NCBI GenBank assembly: GCA_964426545.1
Contig: CAYRQP010000005.1
Coordinates: 31,315 to 95,314 of the forward strand
Length of the DNA stretch: 64,000 nt
Origin: an uncultured bacterium
GTDB taxonomy: Bacteria; Fermentibacterota; Fermentibacteria; Fermentibacterales; JCC-6
Direction of reading: 5' to 3'
Each line of letters opens with the position of its first letter. Positions within the stretch are counted from its first letter, which is position 1. Under the pieces are notes generated by a model. The model did no database searches and was not told the DNA's origin. It was given only the letters and a program-made list of their open reading frames with translations. The position numbers and the translations under genes were made by a program. Below, one piece after another: positions 1 through 64,000 of this stretch.

Positions 1-2
1 TA

Positions 3-581
3 TTCACTGAAAAGAACGGAACCAATTCCATTACCCTCGAAGACCTGTCTGCCGGTTTATACTATATGAACGGTGCGGATATGGAACAGCTTATAGCAAA
101 TGCTTCCAACACAAGCCCGAAATCACCACCTCCATTTATGGCAGGATATGTTGAAATTGAAATCGATACAGAAACGGGAGAGATAGACATACAGAACTAT
201 GTAGCAGTAGTGGATTGTGGCACCACCATCAACCCTAATCTCGCCAAAATTCAGGTAGAAGGTGGAGTACTTCAGGGAATAGGAATGGCAGTATTCGAAG
301 ATGTGAAATACTCGAAGAACGGACAGATGCTTACCAACAACATGATGAAATACAAAATTCCCAACCGGAAAGATGTGAAGAAGATAACCGTGGAGTTCGT
401 GGAGAGTTATGAACCATCGGGACCTTACGGTGCCAAATCAGTGGGAGAAATAGGCATAGATACACCTCTCGCCGCAATAGCGAATGCAATCTATAATGCA
501 GTTGGGGTTCGACTCAGAACACTTCCGCTTACCCCCGAGAAGATACTGAACGCAATGAAGAATAAAGAGAAAGAGAACTGA
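3..581 (+). CDS. Xanthine dehydrogenase family molybdopterin-binding subunit, C-terminal part (5'-truncated by window edge)
   Basis: Frame open from nt 3 (FTEKNGTNS...); motifs VDCGTTINP..QVEGGVLQGIG and GPYGAKSVGE typical of the Mo-hydroxylase large subunit. Confidence 0.9.
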   Translation, partial: FTEKNGTNSITLEDLSAGLYYMNGADMEQLIANASNTSPKSPPPFMAGYVEIEIDTETGEIDIQNYVAVVDCGTTINPNLAKIQVEGGVLQGIGMAVFEDVKYSKNGQMLTNNMMKYKIPNRKDVKKITVEFVESYEPSGPYGAKSVGEIGIDTPLAAIANAIYNAVGVRLRTLPLTPEKILNAMKNKEKEN

Positions 582-584
582 ACG

Positions 585-1823
585 ATGAAAGCCGGCAAAT
601 ACTACTTCGAATGTACTGATTGCGGAGCAGAATACTCCAAAGAAGAAGTCGAATATCTCTGTCCTGAATGCGAAAAGACCAACACACCCGACAAGCCACC
701 TGCAGGAGTCCTGAAAACTCTATACAGTTATGATGAAATCAGGAATAGTTACACAGCCGATGAACTTCTTCGGAAGCGGTATGAACCACTTCTCCCCATA
801 GAATCGACAGAGAACCTGTCTCCTCTTTGTGTAGGCAATACACCGCTCTGCAGATTCTCCTCGAAGCAGATACTCCCCCGTTTTGAAGTACCGTTTACCG
901 TTCTTCTGAAAGATGATTCCCGTAACCCGACCTTTTCCCTTAAAGACAGGGCATCTGACATTGTTTGTGCATCAGCTAAGGAGAGGAACTATAAAACCCT
1001 TGTGGTAGCATCTACGGGTAATGCCGGCTCGTCTCTGGCAGGCATTAGTGCTTCTATGGGATTAAACTCAGTGATTTTTGTTCCCCAATCTGCACCTAGG
1101 GCAAAACTAGCCCAGATATCGATGTATGGGGCAAGGTTGATAACTGTGGATGGTAATTATGACGATGCCTTCGACCTCAGCATAAAGGCAACGGAGAAGT
1201 TCGGCTGGTACAACCGCAACACCGCTTTCAATCCCTTCACAATTGAAGGCAAAAAAACAGTTGTGTTTGAACTATTCGAGCAACTTGGCGGGAAGATACC
1301 CGACAGAATTTTTGTACCTGTGGGAGACGGTTGCATTATTTCAGGCGTGTTTAAAGGATTTGAAGACCTTCTTAAACTCCAACTCATAGATGAAATGCCA
1401 ACAATAGTAGCTGTTCAATCCCAAACGAGTGACAACCTGGTTCGCAATCTGAACAAGGAGAAGTTCATTTCCATACCTGCTACAACAATTGCGGATTCGA
1501 TATCAGTAGATATTCCGCGGAATTTCCGAATGACTGAAAAGTATATGAATACATATAGCAGTGAACAGATAACAGTTACCGATGAGGATATAACAGACGC
1601 AGCACACACCCTTGCACAAACCACCGGAATTTTCGCCGAACCTGCCGCTGCCGCCGGTTTTGCCGGGCTTTTAGTATATCAACGGAATGTCCTCATTCCC
1701 GAACATTCCACCAATGTAGTTCTCATTACAGGTTCCGGACTGAAGAACCTCGATGCAACAGACACCATAAAATTCAAACCGAAACCGATAAAGACCATTG
1801 CTGAAGTCATTGACAGACGATGA
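585..1823 (+). CDS. Threonine synthase-like PLP-dependent enzyme (fold type II) with N-terminal Zn-ribbon
   Basis: NPTFSLKDRAS (PLP lysine), STGNAGSSLA, VPVGDG, FAEPAAAA, ITGSGLK; CxxC..CxxC at N-terminus; true function uncertain given context. Confidence 0.8.
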   Translation: MKAGKYYFECTDCGAEYSKEEVEYLCPECEKTNTPDKPPAGVLKTLYSYDEIRNSYTADELLRKRYEPLLPIESTENLSPLCVGNTPLCRFSSKQILPRFEVPFTVLLKDDSRNPTFSLKDRASDIVCASAKERNYKTLVVASTGNAGSSLAGISASMGLNSVIFVPQSAPRAKLAQISMYGARLITVDGNYDDAFDLSIKATEKFGWYNRNTAFNPFTIEGKKTVVFELFEQLGGKIPDRIFVPVGDGCIISGVFKGFEDLLKLQLIDEMPTIVAVQSQTSDNLVRNLNKEKFISIPATTIADSISVDIPRNFRMTEKYMNTYSSEQITVTDEDITDAAHTLAQTTGIFAEPAAAAGFAGLLVYQRNVLIPEHSTNVVLITGSGLKNLDATDTIKFKPKPIKTIAEVIDRR

Positions 1824-3973
1824 ACTCTCCCCGCAAATTCGATTCGATTCCAAAACTCAGGGGCACCTGGAAATACCTCGATGACTACTCACTCCCCGGA
1901 ATGCTACACGGTCAACTTCTTTATTCCACCTGTCATCACGGAATAATCGAAAGAATTACATTCCCCGATTACTATGACCCCGACGAATTCACAATTGTCT
2001 CGGCAAAGGATATCCCCGGCACCAACATCGTCCCCGAACCTGTCTGCGACCAGCCCTTCCTTGCAGAGAAGGAAGTAATGCATTACGGCCAGGTAATTCT
2101 GGGTATTGCACACCCCGACCGCAGAATACTGATAAAGTTTATAAAAGACATTCGCATAAAGTATAAAGAACTTCCTGCCCTTATCGATGTAAAGGAGTGT
2201 CTCGATAATGAAGAGAATCATTTCGGACGGGAGATAACAATCGACCATTCCACAGATGAACTACCGGACCGAAACTGGATACAAAACAAAAGCACCTTCT
2301 ACACCCAGCACCACGAACAGGCATATCTGGAACCTCAGGGAATTATTGCGGATTACAACCCCGGGATGAAAAGTATGTTCATTCGGGGAACACTTCAATG
2401 TCCCTTCTTTGTGAAAAGCGGAGTTGAAGCAATCTTTGGAAACAGTATGAATGAAGTGATTGTCGAAACATCCGAAGGAATTGGCGGAGCTTTCGGTGGC
2501 AAGGAGGACTTTCCCAGTCTGCTTGCGGGAATCACTGCACTTCTATCATTCAAAAGCGGTAAACCGGTCAAAACAGTTCTTCAGCGCTCCGACGACATCA
2601 AAATAACAACAAAGAGACATCCATCGAGAATCACCATAGAAACCCACACAGACCCGAAAACGCAAAAGATAATGCGATGCAGAGTGGATTATCGACTAGA
2701 TGCCGGAGCCTATCAGACATTATCACCCGTAGTTCTCGCAAGGGGAGTGCTTCACGCAACCGGAGGATATTTCATTCCCGATACAGTAATCAGGGGTCGC
2801 CTGTTCAGAAGCAACACACCATCCAACGGTGCCTTCCGAGGTTTCGGGGTTCCACAGGCATTAGCCGCAATGGAATCTCATATTGACAGAATAGCAGAGA
2901 ATTTCCAAGTAAATCCGGCAGAATTCAGAAAAAGCAACCTCCTCACAAAAGGAAAAGAGCTCCCCACAACACAGATGATAAAAGAGAATAACCTATCAGA
3001 CTGTCTTGAACGCGTGCTGGAGAAATCCGATTACCACAGAAAGAAGACAGAGTTCGAAAAATGGAACAGAACTCATAAAGACAAAAAGGGGATTGGTATC
3101 TCCATAGGATTGCACGGCGGAGGTTTCACCGGCAATGGTGAGAAGGTACTCAACTCAGAGATTAAAATAGTCATAGACAGAAACGCAGATGTCGAAATCT
3201 TTGTCGCAAACACCGATATGGGACAGGGCGCGCACACAACCCTCTCTCAGATGTTCTATGAATCACTAGACCACCCGAGCAATAAGTGTCGCATAGTACT
3301 TCCGAACACAAGCAAAACCCCGAACAGCGGACCAACAGTAGCCTCTCGCACCATCTATATAATCGGAAATCTCATCCGTAAACTTGCACTTGATGTAAAA
3401 GCGGAACTCGGTTTTAACAATCTTCAAGAATATGTCTCATCACACATTGGTGAATTCCCTCGGGAATTCAGAGATAAGTTCACACCCGACCCATCGGTAG
3501 ACTTCGATGAAGATTCATATCAAGGCACCGCTTACAAGGATTTTTCCTGGGCAGCAACAGTCACAGAAATCCTCTTCCATAAAGACACCTATCACATAGA
3601 AGTTATAAAGAGTTGGTCAGTTCTCGACATCGGAAAAGTAGTTAATCACGCTATCGCCACAGGACAAGCACAAGGTGGCATACTTCAGGGCTTGGCATAC
3701 GCCACAAGCGAGTATTTCTACAAACCCGGATTTGGCAGACTTACAGGTTTCACCGACTATGCTCTACCCACAGCAATGGATGTTCCGGAGATAGATGTAG
3801 AATTCATCCACACAGATTCCAATATCCCGAAAGGACTCGGAGAACTTCCAATGGATTTTCCCGCACCTTCCGTCCGCAACGCCCTGCACAATGCCACAGG
3901 TATCCTTATAGATGAACTCCCACTAATTCCCGAGCGAATCCAACCCCTTTGGAGTGAGAATCGTGATAGTTAA
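1820..3973 (+). CDS. Xanthine dehydrogenase family molybdopterin-binding (large) subunit
   Basis: EQAYLEP, GGAFGGKE, GAFRGFGVPQ, DMGQGAHT, ASRT, GQAQGGILQG, GLGELP; overlaps upstream stop (ATGA). Confidence 0.9.
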   Translation: MNSPRKFDSIPKLRGTWKYLDDYSLPGMLHGQLLYSTCHHGIIERITFPDYYDPDEFTIVSAKDIPGTNIVPEPVCDQPFLAEKEVMHYGQVILGIAHPDRRILIKFIKDIRIKYKELPALIDVKECLDNEENHFGREITIDHSTDELPDRNWIQNKSTFYTQHHEQAYLEPQGIIADYNPGMKSMFIRGTLQCPFFVKSGVEAIFGNSMNEVIVETSEGIGGAFGGKEDFPSLLAGITALLSFKSGKPVKTVLQRSDDIKITTKRHPSRITIETHTDPKTQKIMRCRVDYRLDAGAYQTLSPVVLARGVLHATGGYFIPDTVIRGRLFRSNTPSNGAFRGFGVPQALAAMESHIDRIAENFQVNPAEFRKSNLLTKGKELPTTQMIKENNLSDCLERVLEKSDYHRKKTEFEKWNRTHKDKKGIGISIGLHGGGFTGNGEKVLNSEIKIVIDRNADVEIFVANTDMGQGAHTTLSQMFYESLDHPSNKCRIVLPNTSKTPNSGPTVASRTIYIIGNLIRKLALDVKAELGFNNLQEYVSSHIGEFPREFRDKFTPDPSVDFDEDSYQGTAYKDFSWAATVTEILFHKDTYHIEVIKSWSVLDIGKVVNHAIATGQAQGGILQGLAYATSEYFYKPGFGRLTGFTDYALPTAMDVPEIDVEFIHTDSNIPKGLGELPMDFPAPSVRNALHNATGILIDELPLIPERIQPLWSENRDS

Positions 3974-4430
3974 GTTTAATCTCAACACTAAACCGGTCGA
4001 AGTTGACACTAATCCTATGAAACGCCTTGTGGACCTTCTCCGTGAAGATTTTAATCTGCTTGGTACTAAGGAAGGATGCGGAGAAGGGGAGTGCGGAGCC
4101 TGCACAATCCTGCTCAATGGTAAACCTACCGCAAGTTGTATCACCAACGCAATTCACGCCCATGGGGGAACACTCATTACAGTAGAGGGGGTGGCTGAAA
4201 CCCCTGAGGGAAAACTCCTCATCGACTGCTTTGACGCAACAAACGCTGTTCAGTGTGGTTTTTGCTTCCCGGGTTTCCTTGTCTCATCCTATCACTACCT
4301 GCTGAACGATGGCGAACCTAACCTGAACAAGATAAAGTATGCCCTTTCAGGAAACATCTGCAGATGCACGGGCTACCACAAGATATTCGATTCGATAATC
4401 CTCGCCTGCGAACGGAACAAAGTAAAATGA
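3954..4430 (+). CDS. Xanthine dehydrogenase family [2Fe-2S] subunit
   Basis: GTKEGCGEGECGACT, QCGFC, GNICRCTGY. Confidence 0.95.
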   Translation: MRIVIVKFNLNTKPVEVDTNPMKRLVDLLREDFNLLGTKEGCGEGECGACTILLNGKPTASCITNAIHAHGGTLITVEGVAETPEGKLLIDCFDATNAVQCGFCFPGFLVSSYHYLLNDGEPNLNKIKYALSGNICRCTGYHKIFDSIILACERNKVK

Positions 4431-5269
4431 GCATCACTTTCAGTAAACCCAGCACCCTTACGGAACTCCTTGAAGCAATTGATAGAACAGAAAAGAAACA
4501 CTATCTCCTTGCCGGTGGAACCGATATCAATGTTCAACTGAAAAACGGGTTCATCGAAACCTGCACAATCCTTTACATTAATCACCTCGAAGAACTAAAA
4601 GGTATTGAAGAGAAGAACGGCACAATCTGTATAGGTGCATCAACAACACTTGAACAACTGCTCAGCAATAATCTCATTAAGCAACATCTTCCATACATTC
4701 AAACATCCCTGAAAACCTTCGCATCCCCACTTATTCAAAGCACTGCCACAATAGCAGGTAACATTGCCAATGGCTCACCAACAAACGATGTTTCCCCGCC
4801 ACTCCTCGTCCTTGATGCAGACCTTGAACTTCTTTCTATAAACGGAACCAGAACAATTCCTCTATCGTCTTTCTACAAAGGTTACAAACAGTTTGAACTA
4901 AAACCCAACGAAATCATCTCACACATCATTGTAAACACCCACTCCCAATCAGGCTTTACTACATTCTACCGCAAAGTCGGAGCACGCAATGCTCTCGCAA
5001 TATCAAAACTCACTATCGCTGGACTAAAGAAAACCAATAACAACCGCATTGAAGAAATCCGACTCGCCACCGGTAGCCTGAACGAATACCCCCGCCTCCT
5101 ACATCTGCTCGAAGAATACCTAACAGGCACCCCCCCCGGCAAAATCTCGAAGGAAGAGATAGAAACTATCCTCAGACAGGAGATAACACCCATCTCCGAC
5201 CTCCGCTCCGACCGAGACTACCGCTTCAGGGTGTGCTTGAATCTGGTGTTAGAGTTTGTTGATTTATAG
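4427..5269 (+). CDS. Xanthine dehydrogenase family FAD-binding subunit
   Basis: LAGGTD, ATIAGNIANGSP, PISDLRS; ATG 4427 overlaps the upstream TGA (ATGA), so preferred over ORF-track start 4364. Confidence 0.9.
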   Translation: MSITFSKPSTLTELLEAIDRTEKKHYLLAGGTDINVQLKNGFIETCTILYINHLEELKGIEEKNGTICIGASTTLEQLLSNNLIKQHLPYIQTSLKTFASPLIQSTATIAGNIANGSPTNDVSPPLLVLDADLELLSINGTRTIPLSSFYKGYKQFELKPNEIISHIIVNTHSQSGFTTFYRKVGARNALAISKLTIAGLKKTNNNRIEEIRLATGSLNEYPRLLHLLEEYLTGTPPGKISKEEIETILRQEITPISDLRSDRDYRFRVCLNLVLEFVDL

Positions 5270-5345
5270 TATTGATGCGGTGCTTACTTTTGAATACTCA
5301 ATAGAAATTAGTGCATCAACTGTCCGAAGTTATACTGGTTTTTAA

Positions 5346-6441
5346 TGAAGTGGACTGGATTGTCTAGACAGCAAATGGGCTTGTTTAAGGTGGAAATTTG
5401 CTCCGTCTCTTCGACTGTGATTAAGTTACAGCCGAACACTTCCTCGATCACATTATTTCCTTTCGCTGGTTAGAGTTTTCAAAATATACTTCTGCCGGAG
5501 TCCTTTTTCCAAGACTCGAATGATTTCGCTCATTATTGTAAAAATCAAAGTAATCTGATAGACTCTCTTTACCTGAAAAGTAATCGACATATTCCTTCAG
5601 ATAGACCTCTTCGTATTTTACTGTTCGCCAGAGCCGTTCGACCATAATATTATCAAAATATCTCCCCTTGCCATCCATACTGATTCGGATTCCGGCATCC
5701 AGTAGTTTCTTCGTAAAGTCATTGCTTGTATACTGGGAACCCTGATCACTATTGAATATTTCCGGTTTGGAGATATCAAGAGATTCAGATAATGCACTGA
5801 CACAGAAGCCTGATTCCAAAGAAGGCGACAATCTCCAGACAAGTACATACCTGCTGAACCAGTCCATTATTACCGTGAGGTATGCAAATCTCCGCTTTAA
5901 CCGGATATAGGTAATATCAGAACACCAGACCTGATCGGGGTGGTTAATGGAGAGAGTCCGCAGCAGATAGGGATGTATCTTTGGGAGTGTAATAGAAACC
6001 GGAACGAAATAAACCCAGAAGATCACACTGCCGGGTAATAGATAATTCTGTATTGTCCGGTTCCACAAGATTGTGCTTTCCTTCAGGGGTTAAGCCCAGA
6101 TTTTTTTTGAGCCAGTCAAGTTCGACTTTAAGACGACCGATTTCTTCATACAGTCTGGCTTTATCTTCTGAGTTCTTTTGTTTTCGCTTCCGTCGCTTAT
6201 CTGAAAATATCTCCGATGCTTCAGCAAGCATTTTCCTCTCCAAAGCCTAATCTGATTCGGGTGGACTTCGTAAAAAGAGCCCAACTCAGAAAGAGTCTTT
6301 TCGCCTTTAATCGCTTCAAGTGCGACTCTGGCTTTGAACTCAGCACTATAACTTTTCCGCATGGATTTACCTCCTTTTTCAGTATTGATAACATAAGCAA
6401 ATCCACCTTAAACAACTGTACAGTTTCTCCAGACCACTTCA
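5346..6441 (-). mobile_element. IS3-family insertion sequence, degenerate (1096 bp)
   Basis: Imperfect terminal inverted repeats starting TGAAGTGG(A/T)CTGGA at 5346 and ending TCCAGACCACTTCA at 6441, plus shared subterminal TTGTTTAAGGTGGA; encloses OrfA/OrfB; no clear target duplication. Confidence 0.85.
5448..6362 (-). pseudogene. IS3 transposase OrfA/OrfB, frameshifted and internally deleted
   Basis: Orf[24 protein letters not shown]; DDE core WCSDITY..NSDQGSQY..ERLWRTVKYE; frameshift near 6240; YYTPK fused directly to KIHPYLL near 5980-5985. Confidence 0.85.
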
Positions 6442-6502
6442 GCAAACCCTTGTCATTATGCACCAGTTACATTATGCAGCTGATGCATAATCATGGAAAG
6501 TA

Positions 6503-6988
6503 TCAGCGGTTTAGAAGTTCTGCAATGTCCGGCACAATGTTCTTTGGCTTCTTGATAGAAGAGTATCGCTTTACAGGCATGCCATTCCGGTTGATGAGAA
6601 ATTTGGTAAAGTTCCATTTTATATCACGGCCGAATGTGCCCGGGAGTGTCTGAGTCAGAAGCTTAAAGAGCGGATGAGCGTCATCTCCGTTCACATCTAT
6701 TTTTGCGAACATCGGGAATGTTACGCCGTAGTTGATCTGACAGAATTCCTGTATTGCTTCTTCATTCTCCGGTTCCTGCTGTTTGAACTGATTGCAGGGG
6801 AAGCCCAGTATCACCAGTCCTTCACTTTGGAAGTTGTTGTACAGTTCCTGCAGTCCGGCATATTGCTCGGTAAATTTGCACATACTCGCTGTATTGACGA
6901 CCAGAACGACCTTACCTCTGTAATCGCTGAGGGGAATGGTCTCCCCTCTGATTGATAATGCAGAGAACCCGTAAATACTATCTTTCAT
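6503..6988 (-). CDS. Glutathione peroxidase family protein (Cys-type)
   Basis: VVNTASMCKFT (TGC codon), GFPCNQF, KWNFTKFL. Confidence 0.93.
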   Translation of the reverse strand: MKDSIYGFSALSIRGETIPLSDYRGKVVLVVNTASMCKFTEQYAGLQELYNNFQSEGLVILGFPCNQFKQQEPENEEAIQEFCQINYGVTFPMFAKIDVNGDDAHPLFKLLTQTLPGTFGRDIKWNFTKFLINRNGMPVKRYSSIKKPKNIVPDIAELLNR

Positions 6989-7081
6989 TTTCCTCCTGAC
7001 GGGGTGTGACTATACTGCAAAAATGAGTTGGTTAACTGTCGGTTGTTGAGTTTCGCTGCAGGTAAGATTTTCAGTTCTTTT

Positions 7082-7324
7082 CTACGCGATTATCTCCAGT
7101 GCAATCCAGGGTGTGATACAGAAAATAAAGAGGATAAGTTTGTACGCCCCCAATGTGGAGTAGAGAACCACATTGAAAGTTTCCCGCGACATTGGGAACC
7201 ACCTGGTGTGCATCCTGTAGACGAAATCACCCGAAAGTGTTATGAATATGAATGCAAAGATCATCAGCCCCATATTCAGGATTGAGCACCACATGAAGAA
7301 ATCCGTCAGCGTTTGAATGTTCAT
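7082..7324 (-). CDS. Small two-helix membrane protein (DUF6868-like)
   Basis: 80 aa, two hydrophobic segments, FFMWCSILN..H.RWF..YKL..PWIAL pattern recalled for this family. Confidence 0.6.
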   Translation of the reverse strand: MNIQTLTDFFMWCSILNMGLMIFAFIFITLSGDFVYRMHTRWFPMSRETFNVVLYSTLGAYKLILFIFCITPWIALEIIA

Positions 7325-7530
7325 GATTGTCCTTCCTCTTAATCACTTAAGATTAAGTCTCGGCCGGTTTGTTCTATTATCCAGTATGACGTTCCCTTGA
7401 TAATATACTGATTTCAGTCTTGGATGGTTCCGGAGAGATTGTGAGTGTTCCTACAGATGTTCTGGCCCCAGTTGCCTTTCCCTGTTTCTATATCGTGAAC
7501 ATGTGGATTGTACTGACGATGGGATAGAAT

Positions 7531-7570
7531 GTAGTAATATATACTACGAATGTAGAGAAAAACGCTACAT
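7531..7570. promoter_or_regulatory. Two adjacent inverted repeats, candidate autoregulatory operators of the MNT-HEPN locus
   Basis: GTAGTA-N5-TACTAC (7531-7547) and ATGTAG-N9-CTACAT (7550-7570), 25 nt upstream of an HTH-containing antitoxin gene. Confidence 0.4.
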
Positions 7571-7594
7571 ACATAATTGGAACATTGGATAGAT

Positions 7595-8191
7595 ATGTTA
7601 GAGGTACTTCTTGGTTCGAAGGTGCGTGCCCGACTGCTTGAGTGGTTATTCATGCATCCCGATGATAGTTACTATGTACGCCAACTGGGAGAATTATTGG
7701 GATTGGATCCCACGAATGTGAGTAGAGAATTGAATAGACTGCTTGAACTTGGTGTGTTATCTGTAAGAATGTCAGGGAATCAGAAACATTTCTCTGTAAA
7801 TCAGAATAGTTCTATTTACAGGGATCTCCTGAATATCGTGATTAAAATCGAAGTTGTCCCCGGTACGATCATGTCTGCTCTGGAAACTAGTACCGGTAGA
7901 ATTGAAGTTGCATTCATCTACGGTTCATTGGCCAATGGACAGATGGAGAAGGAGAGCGACATCGACTCATGATAATCGGGAGTACAACAATAAGAGAAAT
8001 TTCCCCGCTCCTGCGAGAAGTAGGAAAGAGACTTTCACGCGAAATCAATGCGGTAGTATATACTGTTGATGAATATAGGGGGTATGTGTAAAAGAAGTTT
8101 CCTGTATAGAGTGACAAAAGGTAGAAAACTTTTTGTGAAGGGTGACGAGAATGACCTTGGAGTCTTGGTACAGAAAGAACCATTAGATTGA
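7595..8191 (+). pseudogene. HTH + minimal nucleotidyltransferase (MNT) antitoxin, two frameshifts
   Basis: ArsR-like HTH (VRQLGELLGLDPTNVSRELNRL), AFIYGSLANG..ESDID; continues in other frames as MIIGSTT..REINAVVYT and KRSFLYRV..KLFVKGDENDL. Confidence 0.75.
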
Positions 8192-8573
8192 ACCGCATTC
8201 GGCATCAGAGGATGAAATACTTGCACTGATAGAGAATACCGAACGCGATATAGAACAGGCAGGATTGACCGGGATTCAAGCTGGCTGGCGTTTCAGAATG
8301 GCTTATGAATCAATACTCTTTTGTGCCAGAGCAGCTCTGTTCAAGTCCGGATATCGTGTGGTTAGAAGCGCGGGAGCACTACAGATAAATTACGAGCCTG
8401 GAATTTACTATTGGATTGAACTCAGAACGATAAGTATACTTGATGCGTATAGAATGCAGAGAAATCAAGCAGTCTATGATAGTGCCGATTTTATCGGTGA
8501 TTCCGCAGCCCTGGTGGCTTTGGAGGAAGCCGAAGAACTTTTGAAAAAGTTGCGTGACTGGTTGAAATCGTAG
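8151..8573 (+). pseudogene. HEPN-domain toxin-like gene, in-frame stop and frameshifts
   Basis: ATG 8151 MTLESWYRKNH*(TAG 8184) IEPHSASEDEI..WRFRMAYES..SGYR..; EHYR*ITSLEFTIG in a shifted frame; RMQRNQAVYD HEPN-like motif. Confidence 0.7.
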
Positions 8574-8587
8574 GAAAGGGTATATCC

Positions 8588-9538
8588 TTGAACAAAGTCA
8601 ATTTCATCAGAAAAAAAGGTAATTACAAACATGTGCAGTCGAATCTCATTGCAGAGATATCGAAACACATCCCCGAAGGTTATTATTCAGAAACAGTTGG
8701 AAAAAACGTCAGACGAGAAGACACTATTAACCTGTCTCTGTTTATTCATCAGTACAGTGATGTCCTTATGTCCCATGGAGCTGCCGACAAGAACTACCTT
8801 TTTATGCGGGATGATGAGACGGGAAAGAGACTGCTCAATGATTTCTTACATGTGCTGGTGCCCGGAGACTGGCTGAAGGAAAGACTGCTCAAAGCAAAGA
8901 CAATTACACTGACAGAAGAACAGATTCATGTTGTCGGCTGGCCGCGGATAGAGTACTTGCTTAATCTGAGGGAAGAGAGTATTTCTGAAGGAGATGGCAT
9001 CTGTTCGAAGCGGCGTGTTCTGTGGGCACCCACCCACAATTACCGAAAGCGAGGGGGGGAGCAGAAATCAACTTCATCATATCCGGATTTCAAGAGATTC
9101 ACTTCAGTCATGAAGCAGAAATATGATTATGAGATATCACTACATCCGCGAAACCGGTTTCTGAAGAGACCGACAGGAGAGCAGCTTGTAAGGGCAGATG
9201 TGGTCATCTCCGACTTCGGAACACTGGTTTATGAAGCCTGGGCTCTCGGCATTCCCGTTGTTTTCCCGCGCTGGATCCTGGGAAACAGGATAATTAAATA
9301 CAACAAGGGTTCCGCTGAAGCATATATCTTCGAGAACAATATTGGGCTGTATGCAGATTCGATAGAAGAACTGCTCGAAATGACTGACACCGCTGTCGGT
9401 ATCGGTTCAGAAGTGCAGGAATTTATGAGCAGGTATCTTCCAAAACGCTTAGACACCTGTTCCGGAGAAGTCATTGCCGAACTGCTCGGCAAGTTAAGAA
9501 GTAATGAACACAGATCAGATTATGCTACGCTTAGATAA
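8588..9538 (+). CDS. CDP-glycerol glycerophosphotransferase (TagF/GT-B-like) family protein
   Basis: VVGWPRIEYL, VLWAPTH, SLHP, ADVVISDFGTLVYEAWALGIPVVF. Confidence 0.75.
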   Translation: MNKVNFIRKKGNYKHVQSNLIAEISKHIPEGYYSETVGKNVRREDTINLSLFIHQYSDVLMSHGAADKNYLFMRDDETGKRLLNDFLHVLVPGDWLKERLLKAKTITLTEEQIHVVGWPRIEYLLNLREESISEGDGICSKRRVLWAPTHNYRKRGGEQKSTSSYPDFKRFTSVMKQKYDYEISLHPRNRFLKRPTGEQLVRADVVISDFGTLVYEAWALGIPVVFPRWILGNRIIKYNKGSAEAYIFENNIGLYADSIEELLEMTDTAVGIGSEVQEFMSRYLPKRLDTCSGEVIAELLGKLRSNEHRSDYATLR

Positions 9539-9589
9539 GCAGAGTACTTTCAATCAGGTTAGTAATGAAATGGTAAAAAGTACTCTGCT
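9538..9589. terminator. Inverted repeat between convergent genes (possible bidirectional terminator)
   Basis: AGCAGAGTACTTT (9538-9550) / AAAGTACTCTGCT (9577-9589), 13-bp perfect stem, 26-nt loop. Confidence 0.55.
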
Positions 9590-9601
9590 CAGATTTGAAT
9601 A

Positions 9602-10183
9602 CTAGATGTCTTTCTTTGTATTATTCGCTATTGCTGCCAGAGATCTGAATTGTTCAGCAAGGAATCTTGTTACTACAACAATAAGGTAACCCAAGATCGG
9701 CATGATGACTATTGCCAGTGCACCCGACTGCAGGAAATCAAGTTCAAGCCCTCTGGATAGATTATATCCGCGATCTCCGAGAATTATTGTTGAAAAGAGT
9801 GCAAATAGAAACCCTAAAACACCTATCCATATTCCAAGCCATTCGCCCAATGTCTGAATGAAATGAGAAAATACAGGTATTGCAAGAAAATTATCTCCCA
9901 TCGAGGATATACTCTCTATCTTGTTTTTCCTGTTCCACCAGATTTGGAATCCAAGCCAGGAAACAAATGTGACTGCGAACCAAATTAGTATGAAAGCAAA
10001 AGATGTCTTACCGTTATAGCCGAAAATCTCATTATCAATGGCTCGAACGAGAACAAATATGGGTATAAGAAGGTTAAGTATCGCAATCCCTGCATAGAGC
10101 CAGGCGAATGGTTTACGGAAAAACTTCCCATTATCAATTGTCGTTAGATAGGGAGTAAGAAAAGTAAAAAACTTGTTTTCCAT
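9602..10183 (-). CDS. Hypothetical integral membrane protein (about 4 TM)
   Basis: Four hydrophobic segments; GGAG RBS before ATG 10183 (ORF track starts at 10213). Confidence 0.75.
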   Translation of the reverse strand: MENKFFTFLTPYLTTIDNGKFFRKPFAWLYAGIAILNLLIPIFVLVRAIDNEIFGYNGKTSFAFILIWFAVTFVSWLGFQIWWNRKNKIESISSMGDNFLAIPVFSHFIQTLGEWLGIWIGVLGFLFALFSTIILGDRGYNLSRGLELDFLQSGALAIVIMPILGYLIVVVTRFLAEQFRSLAAIANNTKKDI

Positions 10184-10260
10184 TTTAATCTCCAAAGGGT
10201 TTGGGTTATACACAAAGAAGAGAACTCCGGATTACCACACTTTTGCTGTAACCTTAAAAC

Positions 10261-10289
10261 AATCTAAGTGGTAATAAAAAGCAAGTCAA
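10261..10289 (-). promoter_or_regulatory. Sigma70-like promoter
   Basis: TTGACT-N17-TAGATT on minus strand upstream of 10183. Confidence 0.5.
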
Positions 10290-10394
10290 GGTAAGAGAAA
10301 GGAGGGGCCGGTTGTTTCGATATCTGGACAAATTGAAAGTTCAAGTTGCAGATTGTCCAAATCAGTTTGGTGTTTCTGCTGTTTGGACTTTCGA

Positions 10395-10834
10395 TTAGAG
10401 TTTATCCAAGGAGAATTCCCGTTCATTACCTTCGAACAGCAGTATCAGGAATCCGCGGGATTTAGAAAGGAGGACTTTTGTGTCATCCACGGATGGAGCA
10501 TGAGGAGGGCAACCAAAGTAATTCCTCAGGATCCCGGAACACGCTTCTATGATGCCATCTGTGCTTGCGTAGGGTATGCAGCAGAATGACTTGATTCTTT
10601 CATCGATGACAGATTGATCGGGGGGCGTCATTCCGGCATGGAGGATGAATTCACTCATACCACTGCAATTTTTCTTATGAGTGATGAGAAGTTCTTTAAT
10701 TGAGTGAAGGTTCTCGCTGTAGAATTCAGTGAAATCAGGGTGGGAGATTCTTTGGAAAGCGGGGAGAGAGATTCACCAAACTCAATGGCGATCTGTTTAT
10801 TCTGTATTATCAGGACCACCTTGCTCCTGTACAT
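10395..10834 (-). pseudogene. Possible degraded or split gene of unknown function
   Basis: 59-aa ORF (10655-10834, AGGA RBS) overlapping an 87-aa ORF (10395-10658) by ATGA; could be one gene with an indel near 10760; no family recognised. Confidence 0.25.
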
Positions 10835-10968
10835 TTAGGTTTCCTGTGTTGAGACTTATAACAGAATAGAAGACGGCCAACAATGCACCGCGAGAATGTC
10901 AGCGATGCAGATGCAAAAAGTGATAGGATAATCCTTTTCACACTCGACACATAACATCTCAGGTATAC

Positions 10969-10997
10969 TTGCTTTATGGATGTAACATACCTATATT
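10969..10997 (+). promoter_or_regulatory. Sigma70-like promoter
   Basis: TTGCTT-N17-TATATT, 33 nt upstream of 11031. Confidence 0.5.
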
Positions 10998-11030
10998 TAG
11001 TCAGGTAAGTAGACGAAAGAGGGGTGTGTT

Positions 11031-12461
11031 TTGTCTAAGAAGCGGATGATATATAGGTATGTTGCGGAGGAATTCAGGGGCTGGGCAGCGTCAGATAATC
11101 CAAAGTGCCTGATTGTACGTGGTGCAAGACAGGTGGGGAAAACGACTGCACTTCTTGATTTCCCGAGTTACTTTCCGGAGAAGCAGGTCTTCCTTTATAT
11201 AAATCTTGAAGAACACAGGAATCTCGAACCGATATTTGCTGCAATGAAGGTATCGGAGATATTCAGTGAATTGTCTTATAGGTCGGGCATCAGTCTCGAA
11301 TCAGAAGGAATTATCGTGTTTCTCGATGAAATTCAGGCTGTTCCGTCTGCATTTGGGGCAATGAGATACCTTCGGGAACACCGTCCGGATGTGCGTTTTG
11401 CCGCTGCAGGTTCTCTTCTTGAAATTGCAATGGCTAAGAAGAACATCTCAGTGCCTGTTGGAAGAATGGACTACAATTTCATGGGAACGGTATCCATAGA
11501 AGAGTATCTAAATGCAGATCCGGCATCGAAAGAAGAGATCAAATGCATGAAGGAGTGGATTCCGGGAGACTACTTTCCTGAAGCTGTACACCGGAACCTT
11601 TCGGATAAACTGCGGGAATATTTAGTCATCGGCGGAATGCCTGAAGCGGTTCAGTCTTTCCTGTCGCATAGGGACATGTCGAAAGTATCAAGAGTTCACT
11701 CATCGATTCTCAACACTTATCGAGATGATTTTGCGAAATACTCTTCAGGTGATGAACTTTTAATGTTGCAGAGAGTATTCGATTGGGTACCGGCAAGAGC
11801 CGGTGATAAAGTCATATATTCAAATATATCGGCAGATGCAAAGGCAATTAAGGTAAGAAAGGCGATAGAGCTGCTTTCAGGTGCCGGAGTTATCTACCCG
11901 GTGGTTCACTCTGCAGGGAACGGAGTCCCGCTTAATGCTGAAAGCAGAGAGTCAGTATTTAAACTGTATTTTCTCGATGTCGGATTGATGAGCAGTTTGA
12001 CCGGAATCACACGAATCTCTGCGGAGAAGATACTCAGTCCCGACTTTGTCAACAGCAGCAGGCTGGCAGAGCAGTTCATTGCCCAGCATCTGTTTTTCAG
12101 GAACCCGTCACGGGAGAAACCATCCCTGAATTACTGGCTGCGCCACGGTAGAAATGCAAATGCGGAAATTGATTTTCTGATTCAGGAGAAGGAGCATGTC
12201 ATTCCAATCGAAGTGAAGGCCGGAAGTTCAGGTAGAATGAAATCGCTTATCAGGTTCCTGTATGAGAAGAATAGCTCTTTTGCTATACGGTTCGATATGA
12301 ACCCCCCTTCACTGCAGAGGGTCGAACATAAACTGGGGAACGGGTTGACAAAGAGCGAAAGGATATCATTCGATCTTCTCTCTCTTCCTCTTTATATGGT
12401 CGGGGAGATAAGCCGTCTTGAGGAGGAGATAAAGTGTGAGAGTAATCATGAAACTGATTAG
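11031..12461 (+). CDS. AAA_14-type ATPase with C-terminal DUF4143 (PD-(D/E)xK-like) domain
   Basis: GARQVGKT, VFLDEIQ, AAGSLL, IGGMPEAV, AEIDFLI..IPIEVKAG. Confidence 0.88.
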   Translation: MSKKRMIYRYVAEEFRGWAASDNPKCLIVRGARQVGKTTALLDFPSYFPEKQVFLYINLEEHRNLEPIFAAMKVSEIFSELSYRSGISLESEGIIVFLDEIQAVPSAFGAMRYLREHRPDVRFAAAGSLLEIAMAKKNISVPVGRMDYNFMGTVSIEEYLNADPASKEEIKCMKEWIPGDYFPEAVHRNLSDKLREYLVIGGMPEAVQSFLSHRDMSKVSRVHSSILNTYRDDFAKYSSGDELLMLQRVFDWVPARAGDKVIYSNISADAKAIKVRKAIELLSGAGVIYPVVHSAGNGVPLNAESRESVFKLYFLDVGLMSSLTGITRISAEKILSPDFVNSSRLAEQFIAQHLFFRNPSREKPSLNYWLRHGRNANAEIDFLIQEKEHVIPIEVKAGSSGRMKSLIRFLYEKNSSFAIRFDMNPPSLQRVEHKLGNGLTKSERISFDLLSLPLYMVGEISRLEEEIKCESNHETD

Positions 12462-13788
12462 AAACGCACAGGTATCAGACGGGAAGAGCGGGACAAAACG
12501 GGTCGACCTCCTGTTCGATGAGAAAATCCGGCAGATATCTGAATCTCCGATTGATATTCAGGATGCAGAGGTCATCGACCTTGGAGGAAAACTGCTGGTT
12601 CCGGGTTGTATCGATCCTCATGTGCATTTCAACGACCCGGGTTTCACTCACGGGGAGGATTTTGAGACAGGGACTGCATCTGCCGCCTGTGGAGGAATCA
12701 CGACTGTCATCGATATGCCATGTACTTCGGTTCCGGCTGTTACGAATGTCTCGAATCTTAGGACTAAACTTAAGGCAGTCGAAGGAAAAGCACTCATCGA
12801 TTATGCACTTTTCGGTGGTATTAGGAAGAACGACCTGCCTGTGGATTCCGCACAGCTGAGGGAACTATCGGATGCGGGTGTCGCGGGATTCAAGATTTAT
12901 ACAATTTCGGGGATGGATTCATTCAAGGCGTTGTCCTATGATGAAATAGGGCGAGTTCTTACTGAAAATCCCGGGCAGTTATTTCTGTTTCATGCTGAGG
13001 ATGAGGAAATCATCAGATTGGCGGAAAGTGCAGCGGGAAATGTTACTCCGGTAAACTTCAGTGAAACCAGACCTGCTGCTGCGGAAGCAGAAGCGGTCAA
13101 AAGAGTTATTGGGCTGATGGGGGAATCGAATAGAGTGCATTTCGTACACATAAGCAGCAGAGAAGCAGCAGAGATCATTTTGAATTCAGACAAGGATGTT
13201 TCCTTCGAAACATGTCCGCATTTCCTGCGGTTTACATCGAGTGATTTTCCCCGGTTGAAAGGGCGACTGAAAACAGTTCCGCCGGTAAAGGGTGAAGGTG
13301 ACAGGGAGTTTCTCCGAATCTGTGTTTTCGGAGGAGATGTTGATTTTATCGCGACGGACCACGCAGGATGTGTCTGGCCCGATGAGAAAGACTTTACTGA
13401 TTTCTCGAAGGTGTACAACGGGATACCGGGGACTGAACTGATGGTGCCTTATCTCTTCTCTGAGTTTTATAATGGTATGGGGGTTTCACTCGAGACAATA
13501 ATTGAGATAACTTCGCGGGGTGCTGCCCTAAGATACGGACTGTACCCAAATAAGGGAAGTTTGAAAATTGGTACTGATGCGGACTTTACAGTGATAAATC
13601 CGGTGGAATCCTATGAAGTGGATGAAAGCAGATTACACTGCAGGGGGAAATATTCACCCTTCGACGGGACTGCATTTTCCTGTTCTGTCGACCGTACTAT
13701 TGTGCGGGGTGAGACTGTGTTTAAGATAAATTCAGGCATAATGGTTAAGCCGGGATACGGGAGGTTTTGTGAACCGGATACTGATTAA
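12448..13788 (+). CDS. Cyclic amidohydrolase (allantoinase/dihydroorotase/dihydropyrimidinase family)
   Basis: PGCIDPHVHFNDPG, GGITTVIDMP, FHAED, ETCPHFL, ATDHA, IGTDADF; start may be GTG 12436. Confidence 0.88.
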   Translation: MKLIRNAQVSDGKSGTKRVDLLFDEKIRQISESPIDIQDAEVIDLGGKLLVPGCIDPHVHFNDPGFTHGEDFETGTASAACGGITTVIDMPCTSVPAVTNVSNLRTKLKAVEGKALIDYALFGGIRKNDLPVDSAQLRELSDAGVAGFKIYTISGMDSFKALSYDEIGRVLTENPGQLFLFHAEDEEIIRLAESAAGNVTPVNFSETRPAAAEAEAVKRVIGLMGESNRVHFVHISSREAAEIILNSDKDVSFETCPHFLRFTSSDFPRLKGRLKTVPPVKGEGDREFLRICVFGGDVDFIATDHAGCVWPDEKDFTDFSKVYNGIPGTELMVPYLFSEFYNGMGVSLETIIEITSRGAALRYGLYPNKGSLKIGTDADFTVINPVESYEVDESRLHCRGKYSPFDGTAFSCSVDRTIVRGETVFKINSGIMVKPGYGRFCEPDTD

Positions 13789-15157
13789 GGACGCAATGCT
13801 GATTGCGACCATGAATGACAGCGGTACGGAGATTACGAATGGATATGTCTGTATCGAAGATGATAAGATTATCGATGTGGGTACAGGTATTTTTGAAGGG
13901 AGTACCGATACGGTCATAGATGCTTCCGGGATGGTTGTTCTTCCCGGATTTGTGAACACTCATCATCATCTATATCAATCTCTTACGCGTAATATCCCCG
14001 CAATGCAGGACCTTCCGCTTTTTGGCTGGTTGACAAGACACTATGAAGTGTGGAGAGAACTGACAGAAGAAGCTGTATATGTAAGTGCGAAGACGGGAAT
14101 ACTGGAGCTGATGAAGTCAGGTACTACCACTACTTCGGATCATCTGTATCTTTTTCCGCACAAGACCGACGGGAGGCTGATAGACGCAGAGATCAAGGCA
14201 GCACAGGAGCTTGGAGTGAGGTTCCAGCCGACACGAGGTTCGATGAGCCTTGGGAAGTCTGCAGGGGGGTTACCGCCTGACGACACGGTTCAGACGGAAG
14301 CTGAGATACTATCGGATACGAAGCGATTGGTGTGCGAGTATCATGATGCAGCACCGGGTGCCATGACGCGTATATCAGTGGCTCCCTGCTCGCCGTTCTC
14401 TGTTACTCCTGAACTTATGCGGCAGACGGCGGAATTCGCTCTCGAAAACGGACTTCAGATGCACACTCATCTTGCAGAAACTGCTGATGAGGAGGATTTC
14501 TGCCTGGAGACTTTTGGAAAAAGACCGTGCGGATATGTCGATAACCTCGGCTGGATGAATGACAGCGCATGGTTTGCACACTGTGTATATCTGAGCGATG
14601 AGGAGATGACCCGAATGGGAGAAGCCGGAGTTGGTGTTTCACACTGCCCAACATCCAATATGCGCCTGGGGAGCGGAATCGCACCGATAAGGGAACTGCT
14701 GGATGCTGGGGTCAGGGTCAGCCTTGGTGTGGACGGTTCCGCTTCGAATGATTCAGGAAATATGCTGATGGAAATTCGCAATGCAATGCTACTTTCAAGG
14801 CTCCGGGAAGAGGAGTATTGGTTGTCGGCACGGGATGTGCTTGCAATGGCCACGCGCGGGGGCGCTGCTACTCTTGGACGGGATGACATAGGGGAGATAA
14901 CACTCGGCAAACAGGCTGATATCGCTCTCTTTTCGGTGGATGGAATCGAATATGCCGGCGGAATGTCAGACCCGCTTGCGGCACTTGTATTCAGCGTCCG
15001 AATGTCACCTGTTGACTATCTGATTGTGAACGGTGTGATACGGATTTCAGAAGGAGAGTCCGCTATGGATGAAGTTATGCTGGTTTCAGCACATAACGAA
15101 ATAGCAGCAGGAATGCTTGCCGGCGCGGAAGTTGCATCCGGAATGAAGTTCAGTTAG
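13769..15157 (+). CDS. 8-oxoguanine deaminase-like amidohydrolase
   Basis: PGFVNTHHHLYQSLTR, SGTTTTSDHLY, APCSPFSV, HTHLAET, HCPTSNMRLGSG, LGVDGSASND. Confidence 0.85.
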   Translation: MNRILIKDAMLIATMNDSGTEITNGYVCIEDDKIIDVGTGIFEGSTDTVIDASGMVVLPGFVNTHHHLYQSLTRNIPAMQDLPLFGWLTRHYEVWRELTEEAVYVSAKTGILELMKSGTTTTSDHLYLFPHKTDGRLIDAEIKAAQELGVRFQPTRGSMSLGKSAGGLPPDDTVQTEAEILSDTKRLVCEYHDAAPGAMTRISVAPCSPFSVTPELMRQTAEFALENGLQMHTHLAETADEEDFCLETFGKRPCGYVDNLGWMNDSAWFAHCVYLSDEEMTRMGEAGVGVSHCPTSNMRLGSGIAPIRELLDAGVRVSLGVDGSASNDSGNMLMEIRNAMLLSRLREEEYWLSARDVLAMATRGGAATLGRDDIGEITLGKQADIALFSVDGIEYAGGMSDPLAALVFSVRMSPVDYLIVNGVIRISEGESAMDEVMLVSAHNEIAAGMLAGAEVASGMKFS

Positions 15158-15165
15158 TTCAATGG

Positions 15166-15201
15166 GGACGGAGGAGTGTTTTACGAAGAACTCCTCCGTC
15201 C
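15166..15201. terminator. Hairpin between convergent genes
   Basis: GGACGGAGGAGT / ACTCCTCCGTCC, perfect 12-bp stem, 12-nt loop. Confidence 0.65.
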
Positions 15202-15205
15202 ACAA

Positions 15206-16429
15206 TTACTCTTTTGTAATTTCTCCGGCCTTCGTGAGTGCGTATTTCGCCATCAGCGGGCCGATTATCTCGAATATTATGCAGGTTGCAGCAACAGTGG
15301 TGATTACATCGGAACCTATCTTTGCTCCATGAACACCCAGGTGTGAAAACTGCTGAGCAACGACAATCGACAGACCTATTGCCACGCCTGCCTGCGAGAG
15401 AATTCCCATACCGAGATATTTAACGGTATTTACAGGAGCTTTACCTATTCTGGCACCCAGTCCTGCTCCGACTATTTTACCCATAGAACGGAAGACAATG
15501 TAAAAGAGTCCGACCAATCCAAGGGCAGGAAGTGCCGAGATATCCAGATGCGCACCAGCAAGGAAGAAGAAGAGGATGAAAATAAGGGGCATGATAGGTC
15601 TCAGCCTACCAGCCACGGTTGCGGTCTCACTTCTGGATGTGTTGCACAGAACGAATCCCATTGCCATCGGTGTCAGTATTGCAGAGAGGTGATATGTGAG
15701 AGCCAGTCCGACTGAAAGACAAACAAAGCCGAATGTGAGGGCTGGGATATTGTCTTTTGAGCGGAGTTTTCGAACGAGCCAGGTGTAGAGAAGTCCGATT
15801 CCAAGTCCTGTAGCGATGCTCAGGACAACTTCGAGGGCAGGTTCGGCTATTGTTGTAAGCATGTTAGAAGAAGTTCCGGCTTTCGCTGCAAGAAGCGATT
15901 TACTAAACGCCGAAGCGAATCCGAAAATGAGTACGGCAAGCCCGTCGTCGAACCCGACAACAGCGTACATAGTTTGGGTAAGATTGCCTTTTGCGCGGTA
16001 TTCCTGAATGATAGCAACGGTGCCTGCAGGTGCGGTTGCGGGTGCCATAGCGCCGAAGATAAGTGCAAGGGGAATGTCTTTTGTAAGCAGGTAGATTGCT
16101 CCTGCAACAAGAAAGAAAGTCAATACTGTTTCGAAAAGCAGAATGGTGATGATGTTGTTTCCGAGTTTCTTCAGGGTTTTTAAACTAAGTTCCGAACCGA
16201 TGCTGAAAGCGACAAAACCGAGAGCGATGTTCGGGATGAATGAAAGTTGTCTGAGAAGAACCTCGTTGAACAGGTCAAGGAGTGAAATCCCCATCAAAAC
16301 GCCCGCGATCATGAATCCAATCAGGGAGGGGAGTCCGAATTTTCTGGCGAGTTTACCCGAGTACAGGCTGAACAGAATGGCGATTCCGATTAGTGCCAGT
16401 GAGTTTACTGTGTGGAAATCGACGTGCAT
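15206..16429 (-). CDS. Cation:proton antiporter (Na+/H+ exchanger family)
   Basis: About 12 TM; AFSIGSEL, APATAPAGT, VVGFDDG, FFFLAGAHL, QAGVAIGLS. Confidence 0.9.
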   Translation of the reverse strand: MHVDFHTVNSLALIGIAILFSLYSGKLARKFGLPSLIGFMIAGVLMGISLLDLFNEVLLRQLSFIPNIALGFVAFSIGSELSLKTLKKLGNNIITILLFETVLTFFLVAGAIYLLTKDIPLALIFGAMAPATAPAGTVAIIQEYRAKGNLTQTMYAVVGFDDGLAVLIFGFASAFSKSLLAAKAGTSSNMLTTIAEPALEVVLSIATGLGIGLLYTWLVRKLRSKDNIPALTFGFVCLSVGLALTYHLSAILTPMAMGFVLCNTSRSETATVAGRLRPIMPLIFILFFFLAGAHLDISALPALGLVGLFYIVFRSMGKIVGAGLGARIGKAPVNTVKYLGMGILSQAGVAIGLSIVVAQQFSHLGVHGAKIGSDVITTVAATCIIFEIIGPLMAKYALTKAGEITKE

Positions 16430-16444
16430 ATCCTATGGCTTCTT

Positions 16445-17254
16445 TCAGAAATCGAGAGAACCGAGTACTCTGTGAAGGTCGGAAACAGTGACCATTATGT
16501 CATTCCTTTTTGACAGAGCACCACAGGAGAACTCGATATTCCGCAATGCAGCATTAACAAGTTCATCTCTGACGACAGCCATGATGATTCTGTTGAAATC
16601 CTGTGTGTCGGTGTTCCAGAAACCCGCATAGAAGGGGATGTCTTTCAAATAACGCGTGGATTCATCCGCATCCATGACCATAGCGTATGTATCATCCATC
16701 GATGCAAATACCTGAAGAACATCGTCGAAAATGTCTTCATTCTGAATAAAAACATGGATAAGTTTATTCCCGGAGGTTTTTTCAGGTACTTCCTGCGGTA
16801 TATGCGTCTTTTCTTCGAATAGTTGAATTATCTCATCAGTATCTTTTGCATTCCGAAGATGTGCACGGAAATCCTCATCACGAAGAGCTCCGGTAATAGT
16901 GCTCAGTATCTTCAAATGCTTCTTCGGTTTGTCTTCCGGCCCCACAACAAAGGGAAAGAGGTCAACAACTTCATTATCCACAGCATCGAAATCGATTCCG
17001 TTGTCCAATATGACCAGTCCAACGACAAATTCAGTAAGGGAGGGGATGCGGCAGTGTGGAATGGCTATTCCATGCCCGCAGGAGGTGGACCCTATTCTTT
17101 CCCGTTCGTTCAACGCATCCAGAACAGTATCAACGTTGCCGGATAATGCAGCATGTGCAGTAAGGCGTGCAATAATCCCAAGAATTTCATCTGAATTACC
17201 TGCTGTCGAAAGCAGTCTAATTGCTTTTGGTTCAATAACTTTCGAAATATCCAT
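16445..17254 (-). CDS. PTS EIIA (Ntr/Fru-type) domain fused to a P-II-like C-terminal domain
   Basis: RERIGSTSCGHGIAIPH (phospho-His motif), HLKILSTI; C-terminal ~105 aa (KLIHVFIQNED..DIPFYAGF..RIIMAVVRDE) resembles antiporter-associated P-II-like proteins. Confidence 0.75.
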   Translation of the reverse strand: MDISKVIEPKAIRLLSTAGNSDEILGIIARLTAHAALSGNVDTVLDALNERERIGSTSCGHGIAIPHCRIPSLTEFVVGLVILDNGIDFDAVDNEVVDLFPFVVGPEDKPKKHLKILSTITGALRDEDFRAHLRNAKDTDEIIQLFEEKTHIPQEVPEKTSGNKLIHVFIQNEDIFDDVLQVFASMDDTYAMVMDADESTRYLKDIPFYAGFWNTDTQDFNRIIMAVVRDELVNAALRNIEFSCGALSKRNDIMVTVSDLHRVLGSLDF

Positions 17255-17269
17255 CCTATCCTCCGTATC

Positions 17270-17974
17270 CTATTTAGTCATTATCGAACTGATAATGGGA
17301 AGAAGCTCCGAAAAATTCTCAATTGTCAGAACTGAGCCCGCGTCTGCGAAATCTTCTCTTTCCGCCGCCCAGGTCCTGTCTTTGACAACATGCACAGCTC
17401 TCACGCCGTTGGTAAGTGCAGGATTGATGTCCGAGCGCGGGCTATTACCGACGAGCACGCAGGCAGAAGCATCGGTTGTTTTATCTTCGAGCAGTTTCCG
17501 AAGGCTCTCAGGGGTCTTCACCGGCACAACGCAGCATTCTTCGACAAGGGCCGTCAATCCGGACCTGTTGAACTTGTCCAACTGGTGGTCAGGTTCGCCC
17601 ATAGTATAGACTATCATGGGTATAGACATCTTCTTAATGGTCATAAGGGTGTCGAATACCCCCGGCAGCAGTATAAGGGGATGATACAAGAGAGCAGTCT
17701 CAAGGTCCTTCATCGACTTCTGCACCCAGGGCGGGGGAGAGGGGACAAGGTCATTCATAATGGTCTTCAATGTGTCTATATAAGGTCTTGCGCCATAGCC
17801 CGTTAAAGCAAGCCGCTCCACATCAAGGCGGTGTACAATGCGCCTGACATCGTCCCTGCGGTGTCCCAGGGCTTCCATCAACCCGAGAAAGTCATGTTCC
17901 GTTCTCTCGAAAAAGAGTCCGCTTTCCCACAAGGTGTCATCTGCATCGAGCATCAACAATTGTATTTCAGCCAT
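17270..17974 (-). CDS. HAD-superfamily hydrolase
   Basis: LDADDTLWE, VYTMGE, LVGNSPRSDINPA. Confidence 0.88.
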   Translation of the reverse strand: MAEIQLLMLDADDTLWESGLFFERTEHDFLGLMEALGHRRDDVRRIVHRLDVERLALTGYGARPYIDTLKTIMNDLVPSPPPWVQKSMKDLETALLYHPLILLPGVFDTLMTIKKMSIPMIVYTMGEPDHQLDKFNRSGLTALVEECCVVPVKTPESLRKLLEDKTTDASACVLVGNSPRSDINPALTNGVRAVHVVKDRTWAAEREDFADAGSVLTIENFSELLPIISSIMTK

Positions 17975-18781
17975 GTTTTAACTCCTTAAACAGATTGCGA
18001 ATATACAAGGATGAAGAAAAATGACAATGAATATTCCGCATTTCAAGCGTACTTGCGGATCAAAAATGCTGATACAGTAATTGTGGAAAGTACGAGAATC
18101 GAATTTTAAGACCGTAATGTTAACTTGTCTCTCATAAAGGCTGGTATAGCGTCGATGTGTGAATCAATAACAAGATTAGTCACGAGGTTTGTAAACTCAG
18201 AAGAAGTCAGATGACGGATATGAGTTAATAGGTTTTAGATTTAGTTATCCAGATTGAGATAGATTTTAAACAATTCTGTAAGATATAGACTATGAAATAT
18301 ATACAGATAATTATACTGTCTTTCTATATGACTGGTTCCGGACAATCCTGTGGAAATCGTGCCTGTATATGAAAAAGTGCACAGATAGTATGAAAAAGTA
18401 TTAACGTGAGTTGCTAGGGAAAATTCCCCCGATAGTCAGATATACAATGTATACGCAACCCGCAGTAAACAATTAACACAAACTATAAATATAAGAGTAT
18501 AAATGATATACATGCGTGTGTAGAAAATGACAATACATAATAGAATATCGTGAAACTGTGTGCGTAAACGCTTGAAAGATACAGTTTATTTGCAGGTGGG
18601 AACAATGTACTTCACTTGTGATAACTCTTGACATGGCGCTATATATTTTACAGAATTGTTTACAACCGTACTAAAGAAATCCCGAAGAAAGGGATTGAAC
18701 TAATGAGAGGGGATATTATGTGATTCGAGTGCTTGTTGCTGCAGGTTGTAGTTATAGATTCCCACCGGAAAGGAAAACGCA

Positions 18782-19981
18782 GTGAAAATTCAAAAGAAAA
18801 CTGCAATTGTGCTGTTCATAATCACCATTATACTCTCCATACTCAGTTGCTCTGAGAAACCGAAAATGTTGGAAACGGTTACCGTAGTCGACGAAAATCA
18901 GGTTGTGGAGACAGTAGAGGTAGACATTTCAATAGAAACACCATTGCTGAAGATCGGTTTTGTAAAGCAGGACCACCATTCTGCTGTATTCGTCTCGGCC
19001 CTCCGTGCTGAAGAGATGAGTAAGATGTATCCCACATATCTGATGCCGATGGGAGAACAGTTCTATGCTCTAATCGAGAATGATATTAAAATAGCTGAGA
19101 TTGAATTCATTCAGTCACAGGGCGCGATTAATGTACCTAACAACATGGTAGCCGGCTTGTTCGATATTGGTTTTGGAGGTGTAATTCCGTTTGCAGCAAG
19201 CGCAGACAAGGGAAGCGGAATCAAAATAATAAGTCCGATGCATACAAGGGGAGACATGCTTGTTGTTTCTATCGAGAATGAATTCGTTATCGACTGGGAG
19301 GGTTTTGTCGATTTCGTACAAATGAGGGAAGAACCGCTGATAGTCGGTTTCAAGAGTCCGAAGGCAGTTGCACTGCTGATATTCGAGTCGGCACTTACAG
19401 AAGTCGGAATACCATGGAGCATGCAGTCTGACCCGCAGCCCGGTTCGAAAATTTTGCTGAGTAATGTCCAGGGTCAGCCGAACCTGAATCCGTCGCTTCA
19501 GAACGGCATCATCGATGCATATATTTCGAACAATCCCGCATGTGCCCTGGCGGAGCACAACGGTATAGGTAGATGTGTTGCTGAACTGTCTGACCTACCG
19601 CCGGGTGATTTCGAGAATCATCCCTGCTGCGCAATTGCAGCAACTGAAACGGCAATGATTGAGAAAGCCGATGAAATAGCCGCAGTACTTCGTCTCTTTG
19701 AATGTGCAACTGATTATATCAATAAGAACCCGCAGGATGCTGCTGCAGCAGCGGCTGAGTGGATCGGAAATCCCGTCGAAGTAGAAGAGATTTCAATGGC
19801 TACCAGCGGTTATGACATGAACATTTCGGAAGACTGGCTCGCCAACATGAATGCCATTCTTGCGAACATGCGCAATCTCGGGACATTCACGGGACCTTTG
19901 GCAGAAGAGGATGCCGAAGGGAACAGAGTTTTTCTCTACGACTTTTCATTCCTGCCTGTAAATCAGATAATCTGTCATTAG
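18782..19981 (+). CDS. ABC transporter substrate-binding lipoprotein, NitT/TauT family
   Basis: Lipobox-like ILSC; IGFVKQDHH, HPCC; followed by permease and ATPase. Confidence 0.8.
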   Translation: MKIQKKTAIVLFIITIILSILSCSEKPKMLETVTVVDENQVVETVEVDISIETPLLKIGFVKQDHHSAVFVSALRAEEMSKMYPTYLMPMGEQFYALIENDIKIAEIEFIQSQGAINVPNNMVAGLFDIGFGGVIPFAASADKGSGIKIISPMHTRGDMLVVSIENEFVIDWEGFVDFVQMREEPLIVGFKSPKAVALLIFESALTEVGIPWSMQSDPQPGSKILLSNVQGQPNLNPSLQNGIIDAYISNNPACALAEHNGIGRCVAELSDLPPGDFENHPCCAIAATETAMIEKADEIAAVLRLFECATDYINKNPQDAAAAAAEWIGNPVEVEEISMATSGYDMNISEDWLANMNAILANMRNLGTFTGPLAEEDAEGNRVFLYDFSFLPVNQIICH

Positions 19982-20005
19982 AACGGATAAGGCAAGGGAA
20001 GTGAA

Positions 20006-20857
20006 ATGAAATCACAGGGCAGCAGAAAAAGAACAGCTGAAATACTGCTGGGACTGATTCTGCCTGTAATCCTGCTGCTTTGGTGGACACTGGCGACAGG
20101 GGGAGGACAGAATACACTTCTCCCCTCCCCCGGAGCGGTTGCAGAAATTCTCCTGCATCCATTCAGCAATCTCATCTCTACAGGGTCATTTGCCTGGAGT
20201 TTATGCGTGAGTCTTTTGCGGATAATCATTGGGTTTACTCTTGCAGTGATTGTCGGAATACCTGTGGGACTTATGATGGGTGCATCCTCCCATGTCCGGA
20301 AACTGCTTTCTTTCATGGTTGAAATGGCAAGACCGCTTTCTGCAATAGCACTGCTTCCACTTTCTATAATACTGTTCAAGGGGATTACATTCTCTCAGTT
20401 CTTCGGACTGCAGCATCTGCAGTATCAGAAACACATTCTCAATGAAATGCAACTCGGCATGATATTCATTCTGTTCTGGGGCGGTGTATTCCCAATTATA
20501 CTGGGAACAATGCAGGGGGTGCGCAGCGTTCGAAAACTGCACCAGGAAGCGGCATCGATCCTCGGAGCAGGAACGTGGTTCACATTCAGGCATATCATGT
20601 TTCCCGCAGCACTTCCCGATATCTTTCACGGAATGCGGCTTGGTATTGGAAGGTGCTGGATGGTGATAATTGCGGCAGAAATGCTGCCCGGAACGAATGC
20701 AGGCATTGGATATCTGCTGAGATACTCCTATCAACTTTCCCGGTATGATATCATGCTTGCCTGCCTTGTTGTCATTGCCATCATAGGAGCCCTGTTCTCG
20801 CGCGGGCTTGAGGTTGTGGGAGAACGTTCACTTCTACTCCGAAGCAGGGAACGATGA
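20006..20857 (+). CDS. ABC transporter permease, NitT/TauT family
   Basis: SLLRIIIGF..GIPVGLMMG, EAASILGA, IFHGMRLGIG..IIAAEM. Confidence 0.9.
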   Translation: MKSQGSRKRTAEILLGLILPVILLLWWTLATGGGQNTLLPSPGAVAEILLHPFSNLISTGSFAWSLCVSLLRIIIGFTLAVIVGIPVGLMMGASSHVRKLLSFMVEMARPLSAIALLPLSIILFKGITFSQFFGLQHLQYQKHILNEMQLGMIFILFWGGVFPIILGTMQGVRSVRKLHQEAASILGAGTWFTFRHIMFPAALPDIFHGMRLGIGRCWMVIIAAEMLPGTNAGIGYLLRYSYQLSRYDIMLACLVVIAIIGALFSRGLEVVGERSLLLRSRER

Positions 20858-21609
20858 TGGTGAAAGAACATACTGTAACTCTCTCTGAACTCACAAAGAC
20901 ATTTCAAAAGGGGGATGCCCGTCTCCACGCTCTCGGACCTGTGACCTTCGCTATCTCCGAGGGAGAATTCGTGTGCATACTCGGTCCTACGGGATGCGGT
21001 AAGACTACTCTTCTCCGCCTGCTTGCAGGACTCGAAATACCTGATTCGGGGAGCGTTGGATATTCGACTCGGGTTCCGTCAGTCGGATATGTCTTTCAGC
21101 AGGGAGCGCTTTTTCCCTGGATGACAGTGGGCGCAAATATCGAGTTTCCCCTAAAGGCGCGAAAAATAGAAAAAGAAGTCAGGCAACGAAAGGTCAGTGG
21201 CATACTCGAACTCGTTGAGCTGTCTGAATTCCGGAAGAGCTATCCCCATGAACTTTCAGGTGGGATGCAGCAGCGGACTGCTCTGGCACGGGCACTTGTC
21301 ACAAATCCCGGCACTCTGCTACTCGACGAGCCCTTCAACTCACTCGACACGAGAACGGGAGAAATGCTTCAGAATAAACTGACGGACCTCTGGCAGAGTC
21401 TGGACACGACCGTAGTATTTGTGACGCACAATATCGAAGAAGCGGTCTTTCTTGCCGACAGGGTCATTGTTCTTGGTCACAGTCCCGGGCAGATAGTGAG
21501 AGAGGAAAAAATAGACATCTCCCGGCCGCGCAGTAGGTTGTCGGATGAATTCACATCTGTAATGCTCTCGCTGAGGACTACTTTCGAAGAACTTGTTGAA
21601 GTAGAATAG
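20854..21609 (+). CDS. ABC transporter ATP-binding protein, NitT/TauT family
   Basis: GPTGCGKT, LSGGMQQR, LLLDEPF, VFVTHNIEEA. Confidence 0.95.
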   Translation: MMVKEHTVTLSELTKTFQKGDARLHALGPVTFAISEGEFVCILGPTGCGKTTLLRLLAGLEIPDSGSVGYSTRVPSVGYVFQQGALFPWMTVGANIEFPLKARKIEKEVRQRKVSGILELVELSEFRKSYPHELSGGMQQRTALARALVTNPGTLLLDEPFNSLDTRTGEMLQNKLTDLWQSLDTTVVFVTHNIEEAVFLADRVIVLGHSPGQIVREEKIDISRPRSRLSDEFTSVMLSLRTTFEELVEVE

Positions 21610-21612
21610 CAC

Positions 21613-22266
21613 TCAATCTTCCAGTACAAACTCATAGATTACCGAAGTCCACACCCCGACGGGTACTCCGTCTTGTCTTTTTGCAGGTATCCAGCTGCTG
21701 TTCATCAGTGCGGCTTCAGCCGCGGCATCCATGCCTGCAAGACCGGAACTCTGGATAGTGACGATCTCAACCGGTTCTCCGGTTTCACTAATGAACACCT
21801 GAAGAATAACCCGCCCTTCCACACCTGCCTGCCTTGCCATTTCGGGGTATTCGGGCATGGGGCGGTATGTGCAAGCGGGAGGGGTGCTGTGCGGGACAAA
21901 GGTGCCCGGCACCGGTATTTCGTCAGGGTCGTCCTGATGATGTTCGATATTGGAACTGACGGTGAGTGCTGTCGAAAGCCCAGTAGTATCTTCTACAAGA
22001 CTGATGACTGTAAGGGGCTGCACAACTTCGGGTATTTCATTCCGGACTATTTCTTCTACATCCACCTGCTTCTCTTCGGGAAGTCCAGGCGGAATTTCAT
22101 AGAGTTCCCCCGCGTCCACTCCCGTCATTTCATCAGTTGTTGTTTTCGATGCAAGTCTTCCGATACCTGCCCCGGGTATAGCTTCGAATGCAATGATGAG
22201 GATTGCCAGTGAACATAGTACACCTATGTCCATCGATCTGGTTTGTTTCTTATCTGTTAATTTCAT
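21613..22266 (-). CDS. tonB: Energy transducer TonB family protein
   Basis: N-terminal TM, Pro/Glu-rich linker, PEYPEMARQAGVEGRVILQVFISETG..WIPAKRQDGVPV. Confidence 0.85.
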   Translation of the reverse strand: MKLTDKKQTRSMDIGVLCSLAILIIAFEAIPGAGIGRLASKTTTDEMTGVDAGELYEIPPGLPEEKQVDVEEIVRNEIPEVVQPLTVISLVEDTTGLSTALTVSSNIEHHQDDPDEIPVPGTFVPHSTPPACTYRPMPEYPEMARQAGVEGRVILQVFISETGEPVEIVTIQSSGLAGMDAAAEAALMNSSWIPAKRQDGVPVGVWTSVIYEFVLED

Positions 22267-22436
22267 GATTTTCTCCCTTCAGATGTTATACATCCGAAGT
22301 GAGATGTTTATTCCGAGGAACGGCTTGAAAAGCAGAAATTACAGAAATTTGAAGAGATTTGGATAAATATGCGAATTATCCGCCAAACCGTCTATAAAGT
22401 GGACAACTGAGTGGAAGGAATGACGTACGGTACCGG

Positions 22437-22571
22437 TTACTTTTTCCTGAGGAGCAGGAAAAGCATGGTGGCGATGCTGTCGAGGGACACGAGTCCCGCG
22501 AGGACAAGATAGTCTCCGGGATTATTGTATCCGAACGCCAGCCTGAGTATCAGGAATATTATTGTTCCCAT
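22437..22571 (-). CDS. Small 44-aa hydrophobic protein (absent from ORF track)
   Basis: AAGGAGG RBS 7 nt before ATG; MGTIIFLILRLAFGYNNPGDYLVLAGLVSLDSIATMLFLLLRKK*. Confidence 0.6.
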   Translation of the reverse strand: MGTIIFLILRLAFGYNNPGDYLVLAGLVSLDSIATMLFLLLRKK

Positions 22572-22698
22572 TGTCTAACCTCCTTACCTACACATAAGAT
22601 ATAAATAACCCGCCAATATGACAAGTTTGTTATTATTCATATATTTACATATTATGGATTGGGACGTAAACTGAAGTAAATCTGATGCAAGGGGTGTT

Positions 22699-23835
22699 TT
22701 GGTTTCAGAGAAACATACTGTCGAAATATTAGGTACAACTTTCATTTTTCAAGGAATACTGGAAGCTGACGAAGCTCATCTGATTGAGTCCGCCCTTGCA
22801 AAAAACCGCAGGGATATTATCAGGAAGAAAGAAGTGACAATAGATATGAGCGACTGCTCCGGTGCTGATACTGTGGCAGCAGTCGTAATCTATACTTTTT
22901 GCAGGGAAGTGAAGCAGAAAGGTGTTAAAGTAACCACCATAGGTTTCACGGCTGACCTGAGAAATCTCTTCTCGTCCTTTGAAAGGCACGAGCAGTCCGA
23001 TCCCCCTGAGAAAAAGGACATTAGTCTCCGCAGGACTTTCGTGGGTATAGGGGAGATGGTATATGAACTCGGGAAGACACTCAAAGGACTGAATCTCTTT
23101 CTTTTCGATGCTGTTAATGCACTTTATACGCTAATACTCAGCCCAAGGAAAATCCGCTGGCGGATGGTATTCTATTACATGGAGGAGGCCGGGCTCAAGA
23201 GCCTTCCGATAGTCGCAACATTGACCTGGCTTATGGGGACTGTTCTGGGATATCAGGCAGGCTATCAGCTGAAGATGTTTGCGGCAGGTTCCTTTATGCC
23301 TTCGATGATCGGTTACAGTATTACCTGGGAAATCGGCCCGATGCTTGCAGCTGTTCTCGTGGCAGGTCGCTCCGGCTCTGCATTTGCAGCTGAAATAGGT
23401 ACGATGAAGGTGAGACAGGAAGTCGATGCCCTTAAAGTCATGGACTTCAGTCCCTTCGATTATCTCGTTACCCCGAAACTTGTTGCTCTTCTGTTTGTGA
23501 TGCCGCTTGTAGTTCTAGTCGCCGACTGTGCTGGTATTGTCGGGGGGCTTCTGGCAGGGGGGGTATTCCTCGGTATGTCGGCTGACACATATCTGCATTC
23601 CATCAGTCTATCCCTACTTCCGATTGATTTTCTCTGGGGTATGATGAAGGGGCTTGTTTATGCGATAATAATAGCCAATACCGGGTGTTATATCGGCATG
23701 AGGGTCAGGGGCGGCGCTGCTGAGGTGGGAAGGGCAACTACCGGTGCTGTTGTCTACAGTATTTTTCTGGTTATTCTCGCAGATGCTCTACTCTCACTGC
23801 TGTTCGTTCACATAAGACCGGGAATAAGTATTTAG
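22699..23835 (+). CDS. MlaE-family ABC permease with N-terminal STAS-like domain
   Basis: IDMSDCSGADT (STAS-like); EIGPMLAAVLVAGRSGSAFAAEIGTMKVRQEVDAL. Confidence 0.9.
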   Translation: MVSEKHTVEILGTTFIFQGILEADEAHLIESALAKNRRDIIRKKEVTIDMSDCSGADTVAAVVIYTFCREVKQKGVKVTTIGFTADLRNLFSSFERHEQSDPPEKKDISLRRTFVGIGEMVYELGKTLKGLNLFLFDAVNALYTLILSPRKIRWRMVFYYMEEAGLKSLPIVATLTWLMGTVLGYQAGYQLKMFAAGSFMPSMIGYSITWEIGPMLAAVLVAGRSGSAFAAEIGTMKVRQEVDALKVMDFSPFDYLVTPKLVALLFVMPLVVLVADCAGIVGGLLAGGVFLGMSADTYLHSISLSLLPIDFLWGMMKGLVYAIIIANTGCYIGMRVRGGAAEVGRATTGAVVYSIFLVILADALLSLLFVHIRPGISI

Positions 23836-23836
23836 T

Positions 23837-24610
23837 ATGCCAAAAAATAATTTAATAGCCGTTGAGAATCTCCAGGGGGGGTATGGTACGGGGGAGGACA
23901 GGCATCTTGTCCTCGATGACCTGAACATGACTGTAAGAAAAGGTGAAATACTCGCAATTGTCGGGCCGAGTGGATGTGGTAAAAGCACGGTCATGCGTAA
24001 TCTGATCGGTCTCGAGAAACCGTGGAAGGGGCGAATTCTCTTCGATGGAAGAGACATACATAAAACAGATGAAGCTCTGTCAGCGGCACGCAGGCGATGG
24101 GGGATTACATTTCAATCCGGGGCTCTTCTAGGAAACCTGACGATTCTCGAAAATGTGATGCTTCCGCTTCAGGAATACACATCGCTCTCCCCATTTGAAA
24201 TAAAACTCACTGCATATGAAAAACTGGAAACAGTCGGACTCGATACACTGGGGGCATCATATCCAATGGACATATCCGGAGGGCAGCAGAAGAGGGCGGG
24301 ACTCGCACGGGCGATTGCACTCGACCCCGAAGTTCTCTTCTTCGATGAACCTTCAGCGGGACTGGATCCGATTACATCATCACGGCTTGATAACCTGATA
24401 ATCAAGATAAATAAAGTCTTCAATACAACAGTAGTGATAGTTACCCACGAACTTGCAAGTATCTATGCGATTTCCGACAGAGTGGTCATGCTCGACCCAC
24501 TGGAAAAACGCATCATTGCAGAAGGACAGGCGACTGACCTTCGTGATAATTCTTCAGATGAACGGGTACTTGCATTCTTCAGACGCGAAGATATTTCAAA
24601 GAGAGGATAA
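23837..24610 (+). CDS. MlaF-family ABC ATP-binding protein
   Basis: GPSGCGKS, FQSGALL, ISGGQQKRAGLARAIALDP, FFDEPSAGLDP. Confidence 0.92.
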   Translation: MPKNNLIAVENLQGGYGTGEDRHLVLDDLNMTVRKGEILAIVGPSGCGKSTVMRNLIGLEKPWKGRILFDGRDIHKTDEALSAARRRWGITFQSGALLGNLTILENVMLPLQEYTSLSPFEIKLTAYEKLETVGLDTLGASYPMDISGGQQKRAGLARAIALDPEVLFFDEPSAGLDPITSSRLDNLIIKINKVFNTTVVIVTHELASIYAISDRVVMLDPLEKRIIAEGQATDLRDNSSDERVLAFFRREDISKRG

Positions 24611-24614
24611 GATA

Positions 24615-25472
24615 ATGGCACAAAAAGCCAACAGGTTCCGGCTGGGACTTTTCTTTTCCATTGGTGTGCTGCTTCTGATTACCATCATTCTCTGGCTGAC
24701 AGGGGGTTTCAAGCACAAAAAAGTTAAAACCTATGTCTGTTATTTCGAGTGGTCGGTACAGGGATTGAATGAAGGCGGGAATGTGCTTTACAACGGTGTT
24801 CCTGTGGGTAAGATAAAAACTATCGAAGTGGCTCCGGACGGAAATCTCGTGGAAGTGATAGTCGATATCGAGAAGAGCTTTACCGTTGGTCCAACGGTCG
24901 TTGCTACTCTGCAGATGACCGGAATTACCGGACTGAAATCGATGAATCTAAGCCATACGACGACAGGGGTATCACCACCCCATTACGAGTTCGCCGAATA
25001 CCCGGTCATTCCTGTTAGTCCGGGAGCCGTTCAGGCAGTCACAACTACATTCGAGCGAATCACAGAAATAATCCATGAGGTCAATTTCAAGGAAGTGGGT
25101 GAGGAGGTAACTACACTGCTTCACAATGTAAACACTATTCTCGACGGGGACATGATAGAGAATATAGAAGAATCCATCCTCCGGAACTCACAGAATCTCG
25201 ATACTCTGCTTGTCACATATACCAAACTCGGCAGGGACCTTGATGCACTTATAGTCAACCTCGATGCACCGGAACTGGCAGGCAGCATCGATTCACTAAT
25301 GACAAGAATAGACGGATTTATAGAACCGTTCGATAATTTCATGGTACAATTGAATGAGATTACGGTAGAGACCAATAATCTGATCGAGAGTATCAGGTTC
25401 ATATTCGAAATACTGCAGAACGGTCCCGGAGAATTTATGATTCCGACTTCCGGAGAAGGAGTGTGGCAATGA
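24615..25472 (+). CDS. MlaD/MCE-domain protein
   Basis: RFRLGLF TM, SVQGLNEGGNVLYNGVPVGKI, helical C-terminus; ATG 24615 preferred. Confidence 0.88.
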   Translation: MAQKANRFRLGLFFSIGVLLLITIILWLTGGFKHKKVKTYVCYFEWSVQGLNEGGNVLYNGVPVGKIKTIEVAPDGNLVEVIVDIEKSFTVGPTVVATLQMTGITGLKSMNLSHTTTGVSPPHYEFAEYPVIPVSPGAVQAVTTTFERITEIIHEVNFKEVGEEVTTLLHNVNTILDGDMIENIEESILRNSQNLDTLLVTYTKLGRDLDALIVNLDAPELAGSIDSLMTRIDGFIEPFDNFMVQLNEITVETNNLIESIRFIFEILQNGPGEFMIPTSGEGVWQ

Positions 25473-26101
25473 GATTGAAAATAACTACAGCAGTGATAAC
25501 GAGCATATCAATTCTGTCGATGTTCACGGGATGCATTACAGTCAATGTACCTATAGGCACTTCAAGTACTTCGCAGGTAGAAATCTGGAAAATAGACTAT
25601 CTACAGCCCGGTTCATGGGGATACACGACAGAGAAGATGATACGCATAGATGATTTCAGAAGCGTTAATTTTCTGAACAGTACGGAGATTGTGATTCAGC
25701 TATTCGACGGTACATTGAACATCGCCGAAACAGACATATGGGATACATTCCCCGGAAAGGCACTTCCTGATTTTCTTACGAGAGATATGCTGGCAGACGG
25801 TTATTATGCCGGGGTTTTCAGGTCAGCAACCGTCCTCATCGAAGATATTACAGTCAACGGCTTCATCAGGCAGTTTGGCGGTAAGGTTACTTCCGACGGC
25901 TGGGAAGCAGTACTCGACATCGATGTAACTGTCATCGATCCCGTTTATAGTACGATTATTCTGCAGAAGAATTACAGCACCCAGTATTCGCTTGAAACTC
26001 CGAGTTATGCTGCTCTTGCTGAGGGGATGGGAATTCTCATCCAGATATTCTCAGAAGAATTACGGGGTGACATTTATTCGGCAATGCTGCCGGTCAGATA
26101 A
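25463..26101 (+). CDS. PqiC-like ABC transport auxiliary lipoprotein
   Basis: Lipobox FTGC; position after MCE gene; typical fold pattern (GFIRQF..AVLDIDV). Confidence 0.65.
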   Translation: MAMRLKITTAVITSISILSMFTGCITVNVPIGTSSTSQVEIWKIDYLQPGSWGYTTEKMIRIDDFRSVNFLNSTEIVIQLFDGTLNIAETDIWDTFPGKALPDFLTRDMLADGYYAGVFRSATVLIEDITVNGFIRQFGGKVTSDGWEAVLDIDVTVIDPVYSTIILQKNYSTQYSLETPSYAALAEGMGILIQIFSEELRGDIYSAMLPVR

Positions 26102-26206
26102 TCCCACGGCTGAATCTGTAGATAAGAACTAACCCCCTTGCGGAGCTTATTATATTATGATGGATTTGTTATTTGACTCTTTCACTAATACATATTCGGG
26201 AGATTT

Positions 26207-27124
26207 ATGAAACTATTCGGCAGAAAAGAAAAACAGAAAACACCGGTGCAGAAGGAACAGACGGCTCCACCGCAGGATGACCTGAATAACTACATAATTG
26301 TCATTCTCGACAGTTGCCGCTTCGATACATTCATGGAAGCATCCCCGCAGACCATCATGAAACTCGGTGAAGTAGAGAAACGCTATAGTTATGCATCCTG
26401 GACTGCTCCTTCGCATTATAACCTTCTAATGGGTTTGATGCCTCATGTCAGCCCGAGCAATGTATTTGCATCTGAATACTACAAGGAGGATTTTCTCCGA
26501 TTCAATGAAAGACTCGGGGCTGAGGGAGTCAGTTTTAAAAGCCTTGTACCCAAACTGTACCTACCAAGTTATCTGCGCAACTCTCTCGGGTACATCACCC
26601 GGGGAATGGTATCGCTTCCGGTTCTGAACAGCTACACTCCGGTAAATACAGGCTTCGATTCGTGGAAACTGATGGACAAGCACAATGACATGATGGCAAT
26701 GGTCGATGCAATGACCTTTTCCCCAAACCGCCCCAGTTTCTACCTACTGAATGTGGGGGAGACCCATTATCCGTATGCTCTTCCGAGCGAACCGAAGAAT
26801 GAATGGCCCAGGATAAGCGGTGTTCATGGTGTCTTCAAGCATCTCGATGACCATATAGTCGGTGGGAAGCTGATCTCGGACAAGGATGCCCCGAAGTTCT
26901 TCGACCGGGAGCAATTGGACAGGCTGAAAGCACGGCAGGTCGAGACAGTCCGCTATTTAGACACTGTATTCGACAAACTGTTCGACATAGTCCCGAAGAA
27001 CACATACATAACGGTAACATCCGACCATGGTGAACTTTTCGGTGAAAACGGGTACTTCGGGCATGGTCCGATATTCCACGAGAAAGTATTCGAAGTGCCT
27101 TTTTTAGAAGGCAAAATAAGGTAA
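26207..27124 (+). CDS. Alkaline phosphatase/sulfatase superfamily metalloenzyme
   Basis: ILDSCRFD, SWTAPSH, ETHYPY, TSDHGELFGE..GHG. Confidence 0.8.
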   Translation: MKLFGRKEKQKTPVQKEQTAPPQDDLNNYIIVILDSCRFDTFMEASPQTIMKLGEVEKRYSYASWTAPSHYNLLMGLMPHVSPSNVFASEYYKEDFLRFNERLGAEGVSFKSLVPKLYLPSYLRNSLGYITRGMVSLPVLNSYTPVNTGFDSWKLMDKHNDMMAMVDAMTFSPNRPSFYLLNVGETHYPYALPSEPKNEWPRISGVHGVFKHLDDHIVGGKLISDKDAPKFFDREQLDRLKARQVETVRYLDTVFDKLFDIVPKNTYITVTSDHGELFGENGYFGHGPIFHEKVFEVPFLEGKIR

Positions 27125-27148
27125 AATTAACAAAGGAGAAGACAGGCA

Positions 27149-29002
27149 ATGACAGAGCGTGTACGCAAACTGAAATTCAAATCTGAAACACAAAAAGTGC
27201 TTGACATAGTAATCAACAGTTTATACTCACACCCGGATATTTTTCTGCGGGAACTTATTTCCAACTCATCCGATGCACTGGACAAAGTGCGTTTCGAGAT
27301 GCTCACGAATAAGAAACTCTCCACAAAAGAGGATCTGAAAATAACGATTATTCCCGATGCAGAAGCCGGAACACTCACGATAAGAGATAACGGCATAGGA
27401 ATGACTGAGGATGAAATGGCAGACAATCTCGGTACAATAGCCGGTTCGGGCACCCGTAACTTTCTCGACAAGATAAAAGACAGCAAGAAAGAAGCAACTC
27501 CGGAGATGATAGGACAGTTCGGTGTGGGTTTCTACTCATCATTTATGGTTGCCGACAGGGTAGAAGTATTCTCGAAAAGAGCCGGTTCGAAAGAAACTGG
27601 TCATAAATGGTATTCCACCGGTCACGAGACTTTTAACATGAGGGCAGAAGAGAATGTTCCTGCTGGTACGAGTGTAGTTCTTTATCTCAAGGAAGACATG
27701 AAGGAATATGTCGAGAGTTACAGACTCCGCGAACTCGTCAAGAAGTACTCTGACTTCATTTCATATCCGGTTTTCATCGAAGTCGAAGATGAAACGGACA
27801 AGGATCAGGTAAACACGGGGAAACCAATCTGGACCCGTTCAGAGGACGATGTCGAAGACGAAGAGTACAATGAATTCTACAAACATGCGACCTTCGATGC
27901 ACAGGAGCCGCTTTCCCGGCTCGTCTTCCACGCAGAAGGCGTAATGGAGTTCTACTCACTTCTTTTCATACCGTCACACAGGACGATGGAGATGCTCATG
28001 CCTGATTACAAGACAGGCGTAAAACTCTATATCAAAAAGGTGATGATAAAGGAGGAAGCCGATGAGATTCTTCCGAAGTACCTCCGTTTTCTCAAAGGTG
28101 TGGTGGAATCGTCGGACCTTCCGCTGAATATCTCGCGCGAGACGCTTCAGAATAACAGGACAGTCAAAGCAATCAACAATGCCATAACGGGTAAAGTCCT
28201 GAACTGGCTTACGGACATGAAGAAAGATGATATCGAGAGATACACGAAGTTCTTCGAGAATTTCGGGGATTTCATCAAGGAAGGTGTTTACTCTGACTAT
28301 CAGCACAGGGAAAAACTTGCCAACCTTCTCCTCGTATGGACGAATAATAGTGGAGATGAGCGGAAGGGACTCGAAGAGATTGTTGAAGCGATGCCCGAGA
28401 AAACAGAAAAGATATTCTATATCACAGGGCTCGACAGGAAGGAACTGGCGAATTCCCCCTATCTCGAAGCAGCGGGAAAAGATGCTGAAGTAGTTCTTCT
28501 CGACAGCCCGATAGATGAATTTACTGTCGAAGCTCTCATGGAGTATAAGGGAAAGAAGTTTGTTTCGCTTTTGAAGGAGTCCGCGGAAGACGACCTGACT
28601 GAGCAGGAGAAGGCTGAGAAGAAAACAGCTGAGGAAGCTTTTGCCGGCTTACTCGAATTCATGAAGGATCAGCTGGGTGACAAGGTCGAAGCAGTCAAGA
28701 TTTCACCGCGTCTGAAAGACAGTCCGTGCATCATAGTGATGGACAAGAACGATGTGGGCGACATGTTCCGCAGGATGATGGCGACGATGGAGCAGGAAGT
28801 CCCGAAGCCCAAGCACATCCTTGAACTCAACCTGCAGCATCCGCTTTTGGAAAAACTCCAGAAGCTCTACGATGAGGATCGCTCGGGTGACGAATTGAAG
28901 ACAATGATAACCACCGTCCACGCCCTTGCCCAGATATTCGCCGGCTCCCGCCCCGACAACCCCGCCGAGTTCGGCAAACTCATCACCAACCTCCTCCTCT
29001 AA
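27149..29002 (+). CDS. htpG: Molecular chaperone HtpG (Hsp90)
   Basis: FLRELISNSSDALDK, DNLGTIAGSG, IGQFGVGFYS, LPLNISRE, LELNLQHPL. Confidence 0.97.
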   Translation: MTERVRKLKFKSETQKVLDIVINSLYSHPDIFLRELISNSSDALDKVRFEMLTNKKLSTKEDLKITIIPDAEAGTLTIRDNGIGMTEDEMADNLGTIAGSGTRNFLDKIKDSKKEATPEMIGQFGVGFYSSFMVADRVEVFSKRAGSKETGHKWYSTGHETFNMRAEENVPAGTSVVLYLKEDMKEYVESYRLRELVKKYSDFISYPVFIEVEDETDKDQVNTGKPIWTRSEDDVEDEEYNEFYKHATFDAQEPLSRLVFHAEGVMEFYSLLFIPSHRTMEMLMPDYKTGVKLYIKKVMIKEEADEILPKYLRFLKGVVESSDLPLNISRETLQNNRTVKAINNAITGKVLNWLTDMKKDDIERYTKFFENFGDFIKEGVYSDYQHREKLANLLLVWTNNSGDERKGLEEIVEAMPEKTEKIFYITGLDRKELANSPYLEAAGKDAEVVLLDSPIDEFTVEALMEYKGKKFVSLLKESAEDDLTEQEKAEKKTAEEAFAGLLEFMKDQLGDKVEAVKISPRLKDSPCIIVMDKNDVGDMFRRMMATMEQEVPKPKHILELNLQHPLLEKLQKLYDEDRSGDELKTMITTVHALAQIFAGSRPDNPAEFGKLITNLLL

Positions 29003-29568
29003 CGGTATTGAGCTAAGGATAATAAAAGTACCTGGCACCTTTTCTTATTACTATCTCCAGCGACAGCAGTGGTTCCGTTGTATGTTGAAGGAAGTTCTGT
29101 GTAGTCGCCGGTTGCAGGATCTGTTCTGTACAGGATATCATTCTGGATGATCATGAGGGCATCGCCGGCCCAACATAGGAACTGTGTTCCGACATAGGAT
29201 CCCGGGATGGATTCCCAGTCTCCGTTCATCGGATCTATCCTGTAGATGTTTCCGATTTGAGCACTGTAAAGGAATTCATCGCTGGCAGCAAGTGCATTTG
29301 TACCGTCCCAGGATTCTGAAAGCACCGTCCATGACCCATCCGCGGGATTCGCTTTGTAGAGTGTGTTACCCTGTATCGCAAAGAGTTCTCCGGAGTGCCC
29401 TACCATGAGTTCTGTTCCCGCCCAACTGCTGCTGAGGGTTGTCCAGCTGCCGTCGTGCGAATCCACATCATACAGGATATCACCATCGACAGCAAAAAGC
29501 TGATCCGCTGCTGCGGTTCCCACAAGCAACAGTAGAGTCGCAAGTATGAAATACCTCAATTTGTTCAT
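28999..29568 (-). CDS. Secreted protein with four ~37-aa beta-propeller-like repeats
   Basis: Signal peptide MNKLRYFILATLLLLVGTAAA; repeats LF.(I/V)..LY..(D/N)P..G.W..L..S(W/Y).GT; GAAGGAG RBS before 29568. Confidence 0.75.
   Translation of the reverse strand: MNKLRYFILATLLLLVGTAAADQLFAVDGDILYDVDSHDGSWTTLSSSWAGTELMVGHSGELFAIQGNTLYKANPADGSWTVLSESWDGTNALAASDEFLYSAQIGNIYRIDPMNGDWESIPGSYVGTQFLCWAGDALMIIQNDILYRTDPATGDYTELPSTYNGTTAVAGDSNKKRCQVLLLSLAQYR
29024..29044. repeat. REP-like palindrome family C (AAAAG[T/G][A/G]CC[T/A]GG[C/T]AC..TTT)
   Basis: AAAAGTACCTGGCACCTTTTC; reverse complement matches the copies at 38540 and 38592. Confidence 0.6.
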
Positions 29569-29706
29569 TCTCTCTCCTTCATCCGGTTGCATCGAAACTC
29601 CGACTTCAGTACCGCACGTCACTTACTTATTGCATAGTCAGTACGGTACGGTACTTGTGCTAAGTGTCCTTCCACCTAGTTGGCGGATTTATTACACTAT
29701 TACATA

Positions 29707-29758
29707 GGGACATGACTTTAGTCGTGTCCCGTTGTTCTGTCTTGCTTTAGTCGTGTCC
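29707..29758. repeat. REP-like hairpin GGGACATGAC-TTTA-GTCGTGTCCC plus partial second copy
   Basis: Hairpin 29707-29730; CTTTAGTCGTGTCC repeated at 29745-29758; related to family B at 37584 and 39982. Confidence 0.6.
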
Positions 29759-29787
29759 GCTTCGTGGGCATCGAGAGGGTTGTCTGT

Positions 29788-30909
29788 TCATTCCGGCATG
29801 TCCATCAGGAATATCTCATAGTAATACTCTGGGTTTTCCGAATATGCCATCATTCCGTATTCATCGATGATGAATTTCCAGAAGGGTGCATCATCACCGG
29901 CTCCCTGAACTTCCGCGGTAAAGAGTAATTCTCCGGCCTGTGTGTATACATCGAACACGGGAGTGATTTCAGTTCCACGCTGCACCCAGATTCTGTCCGC
30001 AGCATCGACGCCGAGAGCGGATATCATGTATCTGTAAGGCTCGGGTTCATAGTCAATAACCACTCCCTGCGCGCCGATACTTCTCAACCAGTTCTCCATC
30101 CAGAGCTTCTCGTCGTTGATTTCAGACTCGTTCTTGGCAACCGGTAAAAACTCGCGTGAGAACTCATTCAGAAGCTCCCCATCTTTGTTGAAAATCTGAA
30201 CCATGTAATCTTCGGTGGAGCATGGAGCCATATAGACATTACCGGATCTGTCTGCCGTATAGACAGTACTGAAGAGCGAAGCCTTGAGAAGCTCTGTCAA
30301 ATCCTGGGGATCGAAGGGGAATTCATCCTCATAGTATTTCACAGATGGTTCATTGTTTTCTTCGTATCGTCCTACATGAAAGAAACAGATGAGATTTCCG
30401 TCTATCATGTCGACGGTTAACTTAGAAGCGATGTAGGCATTGGAATCGGCACCAATCATGTTCATGGGAGGATTATTCGTGAATTCTGCCGAAAGCCCTT
30501 CCCATTCTCCATCCGGATAGAAGATGTGCATACCACCCTGCATCGGAGCGCAAACTGTGATCCTGCCGTCACCAAGGACTGCCATCGAGAAAGCCATTGT
30601 AATCTCACCGGGACCGTTACCCGAGCGGGATATCTGCCGAATGAACTCACCGTCCGGGGAGAATACCCGAACACAGGAAGCAGCTCTGTCCAGCATGTAA
30701 ATGTTGCCGTCAGGCCCGTGTCCGAGATCCTGGATAGTGCCGAACACGTAATTGGTGTCACCGAGGTCGACACCGATAGTGTTCACAATTTCGATGGGGA
30801 TGCGGGTTTCGAGAGCATCAGTTACATGCTGATTATCCGATTCGTCCGCCGAAGTTCCGCAGGAGATGAGGATGAGGGATATCACTAGAGTACTGAGAAT
30901 TTTCTTCAT
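29788..30909 (-). CDS. 6-bladed beta-propeller (NHL-like) lipoprotein
   Basis: Lipobox LISC; IGVDLGDTNYVFG..DGNIYMLD..VFSPDGEFIRQISRSGNGPGE; paralog of 38619-39764. Confidence 0.85.
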   Translation of the reverse strand: MKKILSTLVISLILISCGTSADESDNQHVTDALETRIPIEIVNTIGVDLGDTNYVFGTIQDLGHGPDGNIYMLDRAASCVRVFSPDGEFIRQISRSGNGPGEITMAFSMAVLGDGRITVCAPMQGGMHIFYPDGEWEGLSAEFTNNPPMNMIGADSNAYIASKLTVDMIDGNLICFFHVGRYEENNEPSVKYYEDEFPFDPQDLTELLKASLFSTVYTADRSGNVYMAPCSTEDYMVQIFNKDGELLNEFSREFLPVAKNESEINDEKLWMENWLRSIGAQGVVIDYEPEPYRYMISALGVDAADRIWVQRGTEITPVFDVYTQAGELLFTAEVQGAGDDAPFWKFIIDEYGMMAYSENPEYYYEIFLMDMPE

Positions 30910-31147
30910 GTTGACCTTTCGTTATCTGTTTAGTAACAGATGTGTCTTTGCATGAAGTACCTGCAGTTTTCAACTTTATCGATATTTCTTTGGCTGAATA
31001 TACTCTTCATAAAAAGACACAGTCAAGAGACAATCTGCTGGAACCACTCTTCGTTCAGATATTAAAGATGTTCAACTTAATATGTCGTGATTCCCGGTGG
31101 TCATTATAATAATTAAATGATCTAGTTTTTAAATTGGAGATGACCGC

Positions 31148-32830
31148 ATGAATATTCTGCCCATGATACTCGTGCTGCTTGCCGGTTGGGAATCCGTTGG
31201 TCCTTCAGGTGGGGAAGTGCTTGCTGTTCTTCAGTCGAATCAGAACCCCGACATTCTGTATGCACTGTCCGGTTTCGCCCCCACGATGGTCATTAGCTCT
31301 GAGGATAAGGGTGGTTCCTGGGTTACAATCTCGAACTTCGATTCGTATGAAGCTCCAAAAGAAATGACAATGACATCGGACGGGAAAATGGTTGCCGTCG
31401 GGGCGAATCATATATGGGTATCCGGGGACGGGGGAATGAGCTGGAGCAATGACTACTTCTGGGACTACAGTTTCTATGATGTTGTTCCTCATCTGGAGAA
31501 TGAGAATGAACTGTTTGCTGCGGGCAGAATCGAATCGAGCGGAAGAATAACCTATTTCCATTCGACTGATTGCGGAAGCACTTGGGATGCGACTGTCCTG
31601 AAGGACTCGCTTCAGTCCTATGGTCTTTGTATTGCTGTTTCTGCATCCGATCCGGATGTCATTCTGGTAGGCGGATACAGTTTTGAAATGGTATGGGAAC
31701 CCTATCTCTTCCGCTCGGTTGACGGGGGCGGGACTTTCACAGAAGTGACTGCTACGGAAATGCTCGGTGAAAACAGGATTCACGGAGTAGGGATTCATCC
31801 CGATAACCCCGATATAATGCTTGCAGGTACAAAGTCAGGCATATACCCGCTCGACTGACCGCTGGCTCACTTGGACGCTGCGGGGAGAGCAGTATTTCAG
31901 CAAGGACATCACATTCAGCTCAACCAATCCCGACCTGGTCATGTGTTGCGGAGATGCAGAAGAGTATGGAATTCATATAAGCAGCGATGGCGGGCAAACC
32001 TGGACAAGCAGCACAGCAGGACTCGAAGGAGATAATTTCAACTGGGTCGAGATCGACCCTGAACACCCACAGCTTGCATACACCTGCAGCAACAACGGTT
32101 TCTTCCGGAGTTTCGATCGCGGACTTACCTGGAACCTGAGCAATGAGGGCATTGTAATCTGTCATATAGTATCGATGGAATCAGCGGAACACCGCAGTCC
32201 CTCTTGGTCTGCCCGCATGATGGAAACCTGCTTACCTGTGCTTCATCGAACGCCTTGTATGCTTCTGATGATGCCGGGTTGAACTGGTACAGGGTCTCAA
32301 CCGATTTCGGGGGAGTCAATGATCTTGTCCAAACCGGAGATTTAAGTTTCGATGAAGGTATTCTAATCGCTACCGCTGACGAAGGTGTCTGGCACTGGGA
32401 CTGGAACTGGACTCCGTATCAGCTATTTGGAGAATTTGGGGAGTCTGAAACCACCTGCGTTGAAGATTTTGCTTTTGACCAGTTTATCTATGCAGGTACA
32501 GACGGGTCAGCAGTTTGGAACCGTTACTACGGGCTGGGGGTCGAAGAAGGAGGAGGTATCGAGATAGAGAATCCCGTGTTTTCAATTCATCCCAACCCGG
32601 CAACCGATAATCAGGTTTCTGCGGTAATCACTTTGAATTATCCGCCTGAAACGAGCATCTCGGTTTTCGACATTACGGGAAGGCTGATAAGCACGCCACA
32701 TTCCGGTCTGCTTGAAGCAGGAGAGCATACAATATCGCTCGATGTATTCCCATTTCCCCCCGGGATGTACTTTGCCCGGCTACAAACGGACAGAACAACC
32801 GCTTCGGTGAAGTTTCTGGTTGTGGATTAG
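31148..32830 (+). pseudogene. BNR/Asp-box repeat secreted protein with T9SS-type C-terminal sorting domain, split by two frameshifts
   Basis: Asp-boxes (SEDKGGSW, STDCGSTW, SSDGGQTW, SFDRGLTW, SDDAGLNW) across three ORFs; CTD FSIHPNP..SVFDITGRLI..GMYFARL; frameshifts near 31846 and 32180. Confidence 0.8.
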
Positions 32831-32888
32831 GCACATCATGTAAGCAAGGGGCGAAAGAGCTTCAAGTCAGACACTCATCAGAACAGGA

Positions 32889-33044
32889 AAGTATCCTGAC
32901 CGGCAGATTCTTGTTGTTCAAATTGCTGACTACTGCTACATTGTTCCGTTCATAGAAACTGATAAGGGTATGTTTTTGAAAACTATTATTCCAAGCAGTA
33001 AGGCTACGAAGGTGTATTTAGGGAGCGGTCATGAAAAAGAATAA
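32889..33044 (+). pseudogene. BrnT-like toxin remnant (N-terminal half missing)
   Basis: KYPDRQILVVQIADYCYIVPFIETDKGMFLKTIIPSSKATKVYLG; no start codon in this frame; overlaps the antitoxin start. Confidence 0.7.
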
Positions 33045-33341
33045 ACTCAGCAACGAAGAAGAACAGATTCTGGATTCGTTCGAGAATGACGAGTGGCAGA
33101 GAGGATCTGATTCCGAGAAGGAAATCGATAAACATCGGACTTATGCCCGGAATACTCTAAAAAAGGACCGGAGGATCAACATACGGATATCCTCGAAGGA
33201 CCTTGAAAAACTTCAATTGATTGCTATCGAAGACGGTATACCTTATCAGCTCTGATTGCCAGTATCCTGCATAGATATGTTACAGGAAGATTTGAGGAGA
33301 AATCCAGGTTCAGCGGCAGGGTTGACCAAATCTGTGAGTAG
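33031..33341 (+). pseudogene. BrnA/CopG-like antitoxin, frameshifted
   Basis: EEEQILDSFENDEW..KKDRRINIRISSKDL..EDGIPYQ then 1-nt shift to LIASILHRYVTGR. Confidence 0.75.
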
Positions 33342-33471
33342 AGAGTCGTTTTATTCACACTTCTCTGATACCTAAGACACATTTTACATATTAGAAAATT
33401 GCTTTTTGTGCGAGTTCACCCTATTCCATATATTACCGTTTCACTCTCTTCCGGTTAATCAAGGAAAACAA

Positions 33472-34035
33472 ATGAAAAGAGGAAAAATGTACAAACTTCT
33501 CATACTTGTAAGTTCGATGCTGATTTTGGGAGTCGCCTGCAGCGATGCCCCACAGGAAGATAATGCAGTTGTAGAACAGACAATTGAAGTAAGCGAGCCG
33601 GCTATAGAAGTAGTTCTTCCGGACACCAGTCCCGAAGCAGCCTTCAATGCCTTCATAGAAGCAATGAAGAACGGTGATGCACAAACTATCATTGAGTTCT
33701 ATCCTTCGGAAGCCTTGTTCCAGATGGAAATGCAGCTTGAACAGATAAAAACTGATACAACAGGTCAGATTGCGCTGGCATTTGCTCAAATGGGCATAAA
33801 TGTCACGCCTGAAGAACTTCAGAACTGGACTGCAGTAGATATGGTGGAAGCTCAGATTACATCCCCGATGATGCAGGGCCAGTTTGACGGCGTTAGTGTA
33901 GTCGGAAGCACAGTCGAAGGCGAAACTGCTATTGTTGAAATCGAGATGTTTATTCCCGAAATGGATACTACCATAGTAACTGAAGCCATACTAATTCTTG
34001 AAGATGGTCAGTGGAAAATGGGTCAAGGTTTCTAA
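33472..34035 (+). CDS. Hypothetical lipoprotein
   Basis: Lipobox GVAC; SPEAAFNAFIEAMKNGD..LILEDGQWK (NTF2/DUF4878-like pattern); start 33472 or 33487. Confidence 0.7.
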   Translation: MKRGKMYKLLILVSSMLILGVACSDAPQEDNAVVEQTIEVSEPAIEVVLPDTSPEAAFNAFIEAMKNGDAQTIIEFYPSEALFQMEMQLEQIKTDTTGQIALAFAQMGINVTPEELQNWTAVDMVEAQITSPMMQGQFDGVSVVGSTVEGETAIVEIEMFIPEMDTTIVTEAILILEDGQWKMGQGF

Positions 34036-34111
34036 TCAACCCGCTGTGATCTGATACACCTGGAGTCGGTCCGTGGGTATATTTCTTATCGCTGTAGTCT
34101 ATTTGAAACGA

Positions 34112-34342
34112 TTATTGCTCTGCAATCTTATAAATAAGCATCTCTTTCCTATCTGCACACGAGCAGCCTCTGCATGACCCGCCAGAAGAACATTCGGCAT
34201 CAAGAAGGTATACCCTGCCCTTTCGAAGCAGGATATCCATCGTTGGTTCGAGTGCATCTGCAGTCATACCGAAATGATTCATGAGTTCAGCCAGCGAAAG
34301 CCGTCCGTGTTCTTCAAGAAGTTTCAGTATTTCAGAGAGCAT
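34112..34342 (-). CDS. feoC: FeoC-like winged-helix protein
   Basis: MLSEILKLLEEHGRLSLAEL..LLRKGRV..CSSGGSCRGCSC; directly after feoB; ATG 34342. Confidence 0.8.
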   Translation of the reverse strand: MLSEILKLLEEHGRLSLAELMNHFGMTADALEPTMDILLRKGRVYLLDAECSSGGSCRGCSCADRKEMLIYKIAEQ

Positions 34343-34344
34343 AT

Positions 34345-36633
34345 TTACGCCTTCAGTTTTCCGCTGTTCGCTATGATTTTCAGCACACCGATGATTCCGC
34401 CAAGTAGAGCAAGTGCAATGCCTATCCACAGGATTCCGCTGCCCGGGTGAGAAGAGAAGGTGCCTATCTGATAGAACAGCGTACTGATTATCCAGGCAAG
34501 AAGCGTCAGATATGCTGTCGATATTACTGCCCATTTCCAGTTTGTTTCACGGTAGATAGTGGCTATCACCGCAAGGCAGGGAGCATATATCAGTATGAAG
34601 AGAATATAGGCGAATCCGCTGACAGGACCATCGAAATGCTCCTGAATCATCTCGACTGTAGTTTTTGGTGACTCGGTCAACCCACTTCCATCCATCGAGT
34701 CCGAAAACTCATCTTCACTGCTTCCGTCTGAACTCCACATTGCAGCGAAGCCCTCCGGAATGGCTCTGAAGGCATTTGTGATTTGGTTCTGGAAGTTAAA
34801 ATCTGCATTCTCTGCCTCTTCGTCTGATTCGGATTCCATAGAACTGTAAAGGTTGTCCAGCGTACTGACCACCGTTTCCTTCGCAAATATCCCGCTCAGA
34901 AAACCAACAGCTGCAGGCCAGTTGTCCGACTCTATACCCATGGGAGTAATAACGGGTACGACCATTCTTCCAATTTCAGACAGGAGTGAGTTCTCCGAAT
35001 CGGCGTTGCCGAAACTACCGTCGGTTCCGATCGAATTCAGCAGACTCAAGAGTATCACGAATACGATGATTATCTTCCCTGCGCGAAGAAGAAAACTGTT
35101 CAGGCGCGTGAGTGTATGATACATGATACCCCTGAAAGTCGGAAGGTGATAGGGGGGGAGTTCCATCACGAAAGTCGATGCTTCACCCTTCAGGACTGTC
35201 TTCTTGAACAGAAGCCCTGTCCCCACGGCCAGGAGTATACCAATAGCGTATATGCAAAACAGGACCTGCCCACCGTGTCTTGAGAAGAATGCAGCGACAA
35301 AAAGTGTGTAGACAGGCAGCCTTGCACCGCAGGACATGAAGGGATTTATCATTATAGCAAGAACTCTGTCACGGTTGCTTTCGAGGGTTCTGGTTGCCAG
35401 GATTGCAGGAACATTGCAACCGAAACCAACGAGCATAGGGATGAATGCTTTCCCGGGGAGTCCAACTTTTCTGAGATAACGGTCAGTCACAAAAGCAGCT
35501 CTCGACATGTATCCCGAATCTTCGAGAATCGAAAGGCATAAGAAGATGAGGAAGATGGGAGGGATGAAAGTCGAAACAGTCTGAATCCCACCTCCTGCGC
35601 CTTCGGCAAGAAATACAACAACCCAGTCGGGAGAGTTGAGCGAAAGCAGGACTGATTTCAGACCATCTACGAAGACAGCACCGGTTAACCTATCGAAAAA
35701 CTCTACGAACGGACTCCCAAAATTCATCGTAGTGACAAATACGAGGAACATAATCGTAAAGAAGATCGGAATACCGAGAGTTCTATTCAATATTACACTG
35801 TCTATCCTGTCAGACCTGGTAATTCTCATGTCACCTGAGCGACTCACGACATCCTTCACAAGCCCGTGAATGAATCCATATCTTCCGTCAGCAAGAATGA
35901 TGTCCATTTCGCTGCCGACATGTCTTTCCACTCGAGTAATCTCAGACTTTAGAAGGTCAGTCGGTATATCATCCCCGCACAATTCAGTTGCATAGGCATC
36001 TTCTTCGAGGAGTTTGAGAGCGAGCCACCTGCTATCCACCTGGTTGTTTTCAGCGATACGAAGCACACTTTCGCTAATTGTCTTGACAGAATCTTCAAGT
36101 ACAGAATCGTAAAGTATTTGAGTCTGCGGAATGTACTTTCGCACTGCTGCTGCATTTATCTCATTCTTGAGTTCAGTGATACCTTTTCGCTTTGAAGCGA
36201 CAATCGGGATGACAGGGCAGCCGAGATGCTCAGCAAGATGATCTATCTCAATACGAATCTGCCGATTCTCGGCTACATCAGTCATGTTCAGTGCAATTAT
36301 CATAGGCACTTTCATCTCGAGAATCTGGGTTGTCAGAAACAGATTTCTCTCGAGATTCGTAGCATCGACGATATTCACTATCAGGTCAGGGCGCTCAGTT
36401 AGAATGAACTGCCTGGCAATCGATTCATCCATAGAGAATGCGGTGAAGGAGTATATCCCAGGAAGATCGGTGATATTTATCTGTGTCCCTGCATGCTTGT
36501 ATTCACCTTCAATACGCTCGACGGTAACGCCCGGCCAGTTCCCTACGCGCTGGTGCGATCCGGTCATTGCGTTTAAAAGGGTAGTCTTTCCGACGTTCGG
36601 ATTTCCTGCTACTGCTATTCGAATACTCTTCAT
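34345..36633 (-). CDS. feoB: Ferrous iron transporter B
   Basis: GNPNVGKT, VGNWPGVTVE, DLPGIYS, LEDSGYMSRAAF, GFGCNVPA, CGARLPVY, AKETVV. Confidence 0.97.
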   Translation of the reverse strand: MKSIRIAVAGNPNVGKTTLLNAMTGSHQRVGNWPGVTVERIEGEYKHAGTQINITDLPGIYSFTAFSMDESIARQFILTERPDLIVNIVDATNLERNLFLTTQILEMKVPMIIALNMTDVAENRQIRIEIDHLAEHLGCPVIPIVASKRKGITELKNEINAAAVRKYIPQTQILYDSVLEDSVKTISESVLRIAENNQVDSRWLALKLLEEDAYATELCGDDIPTDLLKSEITRVERHVGSEMDIILADGRYGFIHGLVKDVVSRSGDMRITRSDRIDSVILNRTLGIPIFFTIMFLVFVTTMNFGSPFVEFFDRLTGAVFVDGLKSVLLSLNSPDWVVVFLAEGAGGGIQTVSTFIPPIFLIFLCLSILEDSGYMSRAAFVTDRYLRKVGLPGKAFIPMLVGFGCNVPAILATRTLESNRDRVLAIMINPFMSCGARLPVYTLFVAAFFSRHGGQVLFCIYAIGILLAVGTGLLFKKTVLKGEASTFVMELPPYHLPTFRGIMYHTLTRLNSFLLRAGKIIIVFVILLSLLNSIGTDGSFGNADSENSLLSEIGRMVVPVITPMGIESDNWPAAVGFLSGIFAKETVVSTLDNLYSSMESESDEEAENADFNFQNQITNAFRAIPEGFAAMWSSDGSSEDEFSDSMDGSGLTESPKTTVEMIQEHFDGPVSGFAYILFILIYAPCLAVIATIYRETNWKWAVISTAYLTLLAWIISTLFYQIGTFSSHPGSGILWIGIALALLGGIIGVLKIIANSGKLKA

Positions 36634-36674
36634 TGTCTACTTTCTGCCTGCAGGCATTAGTCTAACATAGATAG

Positions 36675-36690
36675 TTTAGCTATACCTAAA
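36675..36690. promoter_or_regulatory. Candidate DtxR-family operator upstream of feoB
   Basis: TTTAG-CTATAC-CTAAA within a larger imperfect palindrome ATAG...CCTAT. Confidence 0.65.
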
Positions 36691-36705
36691 CCTATTTCCA
36701 AAAAA

Positions 36706-37413
36706 TTATCCGCGTTTAACTATTATTTTTCCAGATTCATCCTGACCGAGCATGAAGCGTGAGTCACCGGTTCCGATAAGCAGGGGACCTCTACTTTCCG
36801 ATGAGTGAATGACACTCACAAGAGAACCGATTCCAAGACCCATTCCGGAAAGGCGCTCTCTGAATTTTCTCCCGCCGTTCAGCTTGACAACTTTCGCATT
36901 CTCGCCTGATTTAAGGCTGGATAGTTTTATTTCCGATGTATCATCTGAATCAACTACATCTATATCTTTGACGGTATCGGGAGAGCAAACAAATCCGTCA
37001 TGATCATCAGACCATGTGATCCCACCGTATCTACAGCTCTTCTGCATCTTTAGAAAATCTGCAAATCTGTCAGCAACTTCATCGGGAATGTGATGTTCGA
37101 TGCCGCAGGCGCATGCTTCGGCAACATCAGGGTCGATTGCGAGGACATTTAGGAAGAAGTCCTTGAATATCCTGTGCTTTTCCACTATTCTGCGAGCAAG
37201 TTTAATACCTTCATCAGTAAGGGTGATGGTTTCATAGGGGATATGGTTAATGAGTTCTCTCGTTGAGAGAGATTTGAGTGCACTGGTTACCGATGAATTG
37301 GCAACTCCGAGTTTGTCTGCTATATCCTGTCCCCGTACTACACCTTTTGTATAGGTGATGTTGTATATGGCTTCAAGATAATCTTCGAGACTCTCTGTCA
37401 ATTTCGTTTTCAT
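36706..37413 (-). CDS. DtxR/MntR-family metal-dependent regulator with C-terminal FeoA domain
   Basis: LTESLEDYLEAIY..DIADKLGVANSSVT..ACGIEH; FeoA RERLSGMGLGIG..GPLLI; AAGGA RBS before 37413. Confidence 0.9.
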   Translation of the reverse strand: MKTKLTESLEDYLEAIYNITYTKGVVRGQDIADKLGVANSSVTSALKSLSTRELINHIPYETITLTDEGIKLARRIVEKHRIFKDFFLNVLAIDPDVAEACACGIEHHIPDEVADRFADFLKMQKSCRYGGITWSDDHDGFVCSPDTVKDIDVVDSDDTSEIKLSSLKSGENAKVVKLNGGRKFRERLSGMGLGIGSLVSVIHSSESRGPLLIGTGDSRFMLGQDESGKIIVKRG

Positions 37414-37442
37414 AACCATCCTTTTTACCCGGCACTAAATAA

Positions 37443-37458
37443 TTTAGACACCCCTAAA
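37443..37458. promoter_or_regulatory. Candidate DtxR-family operator upstream of the regulator gene
   Basis: TTTAG-ACACCC-CTAAA, same arms and spacing as 36675. Confidence 0.65.
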
Positions 37459-37481
37459 ATACAAGATAATCTAAAATCGTC

Positions 37482-37646
37482 AAGAGGAGTGTCCCTATAA
37501 GCACCTGCCAAAATAAAGGAGTTCCTGCCTTCAAAGAGGAGTGTCCCCTATAAGCACCTGCCTTTTATTCAAGTACCAGCTTTAACGGGACACGAAGAAA
37601 TCATGTCCCTACAAGCAACGGGACACGAAGAAATCATGTCCCTACA
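37482..37646. repeat. REP-like repeat cluster (families A and B)
   Basis: Family A: AAGAGGAGTGTCCC(C)TATAAGCACCTGCC twice within 37482-37562; family B: AACGGGACACGAAGAAATCATGTCCCTACA at 37584-37613 and 37617-37646. Confidence 0.85.
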
Positions 37647-37680
37647 GAAGGACAAGGAGGAATGTCTCCAGATCTATTCA

Positions 37681-37709
37681 TTGACAAAATAACCTATCTA
37701 TAGTATATT
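37681..37709 (+). promoter_or_regulatory. Near-consensus sigma70 promoter
   Basis: TTGACA-N17-TATATT. Confidence 0.7.
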
Positions 37710-37837
37710 ACTTATGTGATTCGCCGATTTAATTAACAACTTGCAGGGCGATAAACAAATGCTGCTAAAGCGTTTCGATTCCTATTTCCTGACAGAGTCG
37801 TTTCGCCCAATTTGATGTCAGGGAAAAGGAGAATCTC

Positions 37838-38512
37838 ATGGGTTCACATTCATTAAGCAAAAACAGACATCTATATCACAAAACTTTCAACCTTGAAATT
37901 ACGGTTGACGGTGTTGTGATAGAAGCGTCCGTCCACAAATCATTTACATCACATAATGTGCTGCTTCACGAACCATATAGAGTAGTCGCATACGGCACTA
38001 ACCGCGTTGGAATGGGTGCCATGAATTACGAAAAATATGTGAAGAGCGAAGAGTATTTAGACAGTGAAGGGCTGATTCGAAAGGCATATCTGGCTTACAA
38101 GAGGGTAATTGATAAACTGCCCCAGTTGAAAGCGGCATTTTTCCTATACAGGATGACGGGGGGGATTGGTGTTTCAAAACAGGGTAATCACGAGAAGGAA
38201 ATCAATGCCAGAGTAAGAGAAATGCGTGAGCTGTCCTATCCAAGTGAGACAATCAGTCACAAACACTTCGAGAGATTTTGGGAAGATACCAGGAGCAGCT
38301 GTAGCTGGTATAGGGGCTATGAAACTAAATACCTTCTGGAGAATTTCCTGTTCTATGCCGATCTGGACACTTTCCTGAATTACTTTGACATGACAGTATT
38401 CTGGGCTCTGTTAAAAGACGACACCCGTCGCCTTAATGCATACATAGAGGAGTCACTAACTGATACGGATCCGATTCAGATAAGACAGATACACCGCCAA
38501 TTCAATGTGTGA
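37838..38512 (+). CDS. Hypothetical protein (no family recognised)
   Basis: 224-aa ORF with AAGGAG RBS and upstream promoter. Confidence 0.75.
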   Translation: MGSHSLSKNRHLYHKTFNLEITVDGVVIEASVHKSFTSHNVLLHEPYRVVAYGTNRVGMGAMNYEKYVKSEEYLDSEGLIRKAYLAYKRVIDKLPQLKAAFFLYRMTGGIGVSKQGNHEKEINARVREMRELSYPSETISHKHFERFWEDTRSSCSWYRGYETKYLLENFLFYADLDTFLNYFDMTVFWALLKDDTRRLNAYIEESLTDTDPIQIRQIHRQFNV

Positions 38513-38539
38513 AGAGAGTTCTACCAAAATGGGTGTAAT

Positions 38540-38613
38540 CAAAAGTGCCAGGCACTTTTGGATCGAATGAACATCGCTCCGGTGTGCAGTAGAAAAGTGC
38601 CAGGTACTATTTC
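38540..38613. repeat. Two REP-like family C palindromes between convergent genes
   Basis: CAAAAGTGCC-A-GGCACTTTTG (38540-38560) and GAAAAGTGCCAGGTACTATTTC (38592-38613). Confidence 0.7.
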
Positions 38614-38618
38614 ATGGA

Positions 38619-39764
38619 TTAGAGTTCGAGTTCAAGGACATTCAGTGTAGGATAATTAATCGGGTCGGAGACCCAGGTGATCATTCCGTTTGGCGTTATC
38701 CTGATTCTCCAGTCATCGATGTCGGGGTCATCTGACTCGAGTGATGCAGTGAAGAGAAGTTCTCCGGAAGTTGTGTCATAGACATTGTAGAAGGGATAGC
38801 GAAAGCTTCCCAGTCTGACCCAGAGCCGGTCTTCGCTGTCGGCACCGAGGTCTGCAACGGCTGGACGGTACAGAATAGGATCGAAGGAGATTGACATTCC
38901 ACCCATTGGTCCCCGTCTGCCGTGAGCACCCCTGCGTGTTATCATTTCATCGAAGTCCTCTTCTTCCTGTGCGATTTCCTCTTCTGTTTTCAGGGAAGGT
39001 CCGACCTGTTCTGTAATCGAAAGGTATTCTTCGCCACTCTTTATGTATCCCGTAATGCTGATTTCATCTGTGCTGTGCAGGACTATGAACACATTCCCAC
39101 TGTCATCAACTGTGAAAGCAGGTGCTGTTTCGAGTCCGAGCGGACCCATGTGGGACGGGTCAAACGACTGAGTGATTTCATAATAGACGGCGGTCGGTTC
39201 TGAACTGTTTTCTACACGGATTATCGAATAGCCCATATCACCGGCTTCACGGTCGAATGCCGGAAGAAGTCCGACAAGTGCAGAATTGTCTGCAGCTTCG
39301 AGTATAAACGGCGGACGCGGGAAGAAGTCAGTTATATCATGCTCCCAGTCAAGTGAATCATCGAAGAACATGAGAGCACCGCCCATTCGGTCGGAGACAG
39401 CAAGATAATCATTGCTGAGAGCTGCCATGGACATAGGAAACTGGAACTCTCCCGGACCGCTTCCCTGTCTGCCGATTGTTTCGAGGTACTCTCCGTCAGG
39501 GGAATATGACTTGATGTTCAGTTTTGCCATGTCGAGAACCAGAATATTGCCGGATGGAGTTATGCAGGCATCTTCTATCTGTCCGAATACATAGTTGGAG
39601 TCACCGAGTTCGACTCCTATAGTATTGACGATTTGAAGAGAAAAGTGGTCGGTTGTTGTGTCATCAGCAGGTTGATTCTGTCCCTGTGTTGTATTATCGG
39701 AAGGGTGTTCGCTGCAGGCTGTGATCCCGATGAATAGTGCAAGTATCAATGCAAGATATTTCAT
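38619..39764 (-). CDS. 6-bladed beta-propeller (NHL-like) lipoprotein
   Basis: Lipobox ITAC; IGVELGDSNYVFG..GNILVLD..YSPDGEYLETIGRQGSGPGEF. Confidence 0.85.
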   Translation of the reverse strand: MKYLALILALFIGITACSEHPSDNTTQGQNQPADDTTTDHFSLQIVNTIGVELGDSNYVFGQIEDACITPSGNILVLDMAKLNIKSYSPDGEYLETIGRQGSGPGEFQFPMSMAALSNDYLAVSDRMGGALMFFDDSLDWEHDITDFFPRPPFILEAADNSALVGLLPAFDREAGDMGYSIIRVENSSEPTAVYYEITQSFDPSHMGPLGLETAPAFTVDDSGNVFIVLHSTDEISITGYIKSGEEYLSITEQVGPSLKTEEEIAQEEEDFDEMITRRGAHGRRGPMGGMSISFDPILYRPAVADLGADSEDRLWVRLGSFRYPFYNVYDTTSGELLFTASLESDDPDIDDWRIRITPNGMITWVSDPINYPTLNVLELEL

Positions 39765-39798
39765 GTTTACTCCTTTGGTGAGAATGTAATATACAAAT

Positions 39799-40008
39799 GG
39801 TAGGTGCTTATGGGGGACACACCTCTTTGAAGGCAGGAACTCCTTCGGCAGAGGAATGTCCCCAAATAGGACAAGAACATATAACGGCAGGTGCTAATAG
39901 GGGACACACCTCTTTGAAGGCAGGAACTCCTTCGGCAGAGGAATGTCCCCGGGTAGCGCAAAGCAAAAAGACCACAGTTGCAACGGGACACGAAGAAATC
40001 ATGTCCCT
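39799..40008. repeat. REP-like repeat cluster (two 65-bp family A units, one family B unit)
   Basis: Units 39799-39863 and 39886-39950 (period 87), each folding GGGGACA..CCTCT..GAAGG..CCTTC..AGAGG..TGTCCCC; family B copy at 39980-40008. Confidence 0.85.
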
Positions 40009-40050
40009 GTATTTTTATATATTTGGTATAACATTTTAAGGAAGGTGGAT

Positions 40051-41535
40051 ATGGAATTCAGTGATGATCTACGGAAGATACTGTCCGGGAACATAGACAG
40101 GTTAGTCAGAGCGGGTGCGGAATATGTCGACGCACGGTACTTTGCGGACGACAGCTCAGAATATCTTGTTCTGTATGATGGAGACCTGGAGGCCAATGAT
40201 ACGGGATTTCAGAGTGGACTCGGGGTGCGTGTGCTTTTCGGAGGTGCCTGGGGCTTTGCTGCGAGCAGTGATATGAGCAATGCTGTTGAATGTTTCGACA
40301 TGGCTCTTCAGAATGCACGAACCGCAGCAAAACTTGTTAAAGTACCTTTGTCCATGGGCAGGATAGATAGAATAGTCGGTAAATATTCTTCACCTGTCGA
40401 AGTCGACCCATTCGAGATGCCCCTCGAAGACAAACTCGATTTTCTGATTGGAATAGATAAGACACTTGCTGAAGACTGGATACTTCGGAGAATGGTATTT
40501 GCAAACCTGCAACGGAAGAGAATACTGTTCATGAACAGCGATGGTTCTGATATTGAGAAGGAGTTCCTGAATGTATTCGGTTCAATGGCCGTAATGGCAA
40601 TGGACAGTGACGGAGAAATGCAGCGGAGGAGCATGAGTCTTTTCTCTACGGGGGACGGTACCCGTGGCTGGGAGATGATTCTGCAGCCGGAACTGTATTC
40701 GGGACACAGCGACAGGATAAAGAGTGAGTTGTCCGGACTTCTATCCGCTGACACCTTGGAGTACGGGAAACGGTCAGTAATCCTACTCCCCGGACAGGGG
40801 CATCTGCAGGTGCACGAGACCATTGGTCATCCACTCGAACTCGACAGAATACTTGGTTATGAACTTTCTTATGCAGGAGGTTCTTTCGTAGGATTGGATG
40901 ATTTCGGGAAACTGCAGTACGGGACAGACAAACTCAATGTGAGTGCCTATGGCGAAATTGCCAATTCACCGGGCACATTTGGTTATGACGATGACGGAAT
41001 GCCTGAGCGGGATTATATGCTCATAGAGAACGGCATACTTGTAGATGCCATAACATCGAGGGCTATGATAAAAGAAGCGAATGAGAAGGCTGGTAGATCT
41101 GTGTTTGCCGAGTCAGGCGGTTCAGCAAGGGCAACTGCGTTCTACAGGAGCCCAATCGACAGGATGACGAATGTGAATATTCTGCCAGGAGATGATGGAA
41201 ATCTCGATGACATCATTGCTACTACGGAAGATGGAATCATCGTCGATAATCCGGTTTCGTGGTCAATTGGATCTAACAGGGAACATTTTCACTTCGGATG
41301 CGAGATAGCATGGGAGATCAGGAAAGGGAAGAAGACTCGAATATTGCGGAATCCTACATATCAGGGACATACTCTCGAATTCTACAACTCACTTTCAGCT
41401 GTAGGCAACCGGTCGACGTGGCGTGTCGAACAGGTCGCTAACTGCGGCAAGGGTGAACCGAATCAGATAATGCAGATTGGTCATGGGGTACCGATTATCC
41501 GTTTCGATTCAGTTATTTCAGGGGAGAGGAGCTGA
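40051..41535 (+). CDS. tldD: TldD-family metalloprotease
   Basis: GLGVRVLFGGAWGFA, HETIGHPLELDR (HExxGH), YDDDG, RMTNVNI, CGKGEPNQ; ATG 40051. Confidence 0.92.
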   Translation: MEFSDDLRKILSGNIDRLVRAGAEYVDARYFADDSSEYLVLYDGDLEANDTGFQSGLGVRVLFGGAWGFAASSDMSNAVECFDMALQNARTAAKLVKVPLSMGRIDRIVGKYSSPVEVDPFEMPLEDKLDFLIGIDKTLAEDWILRRMVFANLQRKRILFMNSDGSDIEKEFLNVFGSMAVMAMDSDGEMQRRSMSLFSTGDGTRGWEMILQPELYSGHSDRIKSELSGLLSADTLEYGKRSVILLPGQGHLQVHETIGHPLELDRILGYELSYAGGSFVGLDDFGKLQYGTDKLNVSAYGEIANSPGTFGYDDDGMPERDYMLIENGILVDAITSRAMIKEANEKAGRSVFAESGGSARATAFYRSPIDRMTNVNILPGDDGNLDDIIATTEDGIIVDNPVSWSIGSNREHFHFGCEIAWEIRKGKKTRILRNPTYQGHTLEFYNSLSAVGNRSTWRVEQVANCGKGEPNQIMQIGHGVPIIRFDSVISGERS

Positions 41536-41536
41536 T

Positions 41537-42910
41537 ATGATAGATGAAAGACTGAGAGGAATCCTTCGGAGAGTCCGCAACGAAGCAGAAACCAGAGGCA
41601 TAACCGCGTCGTTTGGACTACATCATGAGATAAGCCATTTAATGAGAATTGGCAATAATTCAGTATCTCTCAATACGAGCGAACAGCTTACCCGACTGGA
41701 TATAGAAGTCACAAACGGCCGCAGAAAAGGGAGTCATACACATCTCGGGTCAATCGAAGATGATAATATAGTTCTCGATGCACTCGATATTGCCGTAAAC
41801 AAAGCAAAGGTATCGAAACCACTGAATTATGACCCGATTCCTGGCCTGGTCGAAGAAACAGTAGAAGAGTCGGACCAGTACGACACGGCATTGGCTGAGT
41901 TGGATCCCGCGTTCAAGGCTGGTGCTTATGGAAGGATATTCGAAGAGGTCGGACCAGACTATAACTACTCGGGCTCGTGGTCGAGCGGTGTAATGGAGAA
42001 ATTCACTATAACCACCGGGACTAACAATGAATTCTACCATAAAAGTACTGACCAGCAGTTTACAATTGTTCTGAAGGATTCTGTCAATAAATGGGAACTT
42101 TCAGATGTTCAGACAGGCTGGAAACTGAATCAGTTCTCTGCTGATGTAACTATCGATAAATTCAGGAAGCTGCTTCCGGTTTATACTGAAAATGAAGGGT
42201 TCAAAGTGGAATCCGGAGATTACACTGTGATATTCGGTGCCGAAGCAGTCGCGGATATTGTGAGAATGGCTTTATGGACCGGATTCAGCGGCAGGGGCTG
42301 GGAGGAAAAAAGAGCATGGACAGCCGGGGCTGTTATTGGTGATAAGATACTCGGAGAGAATATCACAATTCTCGATGACCCGGAGAATCCGCTTACATTC
42401 ATGTTCGGGGCTGATGCAGCAGGTGTCAGGCGCAGGGAATTCATAGTAGTGGAAGACGGAGTGTTCCGAAATCTGATGTACGATGCATCCACAGCAGGAA
42501 AATACGGGAAGAGACCTACTGGCCATGATATCGGTTCTCCGGGAGTCTGTATGAAATGCGGCAATGGAGCTGAAAATCCCCTCGAAGCAGTCGACGGAAA
42601 AGGGCGTGTTCTTTTTATTCCCGCACTTCACTATGTGAATATCCCCAGTATGACGAAGGGTATCTTTACGGGAAGTTCGAGGTTCAACGCTCTTCTCATC
42701 GAGGATGGGAAAATTGTTTCACCGATATTTTCATCGAGAGTAACCGACAGTTTCGAGAACGTACTCGGAAATATCAGTGTTATTTCAGGCGTTCCGGAAT
42801 CAGTGAATGGTTCTAACACCTACGGGAGGAGAAGCCCGAGAGCTTCGGCTGTACCTTCCTACATCGTTGTTGAAAAGGTGAAAATTACTGACTCTGCGGA
42901 TTCATTCTAA
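41537..42910 (+). CDS. TldE/PmbA-family partner subunit
   Basis: Follows tldD; lacks HExxH; TILDDP..DAAGV..VEDGV, TGSSRF; ATG 41537. Confidence 0.85.
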   Translation: MIDERLRGILRRVRNEAETRGITASFGLHHEISHLMRIGNNSVSLNTSEQLTRLDIEVTNGRRKGSHTHLGSIEDDNIVLDALDIAVNKAKVSKPLNYDPIPGLVEETVEESDQYDTALAELDPAFKAGAYGRIFEEVGPDYNYSGSWSSGVMEKFTITTGTNNEFYHKSTDQQFTIVLKDSVNKWELSDVQTGWKLNQFSADVTIDKFRKLLPVYTENEGFKVESGDYTVIFGAEAVADIVRMALWTGFSGRGWEEKRAWTAGAVIGDKILGENITILDDPENPLTFMFGADAAGVRRREFIVVEDGVFRNLMYDASTAGKYGKRPTGHDIGSPGVCMKCGNGAENPLEAVDGKGRVLFIPALHYVNIPSMTKGIFTGSSRFNALLIEDGKIVSPIFSSRVTDSFENVLGNISVISGVPESVNGSNTYGRRSPRASAVPSYIVVEKVKITDSADSF

Positions 42911-42938
42911 CGGCAGGTGGATTCAAGCTTGAGGATAT

Positions 42939-44381
42939 ATGGATAAATCGACTCGTTTAGTTATTCCGTATGTTCTTTTGTTTTTGTTTCTTACCTTATA
43001 TGTTGCATGGGCTGCATTTCCGGCATTTTCAAATTTCTACGTAGCCGTGGACGATCTCATCTTTGTTGGGAATGCCCTGCAGTGTGATTCCCCTGCGGAT
43101 ATCTTCTCTGTCTCTTCGGGGGTTCAGTATTTCTTCCGACCCACCGTCAATATCTGGTTCTTTGCTGTGTCCCGCCTTGCCGGCTCTGCGCCGCTCGGGT
43201 ATTACATCGCAAATGCCCTGCTTTTTATTCTCAATTCACTTGTATTCAGTCTCATTGCCGGGAAACTGCTGAAGAACCGTTGGCTGGGAGTCTATGCAGC
43301 AGCAGTGGCATCTGTTCTTTATGTTTATCACGGAGTTCTTTACTGGATTGCTGGAGCAACAAGTCTTGTTGCAGCATTCTTCTATCTGCTTACATTTTTG
43401 CTTTGGATAAAAGCAGGAGAATCGGACAGGCGCGAGTGGATCGTTGCTTCAGCGGTTGCCTTTGTATTTGGACTTGGGGCAAAAGAATCGCTGGTTACGG
43501 TTCCACTGATTTTAGCTGCTTATGAGTATATCTATCATTCAGGGAGCAGGAGAAGGTGGAAGACGGTTGGTGTATTTGCCGGTATTTCGGTCATTTATGC
43601 AATAGTGATGTTCCTGATTCAGCTTGGAGCACCCGCGGATGCGGGAAACCTGCGAAATTACTATCTTGGATGGATTACACTGACAAATCTCGTGACGATG
43701 CCGGTCTATCTTCTCTCCGCACCCTTTCCGCCTGTAGCCGGTTATCTTGTTAAATGGAAAGTTGCTGTCTGGATTCCGATATGGCTTGCGTTCTTGTTTG
43801 TGAAGAAGGAAAAGGAGAATGTCCTTTTTGGCCTTACATGGATGATATTTGCATCACTGCCGTTCATTTTCTGGTGCGTGAATATCTGGGAAAGCATACC
43901 GAGATATTTCTATATCCCGGCATTCGGCATCGGGATTATTGTTGCTGCTGTCTTTCGGGCACTCAGCCGGCAGTTTACCAAACGCTGGATTCTGTGGTTC
44001 TTTGCCGTATGTTTTCTTTTTGCGCTGGCTCATAATAACGGCAGGGCTATTCGATATCTGTCACCGAAATACACATCACCTGCACAGGATGAAGAACAGC
44101 TGGTTCGGACAATTCGAAGGTACTGGGTTCCCGGTATCCCGCTTCATTCCGGCTTCTTCGCGATGGACAGTTTTCATGTGAATGCGCTCAACAACATTTA
44201 CTTCAATGGAGACCTTACCTACAGCGATACAATTCCTGCATTTTCCGATTCGGAAACAAGGATAATATATGGCCCGCTCGACGGACCAAAGAGGTTTGAA
44301 ATGGATGCTGTACCGTATATCTACTGGAGACAGGAATACTATCCGATTGTAGATGAAGAGGACAATCTATCAGCTGAATGA
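42939..44381 (+). CDS. Multi-pass membrane protein, GT-C glycosyltransferase-like
   Basis: VAVDDLIFV, FFRPTVN..GYYIANALL, GAKESLVTVP, RYFYIPAFG; about 11 TM. Confidence 0.7.
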   Translation: MDKSTRLVIPYVLLFLFLTLYVAWAAFPAFSNFYVAVDDLIFVGNALQCDSPADIFSVSSGVQYFFRPTVNIWFFAVSRLAGSAPLGYYIANALLFILNSLVFSLIAGKLLKNRWLGVYAAAVASVLYVYHGVLYWIAGATSLVAAFFYLLTFLLWIKAGESDRREWIVASAVAFVFGLGAKESLVTVPLILAAYEYIYHSGSRRRWKTVGVFAGISVIYAIVMFLIQLGAPADAGNLRNYYLGWITLTNLVTMPVYLLSAPFPPVAGYLVKWKVAVWIPIWLAFLFVKKEKENVLFGLTWMIFASLPFIFWCVNIWESIPRYFYIPAFGIGIIVAAVFRALSRQFTKRWILWFFAVCFLFALAHNNGRAIRYLSPKYTSPAQDEEQLVRTIRRYWVPGIPLHSGFFAMDSFHVNALNNIYFNGDLTYSDTIPAFSDSETRIIYGPLDGPKRFEMDAVPYIYWRQEYYPIVDEEDNLSAE

Positions 44382-44420
44382 TCCACCCCGGTGTAGCAGA
44401 CACTCGTTGAAATATGCGGG

Positions 44421-45842
44421 TTAGTCGCCTTTTCCCAAGAAACCGCGGAGTACTTGTCCTGCTTTTTTCGAAGCGGGTCCGGGATCATCGAGGAGTTCTT
44501 CCACCCAGCGTCTGACATTCGTGAAACTAGTGACTTTCCTGAAACTTCTGTATCTTTCCATCCTGTGTTTCCAGGAGATTACTTCGTCCAGTGTGAGATT
44601 AGGAAGGCGCATATTCATCATTTCGTGCGCCCTGTTTCTTGCGGGGTCTAGCAGTTCAGGATTTGTGTCATTCTTCAGGTATCCGTTTTCGGCAGCCCAG
44701 TCGTAAATATATCTCCCGGGTATCGCTGTCGAGAAATAGACTATGATATCATCAGGTTTGATTTTCTTGAGGAGGTCATAGGTTGCCTTCAGGTCTTCAT
44801 CCGTTTCAAGCGGGAAACCTATCATGAGATTTGCAGTCGCCTCCACATCGAACTCGTGACACCATTCGAAAGCTTTGACGGCCTGTTCGGGGGTTGTTCC
44901 CTTCTTATAGAAGTCGAGGACCTTCTGGCTGCCGCTCTCCACTCCGAATGAGATGCAGTGGCATCCGCTCTCCTTCATTACACGCACCTTATCGCGGGTA
45001 ACGGTATCCACCCGGCTGTTGCAGTGCCATTCGAGATTGATGTTCTTCTCATTGAGTCTGTCGCGAAATTCTGCGAACCATGAGACAGGATGCATGGTGA
45101 TTGTATCGTCCTTGAAGAATATTCGCAGACAGTCCCGGGCATTTCGAAGTTCAGCAAGTTCATCTATTTCATTTACCACACTTTCAGTACTGCGGTATCT
45201 GATTCCCCCCCCGAAGATATGGTCGGTGCTGGGTTTGCAGTATATACATTTAAAGGGACACCCCCGGGTTGTTACCATGCCATATTCAGCCATCCCGTTC
45301 TTGAGGTAGGCATCGTAGTCCACTGTATCCCGGGCGGGAAAGGGAATGGAATCCAGGTCTTTCGTGACAGACCGCCTGGGATTATCCGTGAATGTTCCGT
45401 CATTGTTCTTATATACGAGATTCCTGACATTTCTGTATTCGGTTTCACTCTCGAGTGCATCTGCAAGTTCGACTATAGATTCTTCCGCTTCACCGAGAAG
45501 AACGGCATCGATATTCATGTCATCGATTGTCTTATGTGGAAAAATACTTGGATATGCACCGCCTGCCAGGTAGAATGCATCCGGGTTCACTTTCTTTATA
45601 TGCTGTCCCACCATTATGGCGCGTTCCAGTTTGGCAGCTGCGGATACTGCGATACAAACCATCTTTGTATTTCCGATCAGATGATCGAGTTCATCGATTG
45701 AACTGCAGAAGGAATAATCCACATAGACAGGTTCGTGTCCTGCAAGTTTGAGGGCACTTACGAGGTGCAGAAGTCCGAGGGGTTCTGCCAATCCGTTGTA
45801 TTCGAACCAGTCGAATCGGGGATATACCAGCGCAATCTTCAC
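44421..45842 (-). CDS. B12-binding domain radical SAM protein
   Basis: EPLGLL, GGAYPS, GEAEES, TTRGCPFKCIYC, FKDDT, FGVESGSQ. Confidence 0.92.
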   Translation of the reverse strand: MKIALVYPRFDWFEYNGLAEPLGLLHLVSALKLAGHEPVYVDYSFCSSIDELDHLIGNTKMVCIAVSAAAKLERAIMVGQHIKKVNPDAFYLAGGAYPSIFPHKTIDDMNIDAVLLGEAEESIVELADALESETEYRNVRNLVYKNNDGTFTDNPRRSVTKDLDSIPFPARDTVDYDAYLKNGMAEYGMVTTRGCPFKCIYCKPSTDHIFGGGIRYRSTESVVNEIDELAELRNARDCLRIFFKDDTITMHPVSWFAEFRDRLNEKNINLEWHCNSRVDTVTRDKVRVMKESGCHCISFGVESGSQKVLDFYKKGTTPEQAVKAFEWCHEFDVEATANLMIGFPLETDEDLKATYDLLKKIKPDDIIVYFSTAIPGRYIYDWAAENGYLKNDTNPELLDPARNRAHEMMNMRLPNLTLDEVISWKHRMERYRSFRKVTSFTNVRRWVEELLDDPGPASKKAGQVLRGFLGKGD

Positions 45843-45852
45843 ATTATTCCTT

Positions 45853-47781
45853 TCAGCTGTTTCGGGAGATGTACTCTTCTATTCTTGCAGCAATCTGCCC
45901 GGGAAGCAAACCCTGAATCCGGTAAAGGTCGATAGGTTCCCCGGAAATTCCGTATTCGTTGACTCCCGCTCTCAGCAACACGGGTGTATCATTTTGTGAA
46001 GCGAGAGCCAGAGCAAGGCTGCATCCTAACCCCGTATTTATGTTATGGTCTTCATAGGTGAGAACAAAACTGAAGTCTTGCAGTTCCCGGACCAATTCAT
46101 CCGGGATGCAGGTCGGGCAACCTACGTTATATACAGCTGCTGAAATACCCTTCTGAACAAGAATCTCATTGATTTCGATTGCCCCCGACAACATGTTACC
46201 AAAAGCAAGCACTGCAGTGTCGGTCCCCTGCCTTATTCTGTCGAAAGCTCCATATTCGAATTTGTAGTCTTCAGCAAAGTAAGGCTTACCGGCTTCATCT
46301 GTTATTACCGGCAGTTTTGACCTTCCCATGGCGATGAAGAAGTTTCCCGGATGAGTTGCAGCGTACCTGACAGCCCTGTCTGTCTGATTCGGGTCTGCAG
46401 GTACAATGACTTTGGTGTTGGGGAGGGAACCCATCAGATTTAGATAATCTATGCATTGATGCGTCTTCCCGTCCATTCCGACATCGAGACCGCAATGAGT
46501 GGCTATCGTATTGAGATTCGTTTCATTGATATCGTTGATCCTGTGCTGATTGAAGGTTTCATCAGCGGCAAAAACTCCGAAATCAGCCCAGAAAACCACC
46601 TTACCGGCAATCGAAGCGGCTCCGGCGGCCGTGGCAGTGTTATGCTCCATTATGCCGCTCTGGAAGAAATTATCAGGGTACTTCTGTGAAAAATCTTTTG
46701 TTTTTACAGAGCCCGAAAGGTCGCAGTCGAAAACCACAGGGAGATTATCTGAATTGTTCGAAGCGAGACTCAGAAGAGCTTTACCGAAAGCACTTCGATT
46801 GTCACCGAGATACTCTGCAGAATAGGTTTCGGGGGTTCCCGGTATTTCGAGAAGCGTGTTATCGAACTTCAGATTGAAATTGGAAACAGTGTCTTCACGG
46901 CGGAGTTCCATCAATTCAGCAATGTTGTCCTGCTGCCCCAGTTCATCGAGTGCAGTTGCTGCTTCTGCAGGGGAGAGAGCTTTTCCATGATACTGATGAT
47001 CATTCTCCATGAATGAGACCCCTTTGCCCATTACAGTTCTCGCGATTACGAGTTTTGGAGCTTCAGGAAGTTCATCCGGTTTTAAAACACTGTACAGTTC
47101 CTGAATATCGTGCCCATCAACTTCTGTGACATCCCAACCATCTGCCAGGTACTCTGCAGCAATGTCTGTGTACATTACTCTGTCTGTTCTGCCCGAAATC
47201 TGAAGACCGTTGCAATCGACAACCACAGTGATGTTGTTGAGAGAGTTAGCTTTTATAAATCTCCGGGCTTCTGCAATCTGTCCTTTCTGATGTTCACCGT
47301 CGCCGGTGACGACCCAGACATGGTTTTTTGTACCGTTCAGTCTGTCGGCAAGTGCCATTCCGGCCGCTGCCGAGACTCCCTGTCCGAGATTGCCGGTTGT
47401 AAGTTCAATTCCGGGAACTGAGCGTTCTATATGTCCTTCGAAGGGACTTCCTGCTTTTCTGAATGTGGAAACTGCATCTTCAAGGTTGAAAAATCCGAGT
47501 CCGCCGAGAGTAGCATAAACCCCCGGTGATGTGTGTCCGTGGCTGACGATAATTCTGTCGCGGTCGTGCATGAAGGGATCCGCAGGATTGGCATTTGCCT
47601 GTGAGAAGAGAATTGCGAAGATCTCCAGCGATGACATCGAACCGCCCGGGTGTCCGCTTCCTGCAAGTGTGGTCATGCGAATGATATTTCCGCGGGCATG
47701 TGTGCAGAATTCCCGAAGATGTTCAAAGGTGTCAGGGGGGAGTTCCAACGGCTTGAAAAGAAAACGCTCGATATCAGACAC
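45853..47781 (-). CDS. tkt: Transketolase
   Basis: GSGHPGGSMS, LSHGH-like VSHGH, GNLGQG, GDGEHQKG (TPP motif), GIMEH, DGKTHQ. Confidence 0.92.
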   Translation of the reverse strand: MSDIERFLFKPLELPPDTFEHLREFCTHARGNIIRMTTLAGSGHPGGSMSSLEIFAILFSQANANPADPFMHDRDRIIVSHGHTSPGVYATLGGLGFFNLEDAVSTFRKAGSPFEGHIERSVPGIELTTGNLGQGVSAAAGMALADRLNGTKNHVWVVTGDGEHQKGQIAEARRFIKANSLNNITVVVDCNGLQISGRTDRVMYTDIAAEYLADGWDVTEVDGHDIQELYSVLKPDELPEAPKLVIARTVMGKGVSFMENDHQYHGKALSPAEAATALDELGQQDNIAELMELRREDTVSNFNLKFDNTLLEIPGTPETYSAEYLGDNRSAFGKALLSLASNNSDNLPVVFDCDLSGSVKTKDFSQKYPDNFFQSGIMEHNTATAAGAASIAGKVVFWADFGVFAADETFNQHRINDINETNLNTIATHCGLDVGMDGKTHQCIDYLNLMGSLPNTKVIVPADPNQTDRAVRYAATHPGNFFIAMGRSKLPVITDEAGKPYFAEDYKFEYGAFDRIRQGTDTAVLAFGNMLSGAIEINEILVQKGISAAVYNVGCPTCIPDELVRELQDFSFVLTYEDHNINTGLGCSLALALASQNDTPVLLRAGVNEYGISGEPIDLYRIQGLLPGQIAARIEEYISRNS

Positions 47782-47795
47782 TTGTATCCCTTCTG

Positions 47796-49481
47796 TTAGT
47801 CTATGAGTTTATCCCTGACAGCCGAGTGTATTCTGTCGGCATCCGTTATGACTGAGTTTAATAATGTTTCTGCTTCTTTCGCTGTTTTTTGTACATAGTC
47901 GTCATCATCTATTTCACGCAGATTGATAAGGACGTTGTAATATGCGCCTACAGCAGATGCACAGGCAGCGGCTGCAGCAACTCCGGCATCAGAAAGGGAA
48001 GCCTGAAGCCCTTTCTCCACCAGGGCATCAGCCATCTCCATGATCTTTGGACAATTTCTGAGGACTCTGAGCGGAACATCGATGGCCTTTCGGATTGCTT
48101 CCTGTTCATTCCCGCCCTGTTTTGCAGTATTCATCCAGTTGTTGAACGCTTCAGTATCATCATCTATGGCGTTCAGCATGTCCTGCATGATAGTCTGAGC
48201 TTCGGGTGCAAGTTCTCTCATCGTTTCCCAGTGTTCTTTGTTCTTTCGACTTTTTACTGTGAGATTCGCGACCATTGCATTCAGTCCGATGCCCAGGGCT
48301 CCTATAAGAGCTGCTGCAGAACCGCCGCCCGGGGCTTTCGAATCAGTCGAAAGTTCTTCTGTGAAAGCACGGCAGGTCATTCCGGATAGATTTACCGGAT
48401 GTTCTTCTATCATATATTCGATTATTTTCTCTTCAGGTATGAATTCCGCAGAGTCACTCAACCCCATAGAACGCGCTGCTATTTCGATGAGTTCCTTTTC
48501 AGGAATGCCGGTCGTCTTTGCTTGCCTGCCGACTTTTGTGAGTCCCGAATTCTGTTTTTCGATGAAGTATTTTCCGGCATCGAGCATGGCCTGCAAGGGA
48601 AGGAGTCCGACAATTTCAGAGCCTGTAACCCTTGTCCCAAGTTTTTCTGCTTCGGTTTTCACAGTTTCAAAACCCACATGCAGGGGGGTGACTGAAATGT
48701 CAGTCAGGTTCATTGTCACCTGTGCGGTATCGTATTCTTCGATATACCAGCCTGTGGCTTTGCAGTTTTGAAGAAGTCCTTCCTGACGAACCTTGTTTCC
48801 ACTTTCATCCCTGACGAACTTCCAGTTGTAATTCCTGGCGAATCTGCCGTTATCCCGGATGGTAAGTCCGATGTCACGGGCTATACCGGGGTCTTTGGTG
48901 TTCAGGTTTACATTGTAGGCAATGAGGAAGTTCCGCGCACCAATTGTACAAACCCCTGTACGGGCAGTGTCATCATTCCATTCATTCGGTCCGAAATCCG
49001 GTTTCCATTCCGGTTTCCCGAGTTTATTGTGAAGTGCTTCGTATTCGCCTTCACGGATTACCGGCAGCTTTTCCCATTCGGGTTTCGAAGCAGCCTTTTC
49101 ATACAGATACACGGGGATGCCCAGTTCTTTCCCTACTCTCTCGCCAAGTTTACGGGCAAGGTCAGCGCACTCTTCCATGGTAATACCCGAAACAGGGACA
49201 AATGGGCAGACATCTGTAGCCCCGTGACGCGGATGTTCACCCGTGTGTTTTCTCATGTCGATGAGTTCTCCGGCTTTAGCAATCAGGTGGAATGCAGCTT
49301 CCACAACTGAATTTGGTTCTCCGGCGATGGTGATTACAGTCCTGTTTGTGGCTGCCCCGGGGTCGACATCGAGGACCTTGCATCCGTCAACTGAATCTGC
49401 AGCGGCAACTACCTGATCAATGATTCTGTTGTCTCGTCCTTCGGAGATATTGGGAACGCATTCAACAACTTTTCCGGGCAT
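47796..49481 (-). CDS. ftcD: Bifunctional glutamate formimidoyltransferase / formiminotetrahydrofolate cyclodeaminase
   Basis: VECVPNISEGR, NRTVIT, HPRHGATDVCPFVP, GARNFLIAYNVNL; cyclodeaminase APGGGSAAA, SDAGVAA, NVLINL. Confidence 0.93.
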   Translation of the reverse strand: MPGKVVECVPNISEGRDNRIIDQVVAAADSVDGCKVLDVDPGAATNRTVITIAGEPNSVVEAAFHLIAKAGELIDMRKHTGEHPRHGATDVCPFVPVSGITMEECADLARKLGERVGKELGIPVYLYEKAASKPEWEKLPVIREGEYEALHNKLGKPEWKPDFGPNEWNDDTARTGVCTIGARNFLIAYNVNLNTKDPGIARDIGLTIRDNGRFARNYNWKFVRDESGNKVRQEGLLQNCKATGWYIEEYDTAQVTMNLTDISVTPLHVGFETVKTEAEKLGTRVTGSEIVGLLPLQAMLDAGKYFIEKQNSGLTKVGRQAKTTGIPEKELIEIAARSMGLSDSAEFIPEEKIIEYMIEEHPVNLSGMTCRAFTEELSTDSKAPGGGSAAALIGALGIGLNAMVANLTVKSRKNKEHWETMRELAPEAQTIMQDMLNAIDDDTEAFNNWMNTAKQGGNEQEAIRKAIDVPLRVLRNCPKIMEMADALVEKGLQASLSDAGVAAAAACASAVGAYYNVLINLREIDDDDYVQKTAKEAETLLNSVITDADRIHSAVRDKLID

Positions 49482-49578
49482 ATTTCCTCCTGTTTTTCGT
49501 AAAATTTCAGCAATTATAATATAGGTTATGGATTTGAGTATATATAAATGTTATGAAACAATTCTGAAAGGTGGTAAA

Positions 49579-50751
49579 ATGTTCACCGGAATGGTCGAAG
49601 GATATTACGGAAAACCGTTTTCTTCTCTTCAGCGTGACATTCTCATGCGTAACCTTTCGCATCTCGATGAACCGGTTTATCTCTATGCACCTAAGAATGA
49701 CCCGTATCACAGAATCAGGTGGCGGGAGAAGTACTCCGGCTCTGCATGGAAGGATATAGAACACGCAATTGAAAGTGCTGCAGAAAACGGGGTGCGGTTC
49801 TTCTTCGGCATCAGCCCATTCGGTTTTAGAGATGATGAATACGGTCTACTCGAATCGAAAATAAAGAAAGCTGTCGATGCTGGTGCAGCCGGAATTGCTA
49901 TTTTGTATGATGATATTCCTGAAAATGCTGATGCTGGGCTGGCACGGAAACAGATAGAATTTACGAGAAAGGGACTCAGTGACGCTGAAATCCCTGTGAT
50001 GGTCTGTCCTTCAATCTACTGTGGGGAATTTATCGAAAGACTGAATGGCAGCGAATATCTCGAAGTCTGGGGCGAAGAACTTCCATCTGAGTGGGATGTT
50101 CTCTGGACGGGAAGTACAGTTATCTCGAAGTCCCTCTCGAATTCTGACATTCTCCGGGCGAAGAATTTGTTGGGCAGAGCCCCTGTCATCTGGGATAATC
50201 TGCATGCAAATGACTACTGCATGAGACGGGTATTTTTCGGAAAACTCGACGGCAGGCTGAGCAGTTCCAAAGGGTATCTGCTAAATCCTTCGGAGTGTTT
50301 TCCCGCAGCTCTTCACAGTGTATTTCGCCTGGCGGCTGCTGCGGGAGCAGGGGAGAAATGGCCTGTCGAACTCGGTCCGAGACTGCCCGGCTGGGAAACG
50401 TTGAGCGGTTTTCATGACAGTCCGTGGACAGTCGGTACCGAAGTCGAAATCCTGCTGGCAGAACTGCGGGATGCTCTTCAATCAGGGGGTTCTGATAAAC
50501 TGGTTGCCCGACTTGGAAACGAAATCGAAAAACTGAATGAGCTCATTGGTGCGGTACAGTGCATCGAAGGCGGATTCGATCTTCTCCCACATATTATAGA
50601 TGTTCGGAAGATCCTTGTCTGGTGGTTGAATGCGCTCGAGAAAGAGCCGGTTGGTATGTGCGGAAGAGAACTCAAAAGACAGGTTGAGAGGATTCTGCCT
50701 GAACATCCGTTCGCCCGGATGACATTTAACCTTACTGACAGAATTGAATAG
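49579..50751 (+). CDS. GH84 beta-N-acetylglucosaminidase (O-GlcNAcase-like), no signal peptide
   Basis: GMVEGYYG, YLYAPKNDPYHR, ILYDDI (catalytic DD), LWTG, IWDN..NDY; ATG 49579. Confidence 0.8.
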   Translation: MFTGMVEGYYGKPFSSLQRDILMRNLSHLDEPVYLYAPKNDPYHRIRWREKYSGSAWKDIEHAIESAAENGVRFFFGISPFGFRDDEYGLLESKIKKAVDAGAAGIAILYDDIPENADAGLARKQIEFTRKGLSDAEIPVMVCPSIYCGEFIERLNGSEYLEVWGEELPSEWDVLWTGSTVISKSLSNSDILRAKNLLGRAPVIWDNLHANDYCMRRVFFGKLDGRLSSSKGYLLNPSECFPAALHSVFRLAAAAGAGEKWPVELGPRLPGWETLSGFHDSPWTVGTEVEILLAELRDALQSGGSDKLVARLGNEIEKLNELIGAVQCIEGGFDLLPHIIDVRKILVWWLNALEKEPVGMCGRELKRQVERILPEHPFARMTFNLTDRIE

Positions 50752-50763
50752 AAAGGAAGAGCA

Positions 50764-52089
50764 TTGAAAGTCATTGTTGCAGGATTCAATACAGATATCG
50801 AGAATGGCGGGGCGACACCTGAAACAATATCGGCAGCTTATGCCCGGATCAGCCGTGATCCGCGTCCGGTTAACGAGATCAGGGCGGAGTCTGTGGAGGA
50901 AGTTGAAAAGGCACGCAGCTCCAACAGAACAATCATTTTTAAATATGGCCATGGTTCAATTGCAGAACACGCTGTATTCAACTTTGATATCCTGGGAATA
51001 TCGAGACTTGCCACAGAAGAACTTCAGAATTTTCGTCTTGCGAGTTTCACGGAAAAATCCCAGAGATATGTAAAAATAGGTGAAGACCCGGTCATCCCTT
51101 CGGAACTCGATCCGACTCAGATGAAGATGTATAGAAACACTGTTTCATTACTGCATGAAACTTATGAAATTCTATATGACAAACTGGCTGCTTCCGGATG
51201 CGACAAAGAGGTTGCACGGGAGGATGCACGGTATGTCCTTCCTCTCTGCACATCCACACAGATGGGGATGACGGTAAATGCAAGAGAACTCGAACACATA
51301 GTCAGGCGGCTGTCAGCAAGTCCCTACTCCGAAGTAAGGGAACTTGCAGGTAAACTGCTCGAAGCAGGACAGTCGATAGCACCTTCTTTGTTCCTGTTCT
51401 TCGAACCAACCCCGATGGATGTTTCCGCCTTCAGATTTTCATCCATTACGGGTGAATTTCCACAGGTGAGCCTTATTGAAACAGACAGTGATGCAAGAGT
51501 GGGGAGTTTTCTTGTTCAACAAGAGAAGGGAATCTCAATGACCCAATCCGCCGGATTGTGGAAAAATCTGTCCGATGATGATAAAGCCGGATATTTCATC
51601 GATGCTTATGAAGGGCTTGGTATTCATGATGCTCTCCCGCGGTGCTTTGAACTTTTCAGGGCGGATTTCGAGATAGTGCTTTCCGCTTCTGCCTATGCAC
51701 AGTTGAAAAGGCACAGGTTTGCCGCTCGCATGCGATCGGTCTATGATCCTGTGCTTGGAATTACCGTACCCCCGAGTGTCTGTGAAAACGGGCTGGAAGG
51801 GTATTTCAGAGAGAGAATCGAAAAGGCGGAAACTGCTGCAGGAAGGTTCGACAGACTCTATCCATACCTCCTGACAAATGCTCACCGGCGGAGAGTTGTT
51901 TTAAGCATGAACGGAAGAGAGTTATATCACTTCTCAAGGCTTAGGGAAGACAGGCATGCACAGTGGGATATCAGAAACATAGCAGAAGAAATGTTCGAAA
52001 TGTTAAGAAAATCCGCACCACTCACAATGATGCTGTCCGGAGGTAAGTCTGAAATGTCCCCTAAGGATGTTAAAATTCCACTTCTATAA
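50764..52089 (+). CDS. thyX: FAD-dependent thymidylate synthase, tandem two-domain form
   Basis: GHGSIAEH, SFTEKSQRY, EDARYVLP; second ThyX-like half AQLKRHR..NGRELYHFSRLR..AQWDIR. Confidence 0.9.
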   Translation: MKVIVAGFNTDIENGGATPETISAAYARISRDPRPVNEIRAESVEEVEKARSSNRTIIFKYGHGSIAEHAVFNFDILGISRLATEELQNFRLASFTEKSQRYVKIGEDPVIPSELDPTQMKMYRNTVSLLHETYEILYDKLAASGCDKEVAREDARYVLPLCTSTQMGMTVNARELEHIVRRLSASPYSEVRELAGKLLEAGQSIAPSLFLFFEPTPMDVSAFRFSSITGEFPQVSLIETDSDARVGSFLVQQEKGISMTQSAGLWKNLSDDDKAGYFIDAYEGLGIHDALPRCFELFRADFEIVLSASAYAQLKRHRFAARMRSVYDPVLGITVPPSVCENGLEGYFRERIEKAETAAGRFDRLYPYLLTNAHRRRVVLSMNGRELYHFSRLREDRHAQWDIRNIAEEMFEMLRKSAPLTMMLSGGKSEMSPKDVKIPLL

Positions 52090-54916
52090 TTCGCGGAATA
52101 CCGGTAACGTCTCCGGCAATCGGAGTCAATCTAAGGAGTATCACACCGGCGGTTTGTCCTATATCCAGTCCGTAATGCCATTTTAAATCACTGGAATAGA
52201 TCGACGGAAAGATATCCGAAAACCCACCGGATACAGTGGCATCATTCCAGCTGATACCGTTATCGAAACTGAATGCAGCTTCTATGGAGAGTCTTCTCTC
52301 TTCTGTGTCATCAAGCTGATACATAATCACGGCGGTTTCCAAATCAGTATCTGTAGAAGCAATCAGTGCCTGCACTACAATCGGGGCTGCTGAATTAACA
52401 ATAGTAAGAGGACCTATTACCTCCGAGAAAACAGTGTCTTTGTCAATTGCTCTAATTCGAATGTCAATTACTCTGTTTGTAACGGAAGGGAGGTCAACAG
52501 AACTGTTCCAATGCAGCGAAGATGAGTATTCAGCCGGTATAATCAGCCGGCTATTCTGTATCCCGGACACTTCAGACCAGTTTTCTTCATTGGGATCACA
52601 GTATTCAAGGATCAGTAAAATGTCATCGTACTCAATATCTGAGATACTGAATGATACCGGAATCACCCCGCTGATAATATCCCATTTTTCAGGATGTGTA
52701 ATTACAATCGATGGGATAGTATTATTGTCGAGGTGGAATGGAATCGATGGAACAGCGACTCCCATGTCCAGGTCTTCCGGAGTTGCCCTGAACCTGACCC
52801 TGAGCCCGTCGAATCCGGGAAGGTCTGTTTCGGAGTGCCAGAATACTGTGAACTGATTTGTACCCGCAGCACGGGTTCTGCCTTCAGGAACCGCTGCTAA
52901 ATGCCAGGTATCTCCGCCATCGGATGAATATTCATAACATACCCGCAAACTATCATTCTCCGGGTCAGCAATTCGCACCCCCAGTTCGACAATTCCGGAG
53001 ACTTCACGCATAGGAGCGATAATCTGCCCGGAAGGAATCTTGTCCGTATCCATGCTCATGTCATCGATGATACACCAGCTCCCAGGGTCACTATCCCATC
53101 CGCGTATCTTGAATGAGATGCCTGAAAGGTCTGAATATCCGAGGTCATGAAGTGCATCCCAGATAACAGGTTCTCCATATAACTCAGGGACTATTGCAGA
53201 AATTGTCCCATACAGATGTGCATCATGCCATGTTGCTCCATTGTTCAGCGAATATTGTGCCTGGAGCCGGATTGCGTCTCCTTCGGGTTCATCCACCGCA
53301 TAAGAGAGAGAAAACTTTCCCTCCTGAGTTTCCCGTGGGGTTGAAAGATATATGGTAGGTGAAATGTTGTTGTCGAGGTGAAAGACATTCGAGACAGCAC
53401 TTACTCCCGAACCGGAAACTGAAAATGGAGTGAGTCTGAGTGCACATTCCAAAATGTCCTGTCCGGGAAGGTCCTTTTCACTGTCCCAGATTATCTCATA
53501 TCCGGTGTCTGAAAAATTAAAGGTCGGTGTCCATGAAAAGCCGGCATCATTCGACCATTCGAGTGTTTTCGCAGTAACTGTACTTTCCCCGAGATCATAC
53601 GGGAATACAACATTACCTGACATTTCGGCTGCTATTGCTTCAGTTTCGAAAGTCGATAAGTCGCAGGAGCTCAAACATCCCGAATTGCGTGAGGTGCACA
53701 GAAGCTGCGGCCACGGCCAGGTTCCGGAGTCCGAACCAAGCGGGGAAAGATGAAACAATGAAAGTCTTCCGGCTCTTCCAAGTGCAGCGAGATATAGTTC
53801 ACCATTCCCGAGAATGTCTCCTACTGCGGGAGAAGTGGATAGAGCTTGATCGAAATCGACAGGAAAACCGGATATATTCTCCCCGAGACTGTTCCATGCG
53901 TAGATAGTACCTTTGTCAGTTCCAACGATGATTGCTATCTCACTTGAAATGACGGTGATAATCGGCGATGTCGGTTTTCCATCTGTCTGATTCGGCCACA
54001 TCCATGAACCGGCAAGAGAGCCGTCAGCATCCAGTAGAGTTACCCGTTCGTCTCTCGAAGAAACGGCTAACTGTATACCTGCGGCATCAGTTTCTATCTG
54101 CCCCAGTGCTATTGAACCGCTAACACAATTATCATCGAGGAAATAAGGCCATCCTTCGAGTCCTGTACCTGTGGTGGAAACGACATACAGACGTTTATTC
54201 GAAGTTGAAAATACGATATCACCAACACCGTCTGAATTGATGTCTCCTGTAACCGGAATAGATGTTGAAGCATACCCGGGCTGCAATGGCCATCCGGGAA
54301 CAATGGAACCATATTCGTCGAGTATCAGGATGGCGGTGGAAACAAGAGAGCAGACCAGACCATTTGCCCGTCTTCTATTCAGGGATACCTGAACCGGCTG
54401 CCATTGAAGTTTGGATGGTAGCTGAACCGGCCAGTTTGAGTATTCCGTGCCGTCGAATGCCAGACGATGAACAGCACCGTCTGATGTACCGAATGTAATT
54501 TCCGGAGTATCGTCATTGTTCAAGTCGACAATTGATACGCCTGAACAGATATCACCTGCATAAACAGGCCAGCCGGGCTGCGAATTTCCACTGTGATCAA
54601 CCGTATGAATCCATCCTGCATCATCGGCATAAACAATGACATTTTCGTGAAGGAAAGAAGAATAGCATCCGGCCGGTCGAAGAAAGACCCCCGCATCCGC
54701 TGAAAGAGGGAATGCTGTTATCTCAGAACCATGTCCCGTCCAGCCGCCGAGTCCGTTTTCACCGAGTGGGATGAAAATGTTCATGTTCCCTGAACCGGTT
54801 TCAGATAGCAGAATCCCGCTCGAAGGTATGTAACCCGTATCCAGTTCCCAAACCAATGAAGAGGTGCATATTGCCGGGAAGCAGATTAACATCAAAAGCA
54901 AAGTAATATAATTCAA
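52070..54916 (-). CDS. Secreted FG-GAP-like repeat protein with five C-terminal Ig-like modules
   Basis: Signal peptide; DLNNDDTPEI, GDINSDGVGDI, GDILGNGEL with PGWP/GWPY linkers; five repeats of Y..D.E.D..(E/Q)YS.(D/N)GG.(T/S)W; AGGAGG RBS before TTG 54916. Confidence 0.8.
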   Translation of the reverse strand: MNYITLLLMLICFPAICTSSLVWELDTGYIPSSGILLSETGSGNMNIFIPLGENGLGGWTGHGSEITAFPLSADAGVFLRPAGCYSSFLHENVIVYADDAGWIHTVDHSGNSQPGWPVYAGDICSGVSIVDLNNDDTPEITFGTSDGAVHRLAFDGTEYSNWPVQLPSKLQWQPVQVSLNRRRANGLVCSLVSTAILILDEYGSIVPGWPLQPGYASTSIPVTGDINSDGVGDIVFSTSNKRLYVVSTTGTGLEGWPYFLDDNCVSGSIALGQIETDAAGIQLAVSSRDERVTLLDADGSLAGSWMWPNQTDGKPTSPIITVISSEIAIIVGTDKGTIYAWNSLGENISGFPVDFDQALSTSPAVGDILGNGELYLAALGRAGRLSLFHLSPLGSDSGTWPWPQLLCTSRNSGCLSSCDLSTFETEAIAAEMSGNVVFPYDLGESTVTAKTLEWSNDAGFSWTPTFNFSDTGYEIIWDSEKDLPGQDILECALRLTPFSVSGSGVSAVSNVFHLDNNISPTIYLSTPRETQEGKFSLSYAVDEPEGDAIRLQAQYSLNNGATWHDAHLYGTISAIVPELYGEPVIWDALHDLGYSDLSGISFKIRGWDSDPGSWCIIDDMSMDTDKIPSGQIIAPMREVSGIVELGVRIADPENDSLRVCYEYSSDGGDTWHLAAVPEGRTRAAGTNQFTVFWHSETDLPGFDGLRVRFRATPEDLDMGVAVPSIPFHLDNNTIPSIVITHPEKWDIISGVIPVSFSISDIEYDDILLILEYCDPNEENWSEVSGIQNSRLIIPAEYSSSLHWNSSVDLPSVTNRVIDIRIRAIDKDTVFSEVIGPLTIVNSAAPIVVQALIASTDTDLETAVIMYQLDDTEERRLSIEAAFSFDNGISWNDATVSGGFSDIFPSIYSSDLKWHYGLDIGQTAGVILLRLTPIAGDVTGIPRIIEVEF

Positions 54917-55016
54917 ACATCCTCCTAAATTTAGGAACTTTTTCAAGAATATATAATATTATGTACAGAATACCACATAAGTCAACATGCTCTGAAATTA
55001 GGTGGCAAAGAACATC

Positions 55017-55044
55017 TTGACTAATTAGGATATTAGAATATACT
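55017..55044 (+). promoter_or_regulatory. Candidate sigma70 promoter for the 55-64 kb operon
   Basis: TTGACT-N16-TATACT. Confidence 0.35.
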
Positions 55045-55117
55045 ATTACTGTAGGATGTATATGTAAAATTCTATATAGGTATAAGTATAAGTTCGAGGG
55101 GCGAAAGGAGTTCTAAA

Positions 55118-56065
55118 ATGAGAATATTCATGCTTGCTGTTTTTCTAATCTCTTTACCTTTACCTGTAATGGCAGGTTCTCTGCCGTTTACCCGGTTCGG
55201 TGTTATCGATACACCTGATGCCTACTTACTCGAACACACTGAAATAGAGGCAGAAATAGCGGCTTCCGGTTATTCGCTGGCTAAAGCCCTGGAGGCAGAT
55301 ACTATAACCAATAGTGAATTCATGATCACCGGTCATTTCGATTTAGGATTATTTCGTTACGCACAGATTGGTGCATCTTTCCTTGGTGATGGCGGATTTA
55401 CCGGCAATTTGAAAATAGCCATACTACACGAAGGGGTATCTGTCCCGGCTTTTGCAATAGGACTTCAAAATATAAGTATGATTGAAGAGATAGAGTGTTT
55501 CAAGGAAGATTCCGCTGGAATACCCAACAGTGTATTTTATCAGTACGGTCACAGACAGAACTGGTCTGCTTATGGAGTTGTATCGAAAGACCTCACATAT
55601 CTGGCAGGCATTCCGGTAACCGTGAATTTCGGTATTGGAATAGGACGCTTTATCGGCAGTACGAACAATAGAAGTTATGCCCTGCACGGGATATTTTCTT
55701 CTGTTGTTTATCGCCCGACTGAAGTGATTTCTCTGGCAATGGAGATGGATGGAAGAGACTTGAATTTTGGAGTATCCTATGATATGCTGGATTTCTTCAC
55801 ATTGAAATTTGCCTGGGCAGAATTAGAGCAAACACTCTTGCCGGGTAATGATAATCCTAATCCAACAGATGTTATGACTCACTCAAAAATCACCATAGCA
55901 TTCTGTACACGATACGGTCCCATCTTCGGTGCTGACAGACTTCAACTCGAAGCAGAGCAGCAGCGTATTGACAGGGCAAGAGACAGACTGGACGAATTGG
56001 AAGAACGCAGAAGAGATGCTGAAGAAGAACTTCAGAATCTTCGTGACATGCTTGAAAGCAATTAG
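55118..56065 (+). CDS. YjbH-like outer-membrane beta-barrel protein with C-terminal coiled coil
   Basis: Signal peptide; GVIDTPDAYLL, alternating beta pattern, EMDGRDLNFG; C-terminal EAEQQRIDRARDRLDELEERRR. Confidence 0.65.
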   Translation: MRIFMLAVFLISLPLPVMAGSLPFTRFGVIDTPDAYLLEHTEIEAEIAASGYSLAKALEADTITNSEFMITGHFDLGLFRYAQIGASFLGDGGFTGNLKIAILHEGVSVPAFAIGLQNISMIEEIECFKEDSAGIPNSVFYQYGHRQNWSAYGVVSKDLTYLAGIPVTVNFGIGIGRFIGSTNNRSYALHGIFSSVVYRPTEVISLAMEMDGRDLNFGVSYDMLDFFTLKFAWAELEQTLLPGNDNPNPTDVMTHSKITIAFCTRYGPIFGADRLQLEAEQQRIDRARDRLDELEERRRDAEEELQNLRDMLESN

Positions 56066-56079
56066 AGAAGTTTGTCCAT

Positions 56080-59000
56080 ATGAAACATTCTCCGTTGTTA
56101 GTTACCACTCTCATCACTGCTGTTCTTCTCTTTGGCATGTCATTTGCCGAAGATACCCCGGACACAACTGATGATACGGAGACAACACCGGATACATTAC
56201 TGACCAGTTACCGTCTTGATGCAGCAGCGGCGGAACTATCTAACCTTGAGGCTCAGATTGCGCTGGAAGAAGCCAGATTAATTGATATAGAGGCCGAACT
56301 TGTGCTCCTCAGGAGAGAGAGTGCTATGGTGTCCAGTGCAGGAAGCGCGTTCCTTCTTGCCGAAGAACTTTATACATCCGGTTCTATCGTATGGGCAAAG
56401 GAAGCATTCGAATCAGTCGTGGAGAATTTCGATGACTCTCCCTACTATAGTGAAGCTATCTTCAGGCTCGAACTGATATTGTTCGAACTTCAGGACTATG
56501 AAGCGGCAAACGACTACTTCAACCTTCTTAGATCTGTAGACCCTGCATTTGAACATATCGACCTTGCTTTAATTACAGCAGGGCTCGCCCAGTTTAATCT
56601 TAAAGACTATGACTCATCCCTGGAGTATTATGAACAGGTAGCACCGTCGGGTGAATATGGAGCATTGGCAACATACCTTACAGCAGTAGTATATATTGAA
56701 AATGACAATATAGACCAGGCTCAAACTACATTCGAGAATATCCTCAATCGATCGGGCAACCTAAGCGGATCGGTTGAACTCGCTGACAGAACACGCATTG
56801 CGCTGGCACAGTTGAAAGTCGATGAGGGTAAACTCGATGAAGCTATCGACTACTATTCACAGGTATCTCCTTTCAGTGGATATTATGATGTCGCAATGCT
56901 CGGGAAGATATGGGCATATATGCGGCAGGAGGAATATCAGAAGGCATATGACCTGGCAGCGCGTGTAATGCAGGAAGTACCTGCATCTGAACTAAAAGAG
57001 GAATTCGAACTTGCGATGGCAAACTGTGCTCTCGGAGCGGAAGACCTTGATATTGCCGTCTCAATGTATCAGAATCTGCTTTCCCGTCATATACAGGTTG
57101 AAGAGAATCAGGACATATTCCTAAGTGAACACAATGTTGCTGCAGAAGAGTACGAACAGGAGAGAGAAAGACTGGACCGTATTAGGCTGGGGCTGGCTGA
57201 GCTAAAGGAGGAGGCATACGAACAGGGGGATGAAGAACTCGTTGCTCTGATCACTGCTGAAGAACTGGCTCTCAGGGAACTTTTTGTGGAAATCAGTAAT
57301 CTCGAAGTAATGCTCTCTCTTCCAATGAATATGAGTACAGAAACCATGATTCAGACATTAGAGAGTCTCATTCGGGAAAATCAGGACGAAACACAGATGC
57401 TTGCGCTTGCTATTGGTGATGTCAGAGATTTAGCCGAGATACACGGTACTGAACAGGACAGGGCAAACCTCATTGAACTCGAAGAAGAAGTGGAGAGAAT
57501 TAGACTTGCTCTTCAGGATCTCAGCACGAAGTTCGAAAGTTCAATGGCAGTCGGACATGACTGGGTGGAAGAGACGGAATACGGAATAGCCATTGCTACT
57601 TTTATGGAGCGCGAACTGAAGCGTGACTCGGTTACTTACCTGTCGTTGTATTACAGTGAAAAAATACAGGAGGCATATGACAGCGGGGACTCCTCCTCTG
57701 CAAATTCCCTTGAAGAAATGCGGAATGAGCAGATATCGAAATTGAATGAACGAATCGATGAAGATGCTGTCGTAAGTGCAGGTTATTTTGAGGAATACGA
57801 TGCGAATTATCCGGACTCGAGATTTATTCCGGATGTTCTTGTGAGATTGGCTCAACTGTACTACGACATTGATGGAAGGATACATGACGACCTGCTAGCC
57901 AATGCCGAAGAGGGTGAGTATATCCCGGATGACTACAGCAGGTCTATCGAACTTTACGAGAAAATCATTTCGGAGTATCCGGGAAGTGAACTCGAGGATG
58001 TTGCGCTCTATTCACTTGGGTATTGTCTTGAGAACATGATGGACTTTGAAGCAGGGGTTGACAGATACCAGGAATTGCTCCTGAAACATTCAACAAGTGT
58101 TTTGGCAGCAGAATGCAATATAAGAGTAGGAAACTATCATTTCGATAATCTTCGATATGACTCCGCTTTTGTTTACTACAATAGAATTCTGGAATTTCCT
58201 GCTGCAAGCCCAAACCTCTATCAACATGGATTGTATAAACTCGGATGGACAAAATACCTGCAGAAAGACTATGTGGGTTCAATAGCCGTATTCGCATATC
58301 TGCTTCAGGATGATCGGACAATACAGGAGTTGAACATAGAGCGTCAGGGGGACATGAGAATAATCAATGAAGCCAGACAATACATGGCGTATAATTTCCT
58401 GGAAATGGGAGATTCCGTATCTGTATTACCGCCCGTTCCGAGTGCTCTTACTTTCCTGACGGAATTCAACGATATCGAGACAACGATTTCCGTACTGAAA
58501 CAAATGGCAGAAATTTCAACAGGGGCGGAGGATTGGCAAACAGTCATTGAAGCATATCAGGCACTTCTCACGGCCGATCCGACCAGTCCCAATGCCCCAT
58601 ACTATCAGGCTGATATCGCTCTTGCCTATGAACAGAATGAACAATTTGCCAATGCTGCCGATGCCAGAGATGTATTAGTTGCAGTATATGGGGAAAATGG
58701 TGAATGGTTCGCTGTTATTGATGCGGACTCTGCACTTGCTTTTTCAGCTGATTCGCTACGGGTAAATTCGCTTGAAAGTGCAATTCAGTATTACCTTGAA
58801 CTATGTGTAAATACCAAAGAACAACCGGCAGCTTATCAGACTTCAAACGAAGAACTCATCGACCGTATACTGTTATACCTTGCTGAATACCCATCGAGTC
58901 AGAAAGTGTATGATTTCAAAGTTTATCTTGGAGATGCCTATTATCATCTGACCGATTATGAGAATGCTGGTGATGTGTACTATTCTGTCGCCATGGACAG

Positions 59001-60597
59001 CAGCAGTTTTCAGAATCAGGAAAGTTCATTCAATAATGCATTCCTCTCATATTTCGCCGCCTACGAAGGTGTCGGAGTCGATACACTGGATATACTTGGA
59101 AAAATGAAAGAGACGGTTATGGACTTCGAACGGGCATTTCCTCAGGGAGAGAATATCGCCGAAGACTATTGGCTGACGGCAATCCCGTTCTTTAATGCCG
59201 GACATTATTCTGATGTGAGAGAATTGCTCGAACCACTCTACGAAGACCAGTATTCCGGATATGCGGCCCGTTCAGCCAAATACATAGGTGATACATATAG
59301 TATTGATTCATTGTATGCCGATGCGGAACTATGGTATGACAGAGCCGAACAGATGGCATTTATCACGGGCGAAGACCTCGAAGCGGACATCGGATATCTG
59401 GCGGCAAGTTCAGCCTATAGTGATGCAATCTCCCTCGCTGAAAGCGAAACTTCTGAGGATCTGATCGCCGCTGCAGAAAGATGGGAACAGACAGCCATGT
59501 CTTATCCAAACACAGAAGTAGCCCCGGTTTCCCTGGATGATGCTGCAGATGCTTTCGACCGCGCAGGAGATATTGCCAATGCAGTCAGGGTATATGAAAA
59601 ACTCGCTGATCTTTATCCCCAATATATAAATTGTCCGCAAGGGCTGCTTCGGGCAGCATTTCTTCTGCGGGAGGATGAGCAGTTCACGCGTGCAGCACAG
59701 ATGTATGTAAGGGTCTATAATGAGTATCCGGGTTATGAAGGTGTGGTCAATGCACTCAGTACAGCTGCTCTGAGTTATGAAGATGCAGATGATATGTACA
59801 ATGCAATAAGCATCTACTCCAGAATTGCTACAGAGCGTGTCGGTGGCGCCGCAACAGTCATAGAAGCTTATGCGAAAATAGGGCTGTATGAATATGAGAG
59901 GGGCAACATCACAGTTGCAAGCGGGGATTTTTCGAATGTACTGTCTCTATATGATGAATATAGAGATGGTGTAACAACATATCCTGCAATGGCAGCATTC
60001 TATCTTGCTGAGGCTATGGGAGACAGTTATTATGCTCTTCCGCCTGCCAACACAGAGAATGTAGGATACAGAACTCAGCTTTTCAATGATGCTATTGCAT
60101 CTTACAACAGGACATTCAACTATCTGGAGGATGATTATCTCTTCCGTGCCGTTCTTAAGATTGGTGAACTGCAGATGGATTATGCAAATACAGTCGGGTT
60201 CATGGAAGCACCGGCAGGACTAACTCCCGAAGATGAAGATGTATTTTACAATACGCTGTTAGCAGTCTATGATGACTATTTTGCCAGGGCTATCTCGAGT
60301 TACGAAACAGGATTGGGTATAGCGGTCGAAAATGACATCCGAACTGTGTGGACAGATTCTATTGCCGCCAACCTCGACAATGTTGCATTCGGAGCAAGTA
60401 TAAATCTTGGATATACCGAGCCTGCGGAGCCGGAACCGGTGATAGAAGTGTCGGATACGACTTCCGTAAGTTCTGACAGCACCGATTTAGTACTGAATGA
60501 TAGTATATACACCGGAGATATTCAGGAGATTGATATCGCTGTGCCTGACGAATCTGCAACCGAGGATGACGGGGGGTGTTTCCTATGGCCATTCTAA
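56080..60597 (+). CDS. Large secreted TPR protein, GltC/GltD(AgmU)-like
   Basis: Signal peptide; many TPRs (DVALYSLGYCL, GLYKLGWTKY); C-terminal AVLKIGEL..P.GLTPEDEDVFYNTL..AISSYETGL..W pattern resembling GltD; central coiled coil. Confidence 0.7.
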   Translation: MKHSPLLVTTLITAVLLFGMSFAEDTPDTTDDTETTPDTLLTSYRLDAAAAELSNLEAQIALEEARLIDIEAELVLLRRESAMVSSAGSAFLLAEELYTSGSIVWAKEAFESVVENFDDSPYYSEAIFRLELILFELQDYEAANDYFNLLRSVDPAFEHIDLALITAGLAQFNLKDYDSSLEYYEQVAPSGEYGALATYLTAVVYIENDNIDQAQTTFENILNRSGNLSGSVELADRTRIALAQLKVDEGKLDEAIDYYSQVSPFSGYYDVAMLGKIWAYMRQEEYQKAYDLAARVMQEVPASELKEEFELAMANCALGAEDLDIAVSMYQNLLSRHIQVEENQDIFLSEHNVAAEEYEQERERLDRIRLGLAELKEEAYEQGDEELVALITAEELALRELFVEISNLEVMLSLPMNMSTETMIQTLESLIRENQDETQMLALAIGDVRDLAEIHGTEQDRANLIELEEEVERIRLALQDLSTKFESSMAVGHDWVEETEYGIAIATFMERELKRDSVTYLSLYYSEKIQEAYDSGDSSSANSLEEMRNEQISKLNERIDEDAVVSAGYFEEYDANYPDSRFIPDVLVRLAQLYYDIDGRIHDDLLANAEEGEYIPDDYSRSIELYEKIISEYPGSELEDVALYSLGYCLENMMDFEAGVDRYQELLLKHSTSVLAAECNIRVGNYHFDNLRYDSAFVYYNRILEFPAASPNLYQHGLYKLGWTKYLQKDYVGSIAVFAYLLQDDRTIQELNIERQGDMRIINEARQYMAYNFLEMGDSVSVLPPVPSALTFLTEFNDIETTISVLKQMAEISTGAEDWQTVIEAYQALLTADPTSPNAPYYQADIALAYEQNEQFANAADARDVLVAVYGENGEWFAVIDADSALAFSADSLRVNSLESAIQYYLELCVNTKEQPAAYQTSNEELIDRILLYLAEYPSSQKVYDFKVYLGDAYYHLTDYENAGDVYYSVAMDSSSFQNQESSFNNAFLSYFAAYEGVGVDTLDILGKMKETVMDFERAFPQGENIAEDYWLTAIPFFNAGHYSDVRELLEPLYEDQYSGYAARSAKYIGDTYSIDSLYADAELWYDRAEQMAFITGEDLEADIGYLAASSAYSDAISLAESETSEDLIAAAERWEQTAMSYPNTEVAPVSLDDAADAFDRAGDIANAVRVYEKLADLYPQYINCPQGLLRAAFLLREDEQFTRAAQMYVRVYNEYPGYEGVVNALSTAALSYEDADDMYNAISIYSRIATERVGGAATVIEAYAKIGLYEYERGNITVASGDFSNVLSLYDEYRDGVTTYPAMAAFYLAEAMGDSYYALPPANTENVGYRTQLFNDAIASYNRTFNYLEDDYLFRAVLKIGELQMDYANTVGFMEAPAGLTPEDEDVFYNTLLAVYDDYFARAISSYETGLGIAVENDIRTVWTDSIAANLDNVAFGASINLGYTEPAEPEPVIEVSDTTSVSSDSTDLVLNDSIYTGDIQEIDIAVPDESATEDDGGCFLWPF

Positions 60598-61046
60598 AGA
60601 TATGTAAGTTATGTATAATTGGACTCCTGATGCTAATACCAGTACGGAGCCTTGCCCAGACTGAAGAAGAAGGAGCATCTGCCACATGGTCAGGGGGCAG
60701 GCTTGTTCTCGAAGAAATAGAAATCAGGGGTGAATTACGCACCCCCCAGGCAATATTTATGATGCTTAAAACTACTCCTGACCTGAGCAATGTACTTCTT
60801 GAACGAAGCTTTCTCGAGGATGTAGTTCGTCCTATCTATCCGGGTGCTTATACCGATGATCCCATTTTTGGATCAGCAAGAGAAACCTCCGTACTCCCCG
60901 CATGGGTCAGATATGGATCAGTGGTTGTTTTGGGCGGTATTTCGGGATATAGTTATTCGCAGGATAAGGATGAAGAGGGTTTTGTCTTTGCTGTAATTGC
61001 CGGAATCGATCTTATCGGAAATATTATTCTGGAACTTGTCAACTAA
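60585..61046 (+). CDS. Small exported protein, GltF/CglF-like, with extra C-terminal hydrophobic hairpin
   Basis: Signal peptide; LVLEEIEIRGELRTPQAIF..RSFLEDVV resembles the GltF-type I.G....P...(F/Y) motif; start 60585 or GTG 60576. Confidence 0.55.
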   Translation: MAILKICKLCIIGLLMLIPVRSLAQTEEEGASATWSGGRLVLEEIEIRGELRTPQAIFMMLKTTPDLSNVLLERSFLEDVVRPIYPGAYTDDPIFGSARETSVLPAWVRYGSVVVLGGISGYSYSQDKDEEGFVFAVIAGIDLIGNIILELVN

Positions 61047-61115
61047 TTGTTAAGTAGTGTAAGAAAAATGTTCAACTTTTGAAATCGTAGATTTGAAAAA
61101 GAGAAGGGAAAATTA

Positions 61116-61967
61116 ATGAAAAGAAACAGACTTCCGATACTATTGGCTGTTCTTATGATCTTTGCAGGAGGAATCGTGTTTGCACAGACAGAAGAAGCAG
61201 CAATAGATTCTTTGATCGCTGATACGACTGCAATAGCAGATACAGATATCATTGCTGCAGCACCGGCAACACCTGTAGAAGAGCCCGACACAGTTGCAAC
61301 TGAAGAAACTCCGGAAGAAGTGACAAGCGGAAGCATATTCTCACAGGCAGCGGATTTCTTCCGCAAGGGCGGATTTGCCATGTGGTTCATTCTTGTTTTC
61401 CTTGCATGCGGACTGGCGATAATTGTAGAGAGGGTGATATTCCTGTACTCTGTTGCAAACATCAAGCCGGAACGGTTCATGGGAAAGATAGCAGACCTCA
61501 TTCGTAAGGGAAGCGTAGAAGGTGCCATTGCATCCTGCGGAGAAAGCCATGCCCCGCTCGCGAGAATCATCGATTCAGCACTTCGTAATCACAGGAATAC
61601 TGAGCGTGACATCCAGAACGCAGTCGATGAAATGGCTCTCGCAGAACTGCCGCGATTGAATGCGCGAACAGGTTACCTGGCCATGCTTGCCAATGTGTGT
61701 ACGATGGTCGGACTACTTGGTACGATATTTGGTCTTATTGAAGCATTCAGGTCTGTTGCAGCAGCCGACCCTGCCGAGAAGACAATAATGCTTGCAAATG
61801 GTATTTCGACGGCTATGAGTACAACTGCATTCGGACTGATTGCTGCCATCCCATTGCTCATTGCACATTCGGTTCTTACATCCAAAACCGATGCTTTGGT
61901 TGATGATATCGACAGATTTTCTGTGATGGTCATCAACATGCTTGCTCAGTCCCGGAAGGAGGGCTGA
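61116..61967 (+). CDS. MotA/TolQ/ExbB proton channel protein (AglR-like)
   Basis: MLANVCTMVGLLGTIFGLIEAF, GISTAMSTTAFGL; N-terminal signal peptide and acidic linker. Confidence 0.92.
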   Translation: MKRNRLPILLAVLMIFAGGIVFAQTEEAAIDSLIADTTAIADTDIIAAAPATPVEEPDTVATEETPEEVTSGSIFSQAADFFRKGGFAMWFILVFLACGLAIIVERVIFLYSVANIKPERFMGKIADLIRKGSVEGAIASCGESHAPLARIIDSALRNHRNTERDIQNAVDEMALAELPRLNARTGYLAMLANVCTMVGLLGTIFGLIEAFRSVAAADPAEKTIMLANGISTAMSTTAFGLIAAIPLLIAHSVLTSKTDALVDDIDRFSVMVINMLAQSRKEG

Positions 61968-62539
61968 TGGCACAGGCAGCCAGTGGACGAAGCCGCAGAA
62001 AAAAGCGTGCGGAAGAACTCGATCTTCTTCCCGTGATGAACCTTTTCTGTGTTATAATCCCTTTCCTGCTTTTCAGTGCCAGCTTTCTTGAGATTACTGT
62101 TATAGAAATGAGTCCCACTGAAGGTATAGGACAGGGGGGAGCAGGAACCACAAACCTTGCCAAAAGCGAGGAAGAACTGCTTCAGCCCAGGATAATAATG
62201 ACTACCGATGAGATGTTCCTGGGAACGGTATTCGGGACAATTCCGGTGTGTGATGCTCACTGGGTTGAGCACGACGGCGAGACTATCAGAAGCTATGATT
62301 ATTCTGCACTGGGAGACGAACTCGATAATCTCAGGAACGAACTGACCACTCAGTTTCCTTCAGTACCCGTCAGCAAGATCATCATACTTGCCCAGGATGA
62401 AATACGGTATTCAAATCTGATAGATGCAATTGACACTGCCCGTGAGTACGGCTTTGACCAGCCGGGACTGCAGGTATCGGCAGCTGAAGTGATTGCACGG
62501 CAACTAGCTGCAATGGAAGCTGCAGGAGGTGTGGAATAA
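61967..62539 (+). CDS. ExbD/TolR family protein 1 (Agl-type; Asn at the usual TM Asp position)
   Basis: ELDLLPVMNLFCVIIPFLL; IIILAQDEIRYSNLIDAIDTARE. Confidence 0.85.
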   Translation: MAQAASGRSRRKKRAEELDLLPVMNLFCVIIPFLLFSASFLEITVIEMSPTEGIGQGGAGTTNLAKSEEELLQPRIIMTTDEMFLGTVFGTIPVCDAHWVEHDGETIRSYDYSALGDELDNLRNELTTQFPSVPVSKIIILAQDEIRYSNLIDAIDTAREYGFDQPGLQVSAAEVIARQLAAMEAAGGVE

Positions 62540-63063
62540 TGGCAATGAAACCTTCACAGAGAAAAGTGCCGCTTCTCCTTGGTTACAAGAAGAACAAGGC
62601 AATCATGCGCGGAAAGGACAAGAAAGTAACATTAAACCTTACTTCCATGATAGATATGTTCACTATTCTTGTCGTATTTCTTCTTAAAAGTTACAGTGCA
62701 GAAGGTCAACTCATTACAATAAGTGATTCACTGACGCTCCCACAATCGGTTTCAGCGGAAACAGTCGAATTGAATCTCGATATCGTGGTCAGCAGAGATG
62801 TCATACTTGTAGACGGCGATCCGGTTTACGAGATAGGCGAACAACTGATAGACGGCAGCCCGATACCATTACTTGTCGACCGGCTTTCAGACCATATGGA
62901 ATATACACTGGCCAGTCGGGGTAATACCGGTGAGGATATGGAAATTAATATTCAGGCAGATGTCGCCACACCGGCACTTCTTCTTCAAAAGGTAATGGCA
63001 AGTTGCGGCGCGGCAGGTTATGTAACTCAAAATCTGGCGGTGATCAAAGCAGGAGGCGAATAA
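62539..63063 (+). CDS. ExbD/TolR family protein 2 (AglS-like)
   Basis: LNLTSMIDMFTILVVFLLKSYSAEG; INIQADVATP..LQKVMASC. Confidence 0.88.
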   Translation: MAMKPSQRKVPLLLGYKKNKAIMRGKDKKVTLNLTSMIDMFTILVVFLLKSYSAEGQLITISDSLTLPQSVSAETVELNLDIVVSRDVILVDGDPVYEIGEQLIDGSPIPLLVDRLSDHMEYTLASRGNTGEDMEINIQADVATPALLLQKVMASCGAAGYVTQNLAVIKAGGE

Positions 63064-63064
63064 G

Positions 63065-64000
63065 ATGACTACCGAGAAGACTGAGAAAAAAGTACTGGCT
63101 ATAGCTGCAAGGCGCGACGGAAAAGTAATCGGGAAATATCTTCCGGGCAAAAAACCAATTTGTCTGGGTTTTGGTTATGACAGCGATATTATTGTAGAAG
63201 AAGATTCAGGATTACCCGAAAGTCTTGTACTCATCAGCAAGAGTGAAACCCCGGACGAATGGGAGCTCAAACTAACCGATGGAATGCAGTGCGTAATTAC
63301 ATCGGGAGACGGATCGAAACTCAATTTCGAAGACATGAAAGACTTCGGGATATTCCCCGTTGCTTCAGATGGCTGTTATATGTTGACTTTCAAGTATGGT
63401 GATACCGCCGAAATACATGCTGGTACAACGGAGGTAAAAATAGGGTTTGTACCCCCTCCTGCCAAAGCCAAAAAAGTAATGCCGAAAATCAAGCAATCGA
63501 AGAAGGCGGAATCAGTCGAACCTTCTAAAAATACTGATTTTGTTCTGAAACTCGTCATTACTGATTCTTCCGGTGAAAGGGAATTATTTCCCAAAGCAGG
63601 ATTGATGACTGTCGGACAGGCTGATTACAACACTGTATGCTGCACTTCATGCAAAAAACTACCAAGAATTCACACTCTTCTTGAACCTGTTGATGATAGA
63701 TACAAATTGACACTTATTCCGTCTATCAAAGGCGGGATTTACATAAAAGGCAAGAAAATAGAGTTTTCTACATTCATTAAGCGAAACCTGATGCAGAAAG
63801 ACCCTTCGGTTGAAGGTCAATACTCCTGGATATTCGTTAAGAACATTACCGGTGTATTCGACATTGGAGACACAAATATATCATTCAGTTTTGTAGAACC
63901 ACCCGCAGTTGTTGAGAAAAAACCGGAACCTGTTGAAATTCCTAAGGTCAAACAAATTGTCCCCGAGTACAATTGGGAGGATTTCGGCACCCGTCCGCAT
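63065..64000 (+). CDS. GltG/AgmX-like protein, N-terminal part with two tandem FHA-like domains (3'-truncated; absent from ORF track)
   Basis: Hand translation: 312 open codons from ATG 63065 to window end; domain 1 VLAIAARRDGKVIG..KIGFVPPP, domain 2 VLKLVITD..SFSFVEPP. Confidence 0.7.
   Translation, partial: MTTEKTEKKVLAIAARRDGKVIGKYLPGKKPICLGFGYDSDIIVEEDSGLPESLVLISKSETPDEWELKLTDGMQCVITSGDGSKLNFEDMKDFGIFPVASDGCYMLTFKYGDTAEIHAGTTEVKIGFVPPPAKAKKVMPKIKQSKKAESVEPSKNTDFVLKLVITDSSGERELFPKAGLMTVGQADYNTVCCTSCKKLPRIHTLLEPVDDRYKLTLIPSIKGGIYIKGKKIEFSTFIKRNLMQKDPSVEGQYSWIFVKNITGVFDIGDTNISFSFVEPPAVVEKKPEPVEIPKVKQIVPEYNWEDFGTRPH

Follow-up and report, generated by a model that had tools for sequence, protein, structure and literature searches.

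A vertically inherited seven-gene operon of the Fermentibacterota encodes a probable envelope-spanning machine of the Agl-Glt core type

The core complex of the Agl-Glt machinery has been defined as the products of the Group B genes aglR, aglQ, aglS, gltD, gltE, gltG, and gltC, whose clusters occur in Gammaproteobacteria, a single betaproteobacterium, Geobacter, and Fibrobacter succinogenes (Luciano et al. 2011). Myxococcus also possesses an Agl-Nfs system, which moves spore-coat polysaccharide (PMC3169522, PMC3858216). We analysed a window of 64,000 nucleotides from a member of the Fermentibacterota, an uncultured phylum of FCB-group fermenters, in agreement with the lineage proposed in a preliminary description of the sequence. 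The end of the window contains an operon that is retained in all species sampled from the phylum and that appears to be a compact form of the Agl-Glt core, a stripped-down relative of the core of the Myxococcus gliding motor.

As previously described, the operon comprises seven tightly packed open reading frames (g1 to g7, Table 1), all on the + strand and running from 55118 to beyond 64000. Their spacing ranges from -13 to +69 nt, with a 1-base overlap at the g4/g5 and g5/g6 junctions and 1 nt between g6 and g7. We extended the window with two contigs (L001 and L002) that are 100% identical to it over 1462 nt; since they supply the missing end of g7, the length of this protein could be set at 625 residues. 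A promoter-like site (L001 2479-2506; window offset +52538) lies upstream of g1, within the 171 nt that separate this gene from its divergent neighbour, and a strong predicted terminator with a 20-bp stem follows g7, which marks the likely limit of the operon. The neighbours include housekeeping genes such as thyX and groES/groEL, the latter lying downstream of g7 on the opposite strand of the extending contigs, while sugar transferase and aminotransferase genes are found about 5 kb downstream. The composition of the region is unremarkable, which argues that the operon is not an island. In a search of sequencing runs, the operon was found in DNA runs only.

Table 1. Features of the operon and of its upstream region (window positions).
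Feature	Position	Strand	Description
958-aa exported protein	52070..54946	-	GWP/FG-GAP-type propeller and five BNR-like beta-sandwich repeats
Promoter-like site	55017..55044	+	TTGACT-16-TATACT; 10/12 match to a consensus that may not be this phylum's
g1	55118..56065	+	315 aa; exported outer-membrane beta-barrel, ~12 strands (AF2 + Foldseek)
g2	56080..60597	+	1505 aa; exported TPR/helical scaffold (Pfam TPR repeats)
g3	60585..61046	+	153 aa; small exported protein; ATG start (GTG at 60576)
g4	61116..61967	+	283 aa; AglR/TolQ-like proton channel subunit (Pfam MotA_ExbB, 1e-26)
g5	61967..62539	+	190 aa; first ExbD/TolR-like paralog, AglQ/S-like (Pfam ExbD, 5e-10)
g6	62539..63063	+	174 aa; second ExbD/TolR-like paralog (Pfam ExbD, 1e-11)
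g7	63065..64000 (runs 942 nt further)	+	GltG-like transducer, 625 aa; 312 codons inside the window

The motor had been described as one MotA/TolQ and two ExbD/TolR proteins, and Pfam found these domains in g4 and in g5 and g6, respectively. g4 has a signal peptide and is extended at its N-terminus by an acidic stretch of about 65 residues; its channel motifs, LGT and TTxxGL, are conserved. Its best solved relatives in the PDB were TolQ proteins (2e-11), ahead of ExbB and MotA. When compared with the MotA proteins linked to GltG-like genes in three other lineages, g4 scored 148-188 bits (171.5 for L067, a locus of a Myxococcota MAG). g5 matched only the first ExbD (22-55 bits; 55 for L067) and g6 only the second ExbD (43-63 bits; 48 for L067) of L067, L066, and L063, the last from a Coatesbacteria-like MAG. 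An Asp at the corresponding transmembrane position of ExbD/TolR proteins normally carries protons. This residue was present in g6 (Asp39, conserved in 59/59 orthologs) and in the second ExbD of all three other loci, whereas g5 has Asn25 in its place (58/58 orthologs), followed by a Gly-rich linker after the helix, and the first ExbD of L063, L066, and L067 has Asn, Ala, and Asn, respectively. Sequence comparison thus assigned g4 as a TolQ/AglR-like channel subunit and g5 and g6 as two non-interchangeable TolR/ExbD-like paralogs, with the predicted transmembrane Asp in g6 only. An ordinary Tol-Pal or ExbBD motor, named beforehand as an outcome that would refute the proposal, was also considered and rejected: the scores fell far below the NCBIfam equivalog cut-offs for TolQ (78 vs 221 bits), ExbB (54 vs 206), TolR (14 vs 127), and ExbD (14 vs 153), while the positional matches were to motors beside GltG-like genes in other phyla.

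The last open reading frame, truncated in the window, had been proposed to contain tandem FHA-like domains and, further downstream, a transmembrane helix and a TonB-like/AgmX C-terminal domain. The completed g7 showed two FHA folds (residues 10-129 and 160-277), a transmembrane helix (321-344), a Gly/Ser-rich linker with conserved motifs, and a C-terminal domain (532-622) recognised as AgmX/PglI (NF033768; 44.8 bits for a cut-off of 40, and 39.9 bits with the full-length protein). TonB_C matches were weak (E 1e-3 to 1e-4), below the Pfam gathering score and below the AgmX/PglI score; in AlphaFold2 (AF2) models compared with Foldseek, the domain resembled the TonB C-terminal domain 6sly. The FHA-like domains gave no match in sequence-profile searches, but the same structural comparison identified them as FHA folds (probability 1.0, TMt ~0.6). 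Both corresponded to the membrane-proximal FHA domain of GltG (model positions 214-328) rather than to its N-terminal PF00498 domain, and other residues (GQ/GE and LPRIH) stand in for the phosphothreonine-binding Arg and Ser. The transmembrane helix lacks the SxxxH motif present in several GltG-like relatives. g7 reached only 29 bits on the gliding_GltG equivalog (cut-off 650). An exhaustive profile search yielded 823 relatives, many of them proteins of about 450 aa that score 138-191 bits on this NCBIfam model, and the homology of g7 with GltG is transitive, through these proteins. The models indicate that g7 has the GltG architecture.

The TPR repeats attributed to the 1505-residue protein g2 were confirmed by Pfam, and its suspected similarity to Glt proteins had profile support. 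Residues ~530-1430 matched the GltD-position protein (1191 aa) of the Myxococcota locus with 202.6 bits (ortholog profile, E 4e-58 at Z=1e6), g2 533-1424 being colinear with 116-1136 of that protein over about 900 residues. The same profile gave 95 bits with a 1312-aa protein of the Coatesbacteria-like locus. The C-terminal two-thirds of g2 are homologous to GltD-position TPR scaffolds. Residues ~90-300 resembled a GltC-position TPR protein, x788 (23% identity, 41.6 bits in BLASTP), although the profile score was weak (32.7 bits). No match was found between g2 and the NCBIfam GltE and GltC models, and GltE was absent from the operon when its proteins were searched with these models; GltC would be at most a module fused to the N-terminus of g2. 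g3, which on inspection has a signal-peptide-like N-terminus, occupies the position of GltF/CglF in Myxococcota clusters and matched no family model. hhalign gave a 93% probability with a 141-aa protein at the same position in the Coatesbacteria-like locus and 46% with a CglF-like 100-aa protein of the Myxococcota locus; g3 and these two counterparts share the spacing EI[KR]GE-24-SFL[DE]. The similarity of g3 to GltF was weak.

g1, described earlier as an outer-membrane barrel, had no match above threshold in Pfam or NCBIfam, but its AF2 model (pLDDT 74.7, pTM 0.66) gave 67 Foldseek matches at E<=1e-3, and the 50 listed were almost all outer-membrane barrels, including FadL, OmpA, and FapF. 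The protein models as a 12-stranded barrel followed by a charged C-terminal coiled-coil helix of 43 residues (272-314), nearly invariant among homologues, whose predicted location is the periplasm. FapF and the 12-stranded porins KdgM/NanC (TMt 0.52-0.59 for NanC/KdgM) resemble it in strand number, and FapF also in having a periplasmic coiled coil joined to the barrel. In FapF this helix is N-terminal to the barrel, while it is C-terminal in g1; identities are only 7-13%, sequence similarity is undetectable, and the genomic contexts are unrelated. A faint match with YjbH, an exopolysaccharide outer-membrane protein, was far below threshold (E 0.15). By length and identity, the 103 homologues of g1 were all Fermentibacterota-like; those with a name were without exception from this phylum, and none was found outside it.

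We retrieved 60 related loci, all from Fermentibacterota MAGs. The seven genes were in the same order in all 44 that were long enough; because it recurs gene for gene in this way, the arrangement is not due to chance. The operon is single-copy, was found across the whole phylum, and its divergence tracks that of groEL (rho 0.43-0.70), showing that the set is vertically inherited in Fermentibacterota. The same gene order was observed in the Coatesbacteria-like MAG and in the Myxococcota MAG, where it reads GltC-D-E-F-motor-GltG, and where the flanking genes had gliding_GltC (71.6 bits), gliding_GltE (103.7 bits), and CglF (21 bits) as top NCBIfam matches. The homology to M. xanthus AglR/Q/S and GltD is transitive, through the NCBIfam models and this MAG. 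The proposal of a complete core Agl-Glt homolog was supported as to the type of the system but overstated its completeness, GltE being absent, GltC being at best a fused N-terminal module, and the GltF similarity being weak. The divergent 958-aa protein adjoins g1 on the opposite strand in every long-enough locus (35-50% identity) and may be a partner of the g1-g7 system. Its BNR, FG-GAP, and propeller matches were all weak, and a search for a T9SS C-terminal domain in it was negative; contrary to the preliminary description, no T9SS-type cargo was found in the window ORFs scanned.

Taken together, these data make it likely that the operon encodes a self-contained, proton-motive-force-driven machine of the Agl-Glt core-complex type, spanning the whole envelope, a reading supported by the motor, TPR, and C-terminal domain tests, all set beforehand. 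The machine is probably a force transducer in the style of Tol/TonB and not a gliding engine. By analogy with TolQ5R2-TolA and with the predicted AglR5QS-GltG complex, five g4 subunits would surround a g5:g6 heterodimer, and proton flow via the single Asp-bearing axle would move the g7 helix. The g7 linker, with its invariant motifs, would thread the peptidoglycan and lie along the g2 scaffold, on which the C-terminal domain would dock. g2 would in turn engage the coiled-coil helix of the g1 barrel, perhaps by way of the GltC-like module at its N-terminus, g3 forming a bridge, so that force or a conformational change could reach the outer membrane via g7, g2, and g1. Beneath the channel, the FHA-fold domains would connect it with partners in the cytoplasm. 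These contacts and stoichiometries are inferred from the analogy. The output is most likely a housekeeping envelope task or a surface-transport task, motility being the least likely.

A tentative alternative is that the operon is this lineage's functional equivalent of Tol-Pal, the motor and g7 (in the role of TolA) pulling on g1 and g2 for outer-membrane attachment and division constriction. The single-copy, vertical, phylum-wide inheritance among housekeeping genes would fit, as would the kinship of g4 with TolQ, the YbgF/CpoB-type TPR units repeated in g2 (106 bits, 5 stretches), and the close similarity of the AglR5QS-GltG model to TolQ5R2-TolA (PMC11761067). However, no signature of TolB, Pal, or TolA is present in the cluster, the scores for TolQ and TolR fell far short of the equivalog cut-offs, cytoplasmic FHA domains are lacking in TolA, and the YbgF-type signal is generic, since GltD homologues also give such matches. 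It seems still more doubtful that the operon serves to move a polymer or protein of the cell surface, either along the outer membrane or across it, in an Agl-Nfs-like or capsule-linked manner, with the 958-aa neighbour or a glycan as cargo. Paralogs of Agl-Glt do perform non-motility transport in Myxococcus (PMC3169522, PMC3858216), and a GltG-like gene of another Myxococcota locus (L065) adjoins a BBP2 barrel and Wza-like and Wzc-like export genes. The faint YjbH match (E 0.15), the conserved exported propeller/BNR-repeat neighbour, and the sugar transferase and aminotransferase genes downstream point the same way, but all these links are circumstantial, the YjbH match is far below threshold, the operon has no polysaccharide export genes, and a 12-strand barrel is small for a secretion pore.

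Gliding of the Myxococcus adventurous type is improbable. Homology of the core parts with AglRQS, GltD, and GltG is in its favour, as is the fact that Fermentibacterota are rods with MreB and without flagella (PMC5030696). Yet the cluster has no equivalents of GltA/B/H/K, CglB, GltI, GltJ, or AglZ, a second central-type domain in g7 replaces the N-terminal FHA domain of GltG (the predicted GltI-scaffold binder), and Luciano et al. argued that motility requires more than the core complex and noted that this complex occurs where gliding is undocumented. An ordinary ExbB-ExbD-TonB energiser of TonB-dependent outer-membrane transporters is hardly credible: although the order MotA/ExbB, ExbD, ExbD, TonB-like with a nearby TPR protein resembles FCB-group TonB clusters and g7 has weak TonB_C matches (E 1e-3 to 1e-4), these lie under the gathering score and below the AgmX/PglI score, the ExbB and ExbD equivalogs were missed by a wide margin, TonB lacks the 320 cytoplasmic residues and two FHA folds of g7, no 22-strand plugged transporter is nearby (g1 having about 12 strands and no plug), and each partner has its positional counterpart in Glt clusters.

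Compared with known systems, the operon shares with TolQ-TolR-TolA and ExbB-ExbD-TonB a proton channel of the 5:2-type family, and g7 shares with TolA and TonB a single transmembrane pass, a long linker in the periplasm, and a C-terminal domain of the TonB/TolA type by which outer-membrane partners are reached. It differs from them by its two distinct TolR/ExbD paralogs, only one bearing the Asp, by the large cytoplasmic FHA module of g7, and by its partners, a giant TPR scaffold and a small barrel instead of TolB/Pal or TonB-dependent transporters. M. xanthus GltG (PglI, MXAN_4867) resembles g7 in size (640 vs 625 aa), with an identical order of FHA, FHA, transmembrane helix, disordered periplasmic linker, and TonB-like C-terminal domain (PMC11761067); the helix is at 330-348 in GltG (321-344 in g7) and the TonB-like domain at 544-640 (532-622 in g7). 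The two have very little in common in sequence (29 bits with the equivalog model), the linker is Pro-rich in GltG and Gly/Ser-rich in g7, the g7 helix lacks SxxxH, and both g7 FHA folds match the membrane-proximal FHA domain, with the Arg/Ser for phosphothreonine replaced. With respect to the Agl-Glt core as a whole, the operon lacks GltE and has no separate GltC gene, although a GltC part may be joined to the N-terminal end of the GltD-like protein. It encodes an outer-membrane barrel that is specific to the lineage and ends in a coiled-coil tail, a g7 whose two FHA folds are both of the 'central' type, and a g4 bearing a signal peptide and an acidic stretch at its N-terminus. It also seems to be inherited vertically throughout an FCB phylum, whereas the inheritance of the Agl-Glt core is patchy. 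The two nevertheless share a giant GltD-like TPR gene, followed by one TolQ-like and two TolR-like genes and then a GltG-like gene, as well as a small extra exported protein, and this layout also occurs in the Myxococcota MAG that matches the GltC, GltE, CglF, and GltG models.

The genes g1 to g7 are tightly packed, with spacings that range from a 13-nt overlap to a 69-nt gap and with one-base overlaps or a 1-nt gap at the junctions from g4 through g7. In Pfam, g2 showed TPR repeats, g4 matched MotA_ExbB, and both g5 and g6 matched ExbD; g1, g3 and g7 had no match. Two public contigs (L001 and L002), 100% identical to the window's last 1462 nt, completed g7 and carried groES/groEL on the opposite strand downstream of it. 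Just past the window end (L001 12443-12486), g7 and groEL converge on a perfect 20-bp inverted repeat that has flanking T and A tracts and looks like a bidirectional intrinsic terminator. Such a terminator, together with the opposite orientation of groES/groEL, would limit the operon to exactly seven genes. A sigma-70-like site was found upstream of g1, in the divergent region. A protein identical to g6 is encoded by 24 contigs in public records, and a search for evidence of transcription found the sequence only in DNA metagenome runs (marine, seawater).

Genes of the operon and its divergent neighbor (positions in the window)
Gene	Position	Strand	Length	Description
958-aa exported protein	52070-54946	-	958 aa	propeller repeats of GWP/FG-GAP type; five BNR-like repeats of ~100 aa, with S.D.G.[ST]W motifs
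g1	55118-56065	+	315 aa	outer-membrane barrel
g2	56080-60597	+	1505 aa	TPR scaffold
g3	60585-61046	+	153 aa	small exported protein
g4	61116-61967	+	283 aa	MotA/TolQ-like
g5	61967-62539	+	190 aa	ExbD/TolR-like
g6	62539-63063	+	174 aa	ExbD/TolR-like
g7	63065 to beyond 64000	+	312 codons inside window; 625 aa in full	GltG-like transducer

The completed g7 has both a transmembrane helix and a TonB-like C-terminus of the AgmX/PglI type, which the preliminary description had proposed to look for in the downstream sequence. Its C-terminal 90 residues scored 44.8 bits in isolation, and 39.9 bits within the full-length protein, against NF033768 (AgmX/PglI C-terminal domain; cut-off 40). The match to TonB_C was weaker (19.9-22.6 bits) and below threshold (24.6). 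Against the NCBIfam GltG equivalog, g7 reached 29 bits for a cut-off of 650; judged from its sequence, it is a relative of the GltG family and no ortholog by NCBI's rule. The 312-codon fragment inside the window gave no match in a homology search, full-length g7 found homologues, and a search of PDB sequences with g7 gave no match.

In an AlphaFold2 model of g7, residues 10-129 and 160-277 form two beta domains, a transmembrane helix spans 321-344, and a disordered Gly/Ser linker leads to a C-terminal domain of alpha/beta type; the cytoplasmic region has about 320 residues. In Foldseek both beta domains were FHA folds, with the tandem FHA of EssC as the top match and a probability of 1.0 (TMt about 0.6) for many FHA domains; the C-terminus matched a TonB C-terminal domain. 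M. xanthus GltG consists of an FHA domain (1-114), a central FHA domain (190-329), a helix (330-348), a linker and a TonB-like domain (544-640) (PMC11761067), and the predicted architecture of g7 is that of GltG. Thus, the GltG feature of the core complex (cytoplasmic FHA, transmembrane helix, linker and TonB-like AgmX/PglI C-terminus) is present in g7. Residues 21-136 aligned to positions 214-328 of the gliding_GltG model, and both FHA-fold domains resemble the central FHA of GltG. PF00498 (FHA) gave no match on g7 in Pfam. In a manual alignment to the canonical FHA motif, the phosphothreonine-binding triad had Gln or Glu in place of Arg and Pro in place of Ser; the domains are therefore FHA-like in fold and probably do not read phosphothreonine. 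The linker contains invariant motifs (e.g. GEE, IGFAAYGTG and GGGSGG). By analogy, this would fit a docking segment like the stretch of M. xanthus GltG that is predicted to sit in a groove of GltD (PMC11761067).

Gene neighborhoods tie the g7 family to Agl-Glt-type clusters. An exhaustive g7 profile search returned 823 relatives at E ≤ 1e-3. The best matches beyond the phylum were mostly proteins of about 450 aa that combine a single FHA-like domain with a helix, a linker and the same tail, and those tested scored 138-191 bits against gliding_GltG over positions ~204-650. In a Coatesbacteria-like MAG (L063), the gene order was TPR948, TPR1312, 223 aa, 141 aa, MotA, ExbD, ExbD and GltG-like. 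In a Myxococcota MAG (L067), it was GltC-like (x788, 71.6 bits), 1191-aa TPR, GltE-like (x571, 103.7 bits), 100-aa CglF/GltF-like, MotA, ExbD, ExbD and GltG-like (138 bits). L067 carries all seven 'core complex' genes of Luciano et al. plus a GltF-like one.

Other relatives stood in different settings. On a Myxococcota JABWCM01 contig (L065 587-7818), a 485-aa GltG-like gene lies directly upstream of genes for a BBP2-type barrel, a Wza-like Poly_export protein and a Wzz/GNVR tyrosine kinase, a physical link of a GltG-family transducer to polysaccharide export. L066 10001-14928 holds a minimal module of a 925-aa GltG-like protein, MotA and two ExbD, without TPR genes; by inspection, three FHA-like repeats can be made out in the 925-aa protein, along with a hydrophobic membrane insert, possibly of several helices. 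The g7 tail also occurred in two fusion proteins, each on a single short or IS-flanked contig. P0108 (L069 1135-3411) joins an N-terminal Ser/Thr kinase to a linker and C-terminal domain of the g7 type (E 4e-66 to the g7 tail). P0113 (L070 6001-7938), near an IS21 element, has a TIR domain, then a piece that by eye is like the g2 C-terminus, and then a g7-type linker and C-terminus. Both could be additional transducers that use the same scaffold, products of rearrangement or chimeras of assembly, and they were left out of the evidence for the reading given here.

The motor proteins were compared with Tol, Exb and Glt-cluster counterparts. g4 scored 93.6 bits against Pfam MotA_ExbB, keeps the LGT and TTxxGL channel motifs, and has TolQ as its nearest solved structure. 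It reached 77.9 bits against the TolQ equivalog (cut-off 221) and 54.2 bits against the ExbB equivalog (cut-off 206), while g5/g6 reached 14.4 bits against TolR (cut-off 127) and 13.9 bits against ExbD (cut-off 153). The g4 ortholog profile matched the MotA proteins of L067, L063 and L066 with 171.5, 188 and 148 bits, respectively. In L067, the g5 profile matched only the first ExbD (55 bits) and the g6 profile only the second (48 bits), and the same restriction to the positional counterpart was seen in L063 and L066. The possibility that these were ordinary Tol-Pal or ExbBD proteins, against which the preliminary description had staked its reading, thus fared poorly: the equivalog cut-offs were missed by a wide margin and g4-g6 matched the motors of Glt clusters. 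On sequence grounds, g4 supplies the AglR feature (a TolQ/ExbB/MotA-family channel gene in the cluster), and g5 and g6 the AglQ and AglS feature (two distinct TolR/ExbD-like genes immediately after the channel gene).

At the position of ExbD D25 and TolR D23, g5 has Asn in all 58 orthologs (58/58). The first ExbD paralog has Asn in L063 and L067 and Ala in L066, and the Asp is kept in g6 and in every second paralog of these three loci. A review reports that Asp is present in both AglQ and AglS of M. xanthus, whereas Fermentibacterota g5 has Asn instead; the single-Asp axle therefore characterizes these core-type motors, and the Asn/Asp asymmetry looks like a general, unreported trait of them. 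Such an axle points to a g4 pentamer that encloses an obligate g5:g6 heterodimer (5:1:1, with one proton-carrying residue), a putative stoichiometry that matches the AglR5QS predicted for Myxococcus (PMC11761067).

The N-terminus of g4 (window 61116-61380) has a signal-peptide-like segment followed by about 65 residues rich in Thr, Glu, Ala and Pro before the first transmembrane helix. The MotA proteins of L063, L066 and L067 (207-222 aa) lack this region, and the matches to some Fermentibacterota orthologs cover it only in part (coverage 74-100%).

In the core complex, GltD is an exported TPR protein of about 1200 aa; no GltD model matched g2 in NCBIfam scans. Its ortholog profile matched the 1191-aa TPR protein of L067 with 202.6 bits (E 4e-58 at Z=1e6), colinearly over 533-1424 versus 116-1136; since this protein sits between the GltC-like and GltE-like genes, the link of g2 to GltD is by position. 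No separate gene for GltC, the TPR connector to the outer-membrane barrels, was found in the operon, and g2 1-560 gave no match to NF033756 at E ≤ 10. Residues 91-298 of g2 aligned weakly to the GltC-like x788 (23% identity over 208 residues; 41.6 bits by BLASTP, 32.7 bits by profile), and by inspection both x788 and the g2 N-terminal region have a signal peptide, a coiled coil, TPR and a second coiled coil. The weak alignment and the common layout make it possible that g2 is a GltC-GltD fusion. No counterpart of the core-complex GltE (a TPR lipoprotein of about 470 aa) was found: g2 did not match NF033758 (E ≤ 1), the g2 profile did not match x571, and the operon held no other candidate.

For g3, Pfam and NCBIfam gave nothing usable, NCBIfam having no match even with CglF/GltF. 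It aligned by hhalign to the 141-aa protein at the same position in L063 (93%) and marginally to the CglF-like 100-aa protein of L067 (46%), with which it has the EI[KR]GE-24-SFL[DE] spacing in common. Of the TPR and GltF similarity proposed at the outset, the TPR part was thus borne out by g2 against the protein in GltD position, and the GltF part came down to this marginal hhalign match.

g1 carries a cleavable signal peptide without a lipobox. Its model showed twelve strands (pTM 0.66) followed by a 43-residue helix of almost invariant sequence (RLELEREQQRIERAR.RL.ELE.RRRAAE.ELQRLRDLLE); because the number of strands is even, the helix is placed in the periplasm. Among the Foldseek matches listed, nearly all were outer-membrane barrels, the best superpositions being with 12-strand KdgM/NanC porins and FapF. 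g1 matched no Glt model, Pfam and NCBIfam gave nothing usable, a database homology search found no relatives outside Fermentibacterota, and L063, L065, L066 and L067 had no counterpart. The machine thus has its own outer-membrane component, as had been proposed from the window.

We scanned for related loci using one genome per species and found 60, all in Fermentibacterota MAGs. The order and spacing of g1-g7 were the same in 44/44 loci of sufficient length, which answers the synteny check that the preliminary description had asked for. The remaining 16/60 had at least one gene missing, mostly through a contig end inside the cluster. Per-protein identity to the window correlated with groEL identity (rho 0.43-0.70), and these sequence data would fit vertical inheritance of the operon in Fermentibacterota. 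A horizontally acquired island was rejected, as GC was flat (44-48%), synteny fixed and divergence tracked groEL. Named homologues of g7 and g1 all came from Ca. Aegiribacteria, Sabulitectum, Fermentibacter or Fermentibacteria (formerly Hyd24-12), and most are labeled 'hypothetical protein' in public records. According to the founding genomic study (PMC5030696), Fermentibacterota are rod-shaped diderm fermenters without flagella; its passages on motility, pili, TonB and secretion do not describe this system. We found no link between Fermentibacterota and Agl-Glt in the searchable literature.

The 958-aa neighbor, divergent from g1, occupied the same place in every long-enough Fermentibacterota locus (35-50% identity) and might work with the machine as a partner or be its cargo; a search of PDB sequences gave no match. 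No T9SS C-terminal domain was detected in it or in the window's 16 larger ORFs scanned, so that the T9SS cargo context first suggested for this lineage found no support here. Farther upstream, the thyX ORF (window 50764-52089; 441 aa, about twice the usual length) has two Thy1 stretches, which suggests a ThyX with tandem domains. A PmbA/TldD metallopeptidase pair lies at window 39943-42910, about 12 kb upstream of the operon, and a second one at L067 13246-16568, about 2 kb downstream of the Myxococcota core cluster; this shared proximity is probably a coincidence.

The analysis shows the parts list, with homologies, topology signals and conservation, while all contacts among the seven proteins are inferred. 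A g4(5):g5:g6 proton channel would energize the g7 helix, with the FHA folds beneath the channel linking it to cytoplasmic partners. The g7 linker would cross the peptidoglycan and run along the g2 scaffold, where the C-terminal domain would dock, and g2 with g3 would couple to the periplasmic helix of the g1 barrel. An output in envelope maintenance or surface transport is more likely than gliding, because the operon shows universal single-copy conservation among housekeeping genes and contains no adhesin, GltI/J or GltA/B/H/K equivalents. Luciano et al. also concluded that motility takes more than the core alone.

The broadest reading, which we hold to be rather improbable as a whole, is that the seven proteins of Fermentibacterota form a complete, minimal and vertically inherited Agl-Glt machine, equipped with an outer-membrane barrel of its own and with GltC and GltD fused into one scaffold, that serves as the phylum's main Tol-like envelope motor. 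If this were true, the core complex would be an ancient envelope system in the FCB group and neighboring candidate phyla, and no proteobacterial invention transferred to Fibrobacter; the single-Asp heterodimeric axle, with Asn in one TolR-like subunit, would be the ancestral motor state. Throughout this uncultured FCB phylum the GltG/AglRQS/GltD module is conserved universally and in synteny, and relatives in Myxococcota MAGs and at least one additional candidate phylum have the same gene order, which bears directly on the origin of the gliding machine.

Among known systems, TonB-ExbB-ExbD does not describe the operon: the ExbB and ExbD cut-offs and the TonB_C threshold are missed, and g7 has about 320 cytoplasmic residues as against a short N-terminus. 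Nor does Tol-Pal, as the TolQ and TolR cut-offs are missed, g7 has no TolA match, and no TolB or Pal was found within 10 kb. Of the full Myxococcus gliding machinery, the GltA/B/H barrels, GltK, CglB adhesin, GltI, GltJ and GltF were not found within the operon. The kind of system is already known, as the Agl-Glt core complex, since Luciano et al. 2011, and the surveys of its spread that were consulted include a single FCB genome. The Fermentibacterota form is new in being inherited vertically throughout a phylum of the FCB group, in bringing a barrel of its own that ends in a coiled-coil tail, in the loss of GltE with a possible GltC-GltD fusion, in the two central-type FHA folds and in the N-terminal extension of the channel subunit. 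With one scaffold, one small exported protein, a barrel, a transducer and a motor of three genes, this compact set could lend itself to modeling or reconstitution far more readily than the 17-protein Myxococcus machine.
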